Below, one piece after another: positions 1 through 64,000 of a stretch of DNA of 64,000 nucleotides. The notes beneath the pieces are model-generated. The model was not told the origin of the DNA and did not search any database. It saw only the letters and a list, made by a program, of their open reading frames with translations. A program made the translations under genes and the position numbers. Location of the stretch: assembly GCA_002269645.1 (NCBI GenBank), contig NIVC01001150.1, positions 62,001 to 126,000 on the forward strand, in the 5' to 3' direction. How positions within the stretch are numbered: the first letter of the stretch is position 1; each line of letters starts with the position of its first letter. This DNA comes from Macrostomum lignano. Lineage: Eukaryota.

Positions 1-2148
1 CAACAACCAAATCTGCGGCAGCGATTGTGAAGGAAGAATGGAACCACTTCCGGACTTCTTCATCCGTTCGTGGTCTGAAGAGAACAATGACGTCACCAAC
101 ATGGAGTTTGAAAATTTTCTGGATCCTGTTTCTGCTTGCATTTTTTGCAGTTACGATCGCCCAAATGTACAATGTGCTGTCAGTGTATTTGAAGCAAAAA
201 GACGCCACGATCATGCAGATTCGAAAAGAAGAGAACTCGCCGCAGAAATTTCCTGCCATTTCCTTCTGCAGGCAGCAGCCGTTCGTCAAGGGCAGCATCG
301 TGATGGAGAAACTCAGACAGCACAATGCTACCTTTCTCTCCCAAGAGGAGTACAGTCTGTTCCTCAATAAGGAAACTCAGGACTTGCTGTCATTGAACCT
401 GAGTGATGTACAGCTGAGCGACACATCGCAGAGCATTTTGATTTTCTACGATACACTACAAGAGTTCTATGCTCAAATTCCAACTGCAGCAGTGCCAGAA
501 GTCGCCATGCAATTCGATCATTTGGTCCTGTATCTCAAGATCACTGATCAAGACGGAAAAACCGCCGTACATCACGTTTCATTTCAAGTTTTAACGGAGT
601 TCACAAATCGGACAATACTGAAGGGGTTTACAAGTCGATTTTTACGGAAATCGGCCTTTTATCATCCAAAATATTTGCTGTGTCATACCCTCCGATTGGA
701 AGTAAGTGACCGCAGGGTAGATTCTCAAATGCACTATCCATAAAAAATCGAATTCAATTTAACACAGCATGAGTGAATAACATTTGTCAATTTATGTGTC
801 CAATGTTTATCTTCAATATTCCTAAAATTGAATTCCAGCTGTCTGAAGTAGACCTGAAGCGCATTGCCTCAGTAGACATGCTACTCTGGAATCCTAAAAA
901 AAATTCAGCACTGAGTCACAGAAATCTGCCTCTCGTGCAGCCGCATTTCAAGGTTTCGTGAATGGCGACTCAATTCTGGTGGCTCTGCACCCACCTGAAG
1001 TGCATGGATATTCTGGCATACAAATTTCTGCCACACATCTGCAGCACGGCAGGATGAATATGTTGCAATTCGATACCATTGTGTCAGACTACGTGAATTG
1101 TGCCGATCGCAAACTGCGGCATGGCAGTTTTGGTGAATTCAGCTACACAAGTGGCCACTGCAAGTTAGTGTTTTGTTCAAGTAATTATATCAGATAGCAA
1201 ATTATTTTGGTGTAAGTTGTGTTTATTGAAATGCTGTGGATGTGAAGTTGCTTTTATTCATAAGCATCCAGCAATATCTGTACAAGATAGTATGTGAACT
1301 TTTATAGCATTTGGCAAAAAACAAAATAGTCTCGCATTTACATGATAGATGTAGTGATCACTGACGTCATGTGTTTAAGTCAATTGGTATACTGCAAATG
1401 CAAAAGCGACAAGTCGATCCGCAGTCAGCAATGAGACAGCAGGTTATAATTATGCCCTTTTCATCCCCTGAGTACCACAAGACTATAGTTATCTGATACA
1501 TATTGTAACTGGTGACAACTTTAAAATTGCAGCTTTCTTGAACTTGATGCCCAGCTCAGGCGAGAGTGCAACTGCACTTATGACCCGATGGCTTTCCCGA
1601 TGCCCAGATGCGGCCAGTTGCACAAAGGACAGTCACTGATGAGCAGCATCTTTGATTTATTCAGTTGCGTTAATAAAATCAGCACAGAAAATTCCGTCTG
1701 CAGTTTGCCGCCTTGCTCGCAAACTGAGTACGCCGTGTCGCCTCTGTTTTACGACTGGGGCATCAATGACTTCCAGTGGAAATGGTTCTGGGAATTCGCG
1801 ACGAACTGGGAGAAAGGTTTGGTCGAGTACTGGCAGTACAGAGGCCTCAACGCCTCGCAGAGAACTCAAGCACTTCGGCAGCCTCTCGTTAACTTCTCGG
1901 AAGTCAGCCGTCATTTGTCATCGGTGAGAATCGTGCGCAGATCGCTTCAGACTACTTTCGAGACTGAGGTAGCGCTGACCAGCGCAGCGAATCTGCTGAG
2001 CAGCCTCGGAGGCGCGCTGTCAATGTACATGGGCGTCACGGTGACTTTGGTGGCGGAGTTCGCGGAGTTCTTAGTTCTGGTGTTCAGGGCTCTGAGGAGC
2101 AGACGCAGAGCCGTCATTGAGGTTCAGGAAGCTGCTAATAAACATTGA
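1..2148 (+). CDS. DEG/ENaC (amiloride-sensitive sodium channel/ASIC family) subunit, 5'-truncated by the window, with an apparent frameshift in exon 2
   Basis: Frame is open from the window start (TTKSAAAIVKEEW...). Pre-M1 TSSSVRGL, TM1 KIFWILFLLAFFAVTIAQMY, post-M1 FPAISFC, thumb Cys pattern HCN-FLELDAQLRRECNCTYDPMAFPMPRC, TM2 LLSSLGGALSMYMGVTVTLVAEFAEF. Inferred exons <1..701, 839..1163, 1533..2148 (GTAAGT donor 702, TTCCAG acceptor 838; donor 1164, TGCAG acceptor 1532). Exon 2 needs a +1 shift at the A8 run 896-903. Confidence 0.85.
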
Positions 2149-2220
2149 TTTTATAATAGCACTGTAAACAGTTCAACACTGCAGTGCATGCGTTCTGTTA
2201 AATACACTGGACAACAGGAG

Positions 2221-2654
2221 CAGGGGTTGGCGCAATTAGAACAATTCGATGACTCTTTAAGGCTGCTTTAAGTGCTAAGTAACAAAAGCCTAGTTGCGCC
2301 ATAAAATGGCCTAAGTGCAGAAAAGACAAGTCAGTTTAGTGCAGTCAGACATGCACGTAAAAGTTATCGGGGGACATGCCAATGCTTTGTCCCCCCCCCC
2401 CCACCTTGTGACCCGTTGTGGTAATCAATAATTTTTCTTCAGGGCGTCAAAATATAGCGCCTTCGGCCTGCGGCGCTAAAAGGAATGCCTACGGCGCCAA
2501 AATGAGTGCCTGTGGCTCTAAAATGAGTACCAGCTGCGGCGCCAAAAGGAACACGATTCTCAAAAAATGGGAAAGTAGAAATTTAGTCAAGTATAATGTG
2601 CATGTTGAATTCTTGGCTTTGTCCCCCCACCATAAATTCATGGCGACGCCCCTG
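2221..2654. mobile_element. Possible non-autonomous DNA element (short CAGGGG...CCCCTG termini, GC-rich island in AT-rich DNA)
   Basis: CAGGGG at 2221 and CCCCTG at 2649-2654, internal repeated TTTGTCCCCCC. No target-site duplication seen. Confidence 0.3.
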
Positions 2655-3635
2655 AGTGCAGAAGTTTCCTACCTAATCTGCTGCTCACTGTTTACTTTCC
2701 GAATACGTGTATTTCACACTTTGTTCTTTCTATCATCCCGTTTTACTTAAACTCTTTTATGAAGATTTTTAGAACTCGCTCACCGTGAGCTTTTAGAATT
2801 AATACGTGATAAGTCTTTCGAAATCAGACACTGCAAATTCACTCGCAGACTTCTTATCTGACGCAAAATACACGTTCTTGTTTGCGGCACACGAACTGGC
2901 AAATTGTTCTTTTGCAGACTTCTTTATATCCATTAAGGGAATTCCAAAAACTTGAAGTTCGAGTTTCGCAAATCTACTATGAGTGGGACTGGGAAGCTTA
3001 GGGTTCCCGGATTGCAACAGCAAAAATCATTAAACCTATTGGTGCTTAAGAGATTAAAAGCAGAGTCCAGGCTATTGCAGACAAATGACTCAGTGCCACA
3101 AGAGGCAAATCTTAACTCCAGTTTATTACGGGCAATAATGGCGATTGAGTCTATATTATTGCTTTTGCAAGAATGTTGGTCACTGGTCATAGAAATTTGC
3201 ACAAGCACGCCAGAAGATGCGAATAACACTGACTGCATTAATCAATAGCCCTGCTTCAGCGCGGAGAAGTGCACAAAATAAATATTAAGAACTTGATGCA
3301 CTAAAACTGCCTGAATCTGCTGTCCACGAGCGACCAATGCAGCAACAATGATTTCAGGTCAGGAACTCCTACAATAGTGACCATTTGTCAAACTGACGCA
3401 ATCCAAAGCATTCAAATATAATGATAAGCTATAGAAAATAACATCAGATAATTTCACTAAATATTCCTGCGTATTTTACATGCAAAGATGATCCTAGGTG
3501 CCTAGTGAGGAGAGTTACAGTCGAAATTCGCGGTCAGCGGGCCGCAGTTAAACGCCTACGGTCTTATAAGAGAAAAACGAAAACAGAAATCGAGAGCAGA
3601 GAAAACAAAGAAGTTTAAAAGGTCAGAGTCAGAGC

Positions 3636-6053
<2,418 letters not shown>

Positions 6054-7040
6054 GATGAATTTTTCAGTACTTAAATGTGATTTGACAGAACTTTAGAATC
6101 ACAGCAATATCTTGAGACGGTTGTTGAGGCGAATGATTAAAAGTCTGTGGTATATATGCAAAAATTGAACCGAGATTCTGACAGCAAGAACAAAGTAGAT
6201 CTATACCAATAAAAACTTTTTACATTTAATTTTTTTAATTAGAAAACTTTTTAAATTATTATAACTTATTTTAATGTTCATTCTGAGTCTACTGTAAATC
6301 TTGAATAAACGTTTTTGTTAAAATCTACGGCAGAAAAAAAATTGGTATTTTAAATTTATGAAGCGTTTTTCCACCGAGTCAGGCTCTTTCTATAACTATG
6401 ACGGCAAAAAATTCATTGTTCTTTTTTAAACAAGTAATACTAGCTCAAGGAAAGCATTATAGTCTAGATCCAACCAGCTAATTCATAACCCCAAATCCAA
6501 TGAAATGCTGCCTTAATTTTACTTTATTATTTTAATTGAATTATATAGTTCATATATATGTATTGGATTAGTCCATACTCTATACACAGTCTATAATATA
6601 CAATGTTATTATTATTATATTTTTAAACAGTGGCAGCACAGCACCTCCAATTAGGGGGCGGGGGGCAGGGGTTGGGTGGTCAACCCCCCTGCCCCCTACC
6701 CCTACAAGAAAAAAAATTTTCTTGTGGCCTTGCGCATACTTTCAGATTTTTTTGTTAAAGGGGTGGTCACCCAGGAGCTACAGCCGCTCTCCCTGCCCCT
6801 TTGTAACATGTCTAACTTAGCTTGTCTATCTTTATCAAGGTGTCATTAATTAGTAATGACTATTATGATAAGGCTTGAGTAGCCTTTGTAAAGTTTATAA
6901 TTAAATTTGACCAAGCTATATTATAGATGACAAGGCTACTTATTAATTAATATTATTAATATCAATTTTCTTGCATAGAAGTTTTTGTTTCAAACATAAC
7001 CAATGTAGTATATAAGTATAACATTTTTATATTCATTATT

Positions 7041-7825
7041 GGCTCATTCCATATAAGATGGACATATTTGGAAAATAGAAAAAAGTCAATATTTTTGCTT
7101 GCCATTGCCTAATTAGCCTATTTTTTACCAAATGTTTATATTGTGCAATATATACAATCTAAGAATAAAGGAATGGTAAAATGTTGGATTAGTATGTTAT
7201 CAATTGGCAAAAAGTCATTTTTGTAAAAATTTGGACATTTTTCGAAGCAAAAGACATCATTAAGATTTTGTACCTTTTAAAAACAAATAGAAAGCTTTTG
7301 AAGGTTGAAACAAACTATAGATAAAAGTATAGTACTTGCATCATCAGATAAAAGCATTGGTGACCAAATAATCTATTATATTTTTAATGTATTAGTACCT
7401 CAAAGTTACTGAATTGACAGAAAAAAATATGTTACGACAATAATGTTACGACCATAAGGCTGCCTTTTCTTTTGTATCTTTGTTGCCTTTTGAGTTTATA
7501 TATTCTAATAAAAGAGTATGATTTCTAAAGATGTTCTTAGTCAAATTTTAAAAATGTATTGCAAAATATCAAAAATGAAAAATGTTATAAGACTTTTACC
7601 TTTTAGTTTCTATATGTCAAAAATCCTGTCGTTACGACCATAAGTGTCATTTAAGGTTTAATAGCATCTACACTAATGATGATATCTATATGAAACTCTA
7701 TAAATATATTCTAGACAAAATAATCTTTCATTTAAAATATTGGTTTAGTATATTCTATTATTAGATTTCATTTTATAAATAAAAATAACCTGTCATGTTA
7801 CGACCATGCTTATATGGAATGAGCC
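7041..7825. mobile_element. Non-autonomous DNA transposon (MITE-like) with perfect 17-bp terminal inverted repeats
   Basis: GGCTCATTCCATATAAG (7041-7057) is the exact reverse complement of CTTATATGGAATGAGCC (7809-7825). Flanks TATTCATTATT / TATTCATTTTT match 10 of 11. AT-rich non-coding interior with recurring GTTACGAC(C/A)A. Confidence 0.75.
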
Positions 7826-8708
7826 TATTCATTTTTGATGAAAACCATTATTAATATTTCTATTTTAGTATTTATTTAAAATAATAATCCAACATAGCAT
7901 ATATTTAAACTAAAGACTAAATGATTATTTATTAGCTTTAAAAATTATTTAACATTTAGTTCCCAAATAGAGACTATTTTAGTATTATGAATATATATAT
8001 AATAAACTAAAAATAGCATTAAAATTAATGATATAAAAACATTTTCTTTTTAAAATGTACATGGCATACAGCATTAGGCTAGAGTTCTTAGAAAGCCAAT
8101 AAAAAATTAGGGCAGGATAGGGTAGTGTGAAAAGGCAGGGTTAGAAGATTTAAGCTGGGATAAAAGTCAATAAATGAGCCTTGACTTAAAAAATAAATTA
8201 AAATGCTTCTATTTAACTTACTACTAAACTAAAAGTAGAATATGCACAAATGTGCTAAGTGGCTCATCTAGTTATTCTAGTATCTATGGTTTTAATTAGG
8301 CAATATACTCGTAATCATAGGCAGTAGGATCTTGTGGCACTGGGGGTATGTGCCTAGTGCCCCCCTTGAAAATGAGTCCACATGGTAATTTTTAGTGCTT
8401 TTTCTGATTTTAGGCCTTAATTAACAGCTTATAAAGGTACCTGTGCCCCCCTTGCCCTGTGCCCAGTGTCCCCCCTAAAATATTAGGCTCTGCTACCCCT
8501 GCTCTTAATGGCTATATGCAACTTTTTTCGTTTAGCTCTCAGTTAACAAGCCCTTTAATTTTTAGATATAGCAAAGGCATCTAATCCCTTTGCTTTTGTT
8601 GAAAATATCCTATTTGCTATACATGAGTAACATATGCTGGAAACATTGATTTGTCTGACTTATTCTAATGGCTTTATCACTTTCTGAAAAGTTTTATACC
8701 TATACATA

Positions 8709-8940
8709 GGGGTTTATAGCCTAGTGGTTCGAGCATTGGACTCTTGACTGAAAGTTTGGGGGTTAGATTCTCAACCTTCTCAAAACAGTTTGTGTCCTTG
8801 AGCAAGGCACTTAATTCTGCATTGCATATGCATAGTTCACCCACCTGTAAAATGGGTACCAGCATTAGCTGGGATGATTGAGGGTGTGTGTGATGACCCC
8901 CAGTCCTTGGAATGAAAAGCTGTATGCAGCCTTTACTCGT
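8709..8940 (+). mobile_element. tRNA-derived SINE with CORE-like central domain
   Basis: A-box-like GCCTAGTGG (~8719), degenerate B-box GGTTAGATTC (~8761), then GTGTCCTTGAGCAAGGCACTTAA...CACCCACCTGTAAAATGGGTACC, resembling the MIR/CORE consensus GTGACCTTGGGCAAGTCACTTAA...CTGTAAAATGGG. Confidence 0.65.
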
Positions 8941-9175
8941 AGATGCGCCGCTCAATAGCTGTGGCTGAGCTGTCAGCTGCACATGTGCGCAATAGTGCAA
9001 TAGTAATTAGTTATTATTATTACGAGCGTATTATCATGTACCTATGCTAAAAGTGAATATAAGAAAAAGGCAGGGGTAGCCTAGCAAAAGGAATGCTGAC
9101 CAAATGATTTGATCAAACGCAACCCACCGATAGCGCATTGGTTTCAGACTGTCAGCCCTACTGGCAATAAACGCC

Positions 9176-9535
9176 ATGAAGTTTTCAACCCGGGAGATGG
9201 TTTTTTCTGCTATCCGCAGTCACACTGGCAAGTCAGGCGCATCTCTGATGGCCATTAAAAAGTACATCATCGAGCACTTTATGCTGGCCATAGACAGGAG
9301 GCTGGCGGGCCGCATCCGCTCGATTTTGAGGAACTCGGTCATTAATGGCACGTTGGTGAGGGTTGGTGGCCGGGGCCGCGGCGCTTGCGGCTCCTTCAGG
9401 CTGTCCAGAGGTAGTGCGGGCCCAGCTGGACCGGCCGCCAGGTCGAGCAGGCCGGCCTCGACCGCCCGCAAGTTCGGACCCATTCCGGAACCAAAGTCAA
9501 GCATTTCTTCTGAAGGGTTGGTCATTTTACATTAG
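9176..9535 (+). CDS. Linker histone H1/H5-like protein (globular H15 domain, short tails), 119 aa, apparently intronless
   Basis: EMVFSAIRSHTGKSGASLMAIKKYIIEHF...IRSILRNSVINGTLVRVGGRGRGACGSFRL matches the winged-helix H15 pattern (EMI..AI....r.GSS..AIKKYI......L...V..G.L....G.GA.GSF.L). Confidence 0.8.
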   Translation: MKFSTREMVFSAIRSHTGKSGASLMAIKKYIIEHFMLAIDRRLAGRIRSILRNSVINGTLVRVGGRGRGACGSFRLSRGSAGPAGPAARSSRPASTARKFGPIPEPKSSISSEGLVILH

Positions 9536-9786
9536 TTTTGGAGCCATTTTTGTTTCCTGATATCGCCTTCTGAATTTCAACAAATCATGGTTTATTTACT
9601 CAGTGTAATTTTTCCTGGGTCTTTGCTCCGTGATCTAACCGAATATTAATAATCTTAAACCGGAATCAGAGCCCATCGAGCAAGACTTCAGGTTCTTAAA
9701 TTACTGTCCGTCTTGGAATCGCATTATTGAATCGATTGATTCACTCATTTCGTGCTAACTTCTATATCGAAGCAGCACCATCCAAG

Positions 9787-10100
9787 CATCACCCTGTCAC
9801 CATCACCGTATCACCATCACCGTATCACCATCACCCTGTCACCATCACCCTATCACCATCACCCTGTCACCATCACCCTATCACCATCACCCTGTCACCA
9901 TCACCCTGTCACCATCACCCTATCACCATCACCCTGTCACCATCACCCTGTCACCATCACCCTGTCACCATCACCCTGTCACCATCACCCTATCATCATC
10001 ACCCTGTCACCATCACCCTATCACCATCACCCTGTCACCATCACCCTATCACCATCACCCTGTCACCATCACCCTGTCATCATCACCCTGTCACCATCAC
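9787..10100. repeat. 14-bp minisatellite CATCACCCTGTCAC directly upstream of the F-box gene
   Basis: About 22 tandem units with T/A variants. Explains the His/Pro/Ser repeat ORFs at 9727 and 9752. Confidence 0.95.
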
Positions 10101-10159
10101 AGTCGTTAAACTCCCTGCTGTCAGTATATCATACCAGGTGTACATATAAATCATAACCC

Positions 10160-12333
10160 ATGGTTCGCAGAGGCGGTCGAGACCCCTCTGAACAGCTGCC
10201 GCAGGCGCTGATGATCCGCATTCTGTCCGAGCTGGACCAGCCCAGTCGCATGCAGTGCGCCCTTGTGAGCCGCGCCTGGCACGAGCTGGTCATGCAGCCG
10301 CTGGTGTGGCGCCGACTGCACCTCTACTACGACTGTCTCGGTAAGCCCGGCGTGGCATCACGGCTGTCTCGCTGGCTGTCTCCGACTTTGGTTCAGGTGG
10401 TGTCAGATGGCTCCATCGATCTGAACATTGTTCTGGCCGACTGTCCCAGGCTGCAGCTGCTGACGCTGCGCTCTGAGCACTGCGAATACTACGCTGAGGG
10501 CAACCCGCTGATTGCAGCCGTCAAAGGCTGTCCGCGTCTACGCTGCCTCCGCGTGCTCGACTGCGACAGCTTGCTGACACCGGACACGCTGTCCGGCCTG
10601 CTGACCGGTTGCCCGCGCCTTGACCACCTAGAGCTCGACGATGAGCGCAAGCTGTTCCTGAGCTCGACGGTGTTCTCCGACGCAGCTGCCTGCGCGCAGC
10701 CGTTCTGCAAGCTGCTGGCCCGTCTGACTTCGCTGAGACTCCCGAATTTCTTAGAAAGCTCGCGGCCCGTGGCTGCCGCCGTGTCGGAGAACTGGCCTAA
10801 CTGCACCAACCTGGTGTGTCTGGACGTGGCCTCCGCTACGGAATCCGGTGAGTCTTGCTGCGATTGCGCCTACATTGGGCTTTTTGCACTGCTAGCACAG
10901 GCAGGCAGCGAGCTTCAACTTCGGATTCTCATATTCGCCCGCAGACCTGCTGGCTGCAATCAGCGGCCTGCCGAGCCTACAGGAGCTGTCTGAGAGGCTG
11001 CTTGCCATTACTGATCAGCTGGCTGCCAGCGGAATTCCAGCTGCTGTTCGCCGTAGCAGCTGCCGCCTACGCAGCCTGCAGCTGGAGCAGTGCAGCCCCC
11101 TATCAGCCAGGGGCCTCCGAGCTCTGCTCACCGCCTGGCCGGGACTGCTGAGCCTCCGACTGAGAAACTGCCAGCAACTGGGCGCCGAGGGCTACTTGCT
11201 GGCTAGCGGGGTGGCCACCCTGACTGAACTGGAGCTAACTGGCCCCGCCTGGCCGGGTCTCAGGGACGCCGACTTGGCCAGCCAGCCCCTGCCGTCAGGT
11301 CTGAAGAAGCTGCTGTTGAGCTCCAACGGCTGGCCGTTCGGTGTCACCGGCCTGGGACTGCGGGCTGGCTTGGTCACCTGCCGGGGTGAGCAGCGGGCTG
11401 GAGTGGCTGCGCAGCCTACAGAACAGCAGGCTGTAGGGTTAGGGGAGATACAGAATAACAGCAGGCTGTAGGGGTAGGGGAGCTACAGAAGAACTGCAGG
11501 CTGTAGGGGTAGGGGAGCTACAGAAGAACTGCAGGCTGTAGGGGTAGGGGAGCTAGAGAAGAACTGCAGGCTGTAGGGGTAGGGGAGCTACAGAAGAACT
11601 GCAGGCTGTAGGGGTAGGGGAGCTACAGAATAACAGCAGGCTGTAGGGGTAGGGGAGCTACAGAAGAACAGCAGGCTGTAGGGGTAGGGGAGCTACAGTA
11701 GAAGAGCAGACTGTAGGGGTGAGGTAGCTGAATACATCAAGCTTCAAACTGTTATTAATGACCTTAAAGACAGCGGACTGACGAACGCGTTGAGTAAAAT
11801 GGCTGAATAACTTTCTGTTTGCGGAGCTCCAATGCACAGATCAGTAATAAAACTTATTCCACTTTGATGCCCCAGGCCTGACCCACCTGACCGTCGATCT
11901 GCCCTGCCATGACGAGCTGCTGCCGGCTCTGCTCACCCAGCTGCCCCGCCTGCGCTGCCTTCGCCTGGCCGACTGCAGCGGTTTGACCTCCCGGGCCTGG
12001 CAGGGCCTGTCAAATCTGCGGATCCCGGCGGACTCGTGGCCGGATCTGCACGAGCTGCATCTGCGCCAGTGCCGCAGCCTCACTGATGAGGCTCTGGTCA
12101 ACTTGTGCGACACTCCGGCTGTCAGGGGCCTGCGCCACCTCGAGCTGCACTCCAGCCGCCTGCTGGGCCCGGTGGCACTGCCCATGATCGCTGAGGCCTG
12201 TCCCTGGCTGGCTGTGCTGGAGCTGAAGAACTGCCGGATGCACGCGGCCTGGCTCGCAGTCATGTTCACCCGCGACCCGGAAATGTTCGGCTTCCACCGG
12301 ACCCAGATCCGCCTGTCTGCCGGGGACTACTAA
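10160..12333 (+). CDS. F-box/leucine-rich-repeat protein (FBXL-like), 3 exons, about 540 aa
   Basis: N-terminal F-box LPQALMIRILSELDQPSRMQCALVSRAWHELV followed by cysteine-containing-type LRRs (CPRLQLLTL, CPRLRCLRV, CPRLDHLEL, LPRLRCLRL, WPDLHELHL). Exons 10160..10847, 10909..11385, 11876..12333 (1623 nt, all phase 1). The exon 2 acceptor is chosen by frame. Confidence 0.85.
11421..11722. repeat. 35-bp G-tract minisatellite in F-box intron 2
   Basis: GCAGGCTGTAGGGGTAGGGGAGCTACAGAAGAACT, about 8 copies. Confidence 0.95.
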
Positions 12334-12395
12334 TAATATTGACTTCAGTTATTATTAACCTAAATACCTGCCGAAATGGAAGTTGAAAATCAGCA

Positions 12396-12824
12396 GCTGA
12401 GTTCAGTGAGTATCGGCTCTGCTGAGTTCAGTGAGTATCGGCTCTGCTGAGTTCAGTGAGTATCGGCTCTGCTGAGTTCAGTGAGTATCGGCTCTGCTGA
12501 GTTCAGTGAGTATCGGCTCTGCTGAGTTCAGTGAGTATCGGCTCTGCTGAGTTCAGTGAGTATCGGCTCTGCTGAGTTCAGTGAGTATCGGCTCTGCTGA
12601 GTTCAGTGAGTATCGGCTCTGCTGAGTTCAGTGAGTATCGGCTCTGCTGAGTTCAGTGAGTATCGGCTCTGCTGAGTTCAGTGAGTATCGGCTCTGCTGA
12701 GTTCAGTGAGTATCGGCTCTGCTGAGTTCAGTGAGTATCGGCTCTGCTGAGTTCAGTGAGTATCGGCTCTGCTGAGTTCAGTGAGTATCGGCTCTGCTGA
12801 GTTCAGTGCGTATCGGCTCTGCTG
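12396..12824. repeat. 25-bp minisatellite
   Basis: GCTGAGTTCAGTGAGTATCGGCTCT, about 17 near-identical copies starting ~60 bp after the F-box stop. Confidence 0.97.
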
Positions 12825-13861
12825 TCCATTTTGATGCTGGTTAAAATTTCGCATTTTACCCACTGTAATTTTACTCAAACATATTTTCTGCTGCCTGTGC
12901 CTGTTAAATCTGCGCCTGTCTGTTTGGCAGCGCAGACTCAAGTTGCATTTGCCTGGCGCTGTAGCTACTTGTAGTTGCCAATTATTTACACTTTTCACCT
13001 TTTTCACTATTTAGTATTTTCCCGCTGTTTTTTCTTCCAATTTTGTCTCTGCAGTGAGAGAATCGCCGCTACATAGAAAGTCGATGCAGGGTGTGCTTTG
13101 TTTGAAGCAGATCAATTTGCTTCGTTGCTACGAGCTCGTAAGGAAAATAAAAGAATTCTCCCAAATTGCGGTCGTTTTGCGATATTGATGTGCAGCCCGT
13201 ATTTTTACGCTGCCCAGGACCCGCTGTGTTGCATCATTTTGCCTTATTTAATATAGCAAAGCATTGCATTGCATTGAGAAGCTTTCCTCTTGCATTTGGT
13301 CTTCCATCTGGCGACAATATTACCTTTGCTTAAATTTAAACTGATGATCAGCATGCCACGAAGGGGGGCAAGGGAGGGTAGGGGAGACTCGCAAAAGTAC
13401 ATGACTCCCGTTACAGTGTAGCTTTCGGACCCAGTGAAGTACAGTGGCACTCGCCTTTAAAGTTGCGGTCCGTCCCACCAAGCTCTCCCTTTTTCTGCTG
13501 CTTGAGGAATTGTACTCGGGCTCGTGTTTAGTCCTTTTGGAACTTCAAGCCATCATCTGGAAACTCGCTTATTTGCACTCAGTAGATAGCAAGCTTAAAG
13601 GAGCAGCCTGCTAATCACGAATTCTCGGAAATATAGCTGTGCACCCGATTTTCTAAACAAGGATTGCTTTTAAAGCTTGGTTTTCTCAGGCTAACAAAAT
13701 TCTATATGCGAGGGTACTGTGAGAAACCTAGAAGCGTGCCTTGTTTACGGTTTAACAGTAGGAATACAAGCCATTTGCGCCAATCAGCCAACAGTCTGCC
13801 ACGTCGTCTGCATCAGCTCTGATGAAGCTTCTGGATCTGTGAAAAGTGGCTGCTTCTCTCA

Positions 13862-15474
13862 TGCAGGCAAGATCTTTTTTAGCTATTGAGGAGGCTTTAG
13901 CTCCCCTGCAGGCAGGATCTTTATTAGCTATTGAGGAGGCTTTAGCTCTCCTGCAGGCAGGATCTTTATTAGCTATTGAGGAGGCTTTAGCTCCCCTGCA
14001 GGCAGGATCTTTATTAGCTATTGAGGAGGCTTTAGCTCTCCTGCAGGCAGGATCTTTATTAGCTATTGAGGAGGCTTTAGCTCTCCTGCAGGCAAGATCT
14101 TTATTAGCTATTGAGGAGGCTTTAGCTCTCCTGCAGGCAGGATCTTTATTAGCTATTGAGGAGGCTTTAGCTCCCCTGCAGGCAAGATCTTTATTAGCTA
14201 TTGAGGAGGCTTTAGCTCTCCTGCAGACAAGATCTTTATTAGCTATTGAGGAGGCTTTAGCTCTCCTGCAGACAAGATCTTTATTAGCTATTGAGGAGGC
14301 TTTAGCTCCCCTGCAGGCAGGATCTTTATTAGCTATTGAGGAGGCTTTAGCTCCCCTGCAGGCAAGATCTTTATTAGCTATTGAGGAGGCTTTAGCTCTC
14401 CTGCAGACAAGATCTTTATTAGCTATTGAGGAGGCTTTAGCTCTCCTGCAGGCAAGATCTTTATTAGCTATTGAGGAGGCTTTAGCTCTCCTGCAGGCAA
14501 GATCTTTATTAGCTATTGAGGAGGCTTTAGCTCTCCTGCAGGCAGGATCTTTATTAGCTATTGAGGAGGCTTTAGCTCTCCTGCAGGCAAGATCTTTATT
14601 AGCTATTGAGGAGGCTTTAGCTCTCCTGCAGGCAAGATCTTTATTAGCTATTGAGGAGGCTTTAGCTCTCCTGCAGGCAAGATCTTTATTAGCTATTGAG
14701 GAGGCTTTAGCTCTCCTGCAGGCAAGATCTTTATTAGCTATTGAGGAGGCTTTAGCTCTCCTGCAGGCAAGATCTTTATTAGCTATTGAGGAGGCTTTAG
14801 CTCTCCTGCAGGCAAGATCTTTATTAGCTATTGAGGAGGCTTTAGCTCTCCTGCAGGCAAGATCTTTATTAGCTATTGAGGAGGCTTTAGCTCTCCTGCA
14901 GACAAGATCTTTATTAGCTATTGAGGAGGCTTTAGCTCTCCTGCAGGCAGGATCTTTATTAGCTATTGAGGAGGCTTTAGCTCTCCTGCAGGCAGGATCT
15001 TTATTAGCTATTGAGGAGGCTTTAGCTCTCCTGCAGGCAAGATCTTTATTAGCTATTGAGGAGGCTTTAGCTCTCCTGCAGGCAAGATCTTTATTAGCTA
15101 TTGAGGAGGCTTTAGCTCTCCTGCAGGCAAGATCTTTATTAGCTATTGAGGAGGCTTTAGCTCTCCTGCAGGCAAGATCTTTATTAGCTATTGAGGAGGC
15201 TTTAGCTCTCCTGCAGACAAGATCTTTATTAGCTATTGAGGAGGCTTTAGCTCTCCTGCAGGCAGGATCTTTATTAGCTATTGAGGAGGCTTTAGCTCTC
15301 CTGCAGGCAAGATCTTTATTAGCTATTGAGGAGGCTTTAGCTCTCCTGCAGACAAGATCTTTATTAGCTATTGAGGAGGCTTTAGCTCTCCTGCAGGCAA
15401 GATCTTTATTAGCTATTGAGGAGGCTTTAGCTCTCCTGCAGGCAAGATCTTTATTAGCTATTGAGGAGGCTTTA
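13862..15474. repeat. 45-bp minisatellite (about 36 copies), stop-free in one frame on each strand
   Basis: GCAGGCAAGATCTTTATTAGCTATTGAGGAGGCTTTAGCTCTCCT, three variable positions. Confidence 0.97.
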
Positions 15475-16332
15475 GAACCAGGGGCGCCAGCGCCGGGAAG
15501 AAACAGTGATCCCAATTTCCAATAAAAAATATCTGCTCTGGTGAAATAAATTGAATATTGAAACCTATTGAGCTGATGAAGCACTGATGCAACACACTAG
15601 TTTTCACTGGCTTAGAAGGTTGCTTTCATATAAGGTCAGTCCAGAGGCTATTAAGAGGCCCATGATTTGGGCTTGGTGGAGTTGCAGGTGGCGCTAGGTG
15701 ACTATGGGCACCCTGTTGTCCCCCCCCCGTAGTTGTACGAGTACTGTTAGAGTTTTCTGTGTAAGCCGAGGTAGATCCCTTGGCTGATCAATGAAATACT
15801 TGACTCTACCTATAAAAATCATCTTCAACTCGCATCGAGCGATTAAAGATTAATTCGTAAAGCTGTTAAAATTTTTGCAAAATTTGTTTGGGCTCAGCTC
15901 TCGAATAAAGTGATAAATTTTATTTGTCTAAATATTGAGAGCAAATTGTTCCAACCAGCTTTTTTCCTATTCAGATTTCGCCCAGGACCGGCATTGAATC
16001 AGCAGATGAGGCCAAAGTAGGCGGAGAGGCAACAAAACCAATTCTGCTGCGGAATGGCTTCAGGCCAATCCAATTAGTTTTAAAAGAGCAATTTCCTGTT
16101 GAAAAAACATTTCGTTGTTTATCCGGTCGCAAAAGCAGTTTGTCATTTTTAGCCTAAATGGACAGCAAAACGCTTAGACAATTCGTTTTCAAACGTGTCT
16201 AGCAAAGCTGCTCCATTCCTATCGTTTCGGCGTTCGGGTTCGCCGCGCTATCAATTAAAGCAGGCGGCTCTGCGGCACCGGAAGCCTGGTCGGGCTGACA
16301 GCTTTACAGCCGGGAAACAGCAGAGCATTGCC

Positions 16333-16338
16333 TATAAA
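16333..16338 (+). promoter_or_regulatory. TATA box of the secreted Cys-rich gene
   Basis: CCTATAAATG about 95 bp upstream of ATG 16431. Confidence 0.55.
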
Positions 16339-16430
16339 TGCGCAGTTTTACAGCAACTGCAAAGCCGTATCGGTTTGCCGAGCTCGAACTTAGCATAGTT
16401 ATCAAAATTTAGTTGTGACCCAGCAACCAA

Positions 16431-16907
16431 ATGGCGTCCTCCGTGATTCTCCTGATCGGCGCGGCCTTGGTTCTGACCGTGTCAGGCCTGCGCTGCCCGC
16501 AGCTGGACCCGGAGTCTGTGTGCTCCGCGGCCAGAGAGGGCTTCGAGTACAACGACGGCTGCAACGGGGTGGAGTGCACAGGCAGCGGGCAGTACACCAC
16601 TACCATGCGCTGGTGCCCGCGGCCGCAGTCTGCCGAGGAGCGCCGTGAGTGCCGCGGCAGGGCGTCCGCCATCTTCGAGCGGCTGGGCCCGTTCTCCTGC
16701 AGCAACCTGGAGGCCGCCAGCGTCTGCAGTCGTCGCGGCAGCGGCTTCAGTTACTTCGATGGCTGCAACCGGGTCACTTGCGAGGCCGGCGGCGGCTACA
16801 CCAGCTCGTTCCGGATGTGCCCGCAGGCCGATGCCGAGGGCGCCTACTGCCAGTTCATGGAGTCCCGCCTGGGCGAGGCTGCTCGGCGGAGGAGGCGTCG
16901 CCGCTAG
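16431..16907 (+). CDS. Secreted Cys-rich protein with two tandem pacifastin-like domains and a C-terminal Arg7 tail, 158 aa
   Basis: Signal peptide MASSVILLIGAALVLTVSG. Internal repeat C-x8-C-x12-CN-x3-C-x12-C-x9/11-C occurs twice (DGCNGVEC / DGCNRVTC). GC3-rich codon usage, upstream TATA, downstream AATAAA near 16974. Confidence 0.85.
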   Translation: MASSVILLIGAALVLTVSGLRCPQLDPESVCSAAREGFEYNDGCNGVECTGSGQYTTTMRWCPRPQSAEERRECRGRASAIFERLGPFSCSNLEAASVCSRRGSGFSYFDGCNRVTCEAGGGYTSSFRMCPQADAEGAYCQFMESRLGEAARRRRRRR

Positions 16908-17479
16908 GCTGAAGCCGAGCTGGAGCTGATGGGCCGTTGTTACCGAGGGTTGAGGCTCGATTCATTTAATATTAATAAACTGAGCTTGAGATTAAGGCTC
17001 TAAATAACCGAGTTCTGCTTGACTACATAGATGGTTGAGCAGTTTTTCCGCTTTTTATTTTACTCGAAACACTGATTGACAATTAAAAAAATGAGGAAAT
17101 CACAGGTATTTCAAAAATAATTTTAAGAACATGACGGCGTCCCAGTAGTGAATGAAAAATCCTAACAATGAGATTTAAATATTAGCGGAAATGTTTATTC
17201 TACTGCTGAAAGTAGAATACAAGCGCAGCAAGTATTGCCTCAACGCTTTTGACCGTTTAGCTCTACTAATTTAGTCGGCCTGTGATTACGGCAGCAGCCA
17301 CGTTTACATGTATGGACGAACGGGACGTTGATGTTGTTAAGACGGCAAATAAACAGGAGAGTCGCTCTCGGGTTCCGTCCTTGGCAATAAGGATAGCAGA
17401 AGCACTGTTGTGCTGATTGGGGATATTAGAGACGGAAAGAAGAAAAAGCATGGAGGAGGCAGAAAGACAGACGGACGGA

Positions 17480-18106
17480 CTTCACAAACCATAGCCTTCA
17501 CAAACCATATAGCCTTCACAAACCATATAGCCTTCACAAACCATAGCCTTCACAAACCATATAGCCTTCACAAACCATAGCCTTCACAAACCATATAGCC
17601 TTCACAAACCATAGCCTTCACAAACCATAGCGTTCACAAACCATAGCGTTCACAAACCATAGCCTTCACAAACCATAGCCTTCACAAACCATAGCCTTCA
17701 CAAACCATATAGCCTTCACAAACCATATAGCCTTCACAAACCATAGCCTTCACAAACCATAGCCTTCACAAACCATAGCCTTCACAAACCATAGCCTTCA
17801 CAAACCATAGCCTTCACAAACCATAGCCTTCACAAACCATAGCCTTCACAAACCATAGCCTTCACAAACCATAGCCTTCACAAACCATAGCCTTCACAAA
17901 CCATAGCCTTCACAAACCATAGCCTTCACAAACCATAGCCTTCACAAACCATAGCCTTCACAAACCATAGCCTTCACAAACCATAGCCTTCACAAACCAT
18001 AGCCTTCACAAACCATAGCCTTCACAAACCATAGCCTTCACAAACCATAGCCTTCACAAACCATAGCCTTCACAAACCATAGCCTTCACAAACCATAGCC
18101 TTCACA
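17480..18106. repeat. 16/18-bp minisatellite
   Basis: CTTCACAAACCAT(AT)AGC, about 38 copies. Confidence 0.97.
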
Positions 18107-19339
18107 ATTGTCAGTAGTACTGGGAAAATCTCAAATTCTGTTTCAGCACTTCAATCCAAACAAAGACGATAAAGACAGCAGAGTAACTGTGCGGTGATGG
18201 TGCAGCCCAGCAACCACCTTGCAGACCGGAAGTTGTCAGGCCGCACACAGCAGCGGAAGTGTCCGGGAACCAGCTGACAGGCACTGCGGGTCCCCAGGGC
18301 CAGCTGCAGCGGCAGCGCTCGCCCCTTCCGTTTCCATGCGGAGCCAAATTTCCACCGGGCGCGGCGGACCGAGCTGCTGCATTATTGATCCGCCCATTTC
18401 CTACCGCTCAGCTGCTCATCTCAGCCCCCCCCCCCACTCGACCTGGCAGGCCTCGATTTCTTGGCTGGGGGGAGGGGGGCGCCGTTTTTCCTCCCATCAG
18501 AAGTTTTCACGGATAATTTGGCCGGCAGAGTCGCTAAAACGCTGATGAAGTCTGGCAATGGGCTGTGAAAATCAATTTTCATCTCATTAATCACTGCGCG
18601 CGGCCCCAATTCAGCGCCACAGTTTTTAGGCGCCCAGATGGCTGGCCGCAGTGTCGGGTTGCAGGAAATTGGCTGGCTGGGACAAGCCGTGGGGCCGCCA
18701 GCTCATTGGGGAGGCCGGGCATCCCCCGCATATCTGGCCGCAGATCAATGTCAGCTGGGTGATTGAGCAACCGAGAAAGGGAAAGTGGCTTGGGGCGAAG
18801 GTGGCCAGGCAAATATCCAGCTGAGTGGCTGTCTGTGATGCGGCATGGAGGCTGAGCGCTCCCAGAGTTTTATGGGATGAAGAAGACGGCTTTTCTGCCA
18901 TTTAATAGCCATGAGTTCCTCTGCAGTTGCTGATTGGAGCTGTTATTTTCTATTATTTTGTGCTTCAGAAACCAAGCGCTGAGTACTCCGCGTGAGCATG
19001 CGAGTGAGTACTCAGAGGTCACCAAATGTTGCTTGCTTCCTCCTCGCTTGCGCCTTCCGCCCTGCGCCCTGCAAACTTAACGAGGCTGCAGCTTCTCTGA
19101 TTGACTGCGGTTTTCCTTGCAGTCGGAGTTGAGGGAGTCTGGAGCCTCTTTCCTGGAATTGTGACAGCTGGGAGACCTCAGTCTCCAGTTCACCATATCC
19201 ATATTCCATCCATCCAGCTATCCTTGACCCATTCAAGATCCAGCAAAATTCCGAGCAGAAGAGTCCGCTTAGAGCCGCAATGCTTTTGCTTTTCCAGATT
19301 TCCAGATAGATGGATAGAAACACGCAAAAACTAGAGAGC

Positions 19340-19880
19340 TCTTGCGCACGCGAGCTTGCGAAACAGACAGGAGCGGTCTGGGGGCTGAGACAGTCTGTCA
19401 GCGTCACTGTTCGCCCTTGGCTAGGTGCTTCGGCTGGTGCGCCTGGTGCAGGACGACCAGCTCCAATGGGACTTGGTCTCCGCGGGCGCTACTCCAGAGG
19501 CAGTGGCCCAGCAGCATCTGGTGGGAGACCAGCAGGGAGACGCTCAGGTCTGGAACGCCGGCGCCCCATCAGGTCTATGGATGGCAACCTCTTGAGGTAG
19601 AGCACGCCCAAGGCGTAGCGCATCTGAGGAGGAGGAGGAGGATCGGCTCCATGGCCTCGCAAAAGAGGTGCACTTTCAGGCCGTCCCTCCAAGCTGAGTT
19701 GAAGACATTCCTGAGCAGGCCTGATTCCTCCTGTCGGAGAAGATGGAGTCCGGCTAGCGATTTGAGGTATCGAGGCATGTTGTCCCCGTTGGGCAGCTCA
19801 AGTGCCGGGGCGGTGTCAGTGGCCACGTTCATCACCTCTGTCTTGCGCGCGTTGACCACCAGCACCACCCCGACGCCCTC
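19340..19880 (-). mobile_element. Degenerate non-LTR retrotransposon (RTE/L2-like) RT C-terminal fragment
   Basis: Minus-strand translation VNARKTEVM...RYLKS...LKVHLFCEAMEPILL..CATPWA follows the GL.IN..KT.vM / F.YLGS / K..lf.a.V.P.LLYGcEtW pattern, with frameshifts. Confidence 0.65.
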
Positions 19881-20703
19881 CTCACAGTGGCATGCAGTGA
19901 ATGGCTTCCAGACTGAATAGTCAAGTGAGAATTCTACTAAATTTTTGGCGGATTTCCGTGACCATTTTTAGCGAGCCACAGCAATGCTGCTAGAAGCAGA
20001 TTAATTCCAGAGCTGCAGTTAAAACAGCGAAATGAACTTCCGAAAAATGAATGCCCGAGCTGAGGGAATCGATCGATGCCGAGCAGGGCGAAATTCGGCG
20101 GTGCAAACTCGGGGGCTCCGCCTGCCAGTGACGGATGGCTCGTCAGTCCCCAGGCGCCCCCCCCCGCATCCCAGCGCGGGGATTCTCCGCTCCATCGGCC
20201 GCGCTGTCCCCATCGATTAGGGCGGGCGAGGCCGCCTGTTGTTTCTCCGGCCGGCCGGGCCGCCAGCCGCTCATTAATTCGGGCCAAGACAGCCCGAAAG
20301 AACTCATGGGGATGAAGAGCAGAGGCTGGGAGAAAGACGTGAAAGCAGGCCAGCGAAAATATTTGCTGCTGCCGCCGCCGCCGCTGCTGCAAAAGGAGCA
20401 GAGGGGCCTCGGCTCGTCCCCGGCGCCTCTGGGCTCGATAAATATTTGATTGGGCCTAATCGCATTAAGTCCCCGGCCCGCCAGCCGCATTCTGACTAAT
20501 TGAGGGATGCGTCACTGAGCCGCAGCCTGCCGGCCTCATCGAACTCGGGATCAGCGATTGGCCGCTGGGGGGGGTGGCCCGAGTTCGAGGCCTCCGCGCC
20601 GGCTCCCACCCGCCCTCCTTCCCACTTTGATCTCTGGGAAATTTTTCCCCCTGGAGCAGGCAAAAATTTCTCTGGGCGCGAGTCCTTCGTATTTTCCTGA
20701 CTT

Positions 20704-20710
20704 TATAAAA
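20704..20710 (+). promoter_or_regulatory. Candidate TATA box of Phox2
   Basis: TATAAAA about 65 bp upstream of ATG 20773 at the end of a GC-rich promoter region. Confidence 0.45.
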
Positions 20711-20772
20711 TTTGCTTGGGGAACCCAGCATTGCCAGCTCGACAGCTTTGCTCCTAGAAGGAAATTAAATCG

Positions 20773-24608
<3,836 letters not shown>

Positions 24609-24662
24609 GGCGGCAGCCGAGCGGTGAACCGGTTGCGGTCCATAGGGGGTTCGAATTCGAGA

Positions 24663-24727
24663 CCTGTAAAATATTTTACCCTGTAAAATATTTTACCCTG
24701 TAAAATATTTTACCCTGTAAAATATTT
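24663..24727. repeat. 17-bp tandem repeat containing the perfect palindrome GTAAAATATTTTAC
   Basis: CCTGTAAAATATTTTAC, about 4 copies, 55 bp after the Phox2 stop. Confidence 0.9.
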
Positions 24728-24934
24728 AGCAACCAGAAAACTGACTGAGTACAAAATAAAAATTTCTTGCTTCTTGATGTCCTGATTTGGCTGCGGAATT
24801 CGGGCGCTTTGGCTGCCAATAAAACTTTCGGCCTGAATCGGAATGCGTCCTCATAGCATGTAAATTTTCTGGAGGTCCTGAAGCGCTAAATTTTGATGCC
24901 TGGTTAAGCGTGCATCTTAAATCTGAGTTGAGTG

Positions 24935-25668
24935 CACAGGCATAAGCTCACAGTTTGATTGTCACAGACTGGCATAAGCTCACAGTTTGATTGTCACACA
25001 CTGACATAAGCTCACAGTTTGATTGTCACACACAGGCATAAGCTCACAGTTTGATTGTCACACACTGGCATAAGCTCACAGTTTGATTGTCACAGACTGG
25101 CATAAGCTCACAGTTTGATTGTCACAGACTGGCATAAGCTCACAGTTTGATTGTCACAGACTGGCATAAGCTCACAGTTTGATTGTCACAGACTGGCATA
25201 AGCTCACAGTTTGATTGTCACAGACTGGCATAAGCTCACAGTTTGATTGTCACAGACTGGCATAAGCTCACAGTTTGATTGTCACACACTGGCATAAGCT
25301 CACAGTTTGATTGTCACAGACTGGCATAAGCTCACAGTTTGATTGTCACACACTGGCATAAGCTCACAGTTTGATTGTCACACACAGGCATAAGCTCACA
25401 GTTTGATTGTCACACACTGACATAAGCTCACAGTTTGATTGTCACACACTGACATAAGCTCACAGTTTGATTGTCACACACTGACATAAGCTCACAGTTT
25501 GATTGTCACACACAGGCATAAGCTCACAGTTTGATTGTCACACACTGGCATAAGCTCACAGTTTGATTGTCACAGACTGGCATAAGCTCACAGTTTGATT
25601 GTCACAGACTGGCATAAGCTCACAGTTTGATTGTCACAGACTGGCATAAGCTCACAGTTTGATTGTCA
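24935..25668. repeat. 32-bp minisatellite
   Basis: CTGGCATAAGCTCACAGTTTGATTGTCACAGA, about 23 copies. Confidence 0.97.
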
Positions 25669-25937
25669 TATGTACTTCGTAGTGGTATAAGCGCGCACAA
25701 GGACAACTAAAGCAACGTATATACTTTAGTAGTCCTTCAGCGCGCACTAGGGAGTTACGAATTAATTTCATCCAATTATTTGATCAGACGATATCATATA
25801 GAAATCTCTCATTATCTAGCTGCATAGCCTTTGGGGCATAAAATTTTGTCGTTAGCGACGAAAGTGAAAAAATGTTTTACCGCCGAGTGCACCTGTTGTG
25901 CAAACAAGATTTTGTGTGGTATTTCCCTATGGATCAT

Positions 25938-26253
25938 CAGTAGCTCAGCAACAGCTCATCAGTAGCCCAGCAACAGCTCATCAGTAGCCCAGCAACAGCT
26001 CATCAGTAGCCCACCAAGAGCTCATCAGTAGCCCAGCAACAGCTCATCAGTAGCCAGCAACAGCTCATCAGTAGCCCACCAAGAGCTCATCAGTAGCCCA
26101 GCAACAGCTCATCAGTAGCCCAGCAACAGCTCATCAGTAGCCCAGCAAGAGCTCATCAGTAGCCCAGCAACAGCTCATCAGTAGCCCAGCAACAGCTCAT
26201 CAGTAGCCCAGCAACAGCTCATCAGTAGCCCAGCAAGAGCTCATCAGTAGCCC
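25938..26253. repeat. 22-bp minisatellite
   Basis: AGCAACAGCTCATCAGTAGCCC, about 14 copies. Confidence 0.95.
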
Positions 26254-26873
26254 AGAAAGGTAGCGAGTGTCCCATGGAGACTGTGCACCCGCTATGACAC
26301 GAGATTCCGGTCTCAGCCGTCTCACTTCCCCAGGGTTTTCGGAGATGCGGGAATTCCGGTCAGGAGCCGGTAGGGAGGCTGGAGACGGGACTCCACCAGT
26401 TGCAACCGAATTCCCTGAGGGCAGCTCACGGGACAAAGGCAGCAGGGTCGGGCAGACACTGGCGGCAGGAGCTGAGCTTCCTCGCTGATTTATGGCCAGT
26501 TTACTGCCGGGAGCAAAACTGCCGCAGACTTGTCTGTTACAAGTTTCTGCAAAAGCATCTCTGACAGAAATTTCTGCTATAAAGCCTCCTTCAATTATGA
26601 GCGTTTAATTGCTTGCGCTCAGTCTGGCGAACTGTCTCGGAGAAGCGAGTTGCAATTCGGATTCTAAATTTCTTGGGAAGTTTTTAATCTTCATATCTTG
26701 CCTCAAATTTTGTTCAATTTTGAAGGCTATCTTCATTTAGAACCCGTGCAGTGCGGCCAGTACTGATTCTAGTAATAAATGAGGCACCGGTTTCGGTTTT
26801 TTATTTGCTAATGTAAGTTTTTATAGCTATTCTCATGACTTTGATTCACCGGCTTTCTTCGATGGATTCGGTG

Positions 26874-27100
26874 AGCTATTACTGGGCTAGTTCATGGCTA
26901 TTGCTGGGCTATTGCTGGGCTAGTTCATGGCTATTGCTGGGCTAGTTCATGGCTATTGCTGGGCTAGTTCATGGCTATTGCTGGGCTAGTTCGTGGCTAT
27001 TGCTGGGCTAGTTCATGGCTATTGCTGGGCTAGTTCATGGCTATTGCTGGGCTAGTTCATGGCTATTGCTGGGCTAGTTCATGGCTATTGCTGGACTAGT
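26874..27100. repeat. 22-bp minisatellite
   Basis: GGGCTAGTTCATGGCTATTGCT, about 10 copies. Confidence 0.93.
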
Positions 27101-27361
27101 TCTGAGCTCATTAGCTACTAATTTGTATTCAGAATTGTGCTTTTCATTCAACAATCTGCATCTTTGAAAAGTTCCAATGCAACAGCTGCTGAGCCAGCAT
27201 GCAGTCAGGCATGCAGTCGGACCGCACTACTGCCATAGTAGGATGAGAGGCATCCGCCAGTCCTTATTCGATTCACTCGGTCTCGGACTTCGGTGGATGG
27301 CCTTCAAAAGTCATTTCAATTCAGTCCATGCCGGGACTGGGCCTTCTCGGTATCTCAGTTA

Positions 27362-30300
27362 GCTGACCAGCCCTGAGGAATTATCGTATGGCTGACCAAC
27401 CCTGAGGATTATCGTATGGCTGACCAACCCTGAGGGATTATCGTATGGCTGACCAACCCTGAGGGATTATCGTATGGCTGACCAACCCTGAGGGATTATC
27501 GTATGGCTGACCAACCCTGAGGGATTATCGTATGGCTGACCAACCCTGAGGGATTATCGTATGGCTGACCAACCCTGAGGGATTATCGTATGGCTGACCA
27601 ACCCTGAGGGATTATCGTATGGCTGACCAACCCTGAGGGATTATCGTATGGCTGACCAACCCTGAGGGATTATCGTATGGCTGACCAACCCTGAGGGATT
27701 ATCGTATGGCTGACCAACCCTGAGGGATTATCGTATGGCTGACCAACCCTGAGGGATTATCGTATGGCTGACCAACCCTGAGGGATTATCGTATGGCTGA
27801 CCAACCCTGAGGGATTATCGTATGGCTGACCAACCCTGAGGGATTATCGTATGGCTGACCAACCCTGAGGGATTATCGTATGGCTGACCAACCCTGAGGG
27901 ATTATCGTATGGCTGACCAACCCTGAGGGATTATCGTATGGCTGACCAACCCTGGGGATTATCGTATGGCTGACCAACCCTGAGGGATTATCGTATGGCT
28001 GACCAACCCTGGGGATTATCGTATGGCTGACCAACCCTGAGGGATTATCGTATGGCTGACCAACCCTGAGGGATTATCGTATGGCTGACCAACCCTGAGG
28101 GATTATCGTATGGCTGACCAACCCTGAGGGATTATCGTATGGCTGACCAACCCTGAGGGATTATCGTATGGCTGACCAACCCTGAGGGATTATCGTATGG
28201 CTGACCAACCCTGAGGGATTATCGTATGGCTGACCAACCCTGAGGGATTATCGTATGGCTGACCAACCCTGAGGGATTATCGTATGTCTGACCAACCCTG
28301 AGGATTATCGTATGGCTGACCAACCCTGAGGGATTATCGTATGGCTGACCAACCCTGAGGGATTATCGTATGGCTGACCAACCCTGAGGGATTATCGTAT
28401 GGCTGACCAACCCTGAGGGATTATCGTATGGCTGACCAACCCTGAGGGATTATCGTATGGCTGACCAACCCTGAGGGATTATCGTATGGCTGACCAACCC
28501 TGAGGGATTATCGTATGGCTGACCAACCCTGAGGGATTATCGTATGGCTGACCAACCCTGAGGGATTATCGTATGACTGACCAACCCTGAGGGATTATCG
28601 TATGGCTGACCAACCCTGAGGGATTATCGTATGGCTGACCAACCCTGAGGGATTATCGTGTGGCTGACCAACCCTGAGGGATTATCGTATGGCTGACCAA
28701 CCCTGAGGGATTATCGTATGGCTGACCAACCCTGAGGGATTATCGTATGGCTGACCAACCCTGAGGGATTATCGTATGGCTGACCAACCCTGAGGGATTA
28801 TCGTATGGCTGACCAACCCTGAGGGATTATCGTATGGCTGACCAACCCTGAGGGATTATCGTATGGCTGACCAACCCTGAGGGATTATCGTATGGCTGAC
28901 CAACCCTGAGGGATTATCGTATGGCTGACCAACCCTGAGGGATTATCGTATGGCTGACCAACCCTGAGGGATTATCGTATGGCTGACCAACCCTGAGGGA
29001 TTATCGTATGGCTGACCAACCCTGAGGGATTATCGTATGACTGACCAACCCTGAGGGATTATCGTATGGCTGACCAACCCTGAGGGATTATCGTATGGCT
29101 GACCAACCCTGAGGGATTATCGTGTGGCTGACCAACCCTGAGGGATTATCGTATGGCTGACCAACCCTGAGGGATTATCGTATGGCTGACCAACCCTGAG
29201 GGATTATCGTATGGCTGACCAACCCTGAGGGATTATCGTATGGCTGACCAACCCTGAGGGATTATCGTATGGCTGACCAACCCTGAGGGATTATCGTATG
29301 GCTGACCAACCCTGAGGGATTATCGTATGGCTGACCAACCCTGAGGGATTATCGTATGGCTGACCAACCCTGAGGGATTATCGTATGGCTGACCAACCCT
29401 GAGGGATTATCGTATGGCTGACCAACCCTGGGGATTATCGTATGGCTGACCAACCCTGAGGGATTATCGTATGGCTGACCAACCCTGGGGATTATCGTAT
29501 GGCTGACCAACCCTGAGGGATTATCGTATGGCTGACCAACCCTGAGGGATTATCGTATGGCTGACCAACCCTGAGGGATTATCGTATGGCTGACCAACCC
29601 TGAGGGATTATCGTATGGCTGACCAACCCTGAGGGATTATCGTATGGCTGACCAACCCTGAGGGATTATCGTATGGCTGACCAACCCTGAGGGATTATCG
29701 TATGTCTGACCAACCCTGAGGGATTATCGTATGGCTGACCAACCCTGAGGGATTATCGTATGGCTGACCAACCCTGAGGGATTATCGTATGACTGACCAA
29801 CCCTGAGGGATTATCGTATGGCTGACCAACCCTGAGGGATTATCGTATGGCTGACCAACCCTGAGGGATTATCGTATGGCTGACCAACCCTGAGGGATTA
29901 TCGTATGGCTGACCAACCCTGAGGGATTATCGTATGGCTGACCAACCCTGAGGGATTATCGTATGGCTGACCAACCCTGAGGGATTATCGTATGACTGAC
30001 CAACCCTGAGGGATTATCGTATGGCTGACCAACCCTGAGGGATTATCGTATGGCTGACCAACCCTGAGGGATTATCGTGTGGCTGACCAACCCTGAGGGA
30101 TTATCGTATGGCTGACCAACCCTGAGGGATTATCGTATGGCTGACCAACCCTGAGGGATTATCGTATGGCTGACCAACCCTGAGGGATTATCGTATGGCT
30201 GACCAACCCTGAGGGATTATCGTACGGCTGACCAACACTGGGGGAATATCGTGTGGCTGACCAACCCTGAGGGATTATCGTATGGCTGACCAACCCTGAG

Positions 30301-30609
30301 GGATTATCGTATGGCTGACCAACCCTGAGGGATTATCGTATGGCTGACCAACCCTGAGGGATTATCGTATGGCTGACCAACCCTGAGGGATTATCGTATG
30401 GCTGACCAACCCTGAGGAATTATCGTATGGCTGACCAACCCTGAGGGATTATCGTATGGCTGACCAACCCTGAGGGATTATCGTATGGCTGACCAACCCT
30501 GAGGGATTATCGTATGGCTGACCAACCCTGAGGGATTATCGTATGGCTGACCAACCCTGAGGGATTATCGTATGGCTGACCAACCCTGAGGATTATCGTA
30601 TGGCTGACC
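27362..30609. repeat. 29-bp minisatellite, about 110 highly homogeneous copies
   Basis: GCTGACCAACCCTGAGGGATTATCGTATG head-to-tail with no spacers. Confidence 0.99.
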
Positions 30610-31184
30610 TGGAGATCGAAGAAGCTGAAGATGAACTGCGCTGGCATTCACGGTTTAAGTGAGTCGAATTTTGTTCACTTTGGAAATTTTCATGTGAGTC
30701 TGATTAGTTTTGGGTCAATGGATTTATAGAATAATTTGTATGAGAGCATGTGAAAAGTCTGGACTAAAGATTTCTAAAGAGAATAGAAATCTGTGGCAAA
30801 AAATTCAATGAGATCGAGATCTGAGTGTGAAATTTCAGCTCCTCCATCAACAATATTGCTCAGCAATAGTGATAGCAATAAAAAGTTGTAGACTAACGAA
30901 CTAAAACAACTATAACTGACTAAACGCTTGTTTACCGTTTTAACGTTCAATAAATATACGTGTTCTTGTTTTACTATCAATTTTAAGTTTGTCTATGGTA
31001 GCGGAGTTAACGCTACCAATAATCTCCGCGAGCTTAACACTAGGGACATAGGCAAGGCGAACAGGCAAAGTTGATTAAATTACTATAAATGAATGACATT
31101 CATACCTAATCAGCATTGTAATTCAGCACAGATTCTTTACATAAGTTAGTCATGTCTCTGGCGTAAGTCCTTATTCTTGTCTTG

Positions 31185-31535
31185 CTGCTCATGGTGCATT
31201 TGCACTTTTACCGATCCTGTATGCTCATTGTGCATTTGCACTTTACCGATCCTGTATGCTCATGATGCATTTGCACTTTACCGATACTGTATGCTCATGG
31301 TGCATTTGCACTTTACCGATCCTGCATGCTCATGGTGCCTTTGCACTTTTACCGATCCTGTATGCTCATGGTGCATTTGCACTTTACCGATCCTGCATGC
31401 TCATGGTGCCTTTGCACTTTTACCGATCCTGTATGCTCATGGTGCATTTGCACTTTTACCGATCCTGCATGCTCATGGTGCCTTTGCACTTTTACCGATC
31501 CTGTATGCTCATGGTGCATTTGCACTTTACCGATC
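31185..31535. repeat. 35/36-bp minisatellite upstream of Hes
   Basis: TGCTCATGGTGCATTTGCACTT(T)TACCGATCCTG(C/T)A, about 10 copies. Confidence 0.93.
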
Positions 31536-31981
31536 CCGTATGCAGTCCAACTTATCTAAAAGCTTTTATCAAATTATCAAGCGACTGGATCAACTTATTC
31601 TCCGCCAATGTCAGATAGTTGCCGAGCTCAATTACAGCTCAATGGCCACAATTACACCTGTACAAATTTGGCCCTTCACCACATCCGTCATGGTCACGGC
31701 CGAGCTGAGCTGGCTGGGGTGGCTCAACTGCCCTCATGCAGGATGCCCGCTGGAAACTGCAGGGCCCCAAAACTGACTGCCGTGTTTGTTGCACAACATC
31801 TCGCAATGCCCGGCGTCTGTGCTCAGCGCAAATTGATGGCTTGAGTCCAGAGCGTGCCAGATCTGGCCAATGATCCCCAAATAGCTTGTATCCCTCACAG
31901 TATCCCTAATTCCTCCCGCATTTTCACGGTTGGCAACAGAGGGGACTCGGGGTGGCCGGGGAGAAAGGGCGAGGGGCTCCC

Positions 31982-32058
31982 ATTGGCTGGCACGCGTCTG
32001 CCATTGGCGGGCGCTCGGAGGGGCGCCACCCCCTCCACCCCAGATGAGGCCTATAAAA
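31982..32058 (+). promoter_or_regulatory. Hes proximal promoter: two inverted CCAAT boxes, class C bHLH site GGCACGCG, TATA box
   Basis: ATTGG 31982-31986 and 32003-32007, GGCACGCG 31989-31996, TATAAAA 32052-32058, ATG at 32147. Confidence 0.65.
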
Positions 32059-32146
32059 CTCGCCAAGGGTCCCTGGGGAGAGGCTCGCAAGCCAAGCATC
32101 CCATCGACTCCAAGCTTTCCGAACTCAGCCCAGACTCCGCCAAGCA

Positions 32147-32584
32147 GTGATGGAGAACCTGAACAGCAGCAGCGGCCCCTGCCAGCAGCAGAGCCGTCGG
32201 GTCACCAAGCAGATGATGGAGCGCAAGAGACGAGCGAGGATCAACGCCAGCCTCGATCAGCTCAAGGAGCTGCTGATGGAGCAGTTCCAGCTCGATCCCA
32301 CCCAGTACCAGAAGCTGGAGAAGGCCGACATCCTGGAGCTGACTGTCTCCTGCCTGCAGCAGCGCCAGCAACGCCAGCAGAAGCAGCAGCGCCGGCCGCT
32401 GGGCTGCCTGGACAACCGCGGCGCCAGCGGAGCCACCGAGGCGCCTGCAGAGGCCGCCGACAGCCGCCGACAGCCGCTGGTTCGATGCGCCTCCGACGCC
32501 CCGCAGGCATCGGCGATGCAGGCCGAGGACTCGAACAGCTGGCACGGCGCCGCCTCCTCCGCGCCAGTGTGGCGGCCCTGGTGA
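32147..32584 (+). CDS. Hes: Hairy/Enhancer-of-split (Hes) bHLH repressor with C-terminal WRPW, intronless, 145 aa
   Basis: RRVTKQMMERKRRARINASLDQLKELL...KLEKADILELTVSCL bHLH and terminal VWRPW* (Groucho-binding motif). Confidence 0.95.
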   Translation: MMENLNSSSGPCQQQSRRVTKQMMERKRRARINASLDQLKELLMEQFQLDPTQYQKLEKADILELTVSCLQQRQQRQQKQQRRPLGCLDNRGASGATEAPAEAADSRRQPLVRCASDAPQASAMQAEDSNSWHGAASSAPVWRPW

Positions 32585-32618
32585 ACCCTGGAGGCAGCTT
32601 GCGAACCCGCAGCCCAGC

Positions 32619-32626
32619 CTGTGATA
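32619..32626 (+). promoter_or_regulatory. K-box (cTGTGATa), miR-2-family seed site in the Hes 3' UTR
   Basis: Exact CTGTGATA 35 nt after the stop codon. Confidence 0.6.
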
Positions 32627-33085
32627 GAGACTCGCTTATAGCAGCCATTTTGTACAGCCCTGCTTACTTATGCAATGCTTCAAATCTCAGCGTTTTCCTG
32701 TACATACATAATTGCCACTGTCTGCCTTATTTGCTCTTGTGAATGCCAAGGCTTTAAACTGTCTGCATGCAAGCTTTCACGTGTCTGAATATTTCCTATG
32801 TATTGGTACGACTCCGCCTGGAACACTACAAATAATACGCTTTCATATTATATTTTATTGTATTGACTTAACTGGTTGGTGTGGACAATGCAGCACATTA
32901 ATTTCAAGTGGCAAATAAAACATCATTTGGAGTGAGTTTCTGTACAGATAAGAGATCCGGTGAAAATTTATCCCGAAATTAATTACTGCTTCTGTTGCTG
33001 TTCTTCCTTTTCATGCATCGAATGAATGGGCTGGGTGCATTGCACTATAGCTATAGCATTGTATTAATTGCGCTATAAAGGCGGT

Positions 33086-33362
33086 TGCGAATCCAATGCA
33101 ATGAGTGCGAATCCAATGCAATGAGTGCGAATCCAATGCAATGAGTGCGAATCCAATGCAATGAGTGCGAATCCAATGCAATGAGTGCGAATCCAATGCA
33201 ATGAGTGCGAATCCAATGCAATGAGTGCGAATCCAATGCAATGAGTGCAAATCCAATGCAATGAGTGCGAATCCAATGCAATGAATGCGAATCCAATGCA
33301 ATGAGTGCGAATCCAATGCAATGAGTGCGAATCCAATGCAATGAGTGCGAATCCAATGCAAT
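33086..33362. repeat. 20-bp minisatellite
   Basis: GCGAATCCAATGCAATGAGT, about 14 copies. Confidence 0.96.
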
Positions 33363-35562
33363 GAACCCATGGATAAAAGGAGTGCACCTGCTTTCACAAT
33401 ATATTCATTATAAATATTAAAGATAAATTGCGCATGGCCTCAGACAGCTCCAAAATCGGAGACGCCAGGCAGAGTTAAAAAGCGCAGATACAAATGTTGT
33501 TGAGGCCCCAAAGTCAAAGCCCTGTTTATGATATCAAACTATTAAGTCTAGTAAACTATAAGTGAACAATATCAGATCAAAGGTCTGGAGACTCAAGAAT
33601 CAAGGTTGTAAGAGCTTTGTTCTTTCTCAAGCAAATTGGCCAGTGTTTTTTTCCAGTCTTATGAAATCTGCTTGCGCGGTCAGATTGTTCGTAAAAAATT
33701 GGGGCTCTCAACTGACCAAGTGGCCGGAATGGAGGCCACAGAGACGGTGTGTGAGCTCGGACTCAAAGTTATGCTATTTAGATATGCAAAGCCATGCTAA
33801 TGAGCGGCCGCTCGCAATCTGAGTTGTATCGATATCGATTTATGAGGCCACTCAGGCTGTCAAGTGGGCTCAACAAGGCTAAATTTATGTTTCGAGCTGC
33901 AGTCCCGAGTCCCCACTTGTGGCCGCACAACCCACTTCCCAAGCCTTGTTGCTAAAAAACCTCTCGTGTTATTGGCTTATTCATTTCCGTTGGACAAACC
34001 TTGCTAAAGAAGCATGTCTTCCAGAACAGGCGCATTGCGCAAGCCGCGGGGCCTCTCGGAGCCACCAACGGCGGCGATTGCGCGAGTCCCGAGCTCGAAT
34101 TGCTTTTTGCCGCTTGTTGACAGGACTTTGTGAGGCTGCTGGGCTGCGCTGATCCGCTGTGTCCACAGCCGGCCGCGCAGCGGGGCGCCCTGTGTATTTT
34201 TGTATATTTTTGCTGGAATGCTCGGCCCCAGCCAATTTGAGTGAAGGCAGCAAAAACTTTAAAAAGCCGCCCGCGCAATCGTCGGCCTCCAGCAGCCTCG
34301 AGTGGCGCCACTTGACGGGGCCAGGGGGAATCGTTTGCTCGGATGAGGCAACAATGAGATCCCATCGCTTTGCGATCCCCAAAAATGGATTCGAATGAAT
34401 TTTCAATACAATTGGAGCATGAGGTGTACCAATCAATGAGAGCAAATATGCGGGGTGACAAACTGCTCAAATTTATGTAAACTCTGTCATTGAGCTGAGC
34501 TGTGTTGTCACTGGCCTGTCACCGGCACACTCTGCGACATGCCCTGCTCACACAAAAACTCTTTCGGCTGATTTATCTTTGCGCCGAATGAAAGGGGAGC
34601 AGCTCGATCGAGAATTGATTTATGAGTTTCGCGGTTATTAAGTGCCGCGCGCGCTCGTCATCCTCGCACCCAGTCGGCATTGAGGCCGGGCATTGTCTCG
34701 CCAGCTCCTCCCGCGGGCCGGAGACGCCGCTTGGGAACATAATTGACAAATTATTGCATTATCCCGCGCATGCGGGATCTGAGAGACTCAAATTAGATAG
34801 AGATGGACACGCGGGGAGATCGATCCCCACTGAGGCAGCTCGGGTCTCACCGACCGAAGTGCTCGGGAGGCCCCCGCTTGCCGCCTCGGGGCCTCCGGAG
34901 CAACTGGTGATTAAGTGGGCAGTTGGCCCGTATTGCACTCCTGCAATTAGGGCCCGCTGCACTGTTGCCGGGCCGCCGTGTTCTATGGCCCGGACCCCCT
35001 GCCCAAATTGGATTCTCCCCGCTTCGCTGCGGACACGGGGCCAACAGCGGCTTTGTTGAGGCGCGCGGCCCGTGAAGAACTGCCGCAAACAGCCGCCTTG
35101 GACATCGCCTGGAGGAGGGCGGCCGTCCCCCACCCCCACCCTTCCCGTTGCTGTTTTCATTTGCCGGGGAGTGCCGATCTTTATCCAGCAAGCTGCATTA
35201 GTGAGTCTTTGTTTTTCTCTCACATTCGACAAGGCGTTTCCATGCAATTTGTTTGGCCAGGTCGGCACTTCGTAAAATTGGTGCACGAGTCAGGCTGGCT
35301 AATGGCTTGAAATTTTTCTATTGAGGACTTGAATTCCGCTATGACAGGCTTTCACTGTTTGACTGGTCAGTTGCGAACCAGCCATGCATTACACACTCTT
35401 ATCGCCTTTTCTCTGGCATTTTCCCCTGTGCCTCGCATCACGAGCCTAGCTTTGCGTCCATCAGTCCGCTTAGGAAATGTGCTTTCTACAAATCAACTGC
35501 CTCTTTATCCTGAATTGCGGTCAGCTTTGACCTTGAGCTTCAATGTCTGTCTCTAATTGTGC

Positions 35563-35785
35563 TTGTCTGCATCTGTCTGCATCTGTCTGTATCTGTCTGC
35601 ATCTGTCTGTATCTAAATCTATCTATCTCTGTCTGTCTCTCTCTGCCTCTGTATCTATCTGTCTCTCTCTGTATCTGTCTGTATCCATCTGTATCTCAGT
35701 ATCTGTCTATATCCATCTGTATCTCTGTATCTGTCTGTATCTGTCTGTATCTGTCTGTATCTCTGTATCTAAATCTATCTGTCTC
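35563..35785. repeat. Degenerate (TCTG/TATCTG) simple repeat
   Basis: Low-complexity TCTGTA/TCTGTC run. Confidence 0.85.
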
Positions 35786-36805
35786 ACTCGTCTCCCTTTC
35801 TCTGACCCGCTGTCCCTCTCTATTTTAAACGCTCTCTCCATCCCACAGTCTCAGCTCTACTCTTCCCCTTTCCCTGCGCGCACACCTTAAGCATCAACTG
35901 AGCCCCAGTAACCGGGCGATAGCAGAGCAGCTGAGCAGCTCCAGAATCCGTGACTGACAGGCCATCGCACGGCACACTTCGCATCTCCCGTGGGCCAGTC
36001 GAGTGTCCTAAAATTGCATGTTTCCCAATTCACAAGCAGGCAATGCTGGCCAAATACTTGTTGAGCCCGAGCTTGGGAAATAGATGGATATTCGATTCGA
36101 ATTAGATCGAATTGCCACTCGAACAACAATGCAGGCCATCTCGGCCCGGAGACAGGGGGGCTCCATCCGGCTGCTCAGCGGTGACGCCACGCCGAGTTTT
36201 TGTCGCGAGCCGCACGGAGGCCGGCGGGGGGTCGCGGCCATAGACAGCAGCTTTGAGAAGGCAATTACGAGTCAGGAGGAGGGCGGAAGCCGGCCATCCC
36301 CGGACTCTCGTCATCGGTGACAGCTCGGATGACACTGCGGGAGACTTGCGTCACCGCCCGCAGTTTTCAATAATATAAATATTCGCTACTCGAGCCTGCG
36401 CCATAAACTCGTTGCCGAGGCCTGCAGTTTGCCTGCAAGTTTTGTTTAGCTAAACTGGCCAGTCAGCTGACCCCAGCTGTGCTTAATCCCCAGGCCCGTC
36501 ACGCTGGGCATCAGTGGGATATCAATGAGCTGGAGGGGCGGGCCCGTGGCGTAATCCGGCCAGGTGCGACTGCATCCGGGTCAGCGCCGCCCGTGCGGGG
36601 ATCGAAGAAGGAGCGCTGAAGTGGCCGAAGCGTTCGGAGCGGTGCGAACTCCCTAAGCATTTCGAGCTCGCCTTAACTTTACAGATGCGGCTGTTGGGCC
36701 TTCGTGCGGCAGCTGCTGGGGCGGTCGCGAGACTTCTGCGCTCTTGGAAGGCCCGCCGGCTTTTGGTGGCTTTTTTCAAGGCAAATGACTCTGTTGCTAG
36801 GACTC

Positions 36806-38628
36806 TTGTCATGACAGCATCCAGCTTTATGACTCGTGTCATGACAGCACACACCTCTATGACTCGTGTCATGACAGCATCCAGCTCTATTTATGACTCG
36901 TGTCATGACAGCATCCAGCTCTATGACTCGTCATGACAGCATCCAGCTCTATGACTCGTGTCATGACAGCATCCAGCTCTATGACTCGTGTCATGACAGC
37001 ATCCAGCTCTATGACTCGTGCCATGACAGCATCCAGCTCTATGACTCGTGTCATGACAGCACACACCTCTATGACTCGTGTCATGACAGCACACACCTAT
37101 GACTCGTGTCATGACAGCACCACCTCTATGACTCGTGTCATGACAGCATCCAGCTCTATTTATGACTCGTGTCATGACAGCATCCAGCTCTATGACTCTT
37201 CATGACAGCATCCAGCTCTATGACTCGTGTCATGACAGCATCCAGCTCTATGACTCGTGTCATGACAGCATCCAGCTCTATGACTCGTGCCATGACAGCA
37301 TCCAGCTCTATGACTCGTGTCATGACAGCACACACCTCTATGACTCGTGTCATGACAGCATCCAGCTCTATGACTCGTGCCATGACAGCATCCAGCTCTA
37401 TGACTCGTGTCATGACAGCACACACCTCTATGACTCGTGTCATGACAGCACACACCTCTATGACTCGTGTCATGACAGCATCCAGCTCTATTTATGACTC
37501 GTGTCATGACAGCATCCAGCTCTATGACTCTTCATGACAGCATCCAGCTCTATGACTCGTGTCATGACAGCATCCAGCTCTATGACTCGTGTCATGACAG
37601 CATCCAGCTCTATGACTCGTGCCATGACAGCATCCAGCTCTATGACTCGTGTCATGACAGCACACACCTCTATGACTCGTGTCATGACAGCACACACTCT
37701 ATGACTCGTGTCATGACAGCACCAGCTCTATGACTCGTGTCATGACAGCACCAGCTCTATGACTCGTGTCATGACAGCATCACAGCTCTATGACTCGTGT
37801 CATGACAGCATCCAGCTCTATGACTCTTCATGACAGCATCCAGCTCTATGACTCGTGTCATGACAGCATCCAGCTCTATGACTCGTGTCATGACAGCATC
37901 CAGCTCTATGACTCGTGCCATGACAGCATCCAGCTCTATGACTCGTGTCATGACAGCACACACCTCTATGACTCGTGTCATGACAGCATCCAGCTCTATG
38001 ACTCGTGCCATGACAGCATCCAGCTCTATGACTCGTGTCATGACAGCACACACCTCTATGACTCGTGTCATGACAGCACACACCTCTACGACTCGTGTCA
38101 TGACAGCATCCAGCTCTATTTATGACTCGTGTCATGACAGCATCCAGCTCTATGACTCTTCATGACAGCATCCAGCTCTATGACTCGTGTCATGACAGCA
38201 TCCAGCTCTATGACTCGTGTCATGACAGCATCCAGCTCTATGACTCGTGCCATGACAGCATCCAGCTCTATGACTCGTGTCATGACAGCACACACCTCTA
38301 TGACTCGTGTCATGACAGCACACACCTCTATGACTCGTGTCATGACAGCATCCAGCTTTATGACTCGTGTCATGACAGCACACAGCCTTATAACTCGTGT
38401 CATGACAGCATCCAGCTCTATGACTCGTCATGACAGCATCCAGCTTATGACTCGTCATGACAGCATCCAGCTCTATGACGTTCATGACAGCACACACCTC
38501 TATGACTCGTGTCATGACAGCATCCAGCTTTATGACTCGTGTCATGACAGCATCCAGCTCTATGACTCGTCATGACAGCATCCAGCTTTATGACTCGTCA
38601 TGACAGCATCCAGCTTTATGACTCGTGT
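36806..38628. repeat. 30-bp minisatellite with higher-order structure
   Basis: CATGACAGCATCCAGCTCTATGACTCGTGT, about 60 copies. Explains the many MTRV/HDS/CCHD ORFs. Confidence 0.98.
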
Positions 38629-40874
38629 CGTAGTACAGTTCTTAGTTAGCCAGGCGCAGAAACTGAATGGTATTGAAGTTTTCACAGACAATTTTATCTG
38701 TGGAAATTAAGAAAGCAAATCTTTCCAAAATACTAAAGCATAAAATTCTTTTATTCAGAGGCTCCTTTCCCAAGTGTGAAATCCCAATGGCTTCTTTGCC
38801 CCCCCCCGTGGCTCCAGACTTCCTCCAAAAACAAGCCTCAATGGCATGAAGAGGCTCGGCTGTTCCCTCTGAATTTTTTACCCAAAGCTTGGCCACCGCA
38901 ATGGCGAGGGCGTCAAAAAGTCAGCAAACCGCAGGGTGACGCAACCGATGGGGCCATAAACAGAGGCTGGAGTCTCCCAACGGGGGGCCGGCACCCCAAA
39001 TCCTGTAGGCTGCGGAGCAACTGCCGCCAATCCTCAAAGCCGATTGCCTGCCTGTCAGGTCCAGCGCACAGGCAGCGGCAGGGTTAATTCTCGCACTGCC
39101 AGCCGGTGATGCAACCTGCGCATTCGGCTTCACAATTTATTGCCACTTTTTGCTGCTTTCGCGCTGCAATTCGCGCACTTGCACGGCAAAGTTGACACTC
39201 CAGCTTATCTGCGGCTGTTTGACTTTGCCGGCCGGGGCCGAGGATGAAGGAGGCTGGGAGATACCGCCGCGAGTGACGCAATGCCGCACTGTTTAGCCGG
39301 GAATTGGGTGTCGCACTCCGAACTGACGCAGCGATCTGCAGAGGGAGTTTCGAGCCCGCACCTGCGGCCTGAAGCCCCGGCACTGAGAATCGGGCTGAAA
39401 GCAATTACAGAGATAATAAATCTGGCAGGCAATTCTTCACAGGCCGCAGGGTCAATTAACACTGGAAAATCAGCCTGTGATGCTGAACACCATGAGCCAC
39501 TCGTCATTTCTGCGTAGATAATCAAATCTTCTCTTGAAAGCGTTGCAGTTTCTTTTACCAACCAGCTTTTCCTTAATTTCAACCATGAGTCCTCAATCTC
39601 AACCAGCGGTTTTCCGGTGCCTTGCTGGGGAGCCAAAGTGTGGGTCATGAGTCCGCATTGGTCATCATCTGCCTGAAGGACCTTCGGGCCATAAAAATGC
39701 CCCGACAAGTTTCAGAATGACAAATTCCACCGTGAAAACAACCCAGAGATGAGGGCGCACGGAGACGGCACCAAACCTGCCAGAGATTTCTGTTTCGGGC
39801 AGCGGGGCGACTCGCGCGTGGAAACTCGAGAGCGACTGAAAGCAGAACTGAAAGTAACAAAAAGCAGTCGGTGAAACAAGAAAAACCATGGCATTCGCTG
39901 CATTTTTGCCAGTTGGGTGTCAGTTTCTGTGCTTTATGGCCCCGAACTCCCATTGGCAACTGGGGATCGCTACAATTATGGGCTTTGGAAACTGAAATCA
40001 GAGCAAACCTGCGGGCCCTGCAGTGCGGAGCGCGGGCTGACAATTAAACATTTTGCGAGCCACATTGACAACCGGGGAGCCGGGCAGAGCAGGGCTTGTT
40101 GCTTGACTGTTCAGTTTCGGCCTTCATAAATATTTTATTGCTCGCTGAGATTTTACAGGACATGCGCTGAGCTTCCGCGTTCTTTAACCCCGACTGTCTC
40201 AGCGTGGGAAATGTCTATGGCACAAAGGGGAAAGTTTTATCGGAGCGATGGATGAGACACTTTTGGTTCGCTGTTTATGGCCCGCAGACTGCAGTTTACG
40301 GTGCGAAATTTTCCAGCAATATCGCTTCACTCGGGTTTTACATCTCAGTGCTGCTTGGAGAATAAACTCGGGAAGGCACTCGATGTTGTTGGCCATGGTG
40401 ACTACATAGTGAGAATATCATTTGGCCGCAAAGCAGTGCCATCTAAGAGCTAAGCACAATAAGCATCCAAATCTAGAAAGCACTTTCTGAGTCTTCCAGA
40501 GCCAAAAATCTCGGCTTTGATTTCTGCCGCAAGCAACAGGCAGCCGGCCAGGCAGTTGCCCCCTCCCCGTGCCACCAACAGACCCCTGCCTGCACCAGCG
40601 AATCCCGGATGCAGAGGCGGCACGGGCGGTGCGCTACAGAGGAAACTGAGGCAGTTTCTCACGGCCGCGGCAGCCGAGAACTGGGTCAGCTGGGTCAGCT
40701 GGGTCAGCGGGGCACGGGAAACCCCTGCCGGGGCTGCCAGCGCCATTTCCTACCGAAACGGAAACTCATCGCGTCATAAAATTTATTTGCTGGCTGAGCC
40801 TCAGCTGCCGCTGCCAAGCATCGCATGACACCTGTGGGGGGCTGCTGGCATGCAGTGCTTCATGTCTGGGGATG

Positions 40875-42053
40875 CCAATTCAATCTACAGATCCCAGTTC
40901 AATCTACAGATCCCAGTTCAATCTACAGATCCCAGTTCAATCTACAGATCCCAGTTCAATCTACAGATCCCAGTTCAATCTACAGATCCCAATTCAATCT
41001 GCAGATCCCAGTTCAATCTACAGATCCCAATTCAATCTACAGATCCCAATTCAATCTACAGATCCCAGTTCAATCTACAGATCCCAGTTCAATCTACAGA
41101 TCCCAATTCAATCTACAGATCCCAGTTCAATCTACAGATCTCAATTCAATCTACAGATCTCAATTCAATCTACAGATCCCAGTTCAATCTACAGATCCCA
41201 GTTCAATCTACAGATCCCAGTTCAATCTACAGATCCCAATTCAATCTACAGATCCCAGTTCAATCTACAGATCCCAATTCAATCTACAGATCCCAATTCA
41301 ATCTACAGATCCCAATTCAATCTACAGATCCCAGTTCAATCTACAGATCCCAATTCAATCTACGGATCCCAGTTCAATCTACAGATCCCAGTTCAATCTA
41401 CAGATCCCAATTCAATCTACGGATCCCAATTCAATCTACAGATCCCAGTTCAATCTACAGATCCCAATTCAATCTACAGATCCCAATTCAATCTACGGAT
41501 CCCAATTCAATCTACAGATCCCAGTTCAATCTACAGATCCCAGTTCAATCTACAGATCCCAGTTCAATCTAAAGATCCCAATTCAATCTACAGATCCCAG
41601 TTCAATCTACGGATCCCAATTCAATCTACAGATCCCAATTCAATCTACAGATCCCAGTTCAATCTACAGATCCCAGTTCAATCTACAGATCCCAGTTCAA
41701 TCTACAGATCCCAATTCAATCTACAGATCCCAATTCAATCTACGGATCCCAATTCAATCTACAGATCCCAGTTCAATCTACAGATCCCAGTTCAATCTAC
41801 AAATCCCAGTTCAATCTACAGATCCCAGTTCAATCTGCAGATCCCAGTTCAATCTACGGATCCCAGTTCAATCTACAGATCCCAGTTCAATCTACAGATC
41901 CCAGTTCAATCTGCAGATCCCAGTTCAATCTACAGATCCCAGTTCAATCTACAGATCCCAATTCAATCTACAGATCCCAGTTCAATCTACAGATCCCAGT
42001 TCAATCTACAGATCCCAATTGAATCTACAGATCCCAGTTCAATCTGCAGATCC
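40875..42053. repeat. 19-bp minisatellite
   Basis: CAGATCCCA(G/A)TTCAATCTA, about 62 copies. Confidence 0.98.
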
Positions 42054-42852
42054 CAAAATCTGTAGGATAGTTCAAGGATATTGCGAGGCAGATTGGCTTC
42101 ATGAAGAAAAGCAGAGAAATTATTCAAATGGGAGAAATTAATTTGACAACGACTCAGGCAGGGGCCACTGTGGATGGGAGGCTAAACGGGCTGAATGGGG
42201 ATTTCGCAAGCCCGAGTATCCGGGGCCCCCGCCCCAACTGTTTGCTCAGCTTGCGGCATTGAGGCCGCCTGGGCGGGGCGGCCGGGTCTCGCCGCCAATG
42301 CGGGCCGGCACACATGCCGCCATAAATATTTAGAATTCTATGAGAAATTGCTGGCAGCCAGCCAAGCCGGGGTCTCGTGGCCCGGCGGTTTTTTTATCTC
42401 CCAAAATCTCACCCGGCGACCCCGACTCAAAACCTCCCGCGGGGCTCTCAGCCCGGCCCGTCCATCAAGGCACCAGTCGCGTGTGTTATCCCAGGCCTCG
42501 TTATTTTGCTTCTGGCTTCTTATCCTTGGGGGGGGCAGATGAGGCGGCCGGCTCTGTGCCAAATTGGGGCCGGCAGCGCCGCGCTTGAGGAGCCGCACGC
42601 GACTCCCCCTGCGGACTGCATGGAGTCTGGGGCCTCGGCAACCTCTGCCAACTTTTTAATTAGCTGCGGTAAAGCACCCGGCTCTGAATGCGCCCCGTTT
42701 TGTTGGCGAGTAGCCGCGTTCTCAGAACAGGTCCCCGAAATGATTGTCTTGCCGCGGACTGTCTGAATTCTCTGGCGTGATCTTTTTATTTGAATGGTCA
42801 AAGTTGTGATCCCAAACTGCGCTCTTGGTACTTTTGCAAGTGAAAAATGACT

Positions 42853-43275
42853 CCTTGTCTGACACTTTTTGTCTGACACTCCTTGACACTCCTTGTCTAG
42901 TAGTTTTTGTCTAGTACTCCTTGTCTGGCACTCCTTGTCTGGCACTCCTTGTCTGGCACTCCTTGTCTGACACTCCTTGTCTGGCACCCCTTGTTTGGCA
43001 CTCCTTGTCTGGCACTCCTTGTCTGGCACTCCTTGCCTGGCACTCCTTGCCTGGCACTCCTTGCCTGGCACTCCTTGTCTGGCACTCCTTGTCTGGCACT
43101 CCTTGTCTGGCACTCCTTGTTTGGCACTCCTTGTTTGGCACTCCTTGTCTGGCACTCCTTGTCTGGCACTCCTTGCCTGGCACTCCTTGCCTGGCACTCC
43201 TTGCCTGGCACTCCTTGCCTGGCACTCCTTGCCTGGCACTCCTTGCCTGGCACTCCTTGTCTGGCACTCCTTGTC
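42853..43275. repeat. 14-bp minisatellite
   Basis: GGCACTCCTTG(T/C)CT, about 28 copies. Confidence 0.96.
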
Positions 43276-44333
43276 TCAATAGCTGAGGGCGGAGTCGCCA
43301 GGCGCAGCCATAAATATTTATCAATGAGCGGAGCAACAAAAAGCTGAATAGGAAAAACCCTCGAGCTCGGATTTCAGTAATTTGGCTTCTTGCCGAATCT
43401 GCTTTGTGCAGTGATGGGGTGGCCGCGGCTCGCGCCCGAGATCCTCAGTGGGATTCCGGCGGCCGGAAGGAGCGGGGAGAGCGCGGCGGCCGCGGCTATA
43501 AAATGGTGAAACCCGACACCGCGTTGGTGTCGGTGGCCGCCCATCATAAACCTGCCACTTCTGAGGGGCCTCTGCCGCCAACAGCAGGTCTTGGGTTTCA
43601 GTCCGGGCTCGTCAGCAACCGCCCAGCCTGTTGGGGGGGGGGGGGCGCCCGCGCTTCCGCACCAGCACCGGTTCATCTCCGGTATACCGTGGCCTGCCGA
43701 ACAGTTATTGGCGACTCTCCATGGCAACTGGTGAGGCAGCAGCACTGTCCGAATGTGTGCGCTCGTACCAGCTTATTCAAAGCCATTCCAGCATCCCCAT
43801 GAGGATTTTACATTTTTACCTGATTGATCTCCGATTTCAGCTCAGAAAAACACCATAGCGAGCTTCGTATTGCCTCCGATTCAAAGCCAACGGTAAACTC
43901 CTTGTGTCGTGAAATTTGCAACCATTGTACACTACTGTCTATCGCCAATCAGTAGCAATGTGCGCGCTGCATAAGATAAATTCGCAAAGCTGAGCAAATA
44001 TTTTAATTGGGGCCGCGCGGTCAGGGCGGGCGGGCAATTTTTCTTGGCTCTCTTATCAATTCGGTTGCTGGCCTGGAGGTGAAAAATCACCGCTGCCCAC
44101 CTAACCGTCGGTGCCCCGGGATTCGGCGATGACAGGCTGCGGGGGCAGGTGAGGACACCGGCCCTTCATCAGCCGCATCGGGAGGCTGAATGGATGAGGC
44201 TTAATGCGGTCCAGAAGGCGCCGAGATAAAAGGCGGCGGCAGGCCCAGGTTGTCCGGCCGAGGCCCCGAAATTCTGGCCTTGTTTGCACTCGCTGACCAC
44301 CGGCTTGAACGTTCCTTCAAAATCGCAGTCACC

Positions 44334-47300
44334 ATGGCAACCCAGCTGTCGCTTCTACTACCGCTGCTGCTGCTGGCGCCGCTGCTTGCGAGCCGGGCGG
44401 CGGGCCTCAGCCTGACGGGGGCAGCGGCCAAGACTCGTGAGTTGCTCTTGACTTGAGCAGGCAAACCTTTGTTATTAAATTTTGCAACTTTTCTAACTTG
44501 CTTTTGCTTGCTTTCACCTGTAAGCAAGGCTAAAAAAGAGTAAAAATGTTCAACATTGTGAATAATGAAAAATTCATATCAGAACACAAATAAAATTTCT
44601 GTTGAGTCACAACTACTACTGTGAGTAGTTCCTGTGATGAGGAGCGTCTCTGCTCAACGTAACCATCCCACCCGGCCCCGCAGTCGAGGGCTCGCGGCAC
44701 GCGCGCAGCAGACGCGAGACCACCAGCCCCTTCATCCCGCTGCGCCTGTTCGGCGACTCGAACCCCGAACCGCAGCCCGGCTATCCGCGCACCTCGCCGG
44801 ACTCAGAGCCGGACGAGCTGAGCCGCCACCGCACCGGCGGGGTGCCCCCGACGCCGCAGATCGTGCGAATCCGCGGCGACCTGATGAAGATGAACCCCAA
44901 CGAGGGCCGCGTCGAGGTCAACTACCACGGCGTCTGGGGGCTCGTCTGCGGCGACTACGTGCAGCAGATTGAGGCCACGCTGGTCTGCCACCAGCTGGGC
45001 TTCGAGCTGTGAGCTGGGAACAGGGCCTGCCTGGGGTGAGATTCGATAGGGTGAGATTCGATAGGGTGAGATTCGATAGGGTGAGATTCGATAGGGTGAG
45101 ATTCGATAGGGTGGGATTCGATAGGGTGAGATTCGATAGGGTGAGATTCGATAGGGTGAGATTCGATAGGGTGAGATTCGATAGGGTGAGATTCGATAGG
45201 GTGAGATTCGATAGGGTGAGATTCGATAGGGTGAGATTCGATAGGGTGAGATTCGATAGGGTGAGATTCGATAGGGTGAGATTCGATAGGGTGAGATTCG
45301 ATAGGGTGAGATTCGATAGGGTAAGATTCGATAGGGTGAGATTCGATAGGGTGAGATTCGATAGGGTGAGATTCGATAGGGTGAGATTCGATAGGGTGAG
45401 ATTCGATAGGGTGAGATTCGATAGGGTGAGATTCGATAGGGTGAGATTCGATAGGTGAGAGTAGATGGGGTGAGAGTAGAAGGGGTGAGAGTAGATGAGG
45501 TGAGAGTAGATAGGGTGAGAGTAGATAGGGTGAGAGTAGATGGGGTGAGTAGATGGGGTGAGGGTAGATAGGGTGAGAGTAGATGGGGTGAGAGTAGATA
45601 GGGTGAGAGTAGATGGGGTGAGAGTAGATGAGGTGAGAATAGATAGGGTGAGAGTAGATAGGGTGAGAGTAGATAGGGTGAGAGTAGATGGGGTGAGAGT
45701 ACATAGGGTGAGAGTAAATAGGGTGAGAGTAGATGGGGTGAGAGTACATAGGGTGAGAGTAAATAGGGTGAGAGTAGATGGGGTGAGAGCCGGTTTGTGA
45801 AGGGGAAAAAGCGGGCAGCACGAGAGTTCAAACTGAACTCGGTCCGCAGCGGAGCCAACCGGGTGTACAAGAACTCGTACTACGGCACCGGCCACTACAA
45901 GCGGCAGGACATCATCGTGGGCCACGTGCAGTGCAAGCACGACGGCGATGAGCTGACGCTGTTCGACTGCAAGCGGAAGCTGATGCCGCCCTGCGACCTG
46001 AACTCCACCACCGGGATCGAGTGCATCTACAACACCGGTGCGGCTCTGGCTGAATGCTTCCTCTGCTGTCCTTCTTGCTCACACTCCCTCTCTCTCCTCT
46101 CTCTCCCTTACCTTCCTCTTCCTCTCCTCTCTCCCTTACCTTCCTCTTCCTCTCCTCTCTCCCTTACCTTCCTCTTCCTCTCCTCTCTCCCTTTCCTTCC
46201 TCTCTCTCTCCTCTCTCCCTTTCCTTCCTCTCTCTCTCTCCTCTCTCCCTTTCCTTCCTCTCTCTCTTCTCACTCCCCTTCCTTCCTCTCTCTCTCCTCA
46301 CTCTCCCTTCCTTCCTCTCTCTCTCCTCACTCTCCCTTCCTTCCTCTCTCTCTCCTCACTCTCCCTTCCTTCCTCTCTCTCTCATCTCTCTCCCTTTCCT
46401 TCCTCTCTCTCTCCTCACTCTCCCTTTTCTTCTTCTCTCTTTTCCTCTCCCTCTTTTCTTGTACTTTCTCTTCTTTGCCTCATACACGTCACTACATCTC
46501 AATCCCTTCTGCCTTCCCCTTCCTGATCTGCTCTTACTTTTCCGTCTCTCTCTTTGCCTTTTTGTTCGTGTCACCTGAGTTCGTTCGCAATCTTCAGCTT
46601 GCAATCAAACATTGAAGACATCGCACTGTCTCCCGCTGCAGGCTGCGACTGGGGCTGGTCCAGCTTCGACGGCCTCTGCTACCGGCTGGAGACCGAGCCC
46701 AAGACTGCTGCCGAGGCCGCCGCCGCCTGCCAGGCCAAGGGTGCCAAGCTGGTGTCGGTGAACTCTTTGGAGGAGGGCAACTACATTACCAACATGCTGT
46801 ACACCAAGTTCAGATGTGAGTCAGTTCGACGTGGGTCAGTGACTGCTGATTGAGTCAGATGATTGATGATTGAGTCAGATGATTGCTGATTGAGTCAGAT
46901 GATTGCTGATTGAGTCAGATTGATTGAGTCAGATGATTGCTGATTGAGGCAGATGATTGCTGATTGAGTCAGATGATTGCTGATTGAGTCAGATGATTGC
47001 TGATTGAGTCAGATGACTGCGGATTGAGTCAGATGACTGCGGATTGAGGCAGATGACTGCGGATTGAGGCAGATGACTGCGGATTGAGTCAGATGACTGC
47101 GGATTGAGTCAGATGACTGCGGATTGAGGCAGATGACTGCGGATTGAGGCAGATGACTGCTGATTGAGGCAGATGACTGCTGATTGAGTCAGATGACTGC
47201 TGATTGAGTCAGATGACTGCGGATTGAGTCAGATGACTGCGGATTGAGGCAGATGACTGCTGATTGAGTCAGATGATTGCTGATTGAGTCAGATGATTGC

Positions 47301-50300
47301 TGATTGAGTCAGATGATTGCTGATTGAGTCAGATGATTGCTGATTGAGTCAGATGATTGCTGATTGAGTCAGATGATTGCTGATTGAGGCAGATGACTGC
47401 TGATTGAGTCAGATGATTGCTGATTGAGGCAGATGATTGCTGATTGAGTCAGATGATTGCTGATTGAGTCAGATGATTGCTGATTGAGTCAGATGATTGC
47501 TGATTGAGTCAGATGACTGCGGATTGAGTCAGATGATTGCTGATTGAGTCAGATGATTGCTGATTGAGTCAGATGACTGCGGATTGAGTCAGATGATTGC
47601 TGATTGAGTCAGATGATTGCTGATTGAGTCAGATGATTGCTGATTGAGTCAGATGATTGCTGATTGAGTCAGATGATTGCTGATTGAGTCAGATGATTGC
47701 TGATTGAGTCAGATGATTGCTGATTGAGTCAGATGATTGCTGATTGAGTCAGATGATTGCTGATTGAGTCAGATGATTGCTGATTGAGTCAGATGATTGC
47801 TGATTGAGTCAGATGACTGCTGATTGAGTCAGATGACTGCTGATTGAGGTCAGATGATTGCTGATTGAGTCAGATGATTGCTGATTGAGTCAGATGATTG
47901 CTGATTGAGTCAGATGATTGCTGATTGAGTCAGATGACTGCTGATTGAGTCAGATGATTGCTGATTGAGTCAGATGATTGCTGATTGAGTCAGATGATTG
48001 CTGATTGAGTCAGATGATTGCTGATTGAGTCAGATGATTGCTGATTGAGTCAGATGATTGCTGATTGAGTCAGATGATTGCTGATTGAGTCAGATGATTG
48101 CTGATTGAGTCAGATGATTGCTGATTGAGTCAGATGATTGCTGATTGAGTCAGATGATTGCGGATTGAGGTCAGATGATTGCGGATTGAGTCAGATGACT
48201 GCTGATTGAGTCAGATGATTGCTGATTGAGTCAGATGATTGCTGATTGAGTCAGATGACTGCTGATTGAGTCAGATGACTGATTGAGTCAGATGACTGAT
48301 GATTGAGTCAGATGATTGCTGATTGAGTCAGATGATTGCTGATTGAGTCAGATGACTGCTGATTGAGTCAGATGACTGCTGATTGAGTCAGATGATTGCT
48401 GATTGAGTCAGATGATTGCTGATTGAGTCAGATGATTGCTGATTGAGCAGATGATTGCTGATTGAGTCAGATGATTGCTGATTGAGTCAGATGATTGCTG
48501 ATTGAGTCAGATGATTGCTGATTGAGTCAGATGACTGCTGATTGAGGCAGATGATTGCTGATTGAGTCAGATGATTGCTGATTGAGTCAGATGATTGCTG
48601 ATTGAGTCAGATGACTGCTGATTGAGTCAGATGACTGCGGATTGAGTCAGATGACTGCTGATTGAGTCAGATGATTGCTGATTGAGTCAGATGATTGCTG
48701 CTTGAGTTAGACGACTGCTGATTAAGTCAGATGACTGCGGATTGAGTCAGATGACTGCGGATTGAGGCAGATGACTGATTGAGTCAGATGATTGCTGATT
48801 GAGTCAGATGATTGCTGATTGAGTCAGATGATTGCTGATTGAGTCAGATGATTGCTGATTGAGTCAGATGATTGCTGATTGAGTCAGATGATTGCTGATT
48901 GAGTCAGATGATTGCTGATTGAGTCAGATGATTGCTGATTGAGTCAGATGATTGCTGATTGAGTCAGATGATTGCTGATTGAGTCAGATGATTGCTGATT
49001 GAGTCAGATGATTGCTGATTGAGTCAGATGATTGCTGATTGAGTCAGATGATTGCTGATTGAGTCAGATGATTGCTGATTGAGTCAGATGATTGCTGATT
49101 GAGTCAGATGATTGCTGATTGAGTCAGATGATTGCTGATTGAGCAGATGATTGCTGATTGAGTCAGATGATTGCTGATTGAGTCAGATGATTGCTGATTG
49201 AGTCAGATGATTGCGGATTGAGTCAGATGATTGCTGATTGAGTCAGATGATTGCTGATTGAGTCAGATGATTGCTGATTGAGTCAGATGATTGCTGATTG
49301 AGTCAGATGATTGCTGATTGAGTCAGATGATTGCTGATTGAGTCAGATGATTGCTGATTGAGTCAGATGATTGCTGATTGAGTCGCATGATTGATGATTG
49401 AGGCAGATGATTGCTGATTGAGCAGATGATTGCTGATTGAGTCAGATGATTGCTGATTGAGTCAGATGATTGCTGATTGAGTCAGATGATTGCTGATTGA
49501 GTCAGATGATTGCTGATTGAGTCAGATGATTGCTGATTGAGTCAGATGATTGCTGATTGAGTCAGATGATTGCTGATTGAGTCAGATGATTGCTGATTGA
49601 GTCAGATGATTGCTGATTGAGTCAGATGATTGCTGATTGAGTCAGATGATTGCTGATTGAGTCAGATGATTGCGGATTGAGTCAGATGATTGCTGATTGA
49701 GTCAGATGATTGCGGATTGAGTCAGATGATTGCGGATTGAGGCAGATGATTGCTGATTGAGTCAGATGATTGCTGATTGAGTCAGATGATTGCTGATTGA
49801 GTCAGATGATTGCTGATTGAGTCAGATGATTGCTGATTGAGTCAGATGATTGCGGATTGAGTCAGATGATTGCGGATTGAGTCAGATGATTGCTGATTGA
49901 GTCAGATGATTGCGGATTGAGTCAGATGATTGCTGATTGAGTCAGATGATTGCTGATTGAGTCAGATGATTGCTGATTGAGTCAGATGATTGCTGATTGA
50001 GTCAGATGATTGCTGATTGAGTCAGATGATTGCTGATTGAGTCAGATGATTGCTGATTGAGTCAGATGATTGCTGATTGAGTCAGATGATTGCTGATTGA
50101 GTCAGATGATTGCTGATTGAGTCAGATGACTGCGGATTGAGGCAGATGACTGATTGAGTCAGATGATTGCTGATTGAGGCAGATGATTGCTGATTGAGTC
50201 AGATGATTGCTGATTGAGTCAGATGATTGCTGATTGAGTCAGATGATTGCTGATTGAGTCAGATGATTGCTGATTGAGTCAGATGATTGCTGATTGAGTC

Positions 50301-53300
50301 AGATGATTGCTGATTGAGTCAGATGATTGCGGATTGAGTCAGATGATTGCTGATTGAGTCAGATGATTGCTGATTGAGTCAGATGATTGCTGATTGAGTC
50401 AGATGATTGCTGATTGAGTCAGATGACTGCGGATTGAGTCAGATGATTGCTGATTGAGTCAGATGACTGCGGATTGAGTCAGATGACTGCTGATTGAGTC
50501 AGATGATTGCTGATTGAGTCAGATGATTGCTGATTGAGTCAGATGATTGCTGATTGAGTCAGATGACTGCTGATTGAGTCAGATGACTGATTGAGTCGAT
50601 GACTGATGATTGAGTCAGATGACTGCTGATTGAGTCAGATGATTGCTGATTGAGTCAGATGATTGATGGTTGAGTCAGATGGCTGCTGATTGAGTCAGAT
50701 GATTGCTGATTGAGTCAGATGATTGCTGATTGAGGCAGATGATTGCTGATTGAGTCAGATGATTGCTGATTGAGTCAGATGATTGCGGATTGAGTCAGAT
50801 GATTGCTGATTGAGTCAGATGACTGCTGATTGAGTCAGATGATTGCTGATTGAGTCAGATGATTGCTGATTGAGTCAGATGACTGCGGATTGAGGCAGAT
50901 GATTGCGGATTGAGTCAGATGACTGCTGATTGAGTCAGATGATTGCTGATTGAGTCAGATGATTGCTGATTGAGGCAGATGACTGCTGATTGAGTCAGAT
51001 GACTGATTGAGTCGCATGACTGATGATTGAGTCAGATGACTGCTGATTGAGTCAGATGATTGCTGATTGAGTCAGATGATTGATGGTTGAGTCAGATGAC
51101 TGCTGATTGAGTCAGATGATTGCTGATTGAGTCAGATGATTGCTGATTGAGTCAGATGATTGCTGATTGAGGCAGATGATTGCTGATTGAGTCAGATGAT
51201 TGCTGATTGAGTCAGATGATTGCTGATTGAGTCAGATGATTGCTGATTGAGTCAGATGACTGCTGATTGAGGCAGATGACTGCTGATTGAGTCAGATGAT
51301 TGCTGATTGAGTCAGATGATTGCTGCTTGAGTCAGACGACTGCTGATTAAGTCAGATGACTGCGGATTGAGTCAGATGACTGCTGATTGAGGCAGATGAT
51401 TGCTGATTGAGTAAGATGATTGCTCCTTGAGTTAGACGACTGCTGATTAAGTCAGATGACTGCGGATTGAGTCAGATGACTGCGGATTGAGGCAGATGAC
51501 TGATTGAGTCAGATGATTGCTGATTGAGTCAGATGATTGCGGATTGAGTCAGATGATTGCTGATTGAGTCGCATGATTGATGATTGAGGCAGATGATTGC
51601 TGATTGAGTCAGATGATTGCTGATTGAGTCAGATGATTGCTGATTGAGTCGCATGATTGATGATTGAGGCAGATGATTGCGGATTGAGGCAGATGATTGC
51701 TGATTGAGTCAGATGATTGCTGATTGAGTCAGATGATTGCTGATTGAGTCAGATGATTGCTGATTGAGTCAGATGATTGCTGATTGAGTCAGATGATTGC
51801 TGATTGAGTCAGATGATTGCTGATTGAGTCAGATGACTGCGGATTGAGTCAGATGACTGCGGATTGAGGCAGATGATTGCTGATTGAGTCAGATGATTGC
51901 TGATTGAGTCAGATGATTGCTGATTAAGTCAGATGATTGCGGATTGAGGCAGATGATTGCTGATTGAGTCAGATGATTGCTGATTGAGTCAGATGATTGC
52001 TGATTGAGTCAGATGATTGCTGATTGAGTCAGATGATTGCTGATTGAGTCGCATGATTGATGATTGAGGCAGATGATTGCTGATTGAGTCAGATGATTGC
52101 TGATTGAGTCGCATGATTGATGATTGAGGCAGATGATTGCGGATTGAGGCAGATGATTGCTGATTGAGTCAGATGATTGCTGATTGAGTCAGATGATTGC
52201 TGATTGAGTCAGATGATTGCTGATTGAGTCAGATGATTGCTGATTGAGTCAGATGATTGCTGATTGAGTCAGATGATTGCTGATTGAGTCAGATGACTGC
52301 GGATTGAGTCAGATGACTGCGGATTGAGGCAGATGATTGCTGATTGAGTCAGATGATTGCTGATTGAGTCAGATGATTGCTGATTAAGTCAGATGATTGC
52401 GGATTGAGGCAGATGATTGCTGATTGAGTCAGATGATTGCGGATTGAGTCAGATGACTGCGGATTGAGGCAGATGATTGCTGATTGAGTCAGATGATTGC
52501 TGATTGAGTCAGATGATTGCTGATTAAGTCAGATGATTGCGGATTGAGTCAGATGATTGCTGATTGAGTCAGATGATTGCGGATTGAGTCAGATGATTGC
52601 GGATTGAGTCAGATGATTGCTGATTGAGGCAGATGATTGCTGATTGAGTCAGATGATTGCTGATTGAGTCAGATGATTGCTGATTGAGTCAGATGATTGC
52701 TGATTGAGTCAGATGATTGCTGATTGAGTCAGATGATTGCTGATTGAGTCAGATGATTGCTGCTTGAGTCAGATGATTGCTGATTGAGTCAGATGATTGC
52801 TGATTGAGTCAGATGACTGCGGATTGAGTCAGATGACTGCGGATTGAGGCAGATGACTGCGGATTGAGGCAGATGACTGATTGAGTCAGATGATTGCTGA
52901 TTGAGGCAGATGATTGCTGATTGAGTCAGATGATTGCTGATTGAGTCAGATGATTGCTGATTGAGTCAGATGATTGCTGATTGAGTCAGATGATTGCTGA
53001 TTGAGTCAGATGATTGCTGATTGAGTCAGATGATTGCTGATTGAGTCAGATGATTGCGGATTGAGTCAGATGATTGCTGATTGAGTCAGATGACTGCTGA
53101 TTGAGTCAGATGATTGCTGATTGAGTCAGATGATTGCTGATTGAGTCAGATGACTGCGGATTGAGGCAGATGATTGCTGATTGAGTCAGATGACTGCGGA
53201 TTGAGTCAGATGACTGCTGATTGAGTCAGATGATTGCTGATTGAGTCAGATGATTGCTGATTGAGTCAGATGATTGCTGATTGAGGCAGATGACTGCTGA

Positions 53301-56300
53301 TTGAGTCAGATGACTGATTGAGTCGCATGACTGATGATTGAGTCAGATGACTGCTGATTGAGTCAGATGATTGCTGATTGAGTCAGATGATTGATGGTTG
53401 AGTCAGATGGCTGCTGATTGAGTCAGATGATTGCTGATTGAGTCAGATGATTGCTGATTGAGTCAGATGATTGCTGATTGAGGCAGATGATTGCTGATTG
53501 AGTCAGATGATTGCTGATTGAGTCAGATGATTGCTGATTGAGTCAGATGATTGCTGATTGAGGCAGATGACTGCTGATTGAGGCAGATGACTGCTGATTG
53601 AGTCAGATGATTGCTGATTGAGTCAGATGATTGCTGCTTGAGTCAGACGACTGCTGATTAAGTCAGATGACTGCGGATTGAGTCAGATGACTGCTGATTG
53701 AGGCAGATGATTGCTGATTGAGTAAGATGATTGCTCCTTGAGTCAGACGACTGCTGATTAAGTCAGATGACTGCGGATTGAGTCAGATGACTGCGGATTG
53801 AGGCAGATGACTGATTGAGTCAGATGATTGCTGATTGAGTCAGATGATTGCGGATTGAGTCAGATGATTGCTGATTGAGTCGCATGATTGATGATTGAGT
53901 CAGATGACTGCTGCTTGAGTCAGATGATTGCTGATTGAGGCAGATGATTGCGGATTGAGGCAGATGATTGCTGATTGAGTCAGATGATTGCTGATTGAGT
54001 CAGATGATTGCTGATTGAGTCAGATGATTGCTGATTGAGTCAGATGATTGCTGATTGAGTCAGATGATTGCGGATTGAGTCAGATGATTGCTGATTGAGT
54101 CGCATGATTGATGATTGAGGCAGATGATTGCTGATTGAGTCAGATGATTGCTGATTGAGTCGCATGATTGATGATTGAGGCAGATGATTGCGGATTGAGG
54201 CAGATGATTGCTGATTGAGTCAGATGATTGCGGATTGAGTCAGATGATTGCTGATTGAGTCAGATGATTGCTGATTGAGTCAGATGATTGCGGATTGAGT
54301 CAGATGATTGCTGATTGAGTCAGATGATTGCGGATTGAGGCAGATGATTGCTGATTGAGTCAGATGATTGCTGATTGAGTCAGATGATTGCGGATTGAGT
54401 CAGATGATTGCTGATTGAGTCGCATGATTGATGATTGCGGATTGAGTCAGATGATTGCTGATTGAGGCAGATGATTGCTGATTGAGTCAGATGATTGCTG
54501 ATTGTGATAGATGCTTGTTGACTTGCAAAATGAAAGAGGTGCAAAATGTCAGAGGTGCAAAATGTCAGACTTTCAAAATGTCAGACTATAGGCCCGCAAG
54601 CTGCCTACCGCTCCACCCGCAGCACTCAACGCGGTGTGGACAGGAGGCCAGTTCGGCTCCTTCAGGGACGTCGGCTCGCAGTACACGTCCTGGACCTTCG
54701 TGGACACGATTCACATGGCGCGGCAGCCGCTGTGGTTCCCGGGGTTCGAGCCCGGCACCGATCAGAGGCCGGCGGGGGATCCACAGCAGCGCTCCTGCAT
54801 CGCCATGTCGAAGCTGTTCCAGAATCCGCGCAGCAGACGGGATGTAGACGTGAACTACTTCTGGTGGGACAACATCAGCTGCAAGACCCGCCTGCCCTTC
54901 GTCTGCCAGAAGCTGGCGGTGGCCAGCGCGGACTGCTACGAGGGCATCGGCACCGAATACCGGGGACTCGCCGCCAGGTGGAGACAATGAGGATCCCCGC
55001 TTTGATGAGGATCCCCGCTTTGATGAGGATCCCTGCTTTGATGAGGATCCCCGCTTTGATGAGGATCCCCGCTTTGATGAGGATCCCCGCTTTGATGAGG
55101 ATCCCTGCTTTGATGAGGATCCCCGCTTTGATGAGGATCCCCGCTTTGATAAGGATCCCCGCTTTGATGAGGATCCCCGCTTTGATGAGGATCCCCGCTT
55201 TGATGAGGATCCCCGCTTTGATGAGGATCCCCGCTTTGATGAGGATCCCCGCTTTGATGAGGATCTCCGCTTTGATGAGGATCCTCGCTTTGATGAGGAT
55301 CCCCGCTTTGATGAGGATCCCCGCTTTGATGAGGATCTCCGCTTTGATGAGGATCCTCGCTTTGATGAGGATCCTCGCTTTGATGAGGATCCCCGCTTTA
55401 ATGAGGATCCAGCCAGTGCACACAGATCTCAGGCTACAGCACACAGATCTCAGGCTAAAACACACAGATCTCAGGCTACAGCACACAGATCTCAGGCTAC
55501 AGCACACAGATCTCAGGCTACAGCACACAGATCTGAGGCTACAGCACACAGATCTCAGGCTAAAACACACAGATCTCAGGCTACAGCACACAGATCTCAG
55601 GCTACAGCACACAGATCTCAGGATAAAACACACAGATCTCAGGCTACAGCACACAGATCTCAGGCTACAGCACACAGATCTCAGGCTACAGCACACAGAT
55701 CTCAGGCTACAGCACACAGATCTCAGGCTACAGCACACAGATCTCAGGCTACAGCACACAGATCTCAGGCTACAGCCAGTGCACACAGCGGCCTCCCTCG
55801 CCCCCAGAACTGACAAAGGCACACCCTGCCAGCCGTGGGGCGACAACCAGTTGATCAATCCGAGCACCTACCCGAATGCGGGTCTCAGCGGCCACGGCCT
55901 CTGCCGCAACCCGGACGGAGACGCGAAGCCCTGGTGCTGGGTGGACAACAAGAACAACGTCTTTGGCTACTGCAGCCTCAGGCAGTGCTCGGATGAGCTG
56001 CCGCAGCCGCAGGAGGGACCGCCGATGACGCCGGGGTTTGGCCACGAGAAGTGCGACCGGCATGAGGACTTTTTCTGCCCGAGCATGCTGAGCTACCGGC
56101 CCGTGTGAGTGAGGCTGTGTGAGTGAGGCTGTGTGAGTGAGGCTGTGTGAGTGAGGCTGTGTGAGTGAGGCTGTGTGAGTGAGGCTGTGTGAGTGAGGCT
56201 GTGTGAGTGAGGCTGTGTGAGTGAGGCTGTGTGAGTGAGGCTGTGTGAGTGAGGCTGTGTGAGTGAGGCTGTGTGAGTGAGGCTGTGTGAGTGAGGCTGT

Positions 56301-59300
56301 GTGAGTGAGGCTGTGTGAGTGAGACTGTGTGAGTGAGGCTGTGTGAGTGAGACTGTGTGAGTGAGACTGTGTGAGTGAGGCTGTGTGAGTGAGGCTGTGT
56401 GAGTGAGGCTGTGTGAGTGAGGCTGTGTGAGTGAGGCTGTGTGAGTGAGACTGTGTGAGTGAGGCTGTGTGAGTGAGGCTGTGTGAGTGAGGCTGTGTGA
56501 GTGAGGCTGTGTGAGTGAGACTGTGTGAGTGAGGCTGTGTGAGTGAGGCTGTGTGAGTGAGGCTGTGTGAGTGAGACTGTGTGAGTGAGGCTGTGTGAGT
56601 GAGGCTGTGTGAGTGAGGCTGTGTGAGTGAGACTGTGTGAGTGAGGCTGTGTGAGTGAGGCTGGAACATGCTTGTCTCGGACGCCCTGCCCGCAGCTGCG
56701 TAGTGGAGCGCCAGGTCTGCGACGGGTTCGTCGACTGCGTTGGCAAGGAGGACGAGGACGAGGCCTTCTGCAGGAACTGTGAGTCGCCAAGCTGAGTCTT
56801 CTATGACGTAAACCTGATTCGTCGGCAAGAACTCGCAAGTGCACACCGCTATCGCATTGCAGACACCTGCACGAGCGACCACTTCTACTGCAGGAAATTT
56901 CACAAGTACAGCTCAGAATTGCTTCCAGTTTAATGAGGCCCGCAGCACTGCAATGCCAAGACTGAAATTTCTTGCCTGGATCCCGCAGGTGCATCTCAAT
57001 GGACCAGGTGTGCGACGGGCTTGCCGACTGCGACCTCGGCGACGACGAGACTGAGGAGGCTTGCATGAGCGTCAAGGCCCGTGAGTCTGTGCTGACTGAG
57101 TCTGTGCTGGCTGAGTCTGTGCTGACTGAGTCTGTCCTGACTGAGTCTGTCCTGACTGAGTCTGTGCTGACTGAGTCTGTGCTGACTGAGTCTGTGCTGG
57201 CTGAGTCTGTGCTGACTGAGTCTGATTGAGGTTCGCTCTGAGAGAAGCGTGCACTCGAGTATTTTTTAATATAAATAAGTCGATGCGCGACACTGAGATA
57301 TTGTGCGCAGGCACGCACTCACAGACACGCTCACACGGGGTGTACAGCGGCCCCGACTCTCTAGTCAGCAGGCACGCACTCACAGACACGCTCACACAGG
57401 GTGTACATCGGCCCCGACTCTCTAGTCAGCAGGCATGTACACCCTGTGTGCCTTGGGGGTTAGTCCTTGAGTGTGACTCCCACGGCTCGTGACGCAAGAG
57501 TCAGACGCGTTGACAGCTGAGCTGCTCCGCCCCCCCCCCCCCGGAGAGAAGCCCCGAGTCTTCGAATCTTCAGCTGGCTGAGATTCCCGAATGCCCGGTG
57601 AATTGCAGAGGCCGAGGCGGAGCTGGCAAACGAGTTCCAGATGACGGCTGGCATCGACGAGTCGAGCGTCCCCGCCGACGCCAAGCTGGCGATCTACTAC
57701 AGGAAGACTCTGGTGCAGGTGAGCGGTGGCAGGGAGCTGCTTCTAAACTGAAATCCCGTGAGCAGGATGCGAGCAACCCCTGGCATGGAATTTCAGTGTG
57801 CCAAGCACTGCGACCGCCTGGAGCAGTTCTTCTGCAAGAGCTTCATCTACTACCGGACCGGCGAGCAGCGCTTCCAGTCCAAGTGCTTCCTGCTGGGAAG
57901 CCGAATAACAGACCCGGCCAGTAAGGCCGACCCCAGCATCGAGGCCAAGTACTACGAGATCCCTGAGAGTGAGAGCGGGCTGGGGCTTGGGACTCGTCCG
58001 TTGGATATGGCTCAAAACTATGGTGCAGTCACGGCTGTCAGCGATCGATTGAAAAGAGATCTCAGGCAGTGACAGTTTATTGTTAGCTGGATCTCAGGCA
58101 GTGACAGTTTATTGTTAGCTGGATCTCAGGCAGTGACAGTTTATTGTTAGCTGGATCTCAGTCAGTGACAGTTTATTGTTAGCTGGATCTCAGTCAGTGA
58201 CTGTTTATTGTTAGCTGGATCTCAGGCAGTGACAGTTTATTGTTAGCTGGATCTCAGTCAGTGACAGTTTATTGTTAGCTGGATCTCAGTCAGTGACAGT
58301 TTATTGTTAGCTGGATCTCAGGCAGTGACAGTTTATTGTTAGCTGGATCTCAGGCAGTGACAGTTTATTGTTAGCTGGATCTCAGGCAGTGGCAGTTTAT
58401 TTTTAGCTGGATCTCAGGCAGTGACAGTTTATTGTTAGCTGGATCTCAGGCAGTGGCAGTTTATTGTTAGCTGGATCTCAGTCAGTGACAGTTTATTGTT
58501 AGCTGGATCTCAGTCAGTGACTGTTTATTGTTAGCTGGATCTCAGGCAGTGACAGTTTATTGTTAGCTGGATCTCAGTCAGTGACAGTTTATTGTTAGCT
58601 GGATCTCAGTCAGTGACAGTTTATTGTTAGCTGGATCTCAGGCAGTGACAGTTTATTGTTAGCTGGATCTCAGGCAGTGACAGTTTATTGTTAGCTGGAT
58701 CTCAGGCAGTGGCAGTTTATTTTTAGCTGGATCACAGGCACTGACAGTTTATTATTAGCTAGATCACTGGGGCATGGGTTTAAGAATCTAGATAACCGGG
58801 TTTAAGAATCTCATTGAGACGCCAGCAATCTCAGAGTCTCAATCTCAGTAAACCGCCTCCTCAACCCCAGCTTGCAATGACGCTGACGACTTCCTCTGCA
58901 ACAACAGTCATTGCGTGAAAAAATCGCAGGCCTGCAACGGCTTTGACGATTGCGGAGACTTCTCTGACGAGATCAACAGCCGCTGCGGGAAGGGTGAGAT
59001 TTGAGATCTTGGTTTTTTATTGCCGCCAGAACTCGGTCTCTCCCAGTCTGAGATGCCGCCAGAGCTCGGTCTCTCCCAGTCTGAGATGCCGCCAGAGCTC
59101 GGTCTCTCCCAGTCTGAGATGCCGCCAGAACTCGGTCTCTCCCAGTCTGAGATGCCGCCAGAGCTCGGTCTCTCCCAGTCTGAGATGCCGCCAGAGCTCG
59201 GTCTCTCCCAGTCTGAGATGCCGCTAGAGCTCGGTCTCTCCCAGTCTGAGATGCCGCCAGAACTCGGTCTCTCCCAGTCTGAGATGCCGCTAGAGCTCGG

Positions 59301-62300
59301 TCTCTCCCAGTCTGAGATGCCGCCAGAGCTCGGTCTCTCCCAGTCTGAGATGCCGCCAGAACTCGGTCTCTCCCAGTCTGAGATGCCGCCAGAGCTCGGT
59401 CTCTCCCAGTCTGAGATGCCGCCAGAGCTCGGTCTCTCCCAGTCTGAGATGCCGCCAGAGCTCGGTCTCTCCCAGTCTGAGATGCCGCCAGAACTCGGTC
59501 TCTCCCAGTCTGAGATGCCGCCAGAGATCGGTCTCTCCCAGTCTGAGATGCCGTCAGAACTCGGTCTCTCCCAGTCTGAGATGCCGCCAGAACTCGGTCT
59601 CTCCCAGTCTGAGATGCCGCCAGAGCTCGGTCTCTCCCAGTCTGAGATGCCGCCAGAACTCGGTCTCTCCCAGTCTGAGATGCCGCCAGAGATCGGTCTC
59701 TCCCAGTCTGAGATGCCGCCAGAGCTCGGTCTCTCCCAGTCTGAGATGCCGCCAGAGCTCGGTCTCTCCCAGTCTGAGATGCCGCCAGAACTCGGTCTCT
59801 CCCAGTCTGAGATGCCGCCAGAGCTCGGTCTCTCCCAGTCTGAGATGCCGCCAGAGCTCGGTCTCTCCCAGTCTGAGATGCCGCCAGAACTCGGTCTCTC
59901 CCAGTCTGAGATGCCGCCAGAACTCGGTCTCTCCCAGTCTGAGATGCCGCCAGAACTCGGTCTCTCCCAGTCTGAGATGCCGCCAGAGCTCGGTCTCTCC
60001 CAGTCTGAGATGCCGCCAGAACTCGGTCTCTCCCAGTCTGAGATGCCGCCAGAGCTCGGTCTCTCCCAGTCTGAGATGCCGCCAGAGCTCGGTCTCTCCC
60101 AGTCTGAGATGCCGCCAGAACTCGGTCTCTCCCAGTCTGAGATGCCGCCAGAACTCGGTCTCTCCCAGTCTGAGATGCCGCCAGAGATCGGTCTCTCCCA
60201 GTCTGAGATGCCGCCAGAGCTCGGTCTCTCCCAGTCTGAGATGCCGCCAGAGCTCGGTCTCTCCCAGTCTGAGATGCCGCCAGAGCTCGGTTTCTCCCAG
60301 TCTGAGATGCCGCCAGAGCTCGGTCTCTCCCAGTCTGAGATGCCGCCAGAACTCGGTCTCTCCCAGTCTGAGATGCCGCCAGAGCTCGGTCTCTCCCAGT
60401 CTGAGATGCCGCCAGAACTCGGTCTCTCCCAGTCTGAGATGCCGCCAGAACTCGGTCTCTCCCAGTCTGAGATGCCGCCAGAACCCGTTCCCATCGAATC
60501 TCTGGGCCAGCAGACCCGGCCAAAAACTACGAGCTGGTGCTGAGTGGCGGCTCGGACAACCACGAGGGCCGCATCGAGATTCGCCTGTTCAACCAGCGCG
60601 GCCTCGTCTGCGATGATGGGCTGAACGCTGCCATGGCCGACGTGATCTGCCAGCAGCTGGGCTACCCCGGCCACGAGCGCTTCATCTTGAATGCCTGGCA
60701 GCAGTTCGGTCGCGGAACCGGCGGCTTCATCCTCAGTGGTGTCCACTGCGGCCCCGGAGCCAAGAACATCACGGACTGCGCCCACCGGCCGTGGGGCGAC
60801 AGCGGCGCCTGCAGCGTCAAGAATGTGGCCGGGCTCATCTGCTTGATAGACAGGCGTGAGTGCTTGTAAGGCAGGCCAACATACCTGGTTATGGATCTTT
60901 CGAGAGGCGCCCTGAAGCAATATTTGCAATATTTCAAGTCAGCTCGTAGCAATCGCAATCTCTGAATTGATTTTTCAGCCTGCAGCATGCACGAGGTCCG
61001 CTGCGACAGTCGCTGCTTTCCTTTGTCGAAAATGTGCGACGGTGTCCCCGACTGCTCGGACGGCTGGGACGAGACCGAGTGCGATATCCTGAGTGAGTAC
61101 CAGGGGGACTGACGGACATCCTGAGTGAGTGTCAGGGGCTGCAGGGACATCCTGAGTGAATTTCAAGGGCTGCAAGGACATCCTGAGTGAGTGTCAAGGG
61201 CTGCAGGGACATCCTGAGTGAGTGTCAAGGGCTGCAGGGACATCCTGAGTGAATGTCAAGGGCTGCAAGGACATCCTGAGTGAGTTTCAAAGGCTGCAAG
61301 GACATCCTGAGTGAGTGTCAAGGGCTGCAGGGACATCCTGAGTGAGTGGCAGGGGCTGCAGGTACAGGTGTCCTGAGTGATGAGTGGCAGGGGCTGCAGG
61401 TACAGGTGTCCTGAGTGATGAGTGGCAGGGGCTGCAGGTACAGGTGTCCTGAGTGATGAGTGGCAGGGGCTGCAGGTACAGGTGTCCTGAGTGATGAGTG
61501 GCAGGGGCTGCAGGTACAGGTGTCCTGAGTGATGAGTGGCAGGGGCTGCAGGTACAGGTGTCCTGAGTGATGAGTGGCAGGGGCTGCAGGTACAGGTGTC
61601 CTGAGTGATGAGTGGCAGGGGCTGCAGGTACAGGTGTCCTGAGTGATGAGTGGCAGGGGCTGCAGGTACAGGTGTCCTGAGTGATGAGTGGCAGGGGCTG
61701 CAGGTACAGGTGTCCTGAGTGATGAGTGGCAGGGGCTGCAGGTACAGGTGTCCTGAGTGATGAGTGGCAGGGGCTGCAGGTACAGGTGTCCTGAGTGATG
61801 AGTGGCAGGGGCTGCAGGTGTCCTGAGTTGCTGCAGGCCTAATTGCACAGCCCGCATTTCCCCCGCGCCGCAGACGTGACTCTGTCGCACAACAGAACGG
61901 CGGGTGTCGTGGAGATCTCCCGCGGCGGCATCCAGGGCGTCGTGTGCGACGATCACTTCTCGGACGAGGAGGTGAAGGTCGTCTGCCGCCACCTGGGCAT
62001 CCCAGGCAGGGGGGCGCTGGCACAGCGCGGGCAATTCAGCACTCCAGCTGGCGTGGTGATGTGGCTGCAGGACATTCGCTGCGAGGGCACCGAGGCCTCG
62101 CTGTTCGACTGCAGCCTCAGAGACTGGGGCGAGTCCACCTGCTCGATAGATGAGGCAGTGCAGCTGTTGTGCGGCCTGCCTGAGGTCACCGACCCGGAAA
62201 CCACCCAGGCGCCGCAGACGGGTGAGCGTTGCTTAAGTCTGTTACCCGGCTCTGCTTATCTGGGCTTTGCCTTTTAGTTTCTTGTGACCGTTTGGAGCTA

Positions 62301-63627
62301 TAGACTTTTCTCGCATCTCAGCTTAAAAGAGTGATAAATTATAAGCATCCTAGAGAAAATAATGCGCAGTCTTCCTGTTTGCTATCTATCAGCACTTCAT
62401 CGTACTTAATTCCTACATAGTAAACACCTGCCTTCTTGAGCCTACAAATCCGCTGTGTGCTTTTCATGACAGGGCATAACAGATCCTGACAGACCCTAGC
62501 AGAACCCTCCAGGCTCGCCTCCCCGCTGTATCTACGAACCACCAGCAGCCTAGCTCGTAGACCCCGGCAGGCACTGACACACCCTGACAGACATCACCCC
62601 TCACACTCGCTGCAGACTACTCAGAGATATGCGGCAAGCGCCTGGCCCCCTACAGCTTCTACCGCATCGGTGGCGGCCGCAACTCTGGCATCACGGAGGT
62701 GCCATGGCAGGTCGCCATCAGGAAGAAGGTGATCCGGCCCGCCGGACTGCGCAAGGACATCAAGCTGCCCAGCAGCTCTGCCTGGTGCGGCGGCACCATC
62801 TTGTCCGATCGCTGGATTCTGTCCGCCGCCCACTGCTTCCCCTACGCCAAGTGAGTGCCGCCTCACCCACCAATCTGCACATATCCCACTCCGCACCTAA
62901 AAACTCCGCACCACCCAATCGCCCTCAGCATGCCAAAGTCCGCCTTTGTGGTGCGCGCAGGCGACTGGAACAACACGGCGCCCGATCAGTACGAGCGCGA
63001 GTTCGATGTGGACCTGCTGATCCAGCACGAGCGGTACACGGGCCCGCCGGCCTACGACTTCGACATCAGCCTGCTGCGCATCAAGCCGGACAGCCGCGGC
63101 TACCTGGAGTTCAACGCGGGCGTCCAGCCCGCCTGCCTGCCTCGGCAGAACCAGCCGATGAACTATGATCCAACCTCCAAGTGCCTCATCAGCGGCTGGG
63201 GATCCAGGGGAGGTAAGTTGTAGGAGGAGAAGAGACGAAGGAAAGATGGCAACAGCTGCTGGATTGAATCGGTCCTTGGGAAATCATGCACAGCAAGGAC
63301 CACCCAATACGAGAACTCAGCAATCCGCAATCAAGTTACACGGTGGGATGTGGCTCGGGTTTCCCAGCGCTGAACACAAAGCTCGTCCTTGCAGGCTTTG
63401 ACTATCCGGAGGCCCTGCAGATGGCCGAGGTGCCGCTGATTCGCCGGGAGGTCTGCGACCGCATGTACGAGTTCGAGAACATCACGGAGCGAATGTTCTG
63501 CGCCGGCTACAAAGAGGGCGGCATCGACGCCTGCCAGGGCGACTCTGGCGGCCCGCTGGTCTGCAAAATCGTCGACCCCGGACCACCCGCTGAGGCCGGC
63601 GGCGCTGCCGCGAAGGGGGACCGCTGA
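44334..63627 (+). CDS. Modular trypsin-like serine protease (Tequila/GRAAL/SVH-1-like): signal peptide-SRCR-C-type lectin-Kringle-LDLa-LDLa-PAN-LDLa-SRCR-LDLa-SRCR-trypsin; at least 18 exons, C-terminus unresolved
   Basis: Exons 44334..44436, 44684..45008, 45850..46037, 46642..46815, 54623..54977, 55808..56104, 56696..56778, 56863..56905, 56989..57080, 57609..57718, 57797..57968, 58871..58993, 60514..60855, 60979..61092, 61874..62221, 62616..62850, 62929..63212, 63395..~63627. All phases are consistent (about 1200 aa). Motifs EGRVEV..GLVC (SRCR), WDNISC..RLPFVC (CTL), [15 protein letters not shown] (kringle), CDG..DC...DE (LDLa), [24 protein letters not shown] (catalytic triad, S1 Asp). Confidence 0.93.
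45036..45788. repeat. 15-bp minisatellite (two subtypes) in protease intron 2
   Basis: GTGAGATTCGATAGG (about 28 copies) switching to GTGAGAGTAGAT(A/G)GG (about 22 copies). Confidence 0.97.
46084..46450. repeat. CT-rich polypyrimidine repeat in protease intron 3
   Basis: CTCTCTCCTCACTCTCCCTTCCTTC-type degenerate units. Confidence 0.9.
46843..54504. repeat. 20-bp minisatellite, about 380 copies (7.7 kb), filling protease intron 4 and splitting the C-type lectin domain
   Basis: TGATTGAGTCAGATGATTGC with variants (GAGGCA, GACTGC, GGATTG). Confidence 0.99.
54987..55788. repeat. Two abutting minisatellites (18-bp then 21-bp) in protease intron 5, inside the kringle
   Basis: ATGAGGATCCCCGCTTTG about 23 copies (54987-55409), then CACACAGATCTCAGGCTACAG about 17 copies (55416-55786). 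Confidence 0.97.
56103..56662. repeat. 14-bp minisatellite made of the exon 6/intron 6 donor junction
   Basis: GT|GTGAGTGAGGCT, about 40 copies, beginning at the last 2 exon bases. Confidence 0.97.
57082..57228. repeat. 15-bp minisatellite starting at the intron 9 donor
   Basis: TGAGTCTGTGCTGAC, about 10 copies, immediately from GTGAGTCTG at 57081. Confidence 0.93.
58059..58767. repeat. 32-bp minisatellite in protease intron 11
   Basis: GATCTCAG(G/T)CAGTGACAGTTTATTGTTAGCTG, about 22 copies. Confidence 0.97.
59032..60483. repeat. 33-bp minisatellite in protease intron 12
   Basis: GCCGCCAGAACTCGGTCTCTCCCAGTCTGAGAT, about 44 copies. Confidence 0.98.
61086..61828. repeat. 31-bp grading into 38-bp minisatellite in protease intron 14
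   Basis: GACATCCTGAGTGAGTGTCAAGGGCTGCAGG then CAGGTACAGGTGTCCTGAGTGATGAGTGGCAGGGGCTG. Confidence 0.96.
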
Positions 63628-63829
63628 GGAGTGGGGAGGGTGAGTAGGGGGCCGCTGAGGAGTGGGGAGGGTGAGTAGGGGGCCGCTGAGGAGTGGGGAG
63701 GGTGAGTAGGGGGCCGCTGAGGAGTGGGGAGGGTGAGTAGGGGGCCGCTGAGGAGTGGGGAGGGTGAGTAGGGGGCCGCTGAGGAGTGGGAGGGTGAGTA
63801 GGGGGCCGCTGAGGAGTGGGGAGGGTGAG
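63614..63829. repeat. 31-bp minisatellite overlapping the 3' end of protease exon 18
   Basis: AGGGGGCCGCTGAGGAGTGGGGAGGGTGAGT, about 7 copies, each with a GAGG|GTGAGT donor. Confidence 0.95.
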
Positions 63830-64000
63830 TCAGCAGCCTGACAACCCCTGCAAGCACCTGAATAACTTTACTATAACTATGAAGGCAGGTTAACGTTGCA
63901 CTCGCAGCCTTGGAGGTCGAATACTGCTCAAATCACGAAAGTGTATAATATCTAATATATAGCCGTGGAGCCAGTATCCCCGCTTCATCGAAAATACGAG

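What the first reader, a model, noticed from the sequence alone, without database searches (positions are those of the whole stretch)
16431..16907. Pacifastin-like inhibitor in which the C3-C5 disulfide pair is lost in both domains and a new outer Cys pair appears
Established: the pacifastin motif is C-x9-12-CN-x-C-x-C-x2-3-G-x3-6-CT-x3-C, with disulfides 1-4, 2-6 and 3-5 and P1 between C5 and C6. Seen: domain 1 C31-x12-C44-N-G-V-E-C49..G..T57-T-M-R-W-C62; domain 2 C99-x12-C112-N-R-V-T-C117..G..S125-S-F-R-M-C130. C3 (to V) and C5 (to T/S) are co-lost in both domains, and extra Cys flank each (C22/C74, C90/C140). Inference: a re-wired pacifastin-type fold with P1 Met59 and Phe127 (chymotrypsin/elastase-type targets) and an Arg7 tail that may tether it to mucus, matrix or microbes. 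Possibly an undescribed inhibitor or defence family.
Basis: partly seen in the sequence, partly recalled or inferred. Interest (0 to 1): 0.7.

Follow-up and report, generated by a model that had tools for sequence, protein, structure and literature searches.

The report
Flatworm pacifastin-type inhibitor with rewired disulfides
This is a real, intact gene of the flatworm Macrostomum lignano for a small secreted protein made of two pacifastin-type protease-inhibitor domains that have lost one of the three classic disulfide bonds and instead carry an extra outer one, a natural variant of a known inhibitor fold that has not been described.

Summary
Window 16431-16907 (+) is an intact single-exon ORF of 158 aa: a signal peptide, two 42-44% identical six-Cys domains and a C-terminal Arg7 run. 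It is 98% identical to a Macrostomum lignano hypothetical protein.

The pacifastin reading is supported:
- The protein's own Pfam match is sub-threshold (PF05375, 19.3 bits against a cut-off of 27.9).
- It is 46% identical to the N-terminal half of four-domain M. lignano paralogs. These pass the Pfam threshold, and their last domain keeps all six pacifastin cysteines plus the outer pair.
- Across 39 non-redundant family domains, C3 and C5 are always present together (13) or absent together (26).
- A profile built only from C3/C5-less domains hits nothing in the PDB except pacifastins, and matches canonical pacifastin domains by hhalign at 96.8% probability.
- An AlphaFold2 model of domain 1 (pLDDT 95.8) shows a three-stranded sheet flanked by N- and C-terminal helices. 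Its 18 best PDB fold matches are all pacifastins.

- The outer Cys pair is older than the loss, because eight-Cys domains exist.
- The Arg7 tail matches polybasic linker and tail runs in paralogs, so it is more likely a processing site than an anchor.

Protease inhibition (P1 Met59, Phe127) is inferred, not shown. I class it as a new variant of a known kind, of moderate interest.

The parts
16333..16339 (+). TATAAAT box about 98 nt upstream of the ATG (putative core promoter)
   Evidence: Read from the sequence. The same CCTATAAATGCGCA is conserved at the same offset in paralogous locus L004.
16416..16418 (+). In-frame TGA five codons upstream of the start, so ATG 16431 is the first possible start in this exon
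   Evidence: Sequence and ORF listing.
16431..16907 (+). Complete single-exon CDS, 158 aa plus TAG: a secreted two-domain pacifastin-derived protein
   Evidence: It is 98% identical to the M. lignano hypothetical protein BOX15_Mlig004023g2. The exact protein is encoded at two further loci of assembly GCA_002269645.1. Against the third copy pN/pS is 0.24, there are no indels, and all 12 Cys are kept.
16431..16487 (+). Signal peptide, residues 1-19 (MASSVILLIGAALVLTVSG, predicted cleavage after VSG)
   Evidence: Inferred from the n/h/c-region pattern and the -3/-1 rule. It aligns with the hydrophobic N-termini of paralogs P0003 and P0004. No signal-peptide predictor was available.
16494..16652 (+). 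Domain 1, C22 to C74: outer Cys C22/C74; pacifastin C1=C31, C2=C44 (followed by N45), C3 replaced by V47, C4=C49, G53, C5 replaced by T57, P2 T58, P1 M59 (16605-16607), P1' R60, C6=C62
   Evidence: Register from the family alignment A2, HMM alignments to PDB pacifastins and hhalign. The AF2 model of residues 20-77 has pLDDT 95.8: N-terminal helix, three strands, C-terminal helix. The top 18 PDB fold matches are all pacifastins.
16653..16697 (+). Inter-domain linker, residues 75-89 (RGRASAIFERLGPFS), conserved with paralogs (AIF/AVW-x-RLGPF)
   Evidence: Alignment with P0003, P0004 and P0005.
16698..16850 (+). Domain 2, C90 to C140: outer Cys C90/C140; C1=C99, C2=C112 (followed by N113), C3 replaced by V115, C4=C117, G121, C5 replaced by S125, P2 S126, P1 F127 (16809-16811), P1' R128, C6=C130
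   Evidence: The weak Pfam PF05375 match covers residues 105-135. It is an internal repeat of domain 1 and groups with domain 2 of P0003 in the NJ tree.
16884..16904 (+). C-terminal Arg7 run (residues 152-158), a polybasic tail
   Evidence: Equivalent polybasic runs occur after the d2-type domain in P0004 (RRRRR, in the linker) and P0005 (RRRRR near the C-terminus), in the linkers of P0024 and P0026, and at the C-termini of P0003 and P0002. Removing it shifts the calculated pI of the mature protein from 8.5 to 5.05.
16974..16979 (+). AATAAA polyadenylation signal, beginning 67 nt after the stop codon
   Evidence: Sequence. An AATAAA lies at the same distance in paralog locus L004.

Best explanation
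The gene encodes a small secreted protein of Macrostomum lignano, about 14-15 kDa when mature. It consists of two tandem domains descended from the pacifastin serine-protease-inhibitor domain.

Each domain keeps the three-stranded pacifastin core, with disulfides C1-C4 and C2-C6, the C2-Asn, the loop Gly and the P2 Thr/Ser. The third classic disulfide (C3-C5), which normally braces the reactive loop at P3, has been replaced by a hydrophobic residue (Val) and a hydroxyl residue (Thr/Ser).

A feature specific to this flatworm-type family surrounds the core. An N-terminal helix and a C-terminal helix are tied together by an extra outer disulfide (C22-C74 and C90-C140). This outer clamp existed before the loss and probably made C3-C5 dispensable.

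The most likely function is a double-headed, substrate-like (canonical, Laskowski-type) inhibitor of chymotrypsin- or elastase-like S1 proteases. It would present Met59-Arg60 and Phe127-Arg128 as P1-P1'.

The gene corresponds to the front half (domains 1-2) of four-domain paralogs. It ends in the polybasic run that lies between or after domains in other family members (after the d2-type domain in P0004 and P0005), so the Arg7 tail is most likely a convertase/carboxypeptidase processing remnant.

Shown here: gene integrity, homology, the cysteine pattern and the predicted fold. Inferred: disulfide pairing, inhibition, target class and tail processing.
For: Homology:
- A profile of the two window domains recovers 39 proteins at E <= 0.001 from 1.84 billion. 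They grade from multi-domain M. lignano paralogs (E 1e-49 to 1e-18) into canonical pacifastin arrays of insects, nemerteans and molluscs.
- The window protein is 46% identical over 149 residues to the N-terminal half of P0003 (E 5e-45).
- P0002, P0003 and P0004 pass the Pfam PF05375 gathering score (77.5, 49.9 and 65.6 bits against 27.9). UniProt names P0003 and P0004 pacifastin domain-containing proteins.
- In P0002, P0003, P0004 and P0006 the last domain has CNxCxC...CTRxxC plus the outer pair, next to C3/C5-less domains in the same chain.
- Profile A2 against PDB sequences gave 16 hits, all pacifastins, best E 1.1e-5. The variant-only profile A3 gave 11 hits, all pacifastins, best E 0.011.
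- hhalign of A3 against canonical six-Cys domains gave 96.8% probability, E 2.3e-10.

Fold:
- The AF2 domain model has pLDDT 95.8.
- The Foldseek top 18 PDB hits are all pacifastins, with target-normalised TM 0.51-0.73 and rmsd 1.5-2.9 A.

Disulfide logic:
- C3 and C5 covary perfectly, 26/0/0/13.
- A second, independent loss is seen in P0037 relative to its 50%-identical eight-Cys relative P0029.
- Ca, C1, C2, C4, C6 and Cf are invariant in 37 aligned domains.

Inhibitor-like signature:
- P2 Thr (17 of 26) and the Pro after C6 (17 of 26) are conserved.
- P1 and P2' are variable. P1 is L, R, S, F, W or M.

Gene is under constraint:
- pN/pS is 0.24 against a 98.5%-identical paralogous copy, with no indels in the CDS. 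The 6.2-kb aligned region (CDS included) is 94.7% identical with 54 gap openings.

Tail:
- Polybasic runs recur in linkers and tails of the family.
Against: - No biochemical data exist for any member of this family.
- The C3-C5 bridge is regarded as the brace of the reactive loop (PMC13388995). Its loss could turn the domain into a weak or temporary inhibitor, or a non-inhibitor.
- The window protein itself is below the Pfam threshold, and phmmer against the PDB finds nothing.
- Foldseek E-values are weak (0.1-0.9) because the domain is tiny. The AF2 alignment included 13 eight-Cys rows, so the model is not fully independent of pacifastin-like sequences.
- I could not read the model coordinates, so the outer disulfide and the C1-C4/C2-C6 pairing are inferred by homology and by elimination.
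- No transcript or expression evidence for this exact gene was found. Only genomic contigs carry it.
- P1' Arg and the bulky P2' Trp61 are untested in pacifastin-protease interfaces.
Confidence: 0.6

Rival explanations
1. The protein is pacifastin-derived but no longer an inhibitor. After losing the loop-bracing C3-C5 disulfide, the domains serve as a binding or structural module. Examples would be a secreted reproductive or seminal, egg-shell, adhesive, matrix or ligand-binding protein. The helices and the outer disulfide would form a new interaction surface.
For: - C3-C5 is absent in 26 of 39 family domains, and the loss occurred at least twice, so whatever that bridge did is dispensable here.
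- The family has added two helices not found in inhibitory pacifastins.
- The 2026 survey reports that non-arthropod pacifastin-like domains often sit in matrix-type multidomain proteins.
- The next-best structural neighbours are VWC/VWF-type modules, which are binding domains, and canonical hits also touch the VWC/VWF Pfam models.
Against: - The most pacifastin-like stretch of the variant domains is precisely the reactive-loop region T-T-x-x-x-C-P.
- P2 Thr is conserved while P1 varies among typical specificity residues (L, R, F, M, W). This is the pattern of active canonical inhibitors.
- The eight-Cys last domains of paralogs have P1 Arg (CTRxxC), like trypsin-directed pacifastins.
Confidence: 0.28
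2. The Arg7 tail is functional in the mature protein. It would act as a cationic anchor to polyanions (mucus, glycosaminoglycans, microbial surfaces, nucleic acids) or give antimicrobial activity.
For: - The tail turns an acidic protein (pI 5.05) into a basic one (pI 8.5).
- It is kept unchanged in all three genomic copies.
Against: - In paralogs equivalent runs lie inside inter-domain linkers (P0004 RRRRR, P0024 RRKKRKRR, P0026 RRKRK), where they look like RXXR-type convertase sites.
- C-terminal basic residues in the secretory pathway are usually trimmed by carboxypeptidases (established knowledge).
- Many family members have no such tail.
Confidence: 0.25
3. The pacifastin resemblance is convergent or spurious. 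The domain would belong to another small Cys-rich class, such as VWC, chitin-binding type 2 or thyroglobulin type 1, as the automatic UniProt names of two paralogs suggest.
For: - The window protein's own PF05375 hit is below threshold.
- UniProt labels P0006 'chitin-binding type-2' and P0005 'thyroglobulin type-1'.
- Short Cys-rich profiles can give false matches.
Against: - Every PDB sequence hit (16 of 16 and 11 of 11) and the 18 best fold hits are pacifastins.
- hhalign gives 96.8% probability.
- Canonical and variant domains occur in the same polypeptide chains.
- The Pfam scan of P0006 finds only a weak pacifastin hit, with no CBM14 or thyroglobulin match; P0005 was not scanned.
Confidence: 0.03
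4. The ORF is a non-functional duplicate: a truncated relic of a four-domain gene that is not expressed.
For: - It equals only the front half of the four-domain paralogs.
- No transcript contig carrying it was retrieved.
- It lies among minisatellite arrays.
Against: - The frame is intact, with a signal peptide and all 12 Cys.
- The TATA box and AATAAA are conserved in a paralogous copy.
- pN/pS is 0.24 and the CDS has no indels, whereas the 6.2-kb aligned region has 54 gap openings.
- Three copies are retained.
- No remnant of domains 3-4 lies downstream or anywhere else in the window.
Confidence: 0.06

Closest known systems
Pacifastin family of serine-protease inhibitors (Pfam PF05375 Pacifastin_I; locust PMP-C/LCMI-II, SGCI, SGTI; PDB 1GL1, 1KGM, 1KIO, 2F91, 7SND)
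   Same: - Three-stranded beta core.
- C1, C2-Asn, C4 and C6 in register.
- Gly in the C4-C5 loop, Thr/Ser at P2 and Pro after C6.
- P1 at C6-3.
- Tandem-domain secreted precursors with basic inter-domain sites.
- Profile and fold searches return only this family.
   Different: - C3 and C5, and hence the 3-5 disulfide, are absent.
- Each domain is about 53 residues rather than about 35.
- It has an N-terminal helix, a C-terminal helix and an additional outer Cys pair.
- The organism is a flatworm, not an arthropod.
- The window protein is below the Pfam gathering score.
- Inhibition is untested.
Four-domain M. lignano paralogs P0003 (PAA70141.1 / A0A267F8N7) and P0004 (PAA50211.1 / A0A1I8G3C6), 'Pacifastin domain-containing protein'
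   Same: - Same species.
- 46% identity and colinear over the signal peptide, domain 1, linker and domain 2.
- Same C3/C5-less domains with the outer pair.
- Polybasic runs.
   Different: - The paralogs continue with a third variant domain and a fourth eight-Cys domain that keeps the full pacifastin motif (P1 Arg).
- The window gene stops after domain 2 at the polybasic run, so it has no canonical domain at all. This is why it carries no annotation.
Ancestral and conventional pacifastin-like domains across Metazoa, Fungi and Bacteria (Rodriguez-Aguilar et al., Sci Rep 2026, PMC13388995)
   Same: - Pacifastin-like domains occur outside arthropods, including at least one platyhelminth.
- The C2-Asn and the loop Gly are universal motifs.
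- The segment before C2 is rich in Gly and aromatic residues (GF-x-Y-x-DG here).
   Different: - That survey required all six cysteines and discarded anything else, so this variant falls outside its dataset.
- It describes no outer disulfide or flanking helices in the sections read.
- It reports low proteolytic-processing potential in the linkers of non-arthropods, whereas this family has RRRRR-type linkers.
von Willebrand factor type C / VWF-like small Cys-rich modules
   Same: Small disulfide-rich beta modules. They are the next structural neighbours after pacifastins. Canonical pacifastin arrays among the hits also touch the Pfam VWC/VWF models.
   Different: Foldseek probabilities are much lower (<= 0.41), with only partial overlap. 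The window protein and its close paralogs have no Pfam VWC hit. The cysteine pattern is different.

Membership tests
Pacifastin (PF05375 / MEROPS I19) | Six-cysteine signature C1-x9-12-C2-N-x-C3-x-C4-x2-3-G-x3-6-C5-T-x3-C6 | tested here: not met
   C1, C2-N, C4, G and C6 are present with spacing 12 / 4 / 12. C3 is Val (V47, V115) and C5 is Thr or Ser (T57, S125) in both domains.
Pacifastin (PF05375 / MEROPS I19) | Sequence match to the curated family model above its gathering score | tested here: not met
   The window protein scores 19.3 bits, E 9.6e-4, against a cut-off of 27.9. Paralogs P0002, P0003 and P0004 do pass (77.5, 49.9 and 65.6 bits).
Pacifastin (PF05375 / MEROPS I19) | Common descent with bona fide pacifastin domains | tested here: met
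   - Variant and full-motif domains lie in the same chains.
- The variant-only profile hits only pacifastins in the PDB.
- hhalign against canonical domains gives 96.8% probability, E 2.3e-10.
- The profile search grades into insect pacifastin arrays.
Pacifastin (PF05375 / MEROPS I19) | Three-stranded antiparallel beta-sheet fold | tested here: met
   This is a prediction only. The AF2 model has pLDDT 95.8 with strands at domain residues 20-22, 27-32 and 35-38. The Foldseek top 18 hits are all pacifastins, with target-normalised TM 0.51-0.73.
Pacifastin (PF05375 / MEROPS I19) | Disulfide connectivity 1-4, 2-6, 3-5 | tested here: inconclusive
   The 3-5 bond cannot exist. The 1-4 and 2-6 bonds are inferred from homology, and the outer pair by elimination. 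The perfect C3/C5 covariation supports their being partners in the eight-Cys relatives.
Pacifastin (PF05375 / MEROPS I19) | Canonical inhibition of S1 serine proteases through the C5-C6 loop | not testable with these tools
   There is only indirect evidence: conserved P2 Thr and C6-Pro with variable P1.
Macrostomum-type extended pacifastin family (defined here) | Outer Cys pair (Ca 6-10 residues before C1, usually 8; Cf about 7-19 residues after C6) with flanking helices around a pacifastin core | tested here: met
   Ca and Cf are invariant in 37 aligned domains, including both window domains. Helices are predicted at domain residues 8-14 and 49-57.
Chitin-binding type 2 (CBM14) / thyroglobulin type 1 (automatic names of paralogs P0006 and P0005) | Match to the corresponding family models | tested here: not met
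   The Pfam scans of the window protein and of P0006 show no CBM14 or thyroglobulin hit, only a weak pacifastin hit. P0005 itself was not scanned.

The most novel reading that the evidence does not exclude
This would be a flatworm lineage of pacifastin descendants that first added a helix-helix outer disulfide clamp. It then shed the reactive-loop-bracing C3-C5 bond repeatedly (at least twice). The result is a distinct eight-to-six-Cys domain class with altered inhibitory behaviour (temporary or broad-spectrum) or an entirely new non-inhibitory role. Polybasic linkers would cut multi-domain precursors into two-domain units like the one encoded here. That would be a natural example of disulfide rewiring in a canonical inhibitor scaffold, and of precursor processing outside arthropods.
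Probability: 0.3. Interest if true: 0.6.

Novelty: new variant of a known kind. Interest (0 to 1): 0.45.

Why it matters
Pacifastins are a textbook small disulfide-rich canonical inhibitor scaffold, and one that has been used for directed evolution of specific protease inhibitors. The C3-C5 bridge is considered essential for the reactive-loop geometry.

This family offers side-by-side natural versions with and without that bridge, sometimes in the same polypeptide. All of them carry an additional outer clamp. That allows direct tests of which disulfides the fold and the inhibition really need, and it gives a template for engineering.

It also matters for surveys. Searches that demand all six cysteines or the Pfam threshold miss these genes, which is why the window gene is an unannotated hypothetical protein. 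Polybasic linkers in a flatworm family also bear on the recent claim that inter-domain processing is an arthropod innovation.

The biological role in M. lignano is open, and the animal is amenable to in situ hybridisation and RNAi.

Tried and rejected
- Single-sequence AF2 of the whole protein gave pLDDT 51.5 and was unusable.
- phmmer of the protein against PDB sequences gave no hit.
- The word-indexed homologue search found only the 98% copy with the single protein and nothing with the 37-domain alignment. This reflects a limit of the index, because the exhaustive HMM search found 39 relatives.
- tblastn of the window protein against the window found no second copy.
- Literature searches returned nothing for pacifastin plus Macrostomum or for the locus tags Mlig004023, Mlig003398, Mlig001679 and Mlig009177. 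The supplements of the 2026 paper hold no Macrostomum entry as text. A general pacifastin title scan showed no paper on C3/C5-less variants.
- I could not name the organisms behind the ENA, Logan and JGI relatives. One relative, P0024, lies on a 10.8-kb contig next to a gene with a RIC3 domain (PF15361).
- The NJ tree of the 37 domains was used only for nearest-neighbour relations. With about 55 columns it cannot decide how many times C3-C5 was lost.
- The CBM14, thyroglobulin and IBR readings are rejected. There was no Pfam hit for the first two, and only an IBR_1 match at 14.2 bits, far below threshold.
Full report
**1. What is at the coordinates**

Window 16431-16907 (+) is an uninterrupted ATG-to-TAG reading frame of 158 codons.
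- An in-frame TGA sits five codons upstream.
- A TATAAAT box lies at 16333-16339 and an AATAAA at 16974-16979. Both are conserved in a paralogous locus.
- The coding stretch is 70% GC (GC3 89%), inside flanks of about 45-50% GC that are full of minisatellites.

The protein has four parts:
- a typical signal peptide (residues 1-19, inferred);
- two repeats, each bounded by cysteines (C22...C74 and C90...C140);
- a short conserved linker;
- a C-terminal run of seven arginines.

The two repeats are 42-44% identical with all six Cys in register (BLASTP E = 2e-14).

**2. Source and copies**

The protein is 98% identical to the NCBI entry 'hypothetical protein BOX15_Mlig004023g2 [Macrostomum lignano]'. 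The exact sequence is encoded on two further contigs of assembly GCA_002269645.1.

The 98% copy lies in a 6.2-kb region that is 94.7% identical to the window, with 54 gap openings. Its CDS has seven substitutions (three non-synonymous, four synonymous; pN/pS 0.24), no indels, and all Cys preserved.

The gene therefore looks maintained in three copies in the assembly. No transcript contig for this exact protein was retrieved, so expression is not shown.

**3. Relatives**

Pfam gives only a sub-threshold Pacifastin_I match (19.3 bits, cut-off 27.9). The PDB sequence search with the single protein finds nothing.

An exhaustive HMM search with a profile of the two domains against 1.84 billion representative proteins returned 39 hits at E <= 0.001.

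The strongest are multi-domain proteins, most of them from M. lignano:
- P0003, P0004, P0005 and P0006 are M. lignano.
- P0002 is from an unnamed sequencing run.
- P0003 and P0004 are named 'Pacifastin domain-containing protein' by UniProt.
- P0002, P0003 and P0004 pass the Pfam gathering score.

Weaker hits are canonical pacifastin arrays of Diptera (Clunio, Bradysia) and a bug (Cimex). There are also pacifastin-like arrays of nemerteans (Lineus, Tubulanus) and related arrays in molluscs.

The window protein aligns colinearly over signal peptide, domain 1, linker and domain 2 with the N-terminal half of P0003 (46% identity over 149 residues, E 5e-45). In a neighbour-joining tree each window domain groups with the corresponding P0003 domain (the tree is otherwise unresolved).

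**4. The cysteine pattern across the family**

I extracted every domain that has the outer pair and tabulated the residues at the C3 and C5 positions.
- 39 non-redundant domains were found.
- 26 lack both cysteines. C3 is V/I in 18 and F/M/Y in 6. C5 is T/S in 17.
- 13 have both. C5 is at C6-5 in eight of them and shifted by one residue in five.
- There is no mixed case (nominal Fisher p 1.2e-10). The domains are related, so this overstates independence.

The eight-Cys state occurs in three settings:
- as the last domain of the four- and five-domain proteins, next to C3/C5-less domains in the same chain;
- throughout proteins such as P0022, P0024 and P0026;
- in the single-domain proteins P0029 and P0031.

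P0037 is 50% identical to the eight-Cys protein P0029 over its whole length, including the signal peptide. It has C3 replaced by Lys and the C5 segment deleted. This looks like a second, independent loss.

The six cysteines Ca, C1, C2, C4, C6 and Cf are invariant in the 37-row alignment. So the outer pair is a family character that predates the loss of C3-C5.

**5. Tests of the pacifastin relationship that do not depend on C3 and C5**

- A profile of all 37 domains, searched against all PDB sequences at E <= 10, returned 16 sequences. Every one is a pacifastin-family inhibitor (best 1KIO, E 1.1e-5).
- A profile of only the 24 C3/C5-less domains returned 11 sequences, again all pacifastins (best E 0.011).
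- hhalign of that variant-only profile against 31 canonical six-Cys domains gave 96.8% probability, E 2.3e-10, over 29 columns.
- All three alignments place T57/S125 opposite C5, T58/S126 opposite the conserved P2 Thr, M59/F127 opposite P1, and C62/C130 opposite C6.

**6. Fold**

AlphaFold2 on the single sequence was useless (pLDDT 51.5).

With the 37-row domain alignment, domain 1 (residues 20-77) was modelled at mean pLDDT 95.8. The model has:
- a short N-terminal helical segment carrying Ca and C1;
- three beta strands;
- a C-terminal helix carrying Cf.

Foldseek against 350,542 PDB chains ranked 18 pacifastin-family chains first. Their target-normalised TM is 0.51-0.73, rmsd 1.5-2.9 A over 29-34 columns, with probability up to 0.97. 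VWF/mucin/VWC modules follow, with far lower probabilities.

Three caveats apply:
- E-values are weak (0.1-0.9), as expected for about 30 aligned residues.
- The alignment given to AF2 contained eight-Cys rows.
- Coordinates could not be inspected, so disulfide geometry is inferred.

**7. How it most likely works**

By homology, each domain is held by C1-C4 and C2-C6. By elimination, the third bond is the outer Ca-Cf bond clamping the two helices.

The segment X5-T-P1-P1'-x-C6-P is the most pacifastin-like part of the variant domains. P2 Thr (17/26) and the Pro after C6 (17/26) are conserved. P1 varies among Leu, Arg, Ser, Phe, Trp and Met, and P1' is mostly Arg, Met or Lys. That is the pattern expected of an active canonical inhibitor family.

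I therefore favour a double-headed inhibitor of chymotrypsin- or elastase-like S1 proteases, with P1 Met59 and Phe127. I put homology and fold at about 0.95 and inhibitory function at about 0.55-0.6.

The main rival is that loss of the loop brace has converted the domains into non-inhibitory binding modules (about 0.28).

**8. The arginine tail**

Polybasic runs recur in the family:
- inside inter-domain linkers: P0004 RRRRR after domain 2, P0024 RRKKRKRR, P0026 RRKRK;
- at or near C-termini: P0005 RRRRR after a d2-type domain, P0003 HRRRK, P0002 KRRK.

The window gene thus looks like the d1-d2 unit of a four-domain precursor, ending at the linker's basic site. Dibasic inter-domain processing is well known for insect pacifastin precursors (PMC2689174). 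By analogy the tail is probably a convertase/carboxypeptidase substrate.

Trimming it would change the calculated pI from 8.5 to 5.05. A functional cationic anchor cannot be excluded.

**9. Comparison with what is known, and novelty**

Pacifastin-like domains outside arthropods were reported in 2009 for Placozoa and Onychophora (PMC2689174). In 2026 they were reported across Metazoa, Fungi and Bacteria, including at least one platyhelminth (PMC13388995).

That survey required all six cysteines and rejected anything else. It also reported low linker-processing potential outside arthropods.

I found no paper on pacifastin domains lacking C3-C5 or carrying an outer disulfide with flanking helices.

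The window gene is therefore a new variant of a known kind. It is not categorically new, because its paralogs are already labelled as pacifastin-domain proteins. It fails two formal membership criteria (the full six-Cys signature and the Pfam threshold) while meeting the tests of descent and predicted fold.

**10. Verdict**

Function is untested. Interest is moderate (0.45).

Noticed in passing
window 13856-15475; 27362-30609; 36797-38629; 46835-54504; 59021-60482 and about 25 further arrays: The window is densely packed with minisatellite arrays (34 TRF rows at score >= 200). The 45-bp x 36 array just upstream of the gene produces spurious 610-aa and 559-aa ORFs on opposite strands. A 20-bp unit is repeated 385 times over 7.7 kb.
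   Followed up: partly
window 27-743 (+) and 1588-2148 (+): Two ORF pieces match the N- and C-terminal parts of the amiloride-sensitive sodium channel family (PF00858 ASC, E 1e-13 and 2e-9). This is probably a DEG/ENaC channel gene with an intron.
   Followed up: partly
window 3908-4369 (-): This ORF fragment matches SecY / Sec61-alpha (PF00344, E 6e-20, profile positions 153-259). It is an exon or a gene fragment.
   Followed up: no
window 10160-10993 (+): A 277-aa ATG-started ORF with an F-box-like domain (PF12937, E 3e-12) and a weak LRR match.
   Followed up: no
L005 (NIVC01001150.1), L006 (NIVC01002547.1), L004 (NIVC01000140.1): The gene exists in three copies in the M. lignano assembly. 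Two encode the identical protein. The third is 98.5% identical in the CDS and lies in a 6.2-kb region 94.7% identical to the window, with many indels. This fits recent large-scale duplication in this genome.
   Followed up: partly
P0029 versus P0037 (unnamed ENA contigs): These are a pair of 50%-identical single-domain relatives. One has all eight Cys. The other has C3 replaced by Lys and the C5 segment deleted. This is an apparently independent second loss of the C3-C5 pair.
   Followed up: partly
P0004 174-178, P0024 140-147, P0026 103-107 (relatives): Runs of five to eight Arg/Lys sit in inter-domain linkers of a non-arthropod pacifastin-type family. This is at odds with the recent statement that such processing potential is an arthropod feature.
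   Followed up: partly
P0005 (UniRef A0A1I8HYL8) and P0006 (A0A1I8GZT9): The automatic UniProt names 'Thyroglobulin type-1 domain-containing' and 'Chitin-binding type-2 domain-containing' look doubtful. The Pfam scan of P0006 found only a weak pacifastin match, and P0005 was not scanned. P0005 also contains the same ~40-residue segment three times, which suggests a faulty gene model or a recent internal duplication.
   Followed up: no
L007 (ENA ERZ21788738 ctg48897l), gene at 6376-7056: The eight-Cys two-domain relative P0024 is an intronless ORF on a 10.8-kb contig. A neighbouring called gene on the contig has a RIC3 domain. The organism could not be named.
   Followed up: no

What the first reader, a model, noticed from the sequence alone, without database searches (positions are those of the whole stretch)
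45009..63829. Splice-junction-seeded minisatellites: each intron grows its own array out of its splice site
Seen: 10 of 18 protease introns (counting the one after exon 18) hold arrays with unrelated units, and most begin at or copy the junction. Intron 2 has AGG|GTGAGA (about 50 copies); intron 4 has CAGATG plus TGAGTCAG from CAGAT|GTGAGTCAG; intron 6 has GT|GTGAGT (about 40); intron 9 has TGAGTCTG; intron 12 has TCTCTCCCAG| (about 44); intron 14 has ATCCTGA|GTGAGT; the last has GAGG|GTGAGT. Phox2 intron 2 does the same at its acceptor. In every case checked, use of a decoy gives a stop within a few codons. Inference: a mutational process targeted to exon-intron boundaries (for example transcription/R-loop-associated slippage or repair), or the tandem-duplication route of intron growth. 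This would require a spliceosome that ignores dozens of perfect decoys, or exploits them for NMD-coupled dosage control and protease-less secreted isoforms. I know of no named system for this.
Basis: partly seen in the sequence, partly recalled or inferred. Interest (0 to 1): 0.85.

Follow-up and report, generated by a model that had tools for sequence, protein, structure and literature searches.

The report
Splice-junction-spanning minisatellites in a flatworm gene
In a repeat-rich flatworm genome, a few hypervariable intron minisatellites began as duplications straddling a splice site and so carry dozens of decoy splice sites, a real but already described phenomenon ("mirage" minisatellites), not a new splice-site-targeted mutation process.

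Summary
The window is Macrostomum lignano DNA. The "protease" is a neurotrypsin-like gene (BOX15_Mlig020209g1).

**Confirmed**
- 10 of its 18 introns hold unrelated tandem arrays.
- Four arrays physically touch or span the donor: introns 6, 9, 14 and 18. Three of them copy the donor.
- One array in the Phox2 homeobox intron spans the acceptor.
- Three near-identical copies of the locus carry the same arrays with very different copy numbers, so these are real hypervariable VNTRs.

**Not confirmed**
- The arrays of introns 2 and 12 do not start at or copy their junction. Intron 4 is borderline.
- Tandem arrays fill 32-69% of the window, including intergenic DNA.
- With arrays collapsed to one unit, the array-bearing introns are only about 50-460 nt long (one is 933 nt). 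Random seeding then predicts 3.9 donor-touching arrays among 31 in three paralogues; 4 are seen, all in the window gene.
- Splice-like motifs in units are no commoner on the sense strand than on the antisense strand or in shuffles.

**Precedent**
- The phenomenon is named: "mirages" in amphioxus.
- Human examples are F7, IFI6, CBS, LMNB2 and PDGF.

**Unexplained**
- All arrays of this one gene lie on the donor side of their introns.

Verdict: a new member of a known kind, of modest interest.

The parts
44334..64000 (+). Neurotrypsin-like multidomain serine protease gene (SRCR, C-type lectin, kringle, LDLa, SRCR, LDLa, SRCR, trypsin), exons 1-18. Exon 19 lies just past the window end.
   Evidence: Hand model reads through. 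100% match to P0001 BOX15_Mlig020209g1. Exact spliced map. Pfam domains. Exon 19 is at L001 29850-29974.
45034..45788 (+). Intron 2 array, 15 nt x 50.5 (GGGTGAGATTCGATA). It starts 25 nt after the real donor GCT|GTGAGC (45008/45009). The units are donor-like decoys but not a copy of the junction.
   Evidence: In L002, 19 of 20 decoys score at or above the authentic donor. Host-junction similarity is not above non-host.
46087..46452 (+). Intron 3 array, CT-rich, 28/58-nt unit, 48 nt from the donor.
46835..54504 (+). Intron 4 array, 20 nt x 385 (7.7 kb). It starts 18 nt after the donor CAGAT|GTGAGTCAG and shares the 8-mer TGAGTCAG with it. No GT, so no decoys. It may be a degenerate junction unit.
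   Evidence: rank 0.03. It has only about 41 copies in the two other gene copies.
54987..55776 (+). Intron 5: two unrelated arrays (18 nt x 23.6 starting at +9; 21 nt x 17.1).
56103..56663 (+). Intron 6 donor-spanning array, 14 nt x 40.1. The first unit is the last 2 exon bases plus GTGAGTGAGGCT (donor at 56104/56105).
   Evidence: Frame requires the donor CCCGT|GTGAGT.. 28 and 13 copies in L002 and L003. Decoy use gives a stop after 1 codon.
57082..57224 (+). Intron 9 array, 15 nt x 9.5, starting at intron position +2 (donor at 57080/57081). Later units read CTGAGT, so they are not decoys.
58058..58765 (+). Intron 11 array, 32 nt x 22.1, mid-intron (89 nt from the donor).
59021..60482 (+). 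Intron 12 array, 33 nt x 44.3, with acceptor-like TCTCTCCCAG. It ends 29 nt before the real acceptor (60513/60514) and is not a copy of it.
   Evidence: (acceptor score 4.7 on both strands).
61086..61819 (+). Intron 14 donor-spanning array. The 31-nt unit is the last 7 exon bases ATCCTGA plus GTGAGT... (x9; donor at 61092/61093). A derived 38-nt unit follows (x12.6).
   Evidence: In copy L003 the very junction unit has been re-duplicated three times.
63614..63830 (+). Intron 18 donor-spanning array, 31 nt x 7. The first unit is the last ~24-26 bases of exon 18 plus GTGAGT (donor at 63639/63640, by homology with the intact copy).
   Evidence: The window copy has one G fewer than L002, which puts TGA in frame at 63625-63627.
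23893..24387 (+). Phox2 homeobox intron, acceptor-spanning array. The 45-nt unit is the pyrimidine tract, CAG and the first 16-17 nt of the last exon (GTGTGGTTCCAGAACC), x10. The real acceptor is at 24371/24372.
   Evidence: Homeodomain Pfam hit when spliced at the last copy. 90-94% identity to Phox2A/B homeodomains. Upstream copies read [10 protein letters not shown] then a stop.
21949..22969 (+). (AGAT)x256 microsatellite starting 8 nt after the Phox2 homeobox-intron donor (21940/21941).
12396..12824 (+). Control: 25 nt x 17 array with a strong donor-like CA|GTGAGTA in every unit. It lies downstream of the stop codon of the F-box/LRR gene, so it is not in an intron.
13856..15475 (+). Control: 45 nt x 36 array with acceptor-like CTCTCCTGCAG|G in every unit. 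It lies between genes.

Best explanation
These are ordinary hypervariable minisatellites (VNTRs) of an exceptionally minisatellite-rich genome, Macrostomum lignano.

- **Birth and growth.** Arrays arise all over the locus, in introns and between genes, from a small tandem duplication. They then grow and shrink by slippage or unequal exchange.
- **Why some span a junction.** Without their arrays the array-bearing introns are mostly about 50-460 nt long. A sizeable fraction of founder duplications of 14-45 nt therefore straddle a splice junction by chance.
- **Why those persist.** A duplication that includes exon tail plus donor is harmless as long as the exon-adjacent (most upstream) donor keeps being used. 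The copies become intron. The same holds for the most downstream copy of an acceptor-spanning array. Such arrays persist as 'mirage' minisatellites carrying identical decoy splice sites.
- **Safety net.** An in-frame stop in the first unit makes any mis-spliced product a likely NMD target.

**Shown:** the arrays; four donor-touching arrays and one acceptor-spanning array; copy-number variation among three gene copies; intron positions older than the arrays; a gene model and a sister-species transcript that match use of the outermost site.

**Inferred:** the growth mechanism, and that the decoys are silent in vivo.
For: - **Organism and gene:**
- **Arrays are everywhere.** They cover 32% of window 1-44.3 kb, 69% of the protease gene, 45% of the mostly intergenic 24.7-44.3 kb, and 22-55% of five related loci. 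The published genome reports an unusually high fraction of simple and tandem repeats (PMC5730564).
- **Real and hypervariable.** Three colinear copies of the locus have exons 98-100% identical. Intron lengths of the array-free introns 1, 7, 8, 10, 13, 16 and 17 agree to within 3 nt. Intron 15, also array-free, differs by a 100-nt non-tandem indel. Every array-bearing intron differs in copy number; intron 4 is 7807, 963 and 954 nt. In one copy the junction unit itself is freshly re-duplicated.
- **Introns predate the arrays.** Paralogues at 42-50% protein identity share exon lengths of 188 and 43 nt at the matching places. P0004 also shares 174, 355, 297, 123, 114 and 125 nt.
- **Null model.** With uniform seeding and junction overlap allowed, 31 arrays in 58 introns give 3.9 expected donor-touching arrays; 4 are observed (P = 0.57). 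The paralogues alone show 0 against 2.2 expected.
- **No motif enrichment.** Among units not touching a donor, donor-like motifs are 5 sense, 6 antisense, 5.5 in shuffles.
- **Splice-like units outside introns:**
- **Outermost site is the authentic one.** The sister-species transcript protein is colinear across introns 2-17, with no insertion at introns 2, 6, 9, 14. The homeodomain is complete only with the last acceptor copy.
- **Precedents.** In human F7 IVS7 only the most upstream of identical donors is used. IFI6, CBS, LMNB2 and PDGF are similar cases (PMC1557585). Amphioxus 'mirages' occur at both boundary types, vary in length and do not disturb splicing (PMC3087553).
Against: - This differs from the paralogues (Fisher 2e-4).
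- **Dependence on the null.** The conclusion depends on accepting junction-overlapping duplications as neutral.
- **Acceptor deficit.** Acceptor-touching arrays are under-represented in the three paralogues: 0 against about 4 expected (P = 0.01). Seeding plus survival is therefore not simply uniform.
- **Small sample.** It is one gene family plus two other introns.
- **No RNA reads.** Silence of the decoys is inferred.
Confidence: 0.75

Rival explanations
1. A mutational process aimed at exon-intron boundaries (for example R-loop-, transcription- or spliceosome-associated slippage) seeds minisatellites preferentially at 5' splice sites.
For: - In the window gene all 10 primary arrays lie on the donor side, and 4 touch the donor (P = 1e-4 and 0.08).
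- Units there are G-rich on the sense strand (mean GC skew +0.23), as R-loop models would like.
- Host-donor similarity is slightly above non-host (mean rank 0.33, KS p = 0.04).
- The inside-only null gives P = 2e-4.
Against: - Paralogues with the same intron positions have 19 arrays, none touching a donor, and a skew towards the acceptor side.
- Pooled, observed equals expected: 4 against 3.9.
- Arrays are just as dense in intergenic DNA.
- There is no sense-strand excess of donor-like units.
- Most of the host-similarity signal comes from arrays that overlap the scoring window.
- The ASC-channel, Sec61 alpha and H1 gene region (1-9 kb) is almost array-free.
Confidence: 0.12
2. The decoy arrays are functional: regulated use of decoy sites gives NMD-coupled dosage control or truncated secreted isoforms.
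For: - Every decoy in introns 2, 6, 14 and 18 leads to a stop within 1-6 codons.
- Human IFI6 and CBS do use the first one or two pseudo-sites (PMC1557585).
Against: - Copy number differs 2- to 9-fold between near-identical gene copies, as expected for neutral VNTRs.
- The paralogues lack such arrays.
- The quick stop is one read-through path per intron and is expected for any intron read-through.
- There is no conservation evidence and there are no RNA data.
Confidence: 0.05
3. The introns themselves were created by tandem duplications containing AG|GT (Rogers-type intron gain), and the arrays are the remnants.
For: Junction-spanning duplications are the raw material proposed for this route (PMC3087553).
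Against: Intron positions and exon lengths are shared with paralogues of 42-50% identity whose introns hold different arrays or none. The introns are therefore far older than the arrays.
Confidence: 0.02
4. Assembly artefact: the arrays are mis-assembled long-read noise.
For: The window copy has a homopolymer-length difference (G5 against G6) that may be a consensus error.
Against: The same arrays sit at the same positions, with the same unit sequences, on three separate contigs with different copy numbers and variant units.
Confidence: 0.02

Closest known systems
'Mirage' minisatellites of amphioxus (Adh3, Canestro et al. 2002; globins BflGb6 and BflGb9, Ebner et al. 2010, PMC3087553)
   Same: - Minisatellite-like tandem duplications whose units span an exon-intron boundary.
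- They occur at either the 5' or the 3' boundary.
- Many units keep AG/GT signals.
- Length is unstable between haplotypes.
- Regular splicing is reported as undisturbed.
- They are proposed as raw material for exon and intron change.
   Different: - The organism is a flatworm, not a cephalochordate.
- Units here are shorter (14-45 nt against 10-160 nt) and copy numbers are higher (up to 40 junction copies).
- Several occur in a single gene.
- Splicing and somatic instability were not tested here.
Human F7 intron 7 VNTR and similar cases (IFI6/6-16 intron 2, CBS intron 13, LMNB2, PDGF intron 4; Borensztajn et al. 2006, PMC1557585)
   Same: - The first monomer consists of the last few exon bases plus the start of the intron, so the authentic donor is followed by identical pseudo-sites.
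- Repeat number is polymorphic.
- The most upstream site is the one used.
   Different: - In F7 the silence of the pseudo-sites and the 5'-to-3' scanning rule were shown by mutagenesis. Here use of the first site rests on the deposited gene model and on colinearity with a sister-species transcript.
- Intron 2 here has decoys that score higher than the authentic donor and are not copies of it.
Generic intronic and intergenic minisatellites (VNTRs) of the M. lignano genome (Wudarski et al. 2017, PMC5730564)
   Same: Unit sizes are the same, identity is high, and they are abundant both in introns and between genes. The paper gives simple and tandem repeats as 15% of the assembly.
   Different: The paper does not describe junction-spanning arrays. 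A full-text search for Macrostomum plus minisatellite found nothing relevant.

Membership tests
Mirage / junction-spanning minisatellite | Head-to-tail array of at least 3 units of roughly 10-160 bp | tested here: met
   TRF: 14 nt x 40, 15 nt x 9.5, 31 nt x 9, 31 nt x 7, 45 nt x 10, with 90-98% matches.
Mirage / junction-spanning minisatellite | The terminal unit spans the exon-intron boundary, holding exon bases plus the splice signal | tested here: met
   Met for intron 6 (2 exon nt), intron 14 (7 nt), intron 18 (~24-26 nt) and the Phox2 acceptor (16-17 nt). Intron 9 only abuts the boundary (+2). Introns 2, 3, 5, 11 and 12 do not span it. Intron 4 is uncertain.
Mirage / junction-spanning minisatellite | Length polymorphism between alleles or copies | tested here: met
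   Copy numbers in the three locus copies: intron 6, 40/28/13; intron 14, 9/10/5.5; intron 18, 7/8/7; intron 9, 9.5/7.5/6.5.
Mirage / junction-spanning minisatellite | Normal splicing retained: the exon-adjacent site is used | tested here: inconclusive
   The deposited models (P0001, P0015) use the first donor. The sister-species transcript protein is colinear there. The homeodomain is complete only with the last acceptor. No RNA reads were examined.
F7-type silent 5' pseudo-site array | Pseudo-sites identical in sequence to the authentic donor | tested here: met
   Intron 18: 7 decoys in L002 score the same as the authentic site. Intron 6: identical from -2 to +12. Intron 14: the core is identical.
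F7-type silent 5' pseudo-site array | Only the most upstream site is used, shown on transcripts or by mutagenesis | not testable with these tools
   It needs RNA-seq, Iso-Seq or minigenes.
Rogers-type intron gain by tandem duplication | The intron is absent from relatives and flanked by duplicated exon sequence | tested here: not met
   The same intron positions occur in paralogues P0004 and P0006.

The most novel reading that the evidence does not exclude
In M. lignano, minisatellite birth is truly biased towards 5' splice sites in some genes. The window gene shows 10 of 10 arrays on the donor side, unlike its paralogues. Such a bias would reflect a transcription-, R-loop- or splicing-coupled mutational process.

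In addition, junction-spanning arrays would feed back on gene structure:
- Exon 18 carries a 20-residue extension whose last 24 nt are the first array unit.
- The Phox2 acceptor units are AG|GT sites that could be removed stepwise, as in recursive splicing.
Probability: 0.12. Interest if true: 0.6.

Novelty: new member of a known kind. Interest (0 to 1): 0.3.

Why it matters
The finding does not reveal a new mutational system.

It does show that a tractable flatworm model carries many natural arrays of identical decoy splice sites, sometimes stronger than the authentic site. There are up to 50 in one intron, at both donors and an acceptor, and copy numbers differ between gene copies. Transgenesis is established in this species (PMC5730564).

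That makes it a ready-made system for testing how the spliceosome picks the exon-adjacent site among identical competitors, beyond the few human cases. It could also show how minisatellite turnover inflates introns and occasionally changes exon ends.

It also matters for annotation. The Phox2 gene with the acceptor array has no deposited protein in the searched collection. One protease copy is truncated at the array.

Tried and rejected
1. **Host against non-host junction similarity of units.** The excess is only weak, and most of it is explained by arrays that overlap the scoring window. Only intron 4 (an 8-mer) and L004 introns 2 and 5 stand out.
2. **PWM scan for donor- and acceptor-like motifs, sense against antisense against shuffles.** There is no sense-specific enrichment. 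Acceptor-like scores are raised on both strands, which is a composition effect.
3. **A pre-expansion state among the three gene copies.** None was found. All copies already carry all the arrays.
4. **The 100-nt length difference in array-free intron 15.** It is an indel flanked by a 10-nt direct repeat, not a nascent tandem duplication.
5. **Replication-strand asymmetry as the cause of the donor-side skew.** Flanking intergenic arrays have mixed GC skew, so this is not supported.
6. **A deposited M. lignano Phox2 protein, to obtain other copies of the acceptor array.** None is in the collection. The search only confirmed Phox2 identity.
7. **Literature search for Macrostomum plus minisatellite.** Nothing relevant was found.
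8. **Assembly artefact and intron gain.** Both were considered and rejected.

Full report
**What the window is.** A protein search with my hand-built coding sequence returned a 100% match to Macrostomum lignano BOX15_Mlig020209g1 (P0001), a neurotrypsin/PRSS12-like protease. Its Pfam domains are SRCR, C-type lectin, kringle, LDLa and trypsin. An exact spliced mapping reproduces my 18 exons. Exon 19 lies about 110 nt past the window end. Other genes in the window:
- an ASC-type channel;
- Sec61 alpha, on the minus strand;
- a linker histone;
- an F-box/LRR gene;
- a Phox2 homeobox gene;
- a bHLH gene.

**The observation.** TRF finds about 40 distinct arrays across the whole window.
- Four arrays touch the donor.
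  - Intron 6: the unit is the last 2 exon bases plus GTGAGTGAGGCT, x40.
  - Intron 14: the unit is the last 7 exon bases plus GTGAGT..., x9, followed by a derived 38-nt unit x12.6.
  - Intron 18: the unit is the last ~24-26 exon bases plus GTGAGT, x7.
  - Intron 9: the array starts at +2, and later copies lack the G, so there are no decoys.
- Intron 4 (385 copies, 7.7 kb) starts at +18 and shares an 8-mer with the junction. It may be a degenerate junction unit.
- Intron 2 starts at +25 after a different donor.
- Intron 12 ends 29 nt before an unrelated acceptor.
- In Phox2, the 45-nt array 23893-24387 repeats the pyrimidine tract, the CAG and the first 16-17 nt of the last homeobox exon ten times. 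Only the last copy continues into RRAKFRK. Upstream copies read [10 protein letters not shown] and then a stop.
- Decoy donors (at least 5 per intron) exist only in introns 2, 6, 14 and 18. Use of any of them gives a stop in 1-6 codons. That is a single read-through path per intron.

**Are the arrays real?** The same assembly holds two more copies of the locus, L002 and L003. They are colinear over at least 30 kb, at 95-99% identity in the unique parts, and their exons are 98-100% identical to the window's.
- Intron lengths of the array-free introns 1, 7, 8, 10, 13, 16 and 17 agree to within 3 nt in all three copies. Intron 15, also array-free, differs by a 100-nt non-tandem indel.
- Every array-bearing intron differs in copy number. 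Intron 4 is 7807, 963 and 954 nt. Intron 6 has 40, 28 and 13 units.
- In L003 the very junction unit of intron 14 (ATCCTGA|GTGAGTACC...) has been duplicated again.

These are therefore true hypervariable VNTRs, and duplication that includes the exon tail is ongoing.

**Is there junction targeting?** I compared the window gene with two paralogues, P0004 (50% identity) and P0006 (42%). Their intron positions are conserved: exon lengths of 188 and 43 nt recur in both, and P0004 also shares 174, 355, 297, 123, 114 and 125 nt. The introns are thus much older than the arrays.

| Test | Result |
|---|---|
| Arrays in the paralogues | 19, none touching a donor; nearest is +3 |
| Length of array-bearing introns, arrays collapsed to one unit | about 50-460 nt (one of 933 nt) |
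| Donor-touching arrays, uniform seeding with junction overlap allowed, 31 arrays | 3.9 expected, 4 observed (P = 0.57) |
| Same, window gene alone | 1.75 expected, 4 observed (P = 0.08) |
| Same, paralogues alone | 2.2 expected, 0 observed |
| Donor-touching arrays, seeds forbidden to overlap exons | 0.56 expected (P = 2e-4) |
| Acceptor-touching arrays in the three genes | about 4 expected, 0 observed (P = 0.01) |
| Donor-like motifs in units not touching a donor | 5 sense, 6 antisense, 5.5 in shuffles |

- The exon-excluding null is not appropriate, because overlapping duplications demonstrably occur and are tolerated.
- The acceptor deficit suggests that upstream acceptor copies are less well tolerated than downstream donor copies.
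- Arrays with perfect donor-like or acceptor-like units also lie outside introns (12396-12824 and 13856-15475).
- Array coverage is 45% in the mostly intergenic 24.7-44.3 kb.

**What remains odd.** Within the window gene all 10 primary arrays lie in the donor half of the collapsed intron (P = 1e-4). This differs from the paralogues (Fisher 2e-4).

**Which site is used?** The deposited models use the exon-adjacent donor. A transcript contig of a related species (P0002, Logan run SRR30276804, intronless) encodes a protein that is colinear across introns 2-17, with no insertion at introns 2, 6, 9 or 14. At intron 18 the M. lignano protein has a 20-residue extension just before the junction. The Phox2 homeodomain is complete, and 90-94% identical to Phox2A/B, only with the last acceptor copy. 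No RNA reads were available.

**Comparison with what is known.**
- Minisatellites whose first monomer spans the exon-intron boundary are described for human F7 intron 7. Only the most upstream of identical donors is used, and mutagenesis showed a 5'-to-3' scanning rule.
- Similar human cases are IFI6, CBS, LMNB2 and PDGF (PMC1557585).
- In amphioxus they are named 'mirages' (Adh3; globins). They occur at both boundaries, are unstable in length, leave splicing undisturbed, and have been proposed as a route to new exon-intron structure (PMC3087553).
- The M. lignano genome paper reports an unusually high fraction of simple and tandem repeats but does not mention junction arrays (PMC5730564). A search for Macrostomum plus minisatellite found nothing relevant.

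**Verdict.** This is a genuine and tidy set of junction-spanning minisatellites in a flatworm. It is best explained by neutral, genome-wide minisatellite birth in short introns plus tolerance of junction-overlapping duplications. It is a new member of a known kind, and interest is modest (0.3).

Noticed in passing
window 63606-63627 (L001 29348-29369) against L002 21068-21095: The window copy of the protease has five G where copy L002 has six (aaggggg[g]acc). This shifts the frame and puts TGA in frame at 63625-63627, so the deposited protein P0001 ends there. L002 reads on into exon 19. L003 has the same sequence as the window. It is either a real truncating allele or a homopolymer consensus error.
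   Followed up: partly
window about 63575-63639 (end of exon 18): Exon 18 encodes a 20-residue extension ([20 protein letters not shown]) that is absent from a sister-species transcript and from a paralogue. The last 24 nt of the exon are the first unit of the intron 18 array (P < 0.0005). A further 9-mer, CCGCTGAGG, recurs 35 nt upstream (P about 0.015). Array units may have been exonised by a downstream shift of the donor.
   Followed up: partly
window 23893-24387: Each Phox2 acceptor-array unit reads ...CCCCAG|GTGTGG, an acceptor directly followed by a donor-like GT (donor PWM 5.9, above the threshold). That is the layout of recursive splice sites. Stepwise removal is conceivable but untested. 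No M. lignano Phox2 protein exists in the searched collection.
   Followed up: no
window 25934-26255 and 26907-27102: Two 22-nt-unit arrays about 650 nt apart are inverted relative to each other. They are about 70% complementary over up to 121 nt, giving a potential long imperfect hairpin made of minisatellites.
   Followed up: partly
window 12396-12824 and 13856-15475: These are arrays between genes with perfect splice-like units: CA|GTGAGTA x17 just after the F-box gene stop, and CTCTCCTGCAG|G x36 upstream of a secreted Cys-rich gene that starts near 16430. The species uses spliced-leader trans-splicing (PMC5730564), so the second could offer many trans-splice acceptors. Not examined.
   Followed up: no
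window 62222-62615 (intron 15) against L002 and L003: A 100-nt length difference between gene copies is an indel flanked by the 10-nt direct repeat CCTGACAGAC. This is a microhomology-type event, not a tandem duplication.
   Followed up: yes
window 1-9000: The stretch holding the ASC channel, Sec61 alpha (minus strand) and linker-histone genes has only two tiny TRF hits, against 32-69% array coverage elsewhere. Minisatellite load is very uneven between neighbouring genes.
   Followed up: no
L001, L004, L005 introns: Arrays of the window gene sit on the donor side and are G-rich on the sense strand (mean skew +0.23). Those of paralogue P0004 sit mostly 13-41 nt upstream of acceptors and are C-rich (-0.18). 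The heterogeneity between paralogues (Fisher 2e-4) is unexplained.
   Followed up: partly
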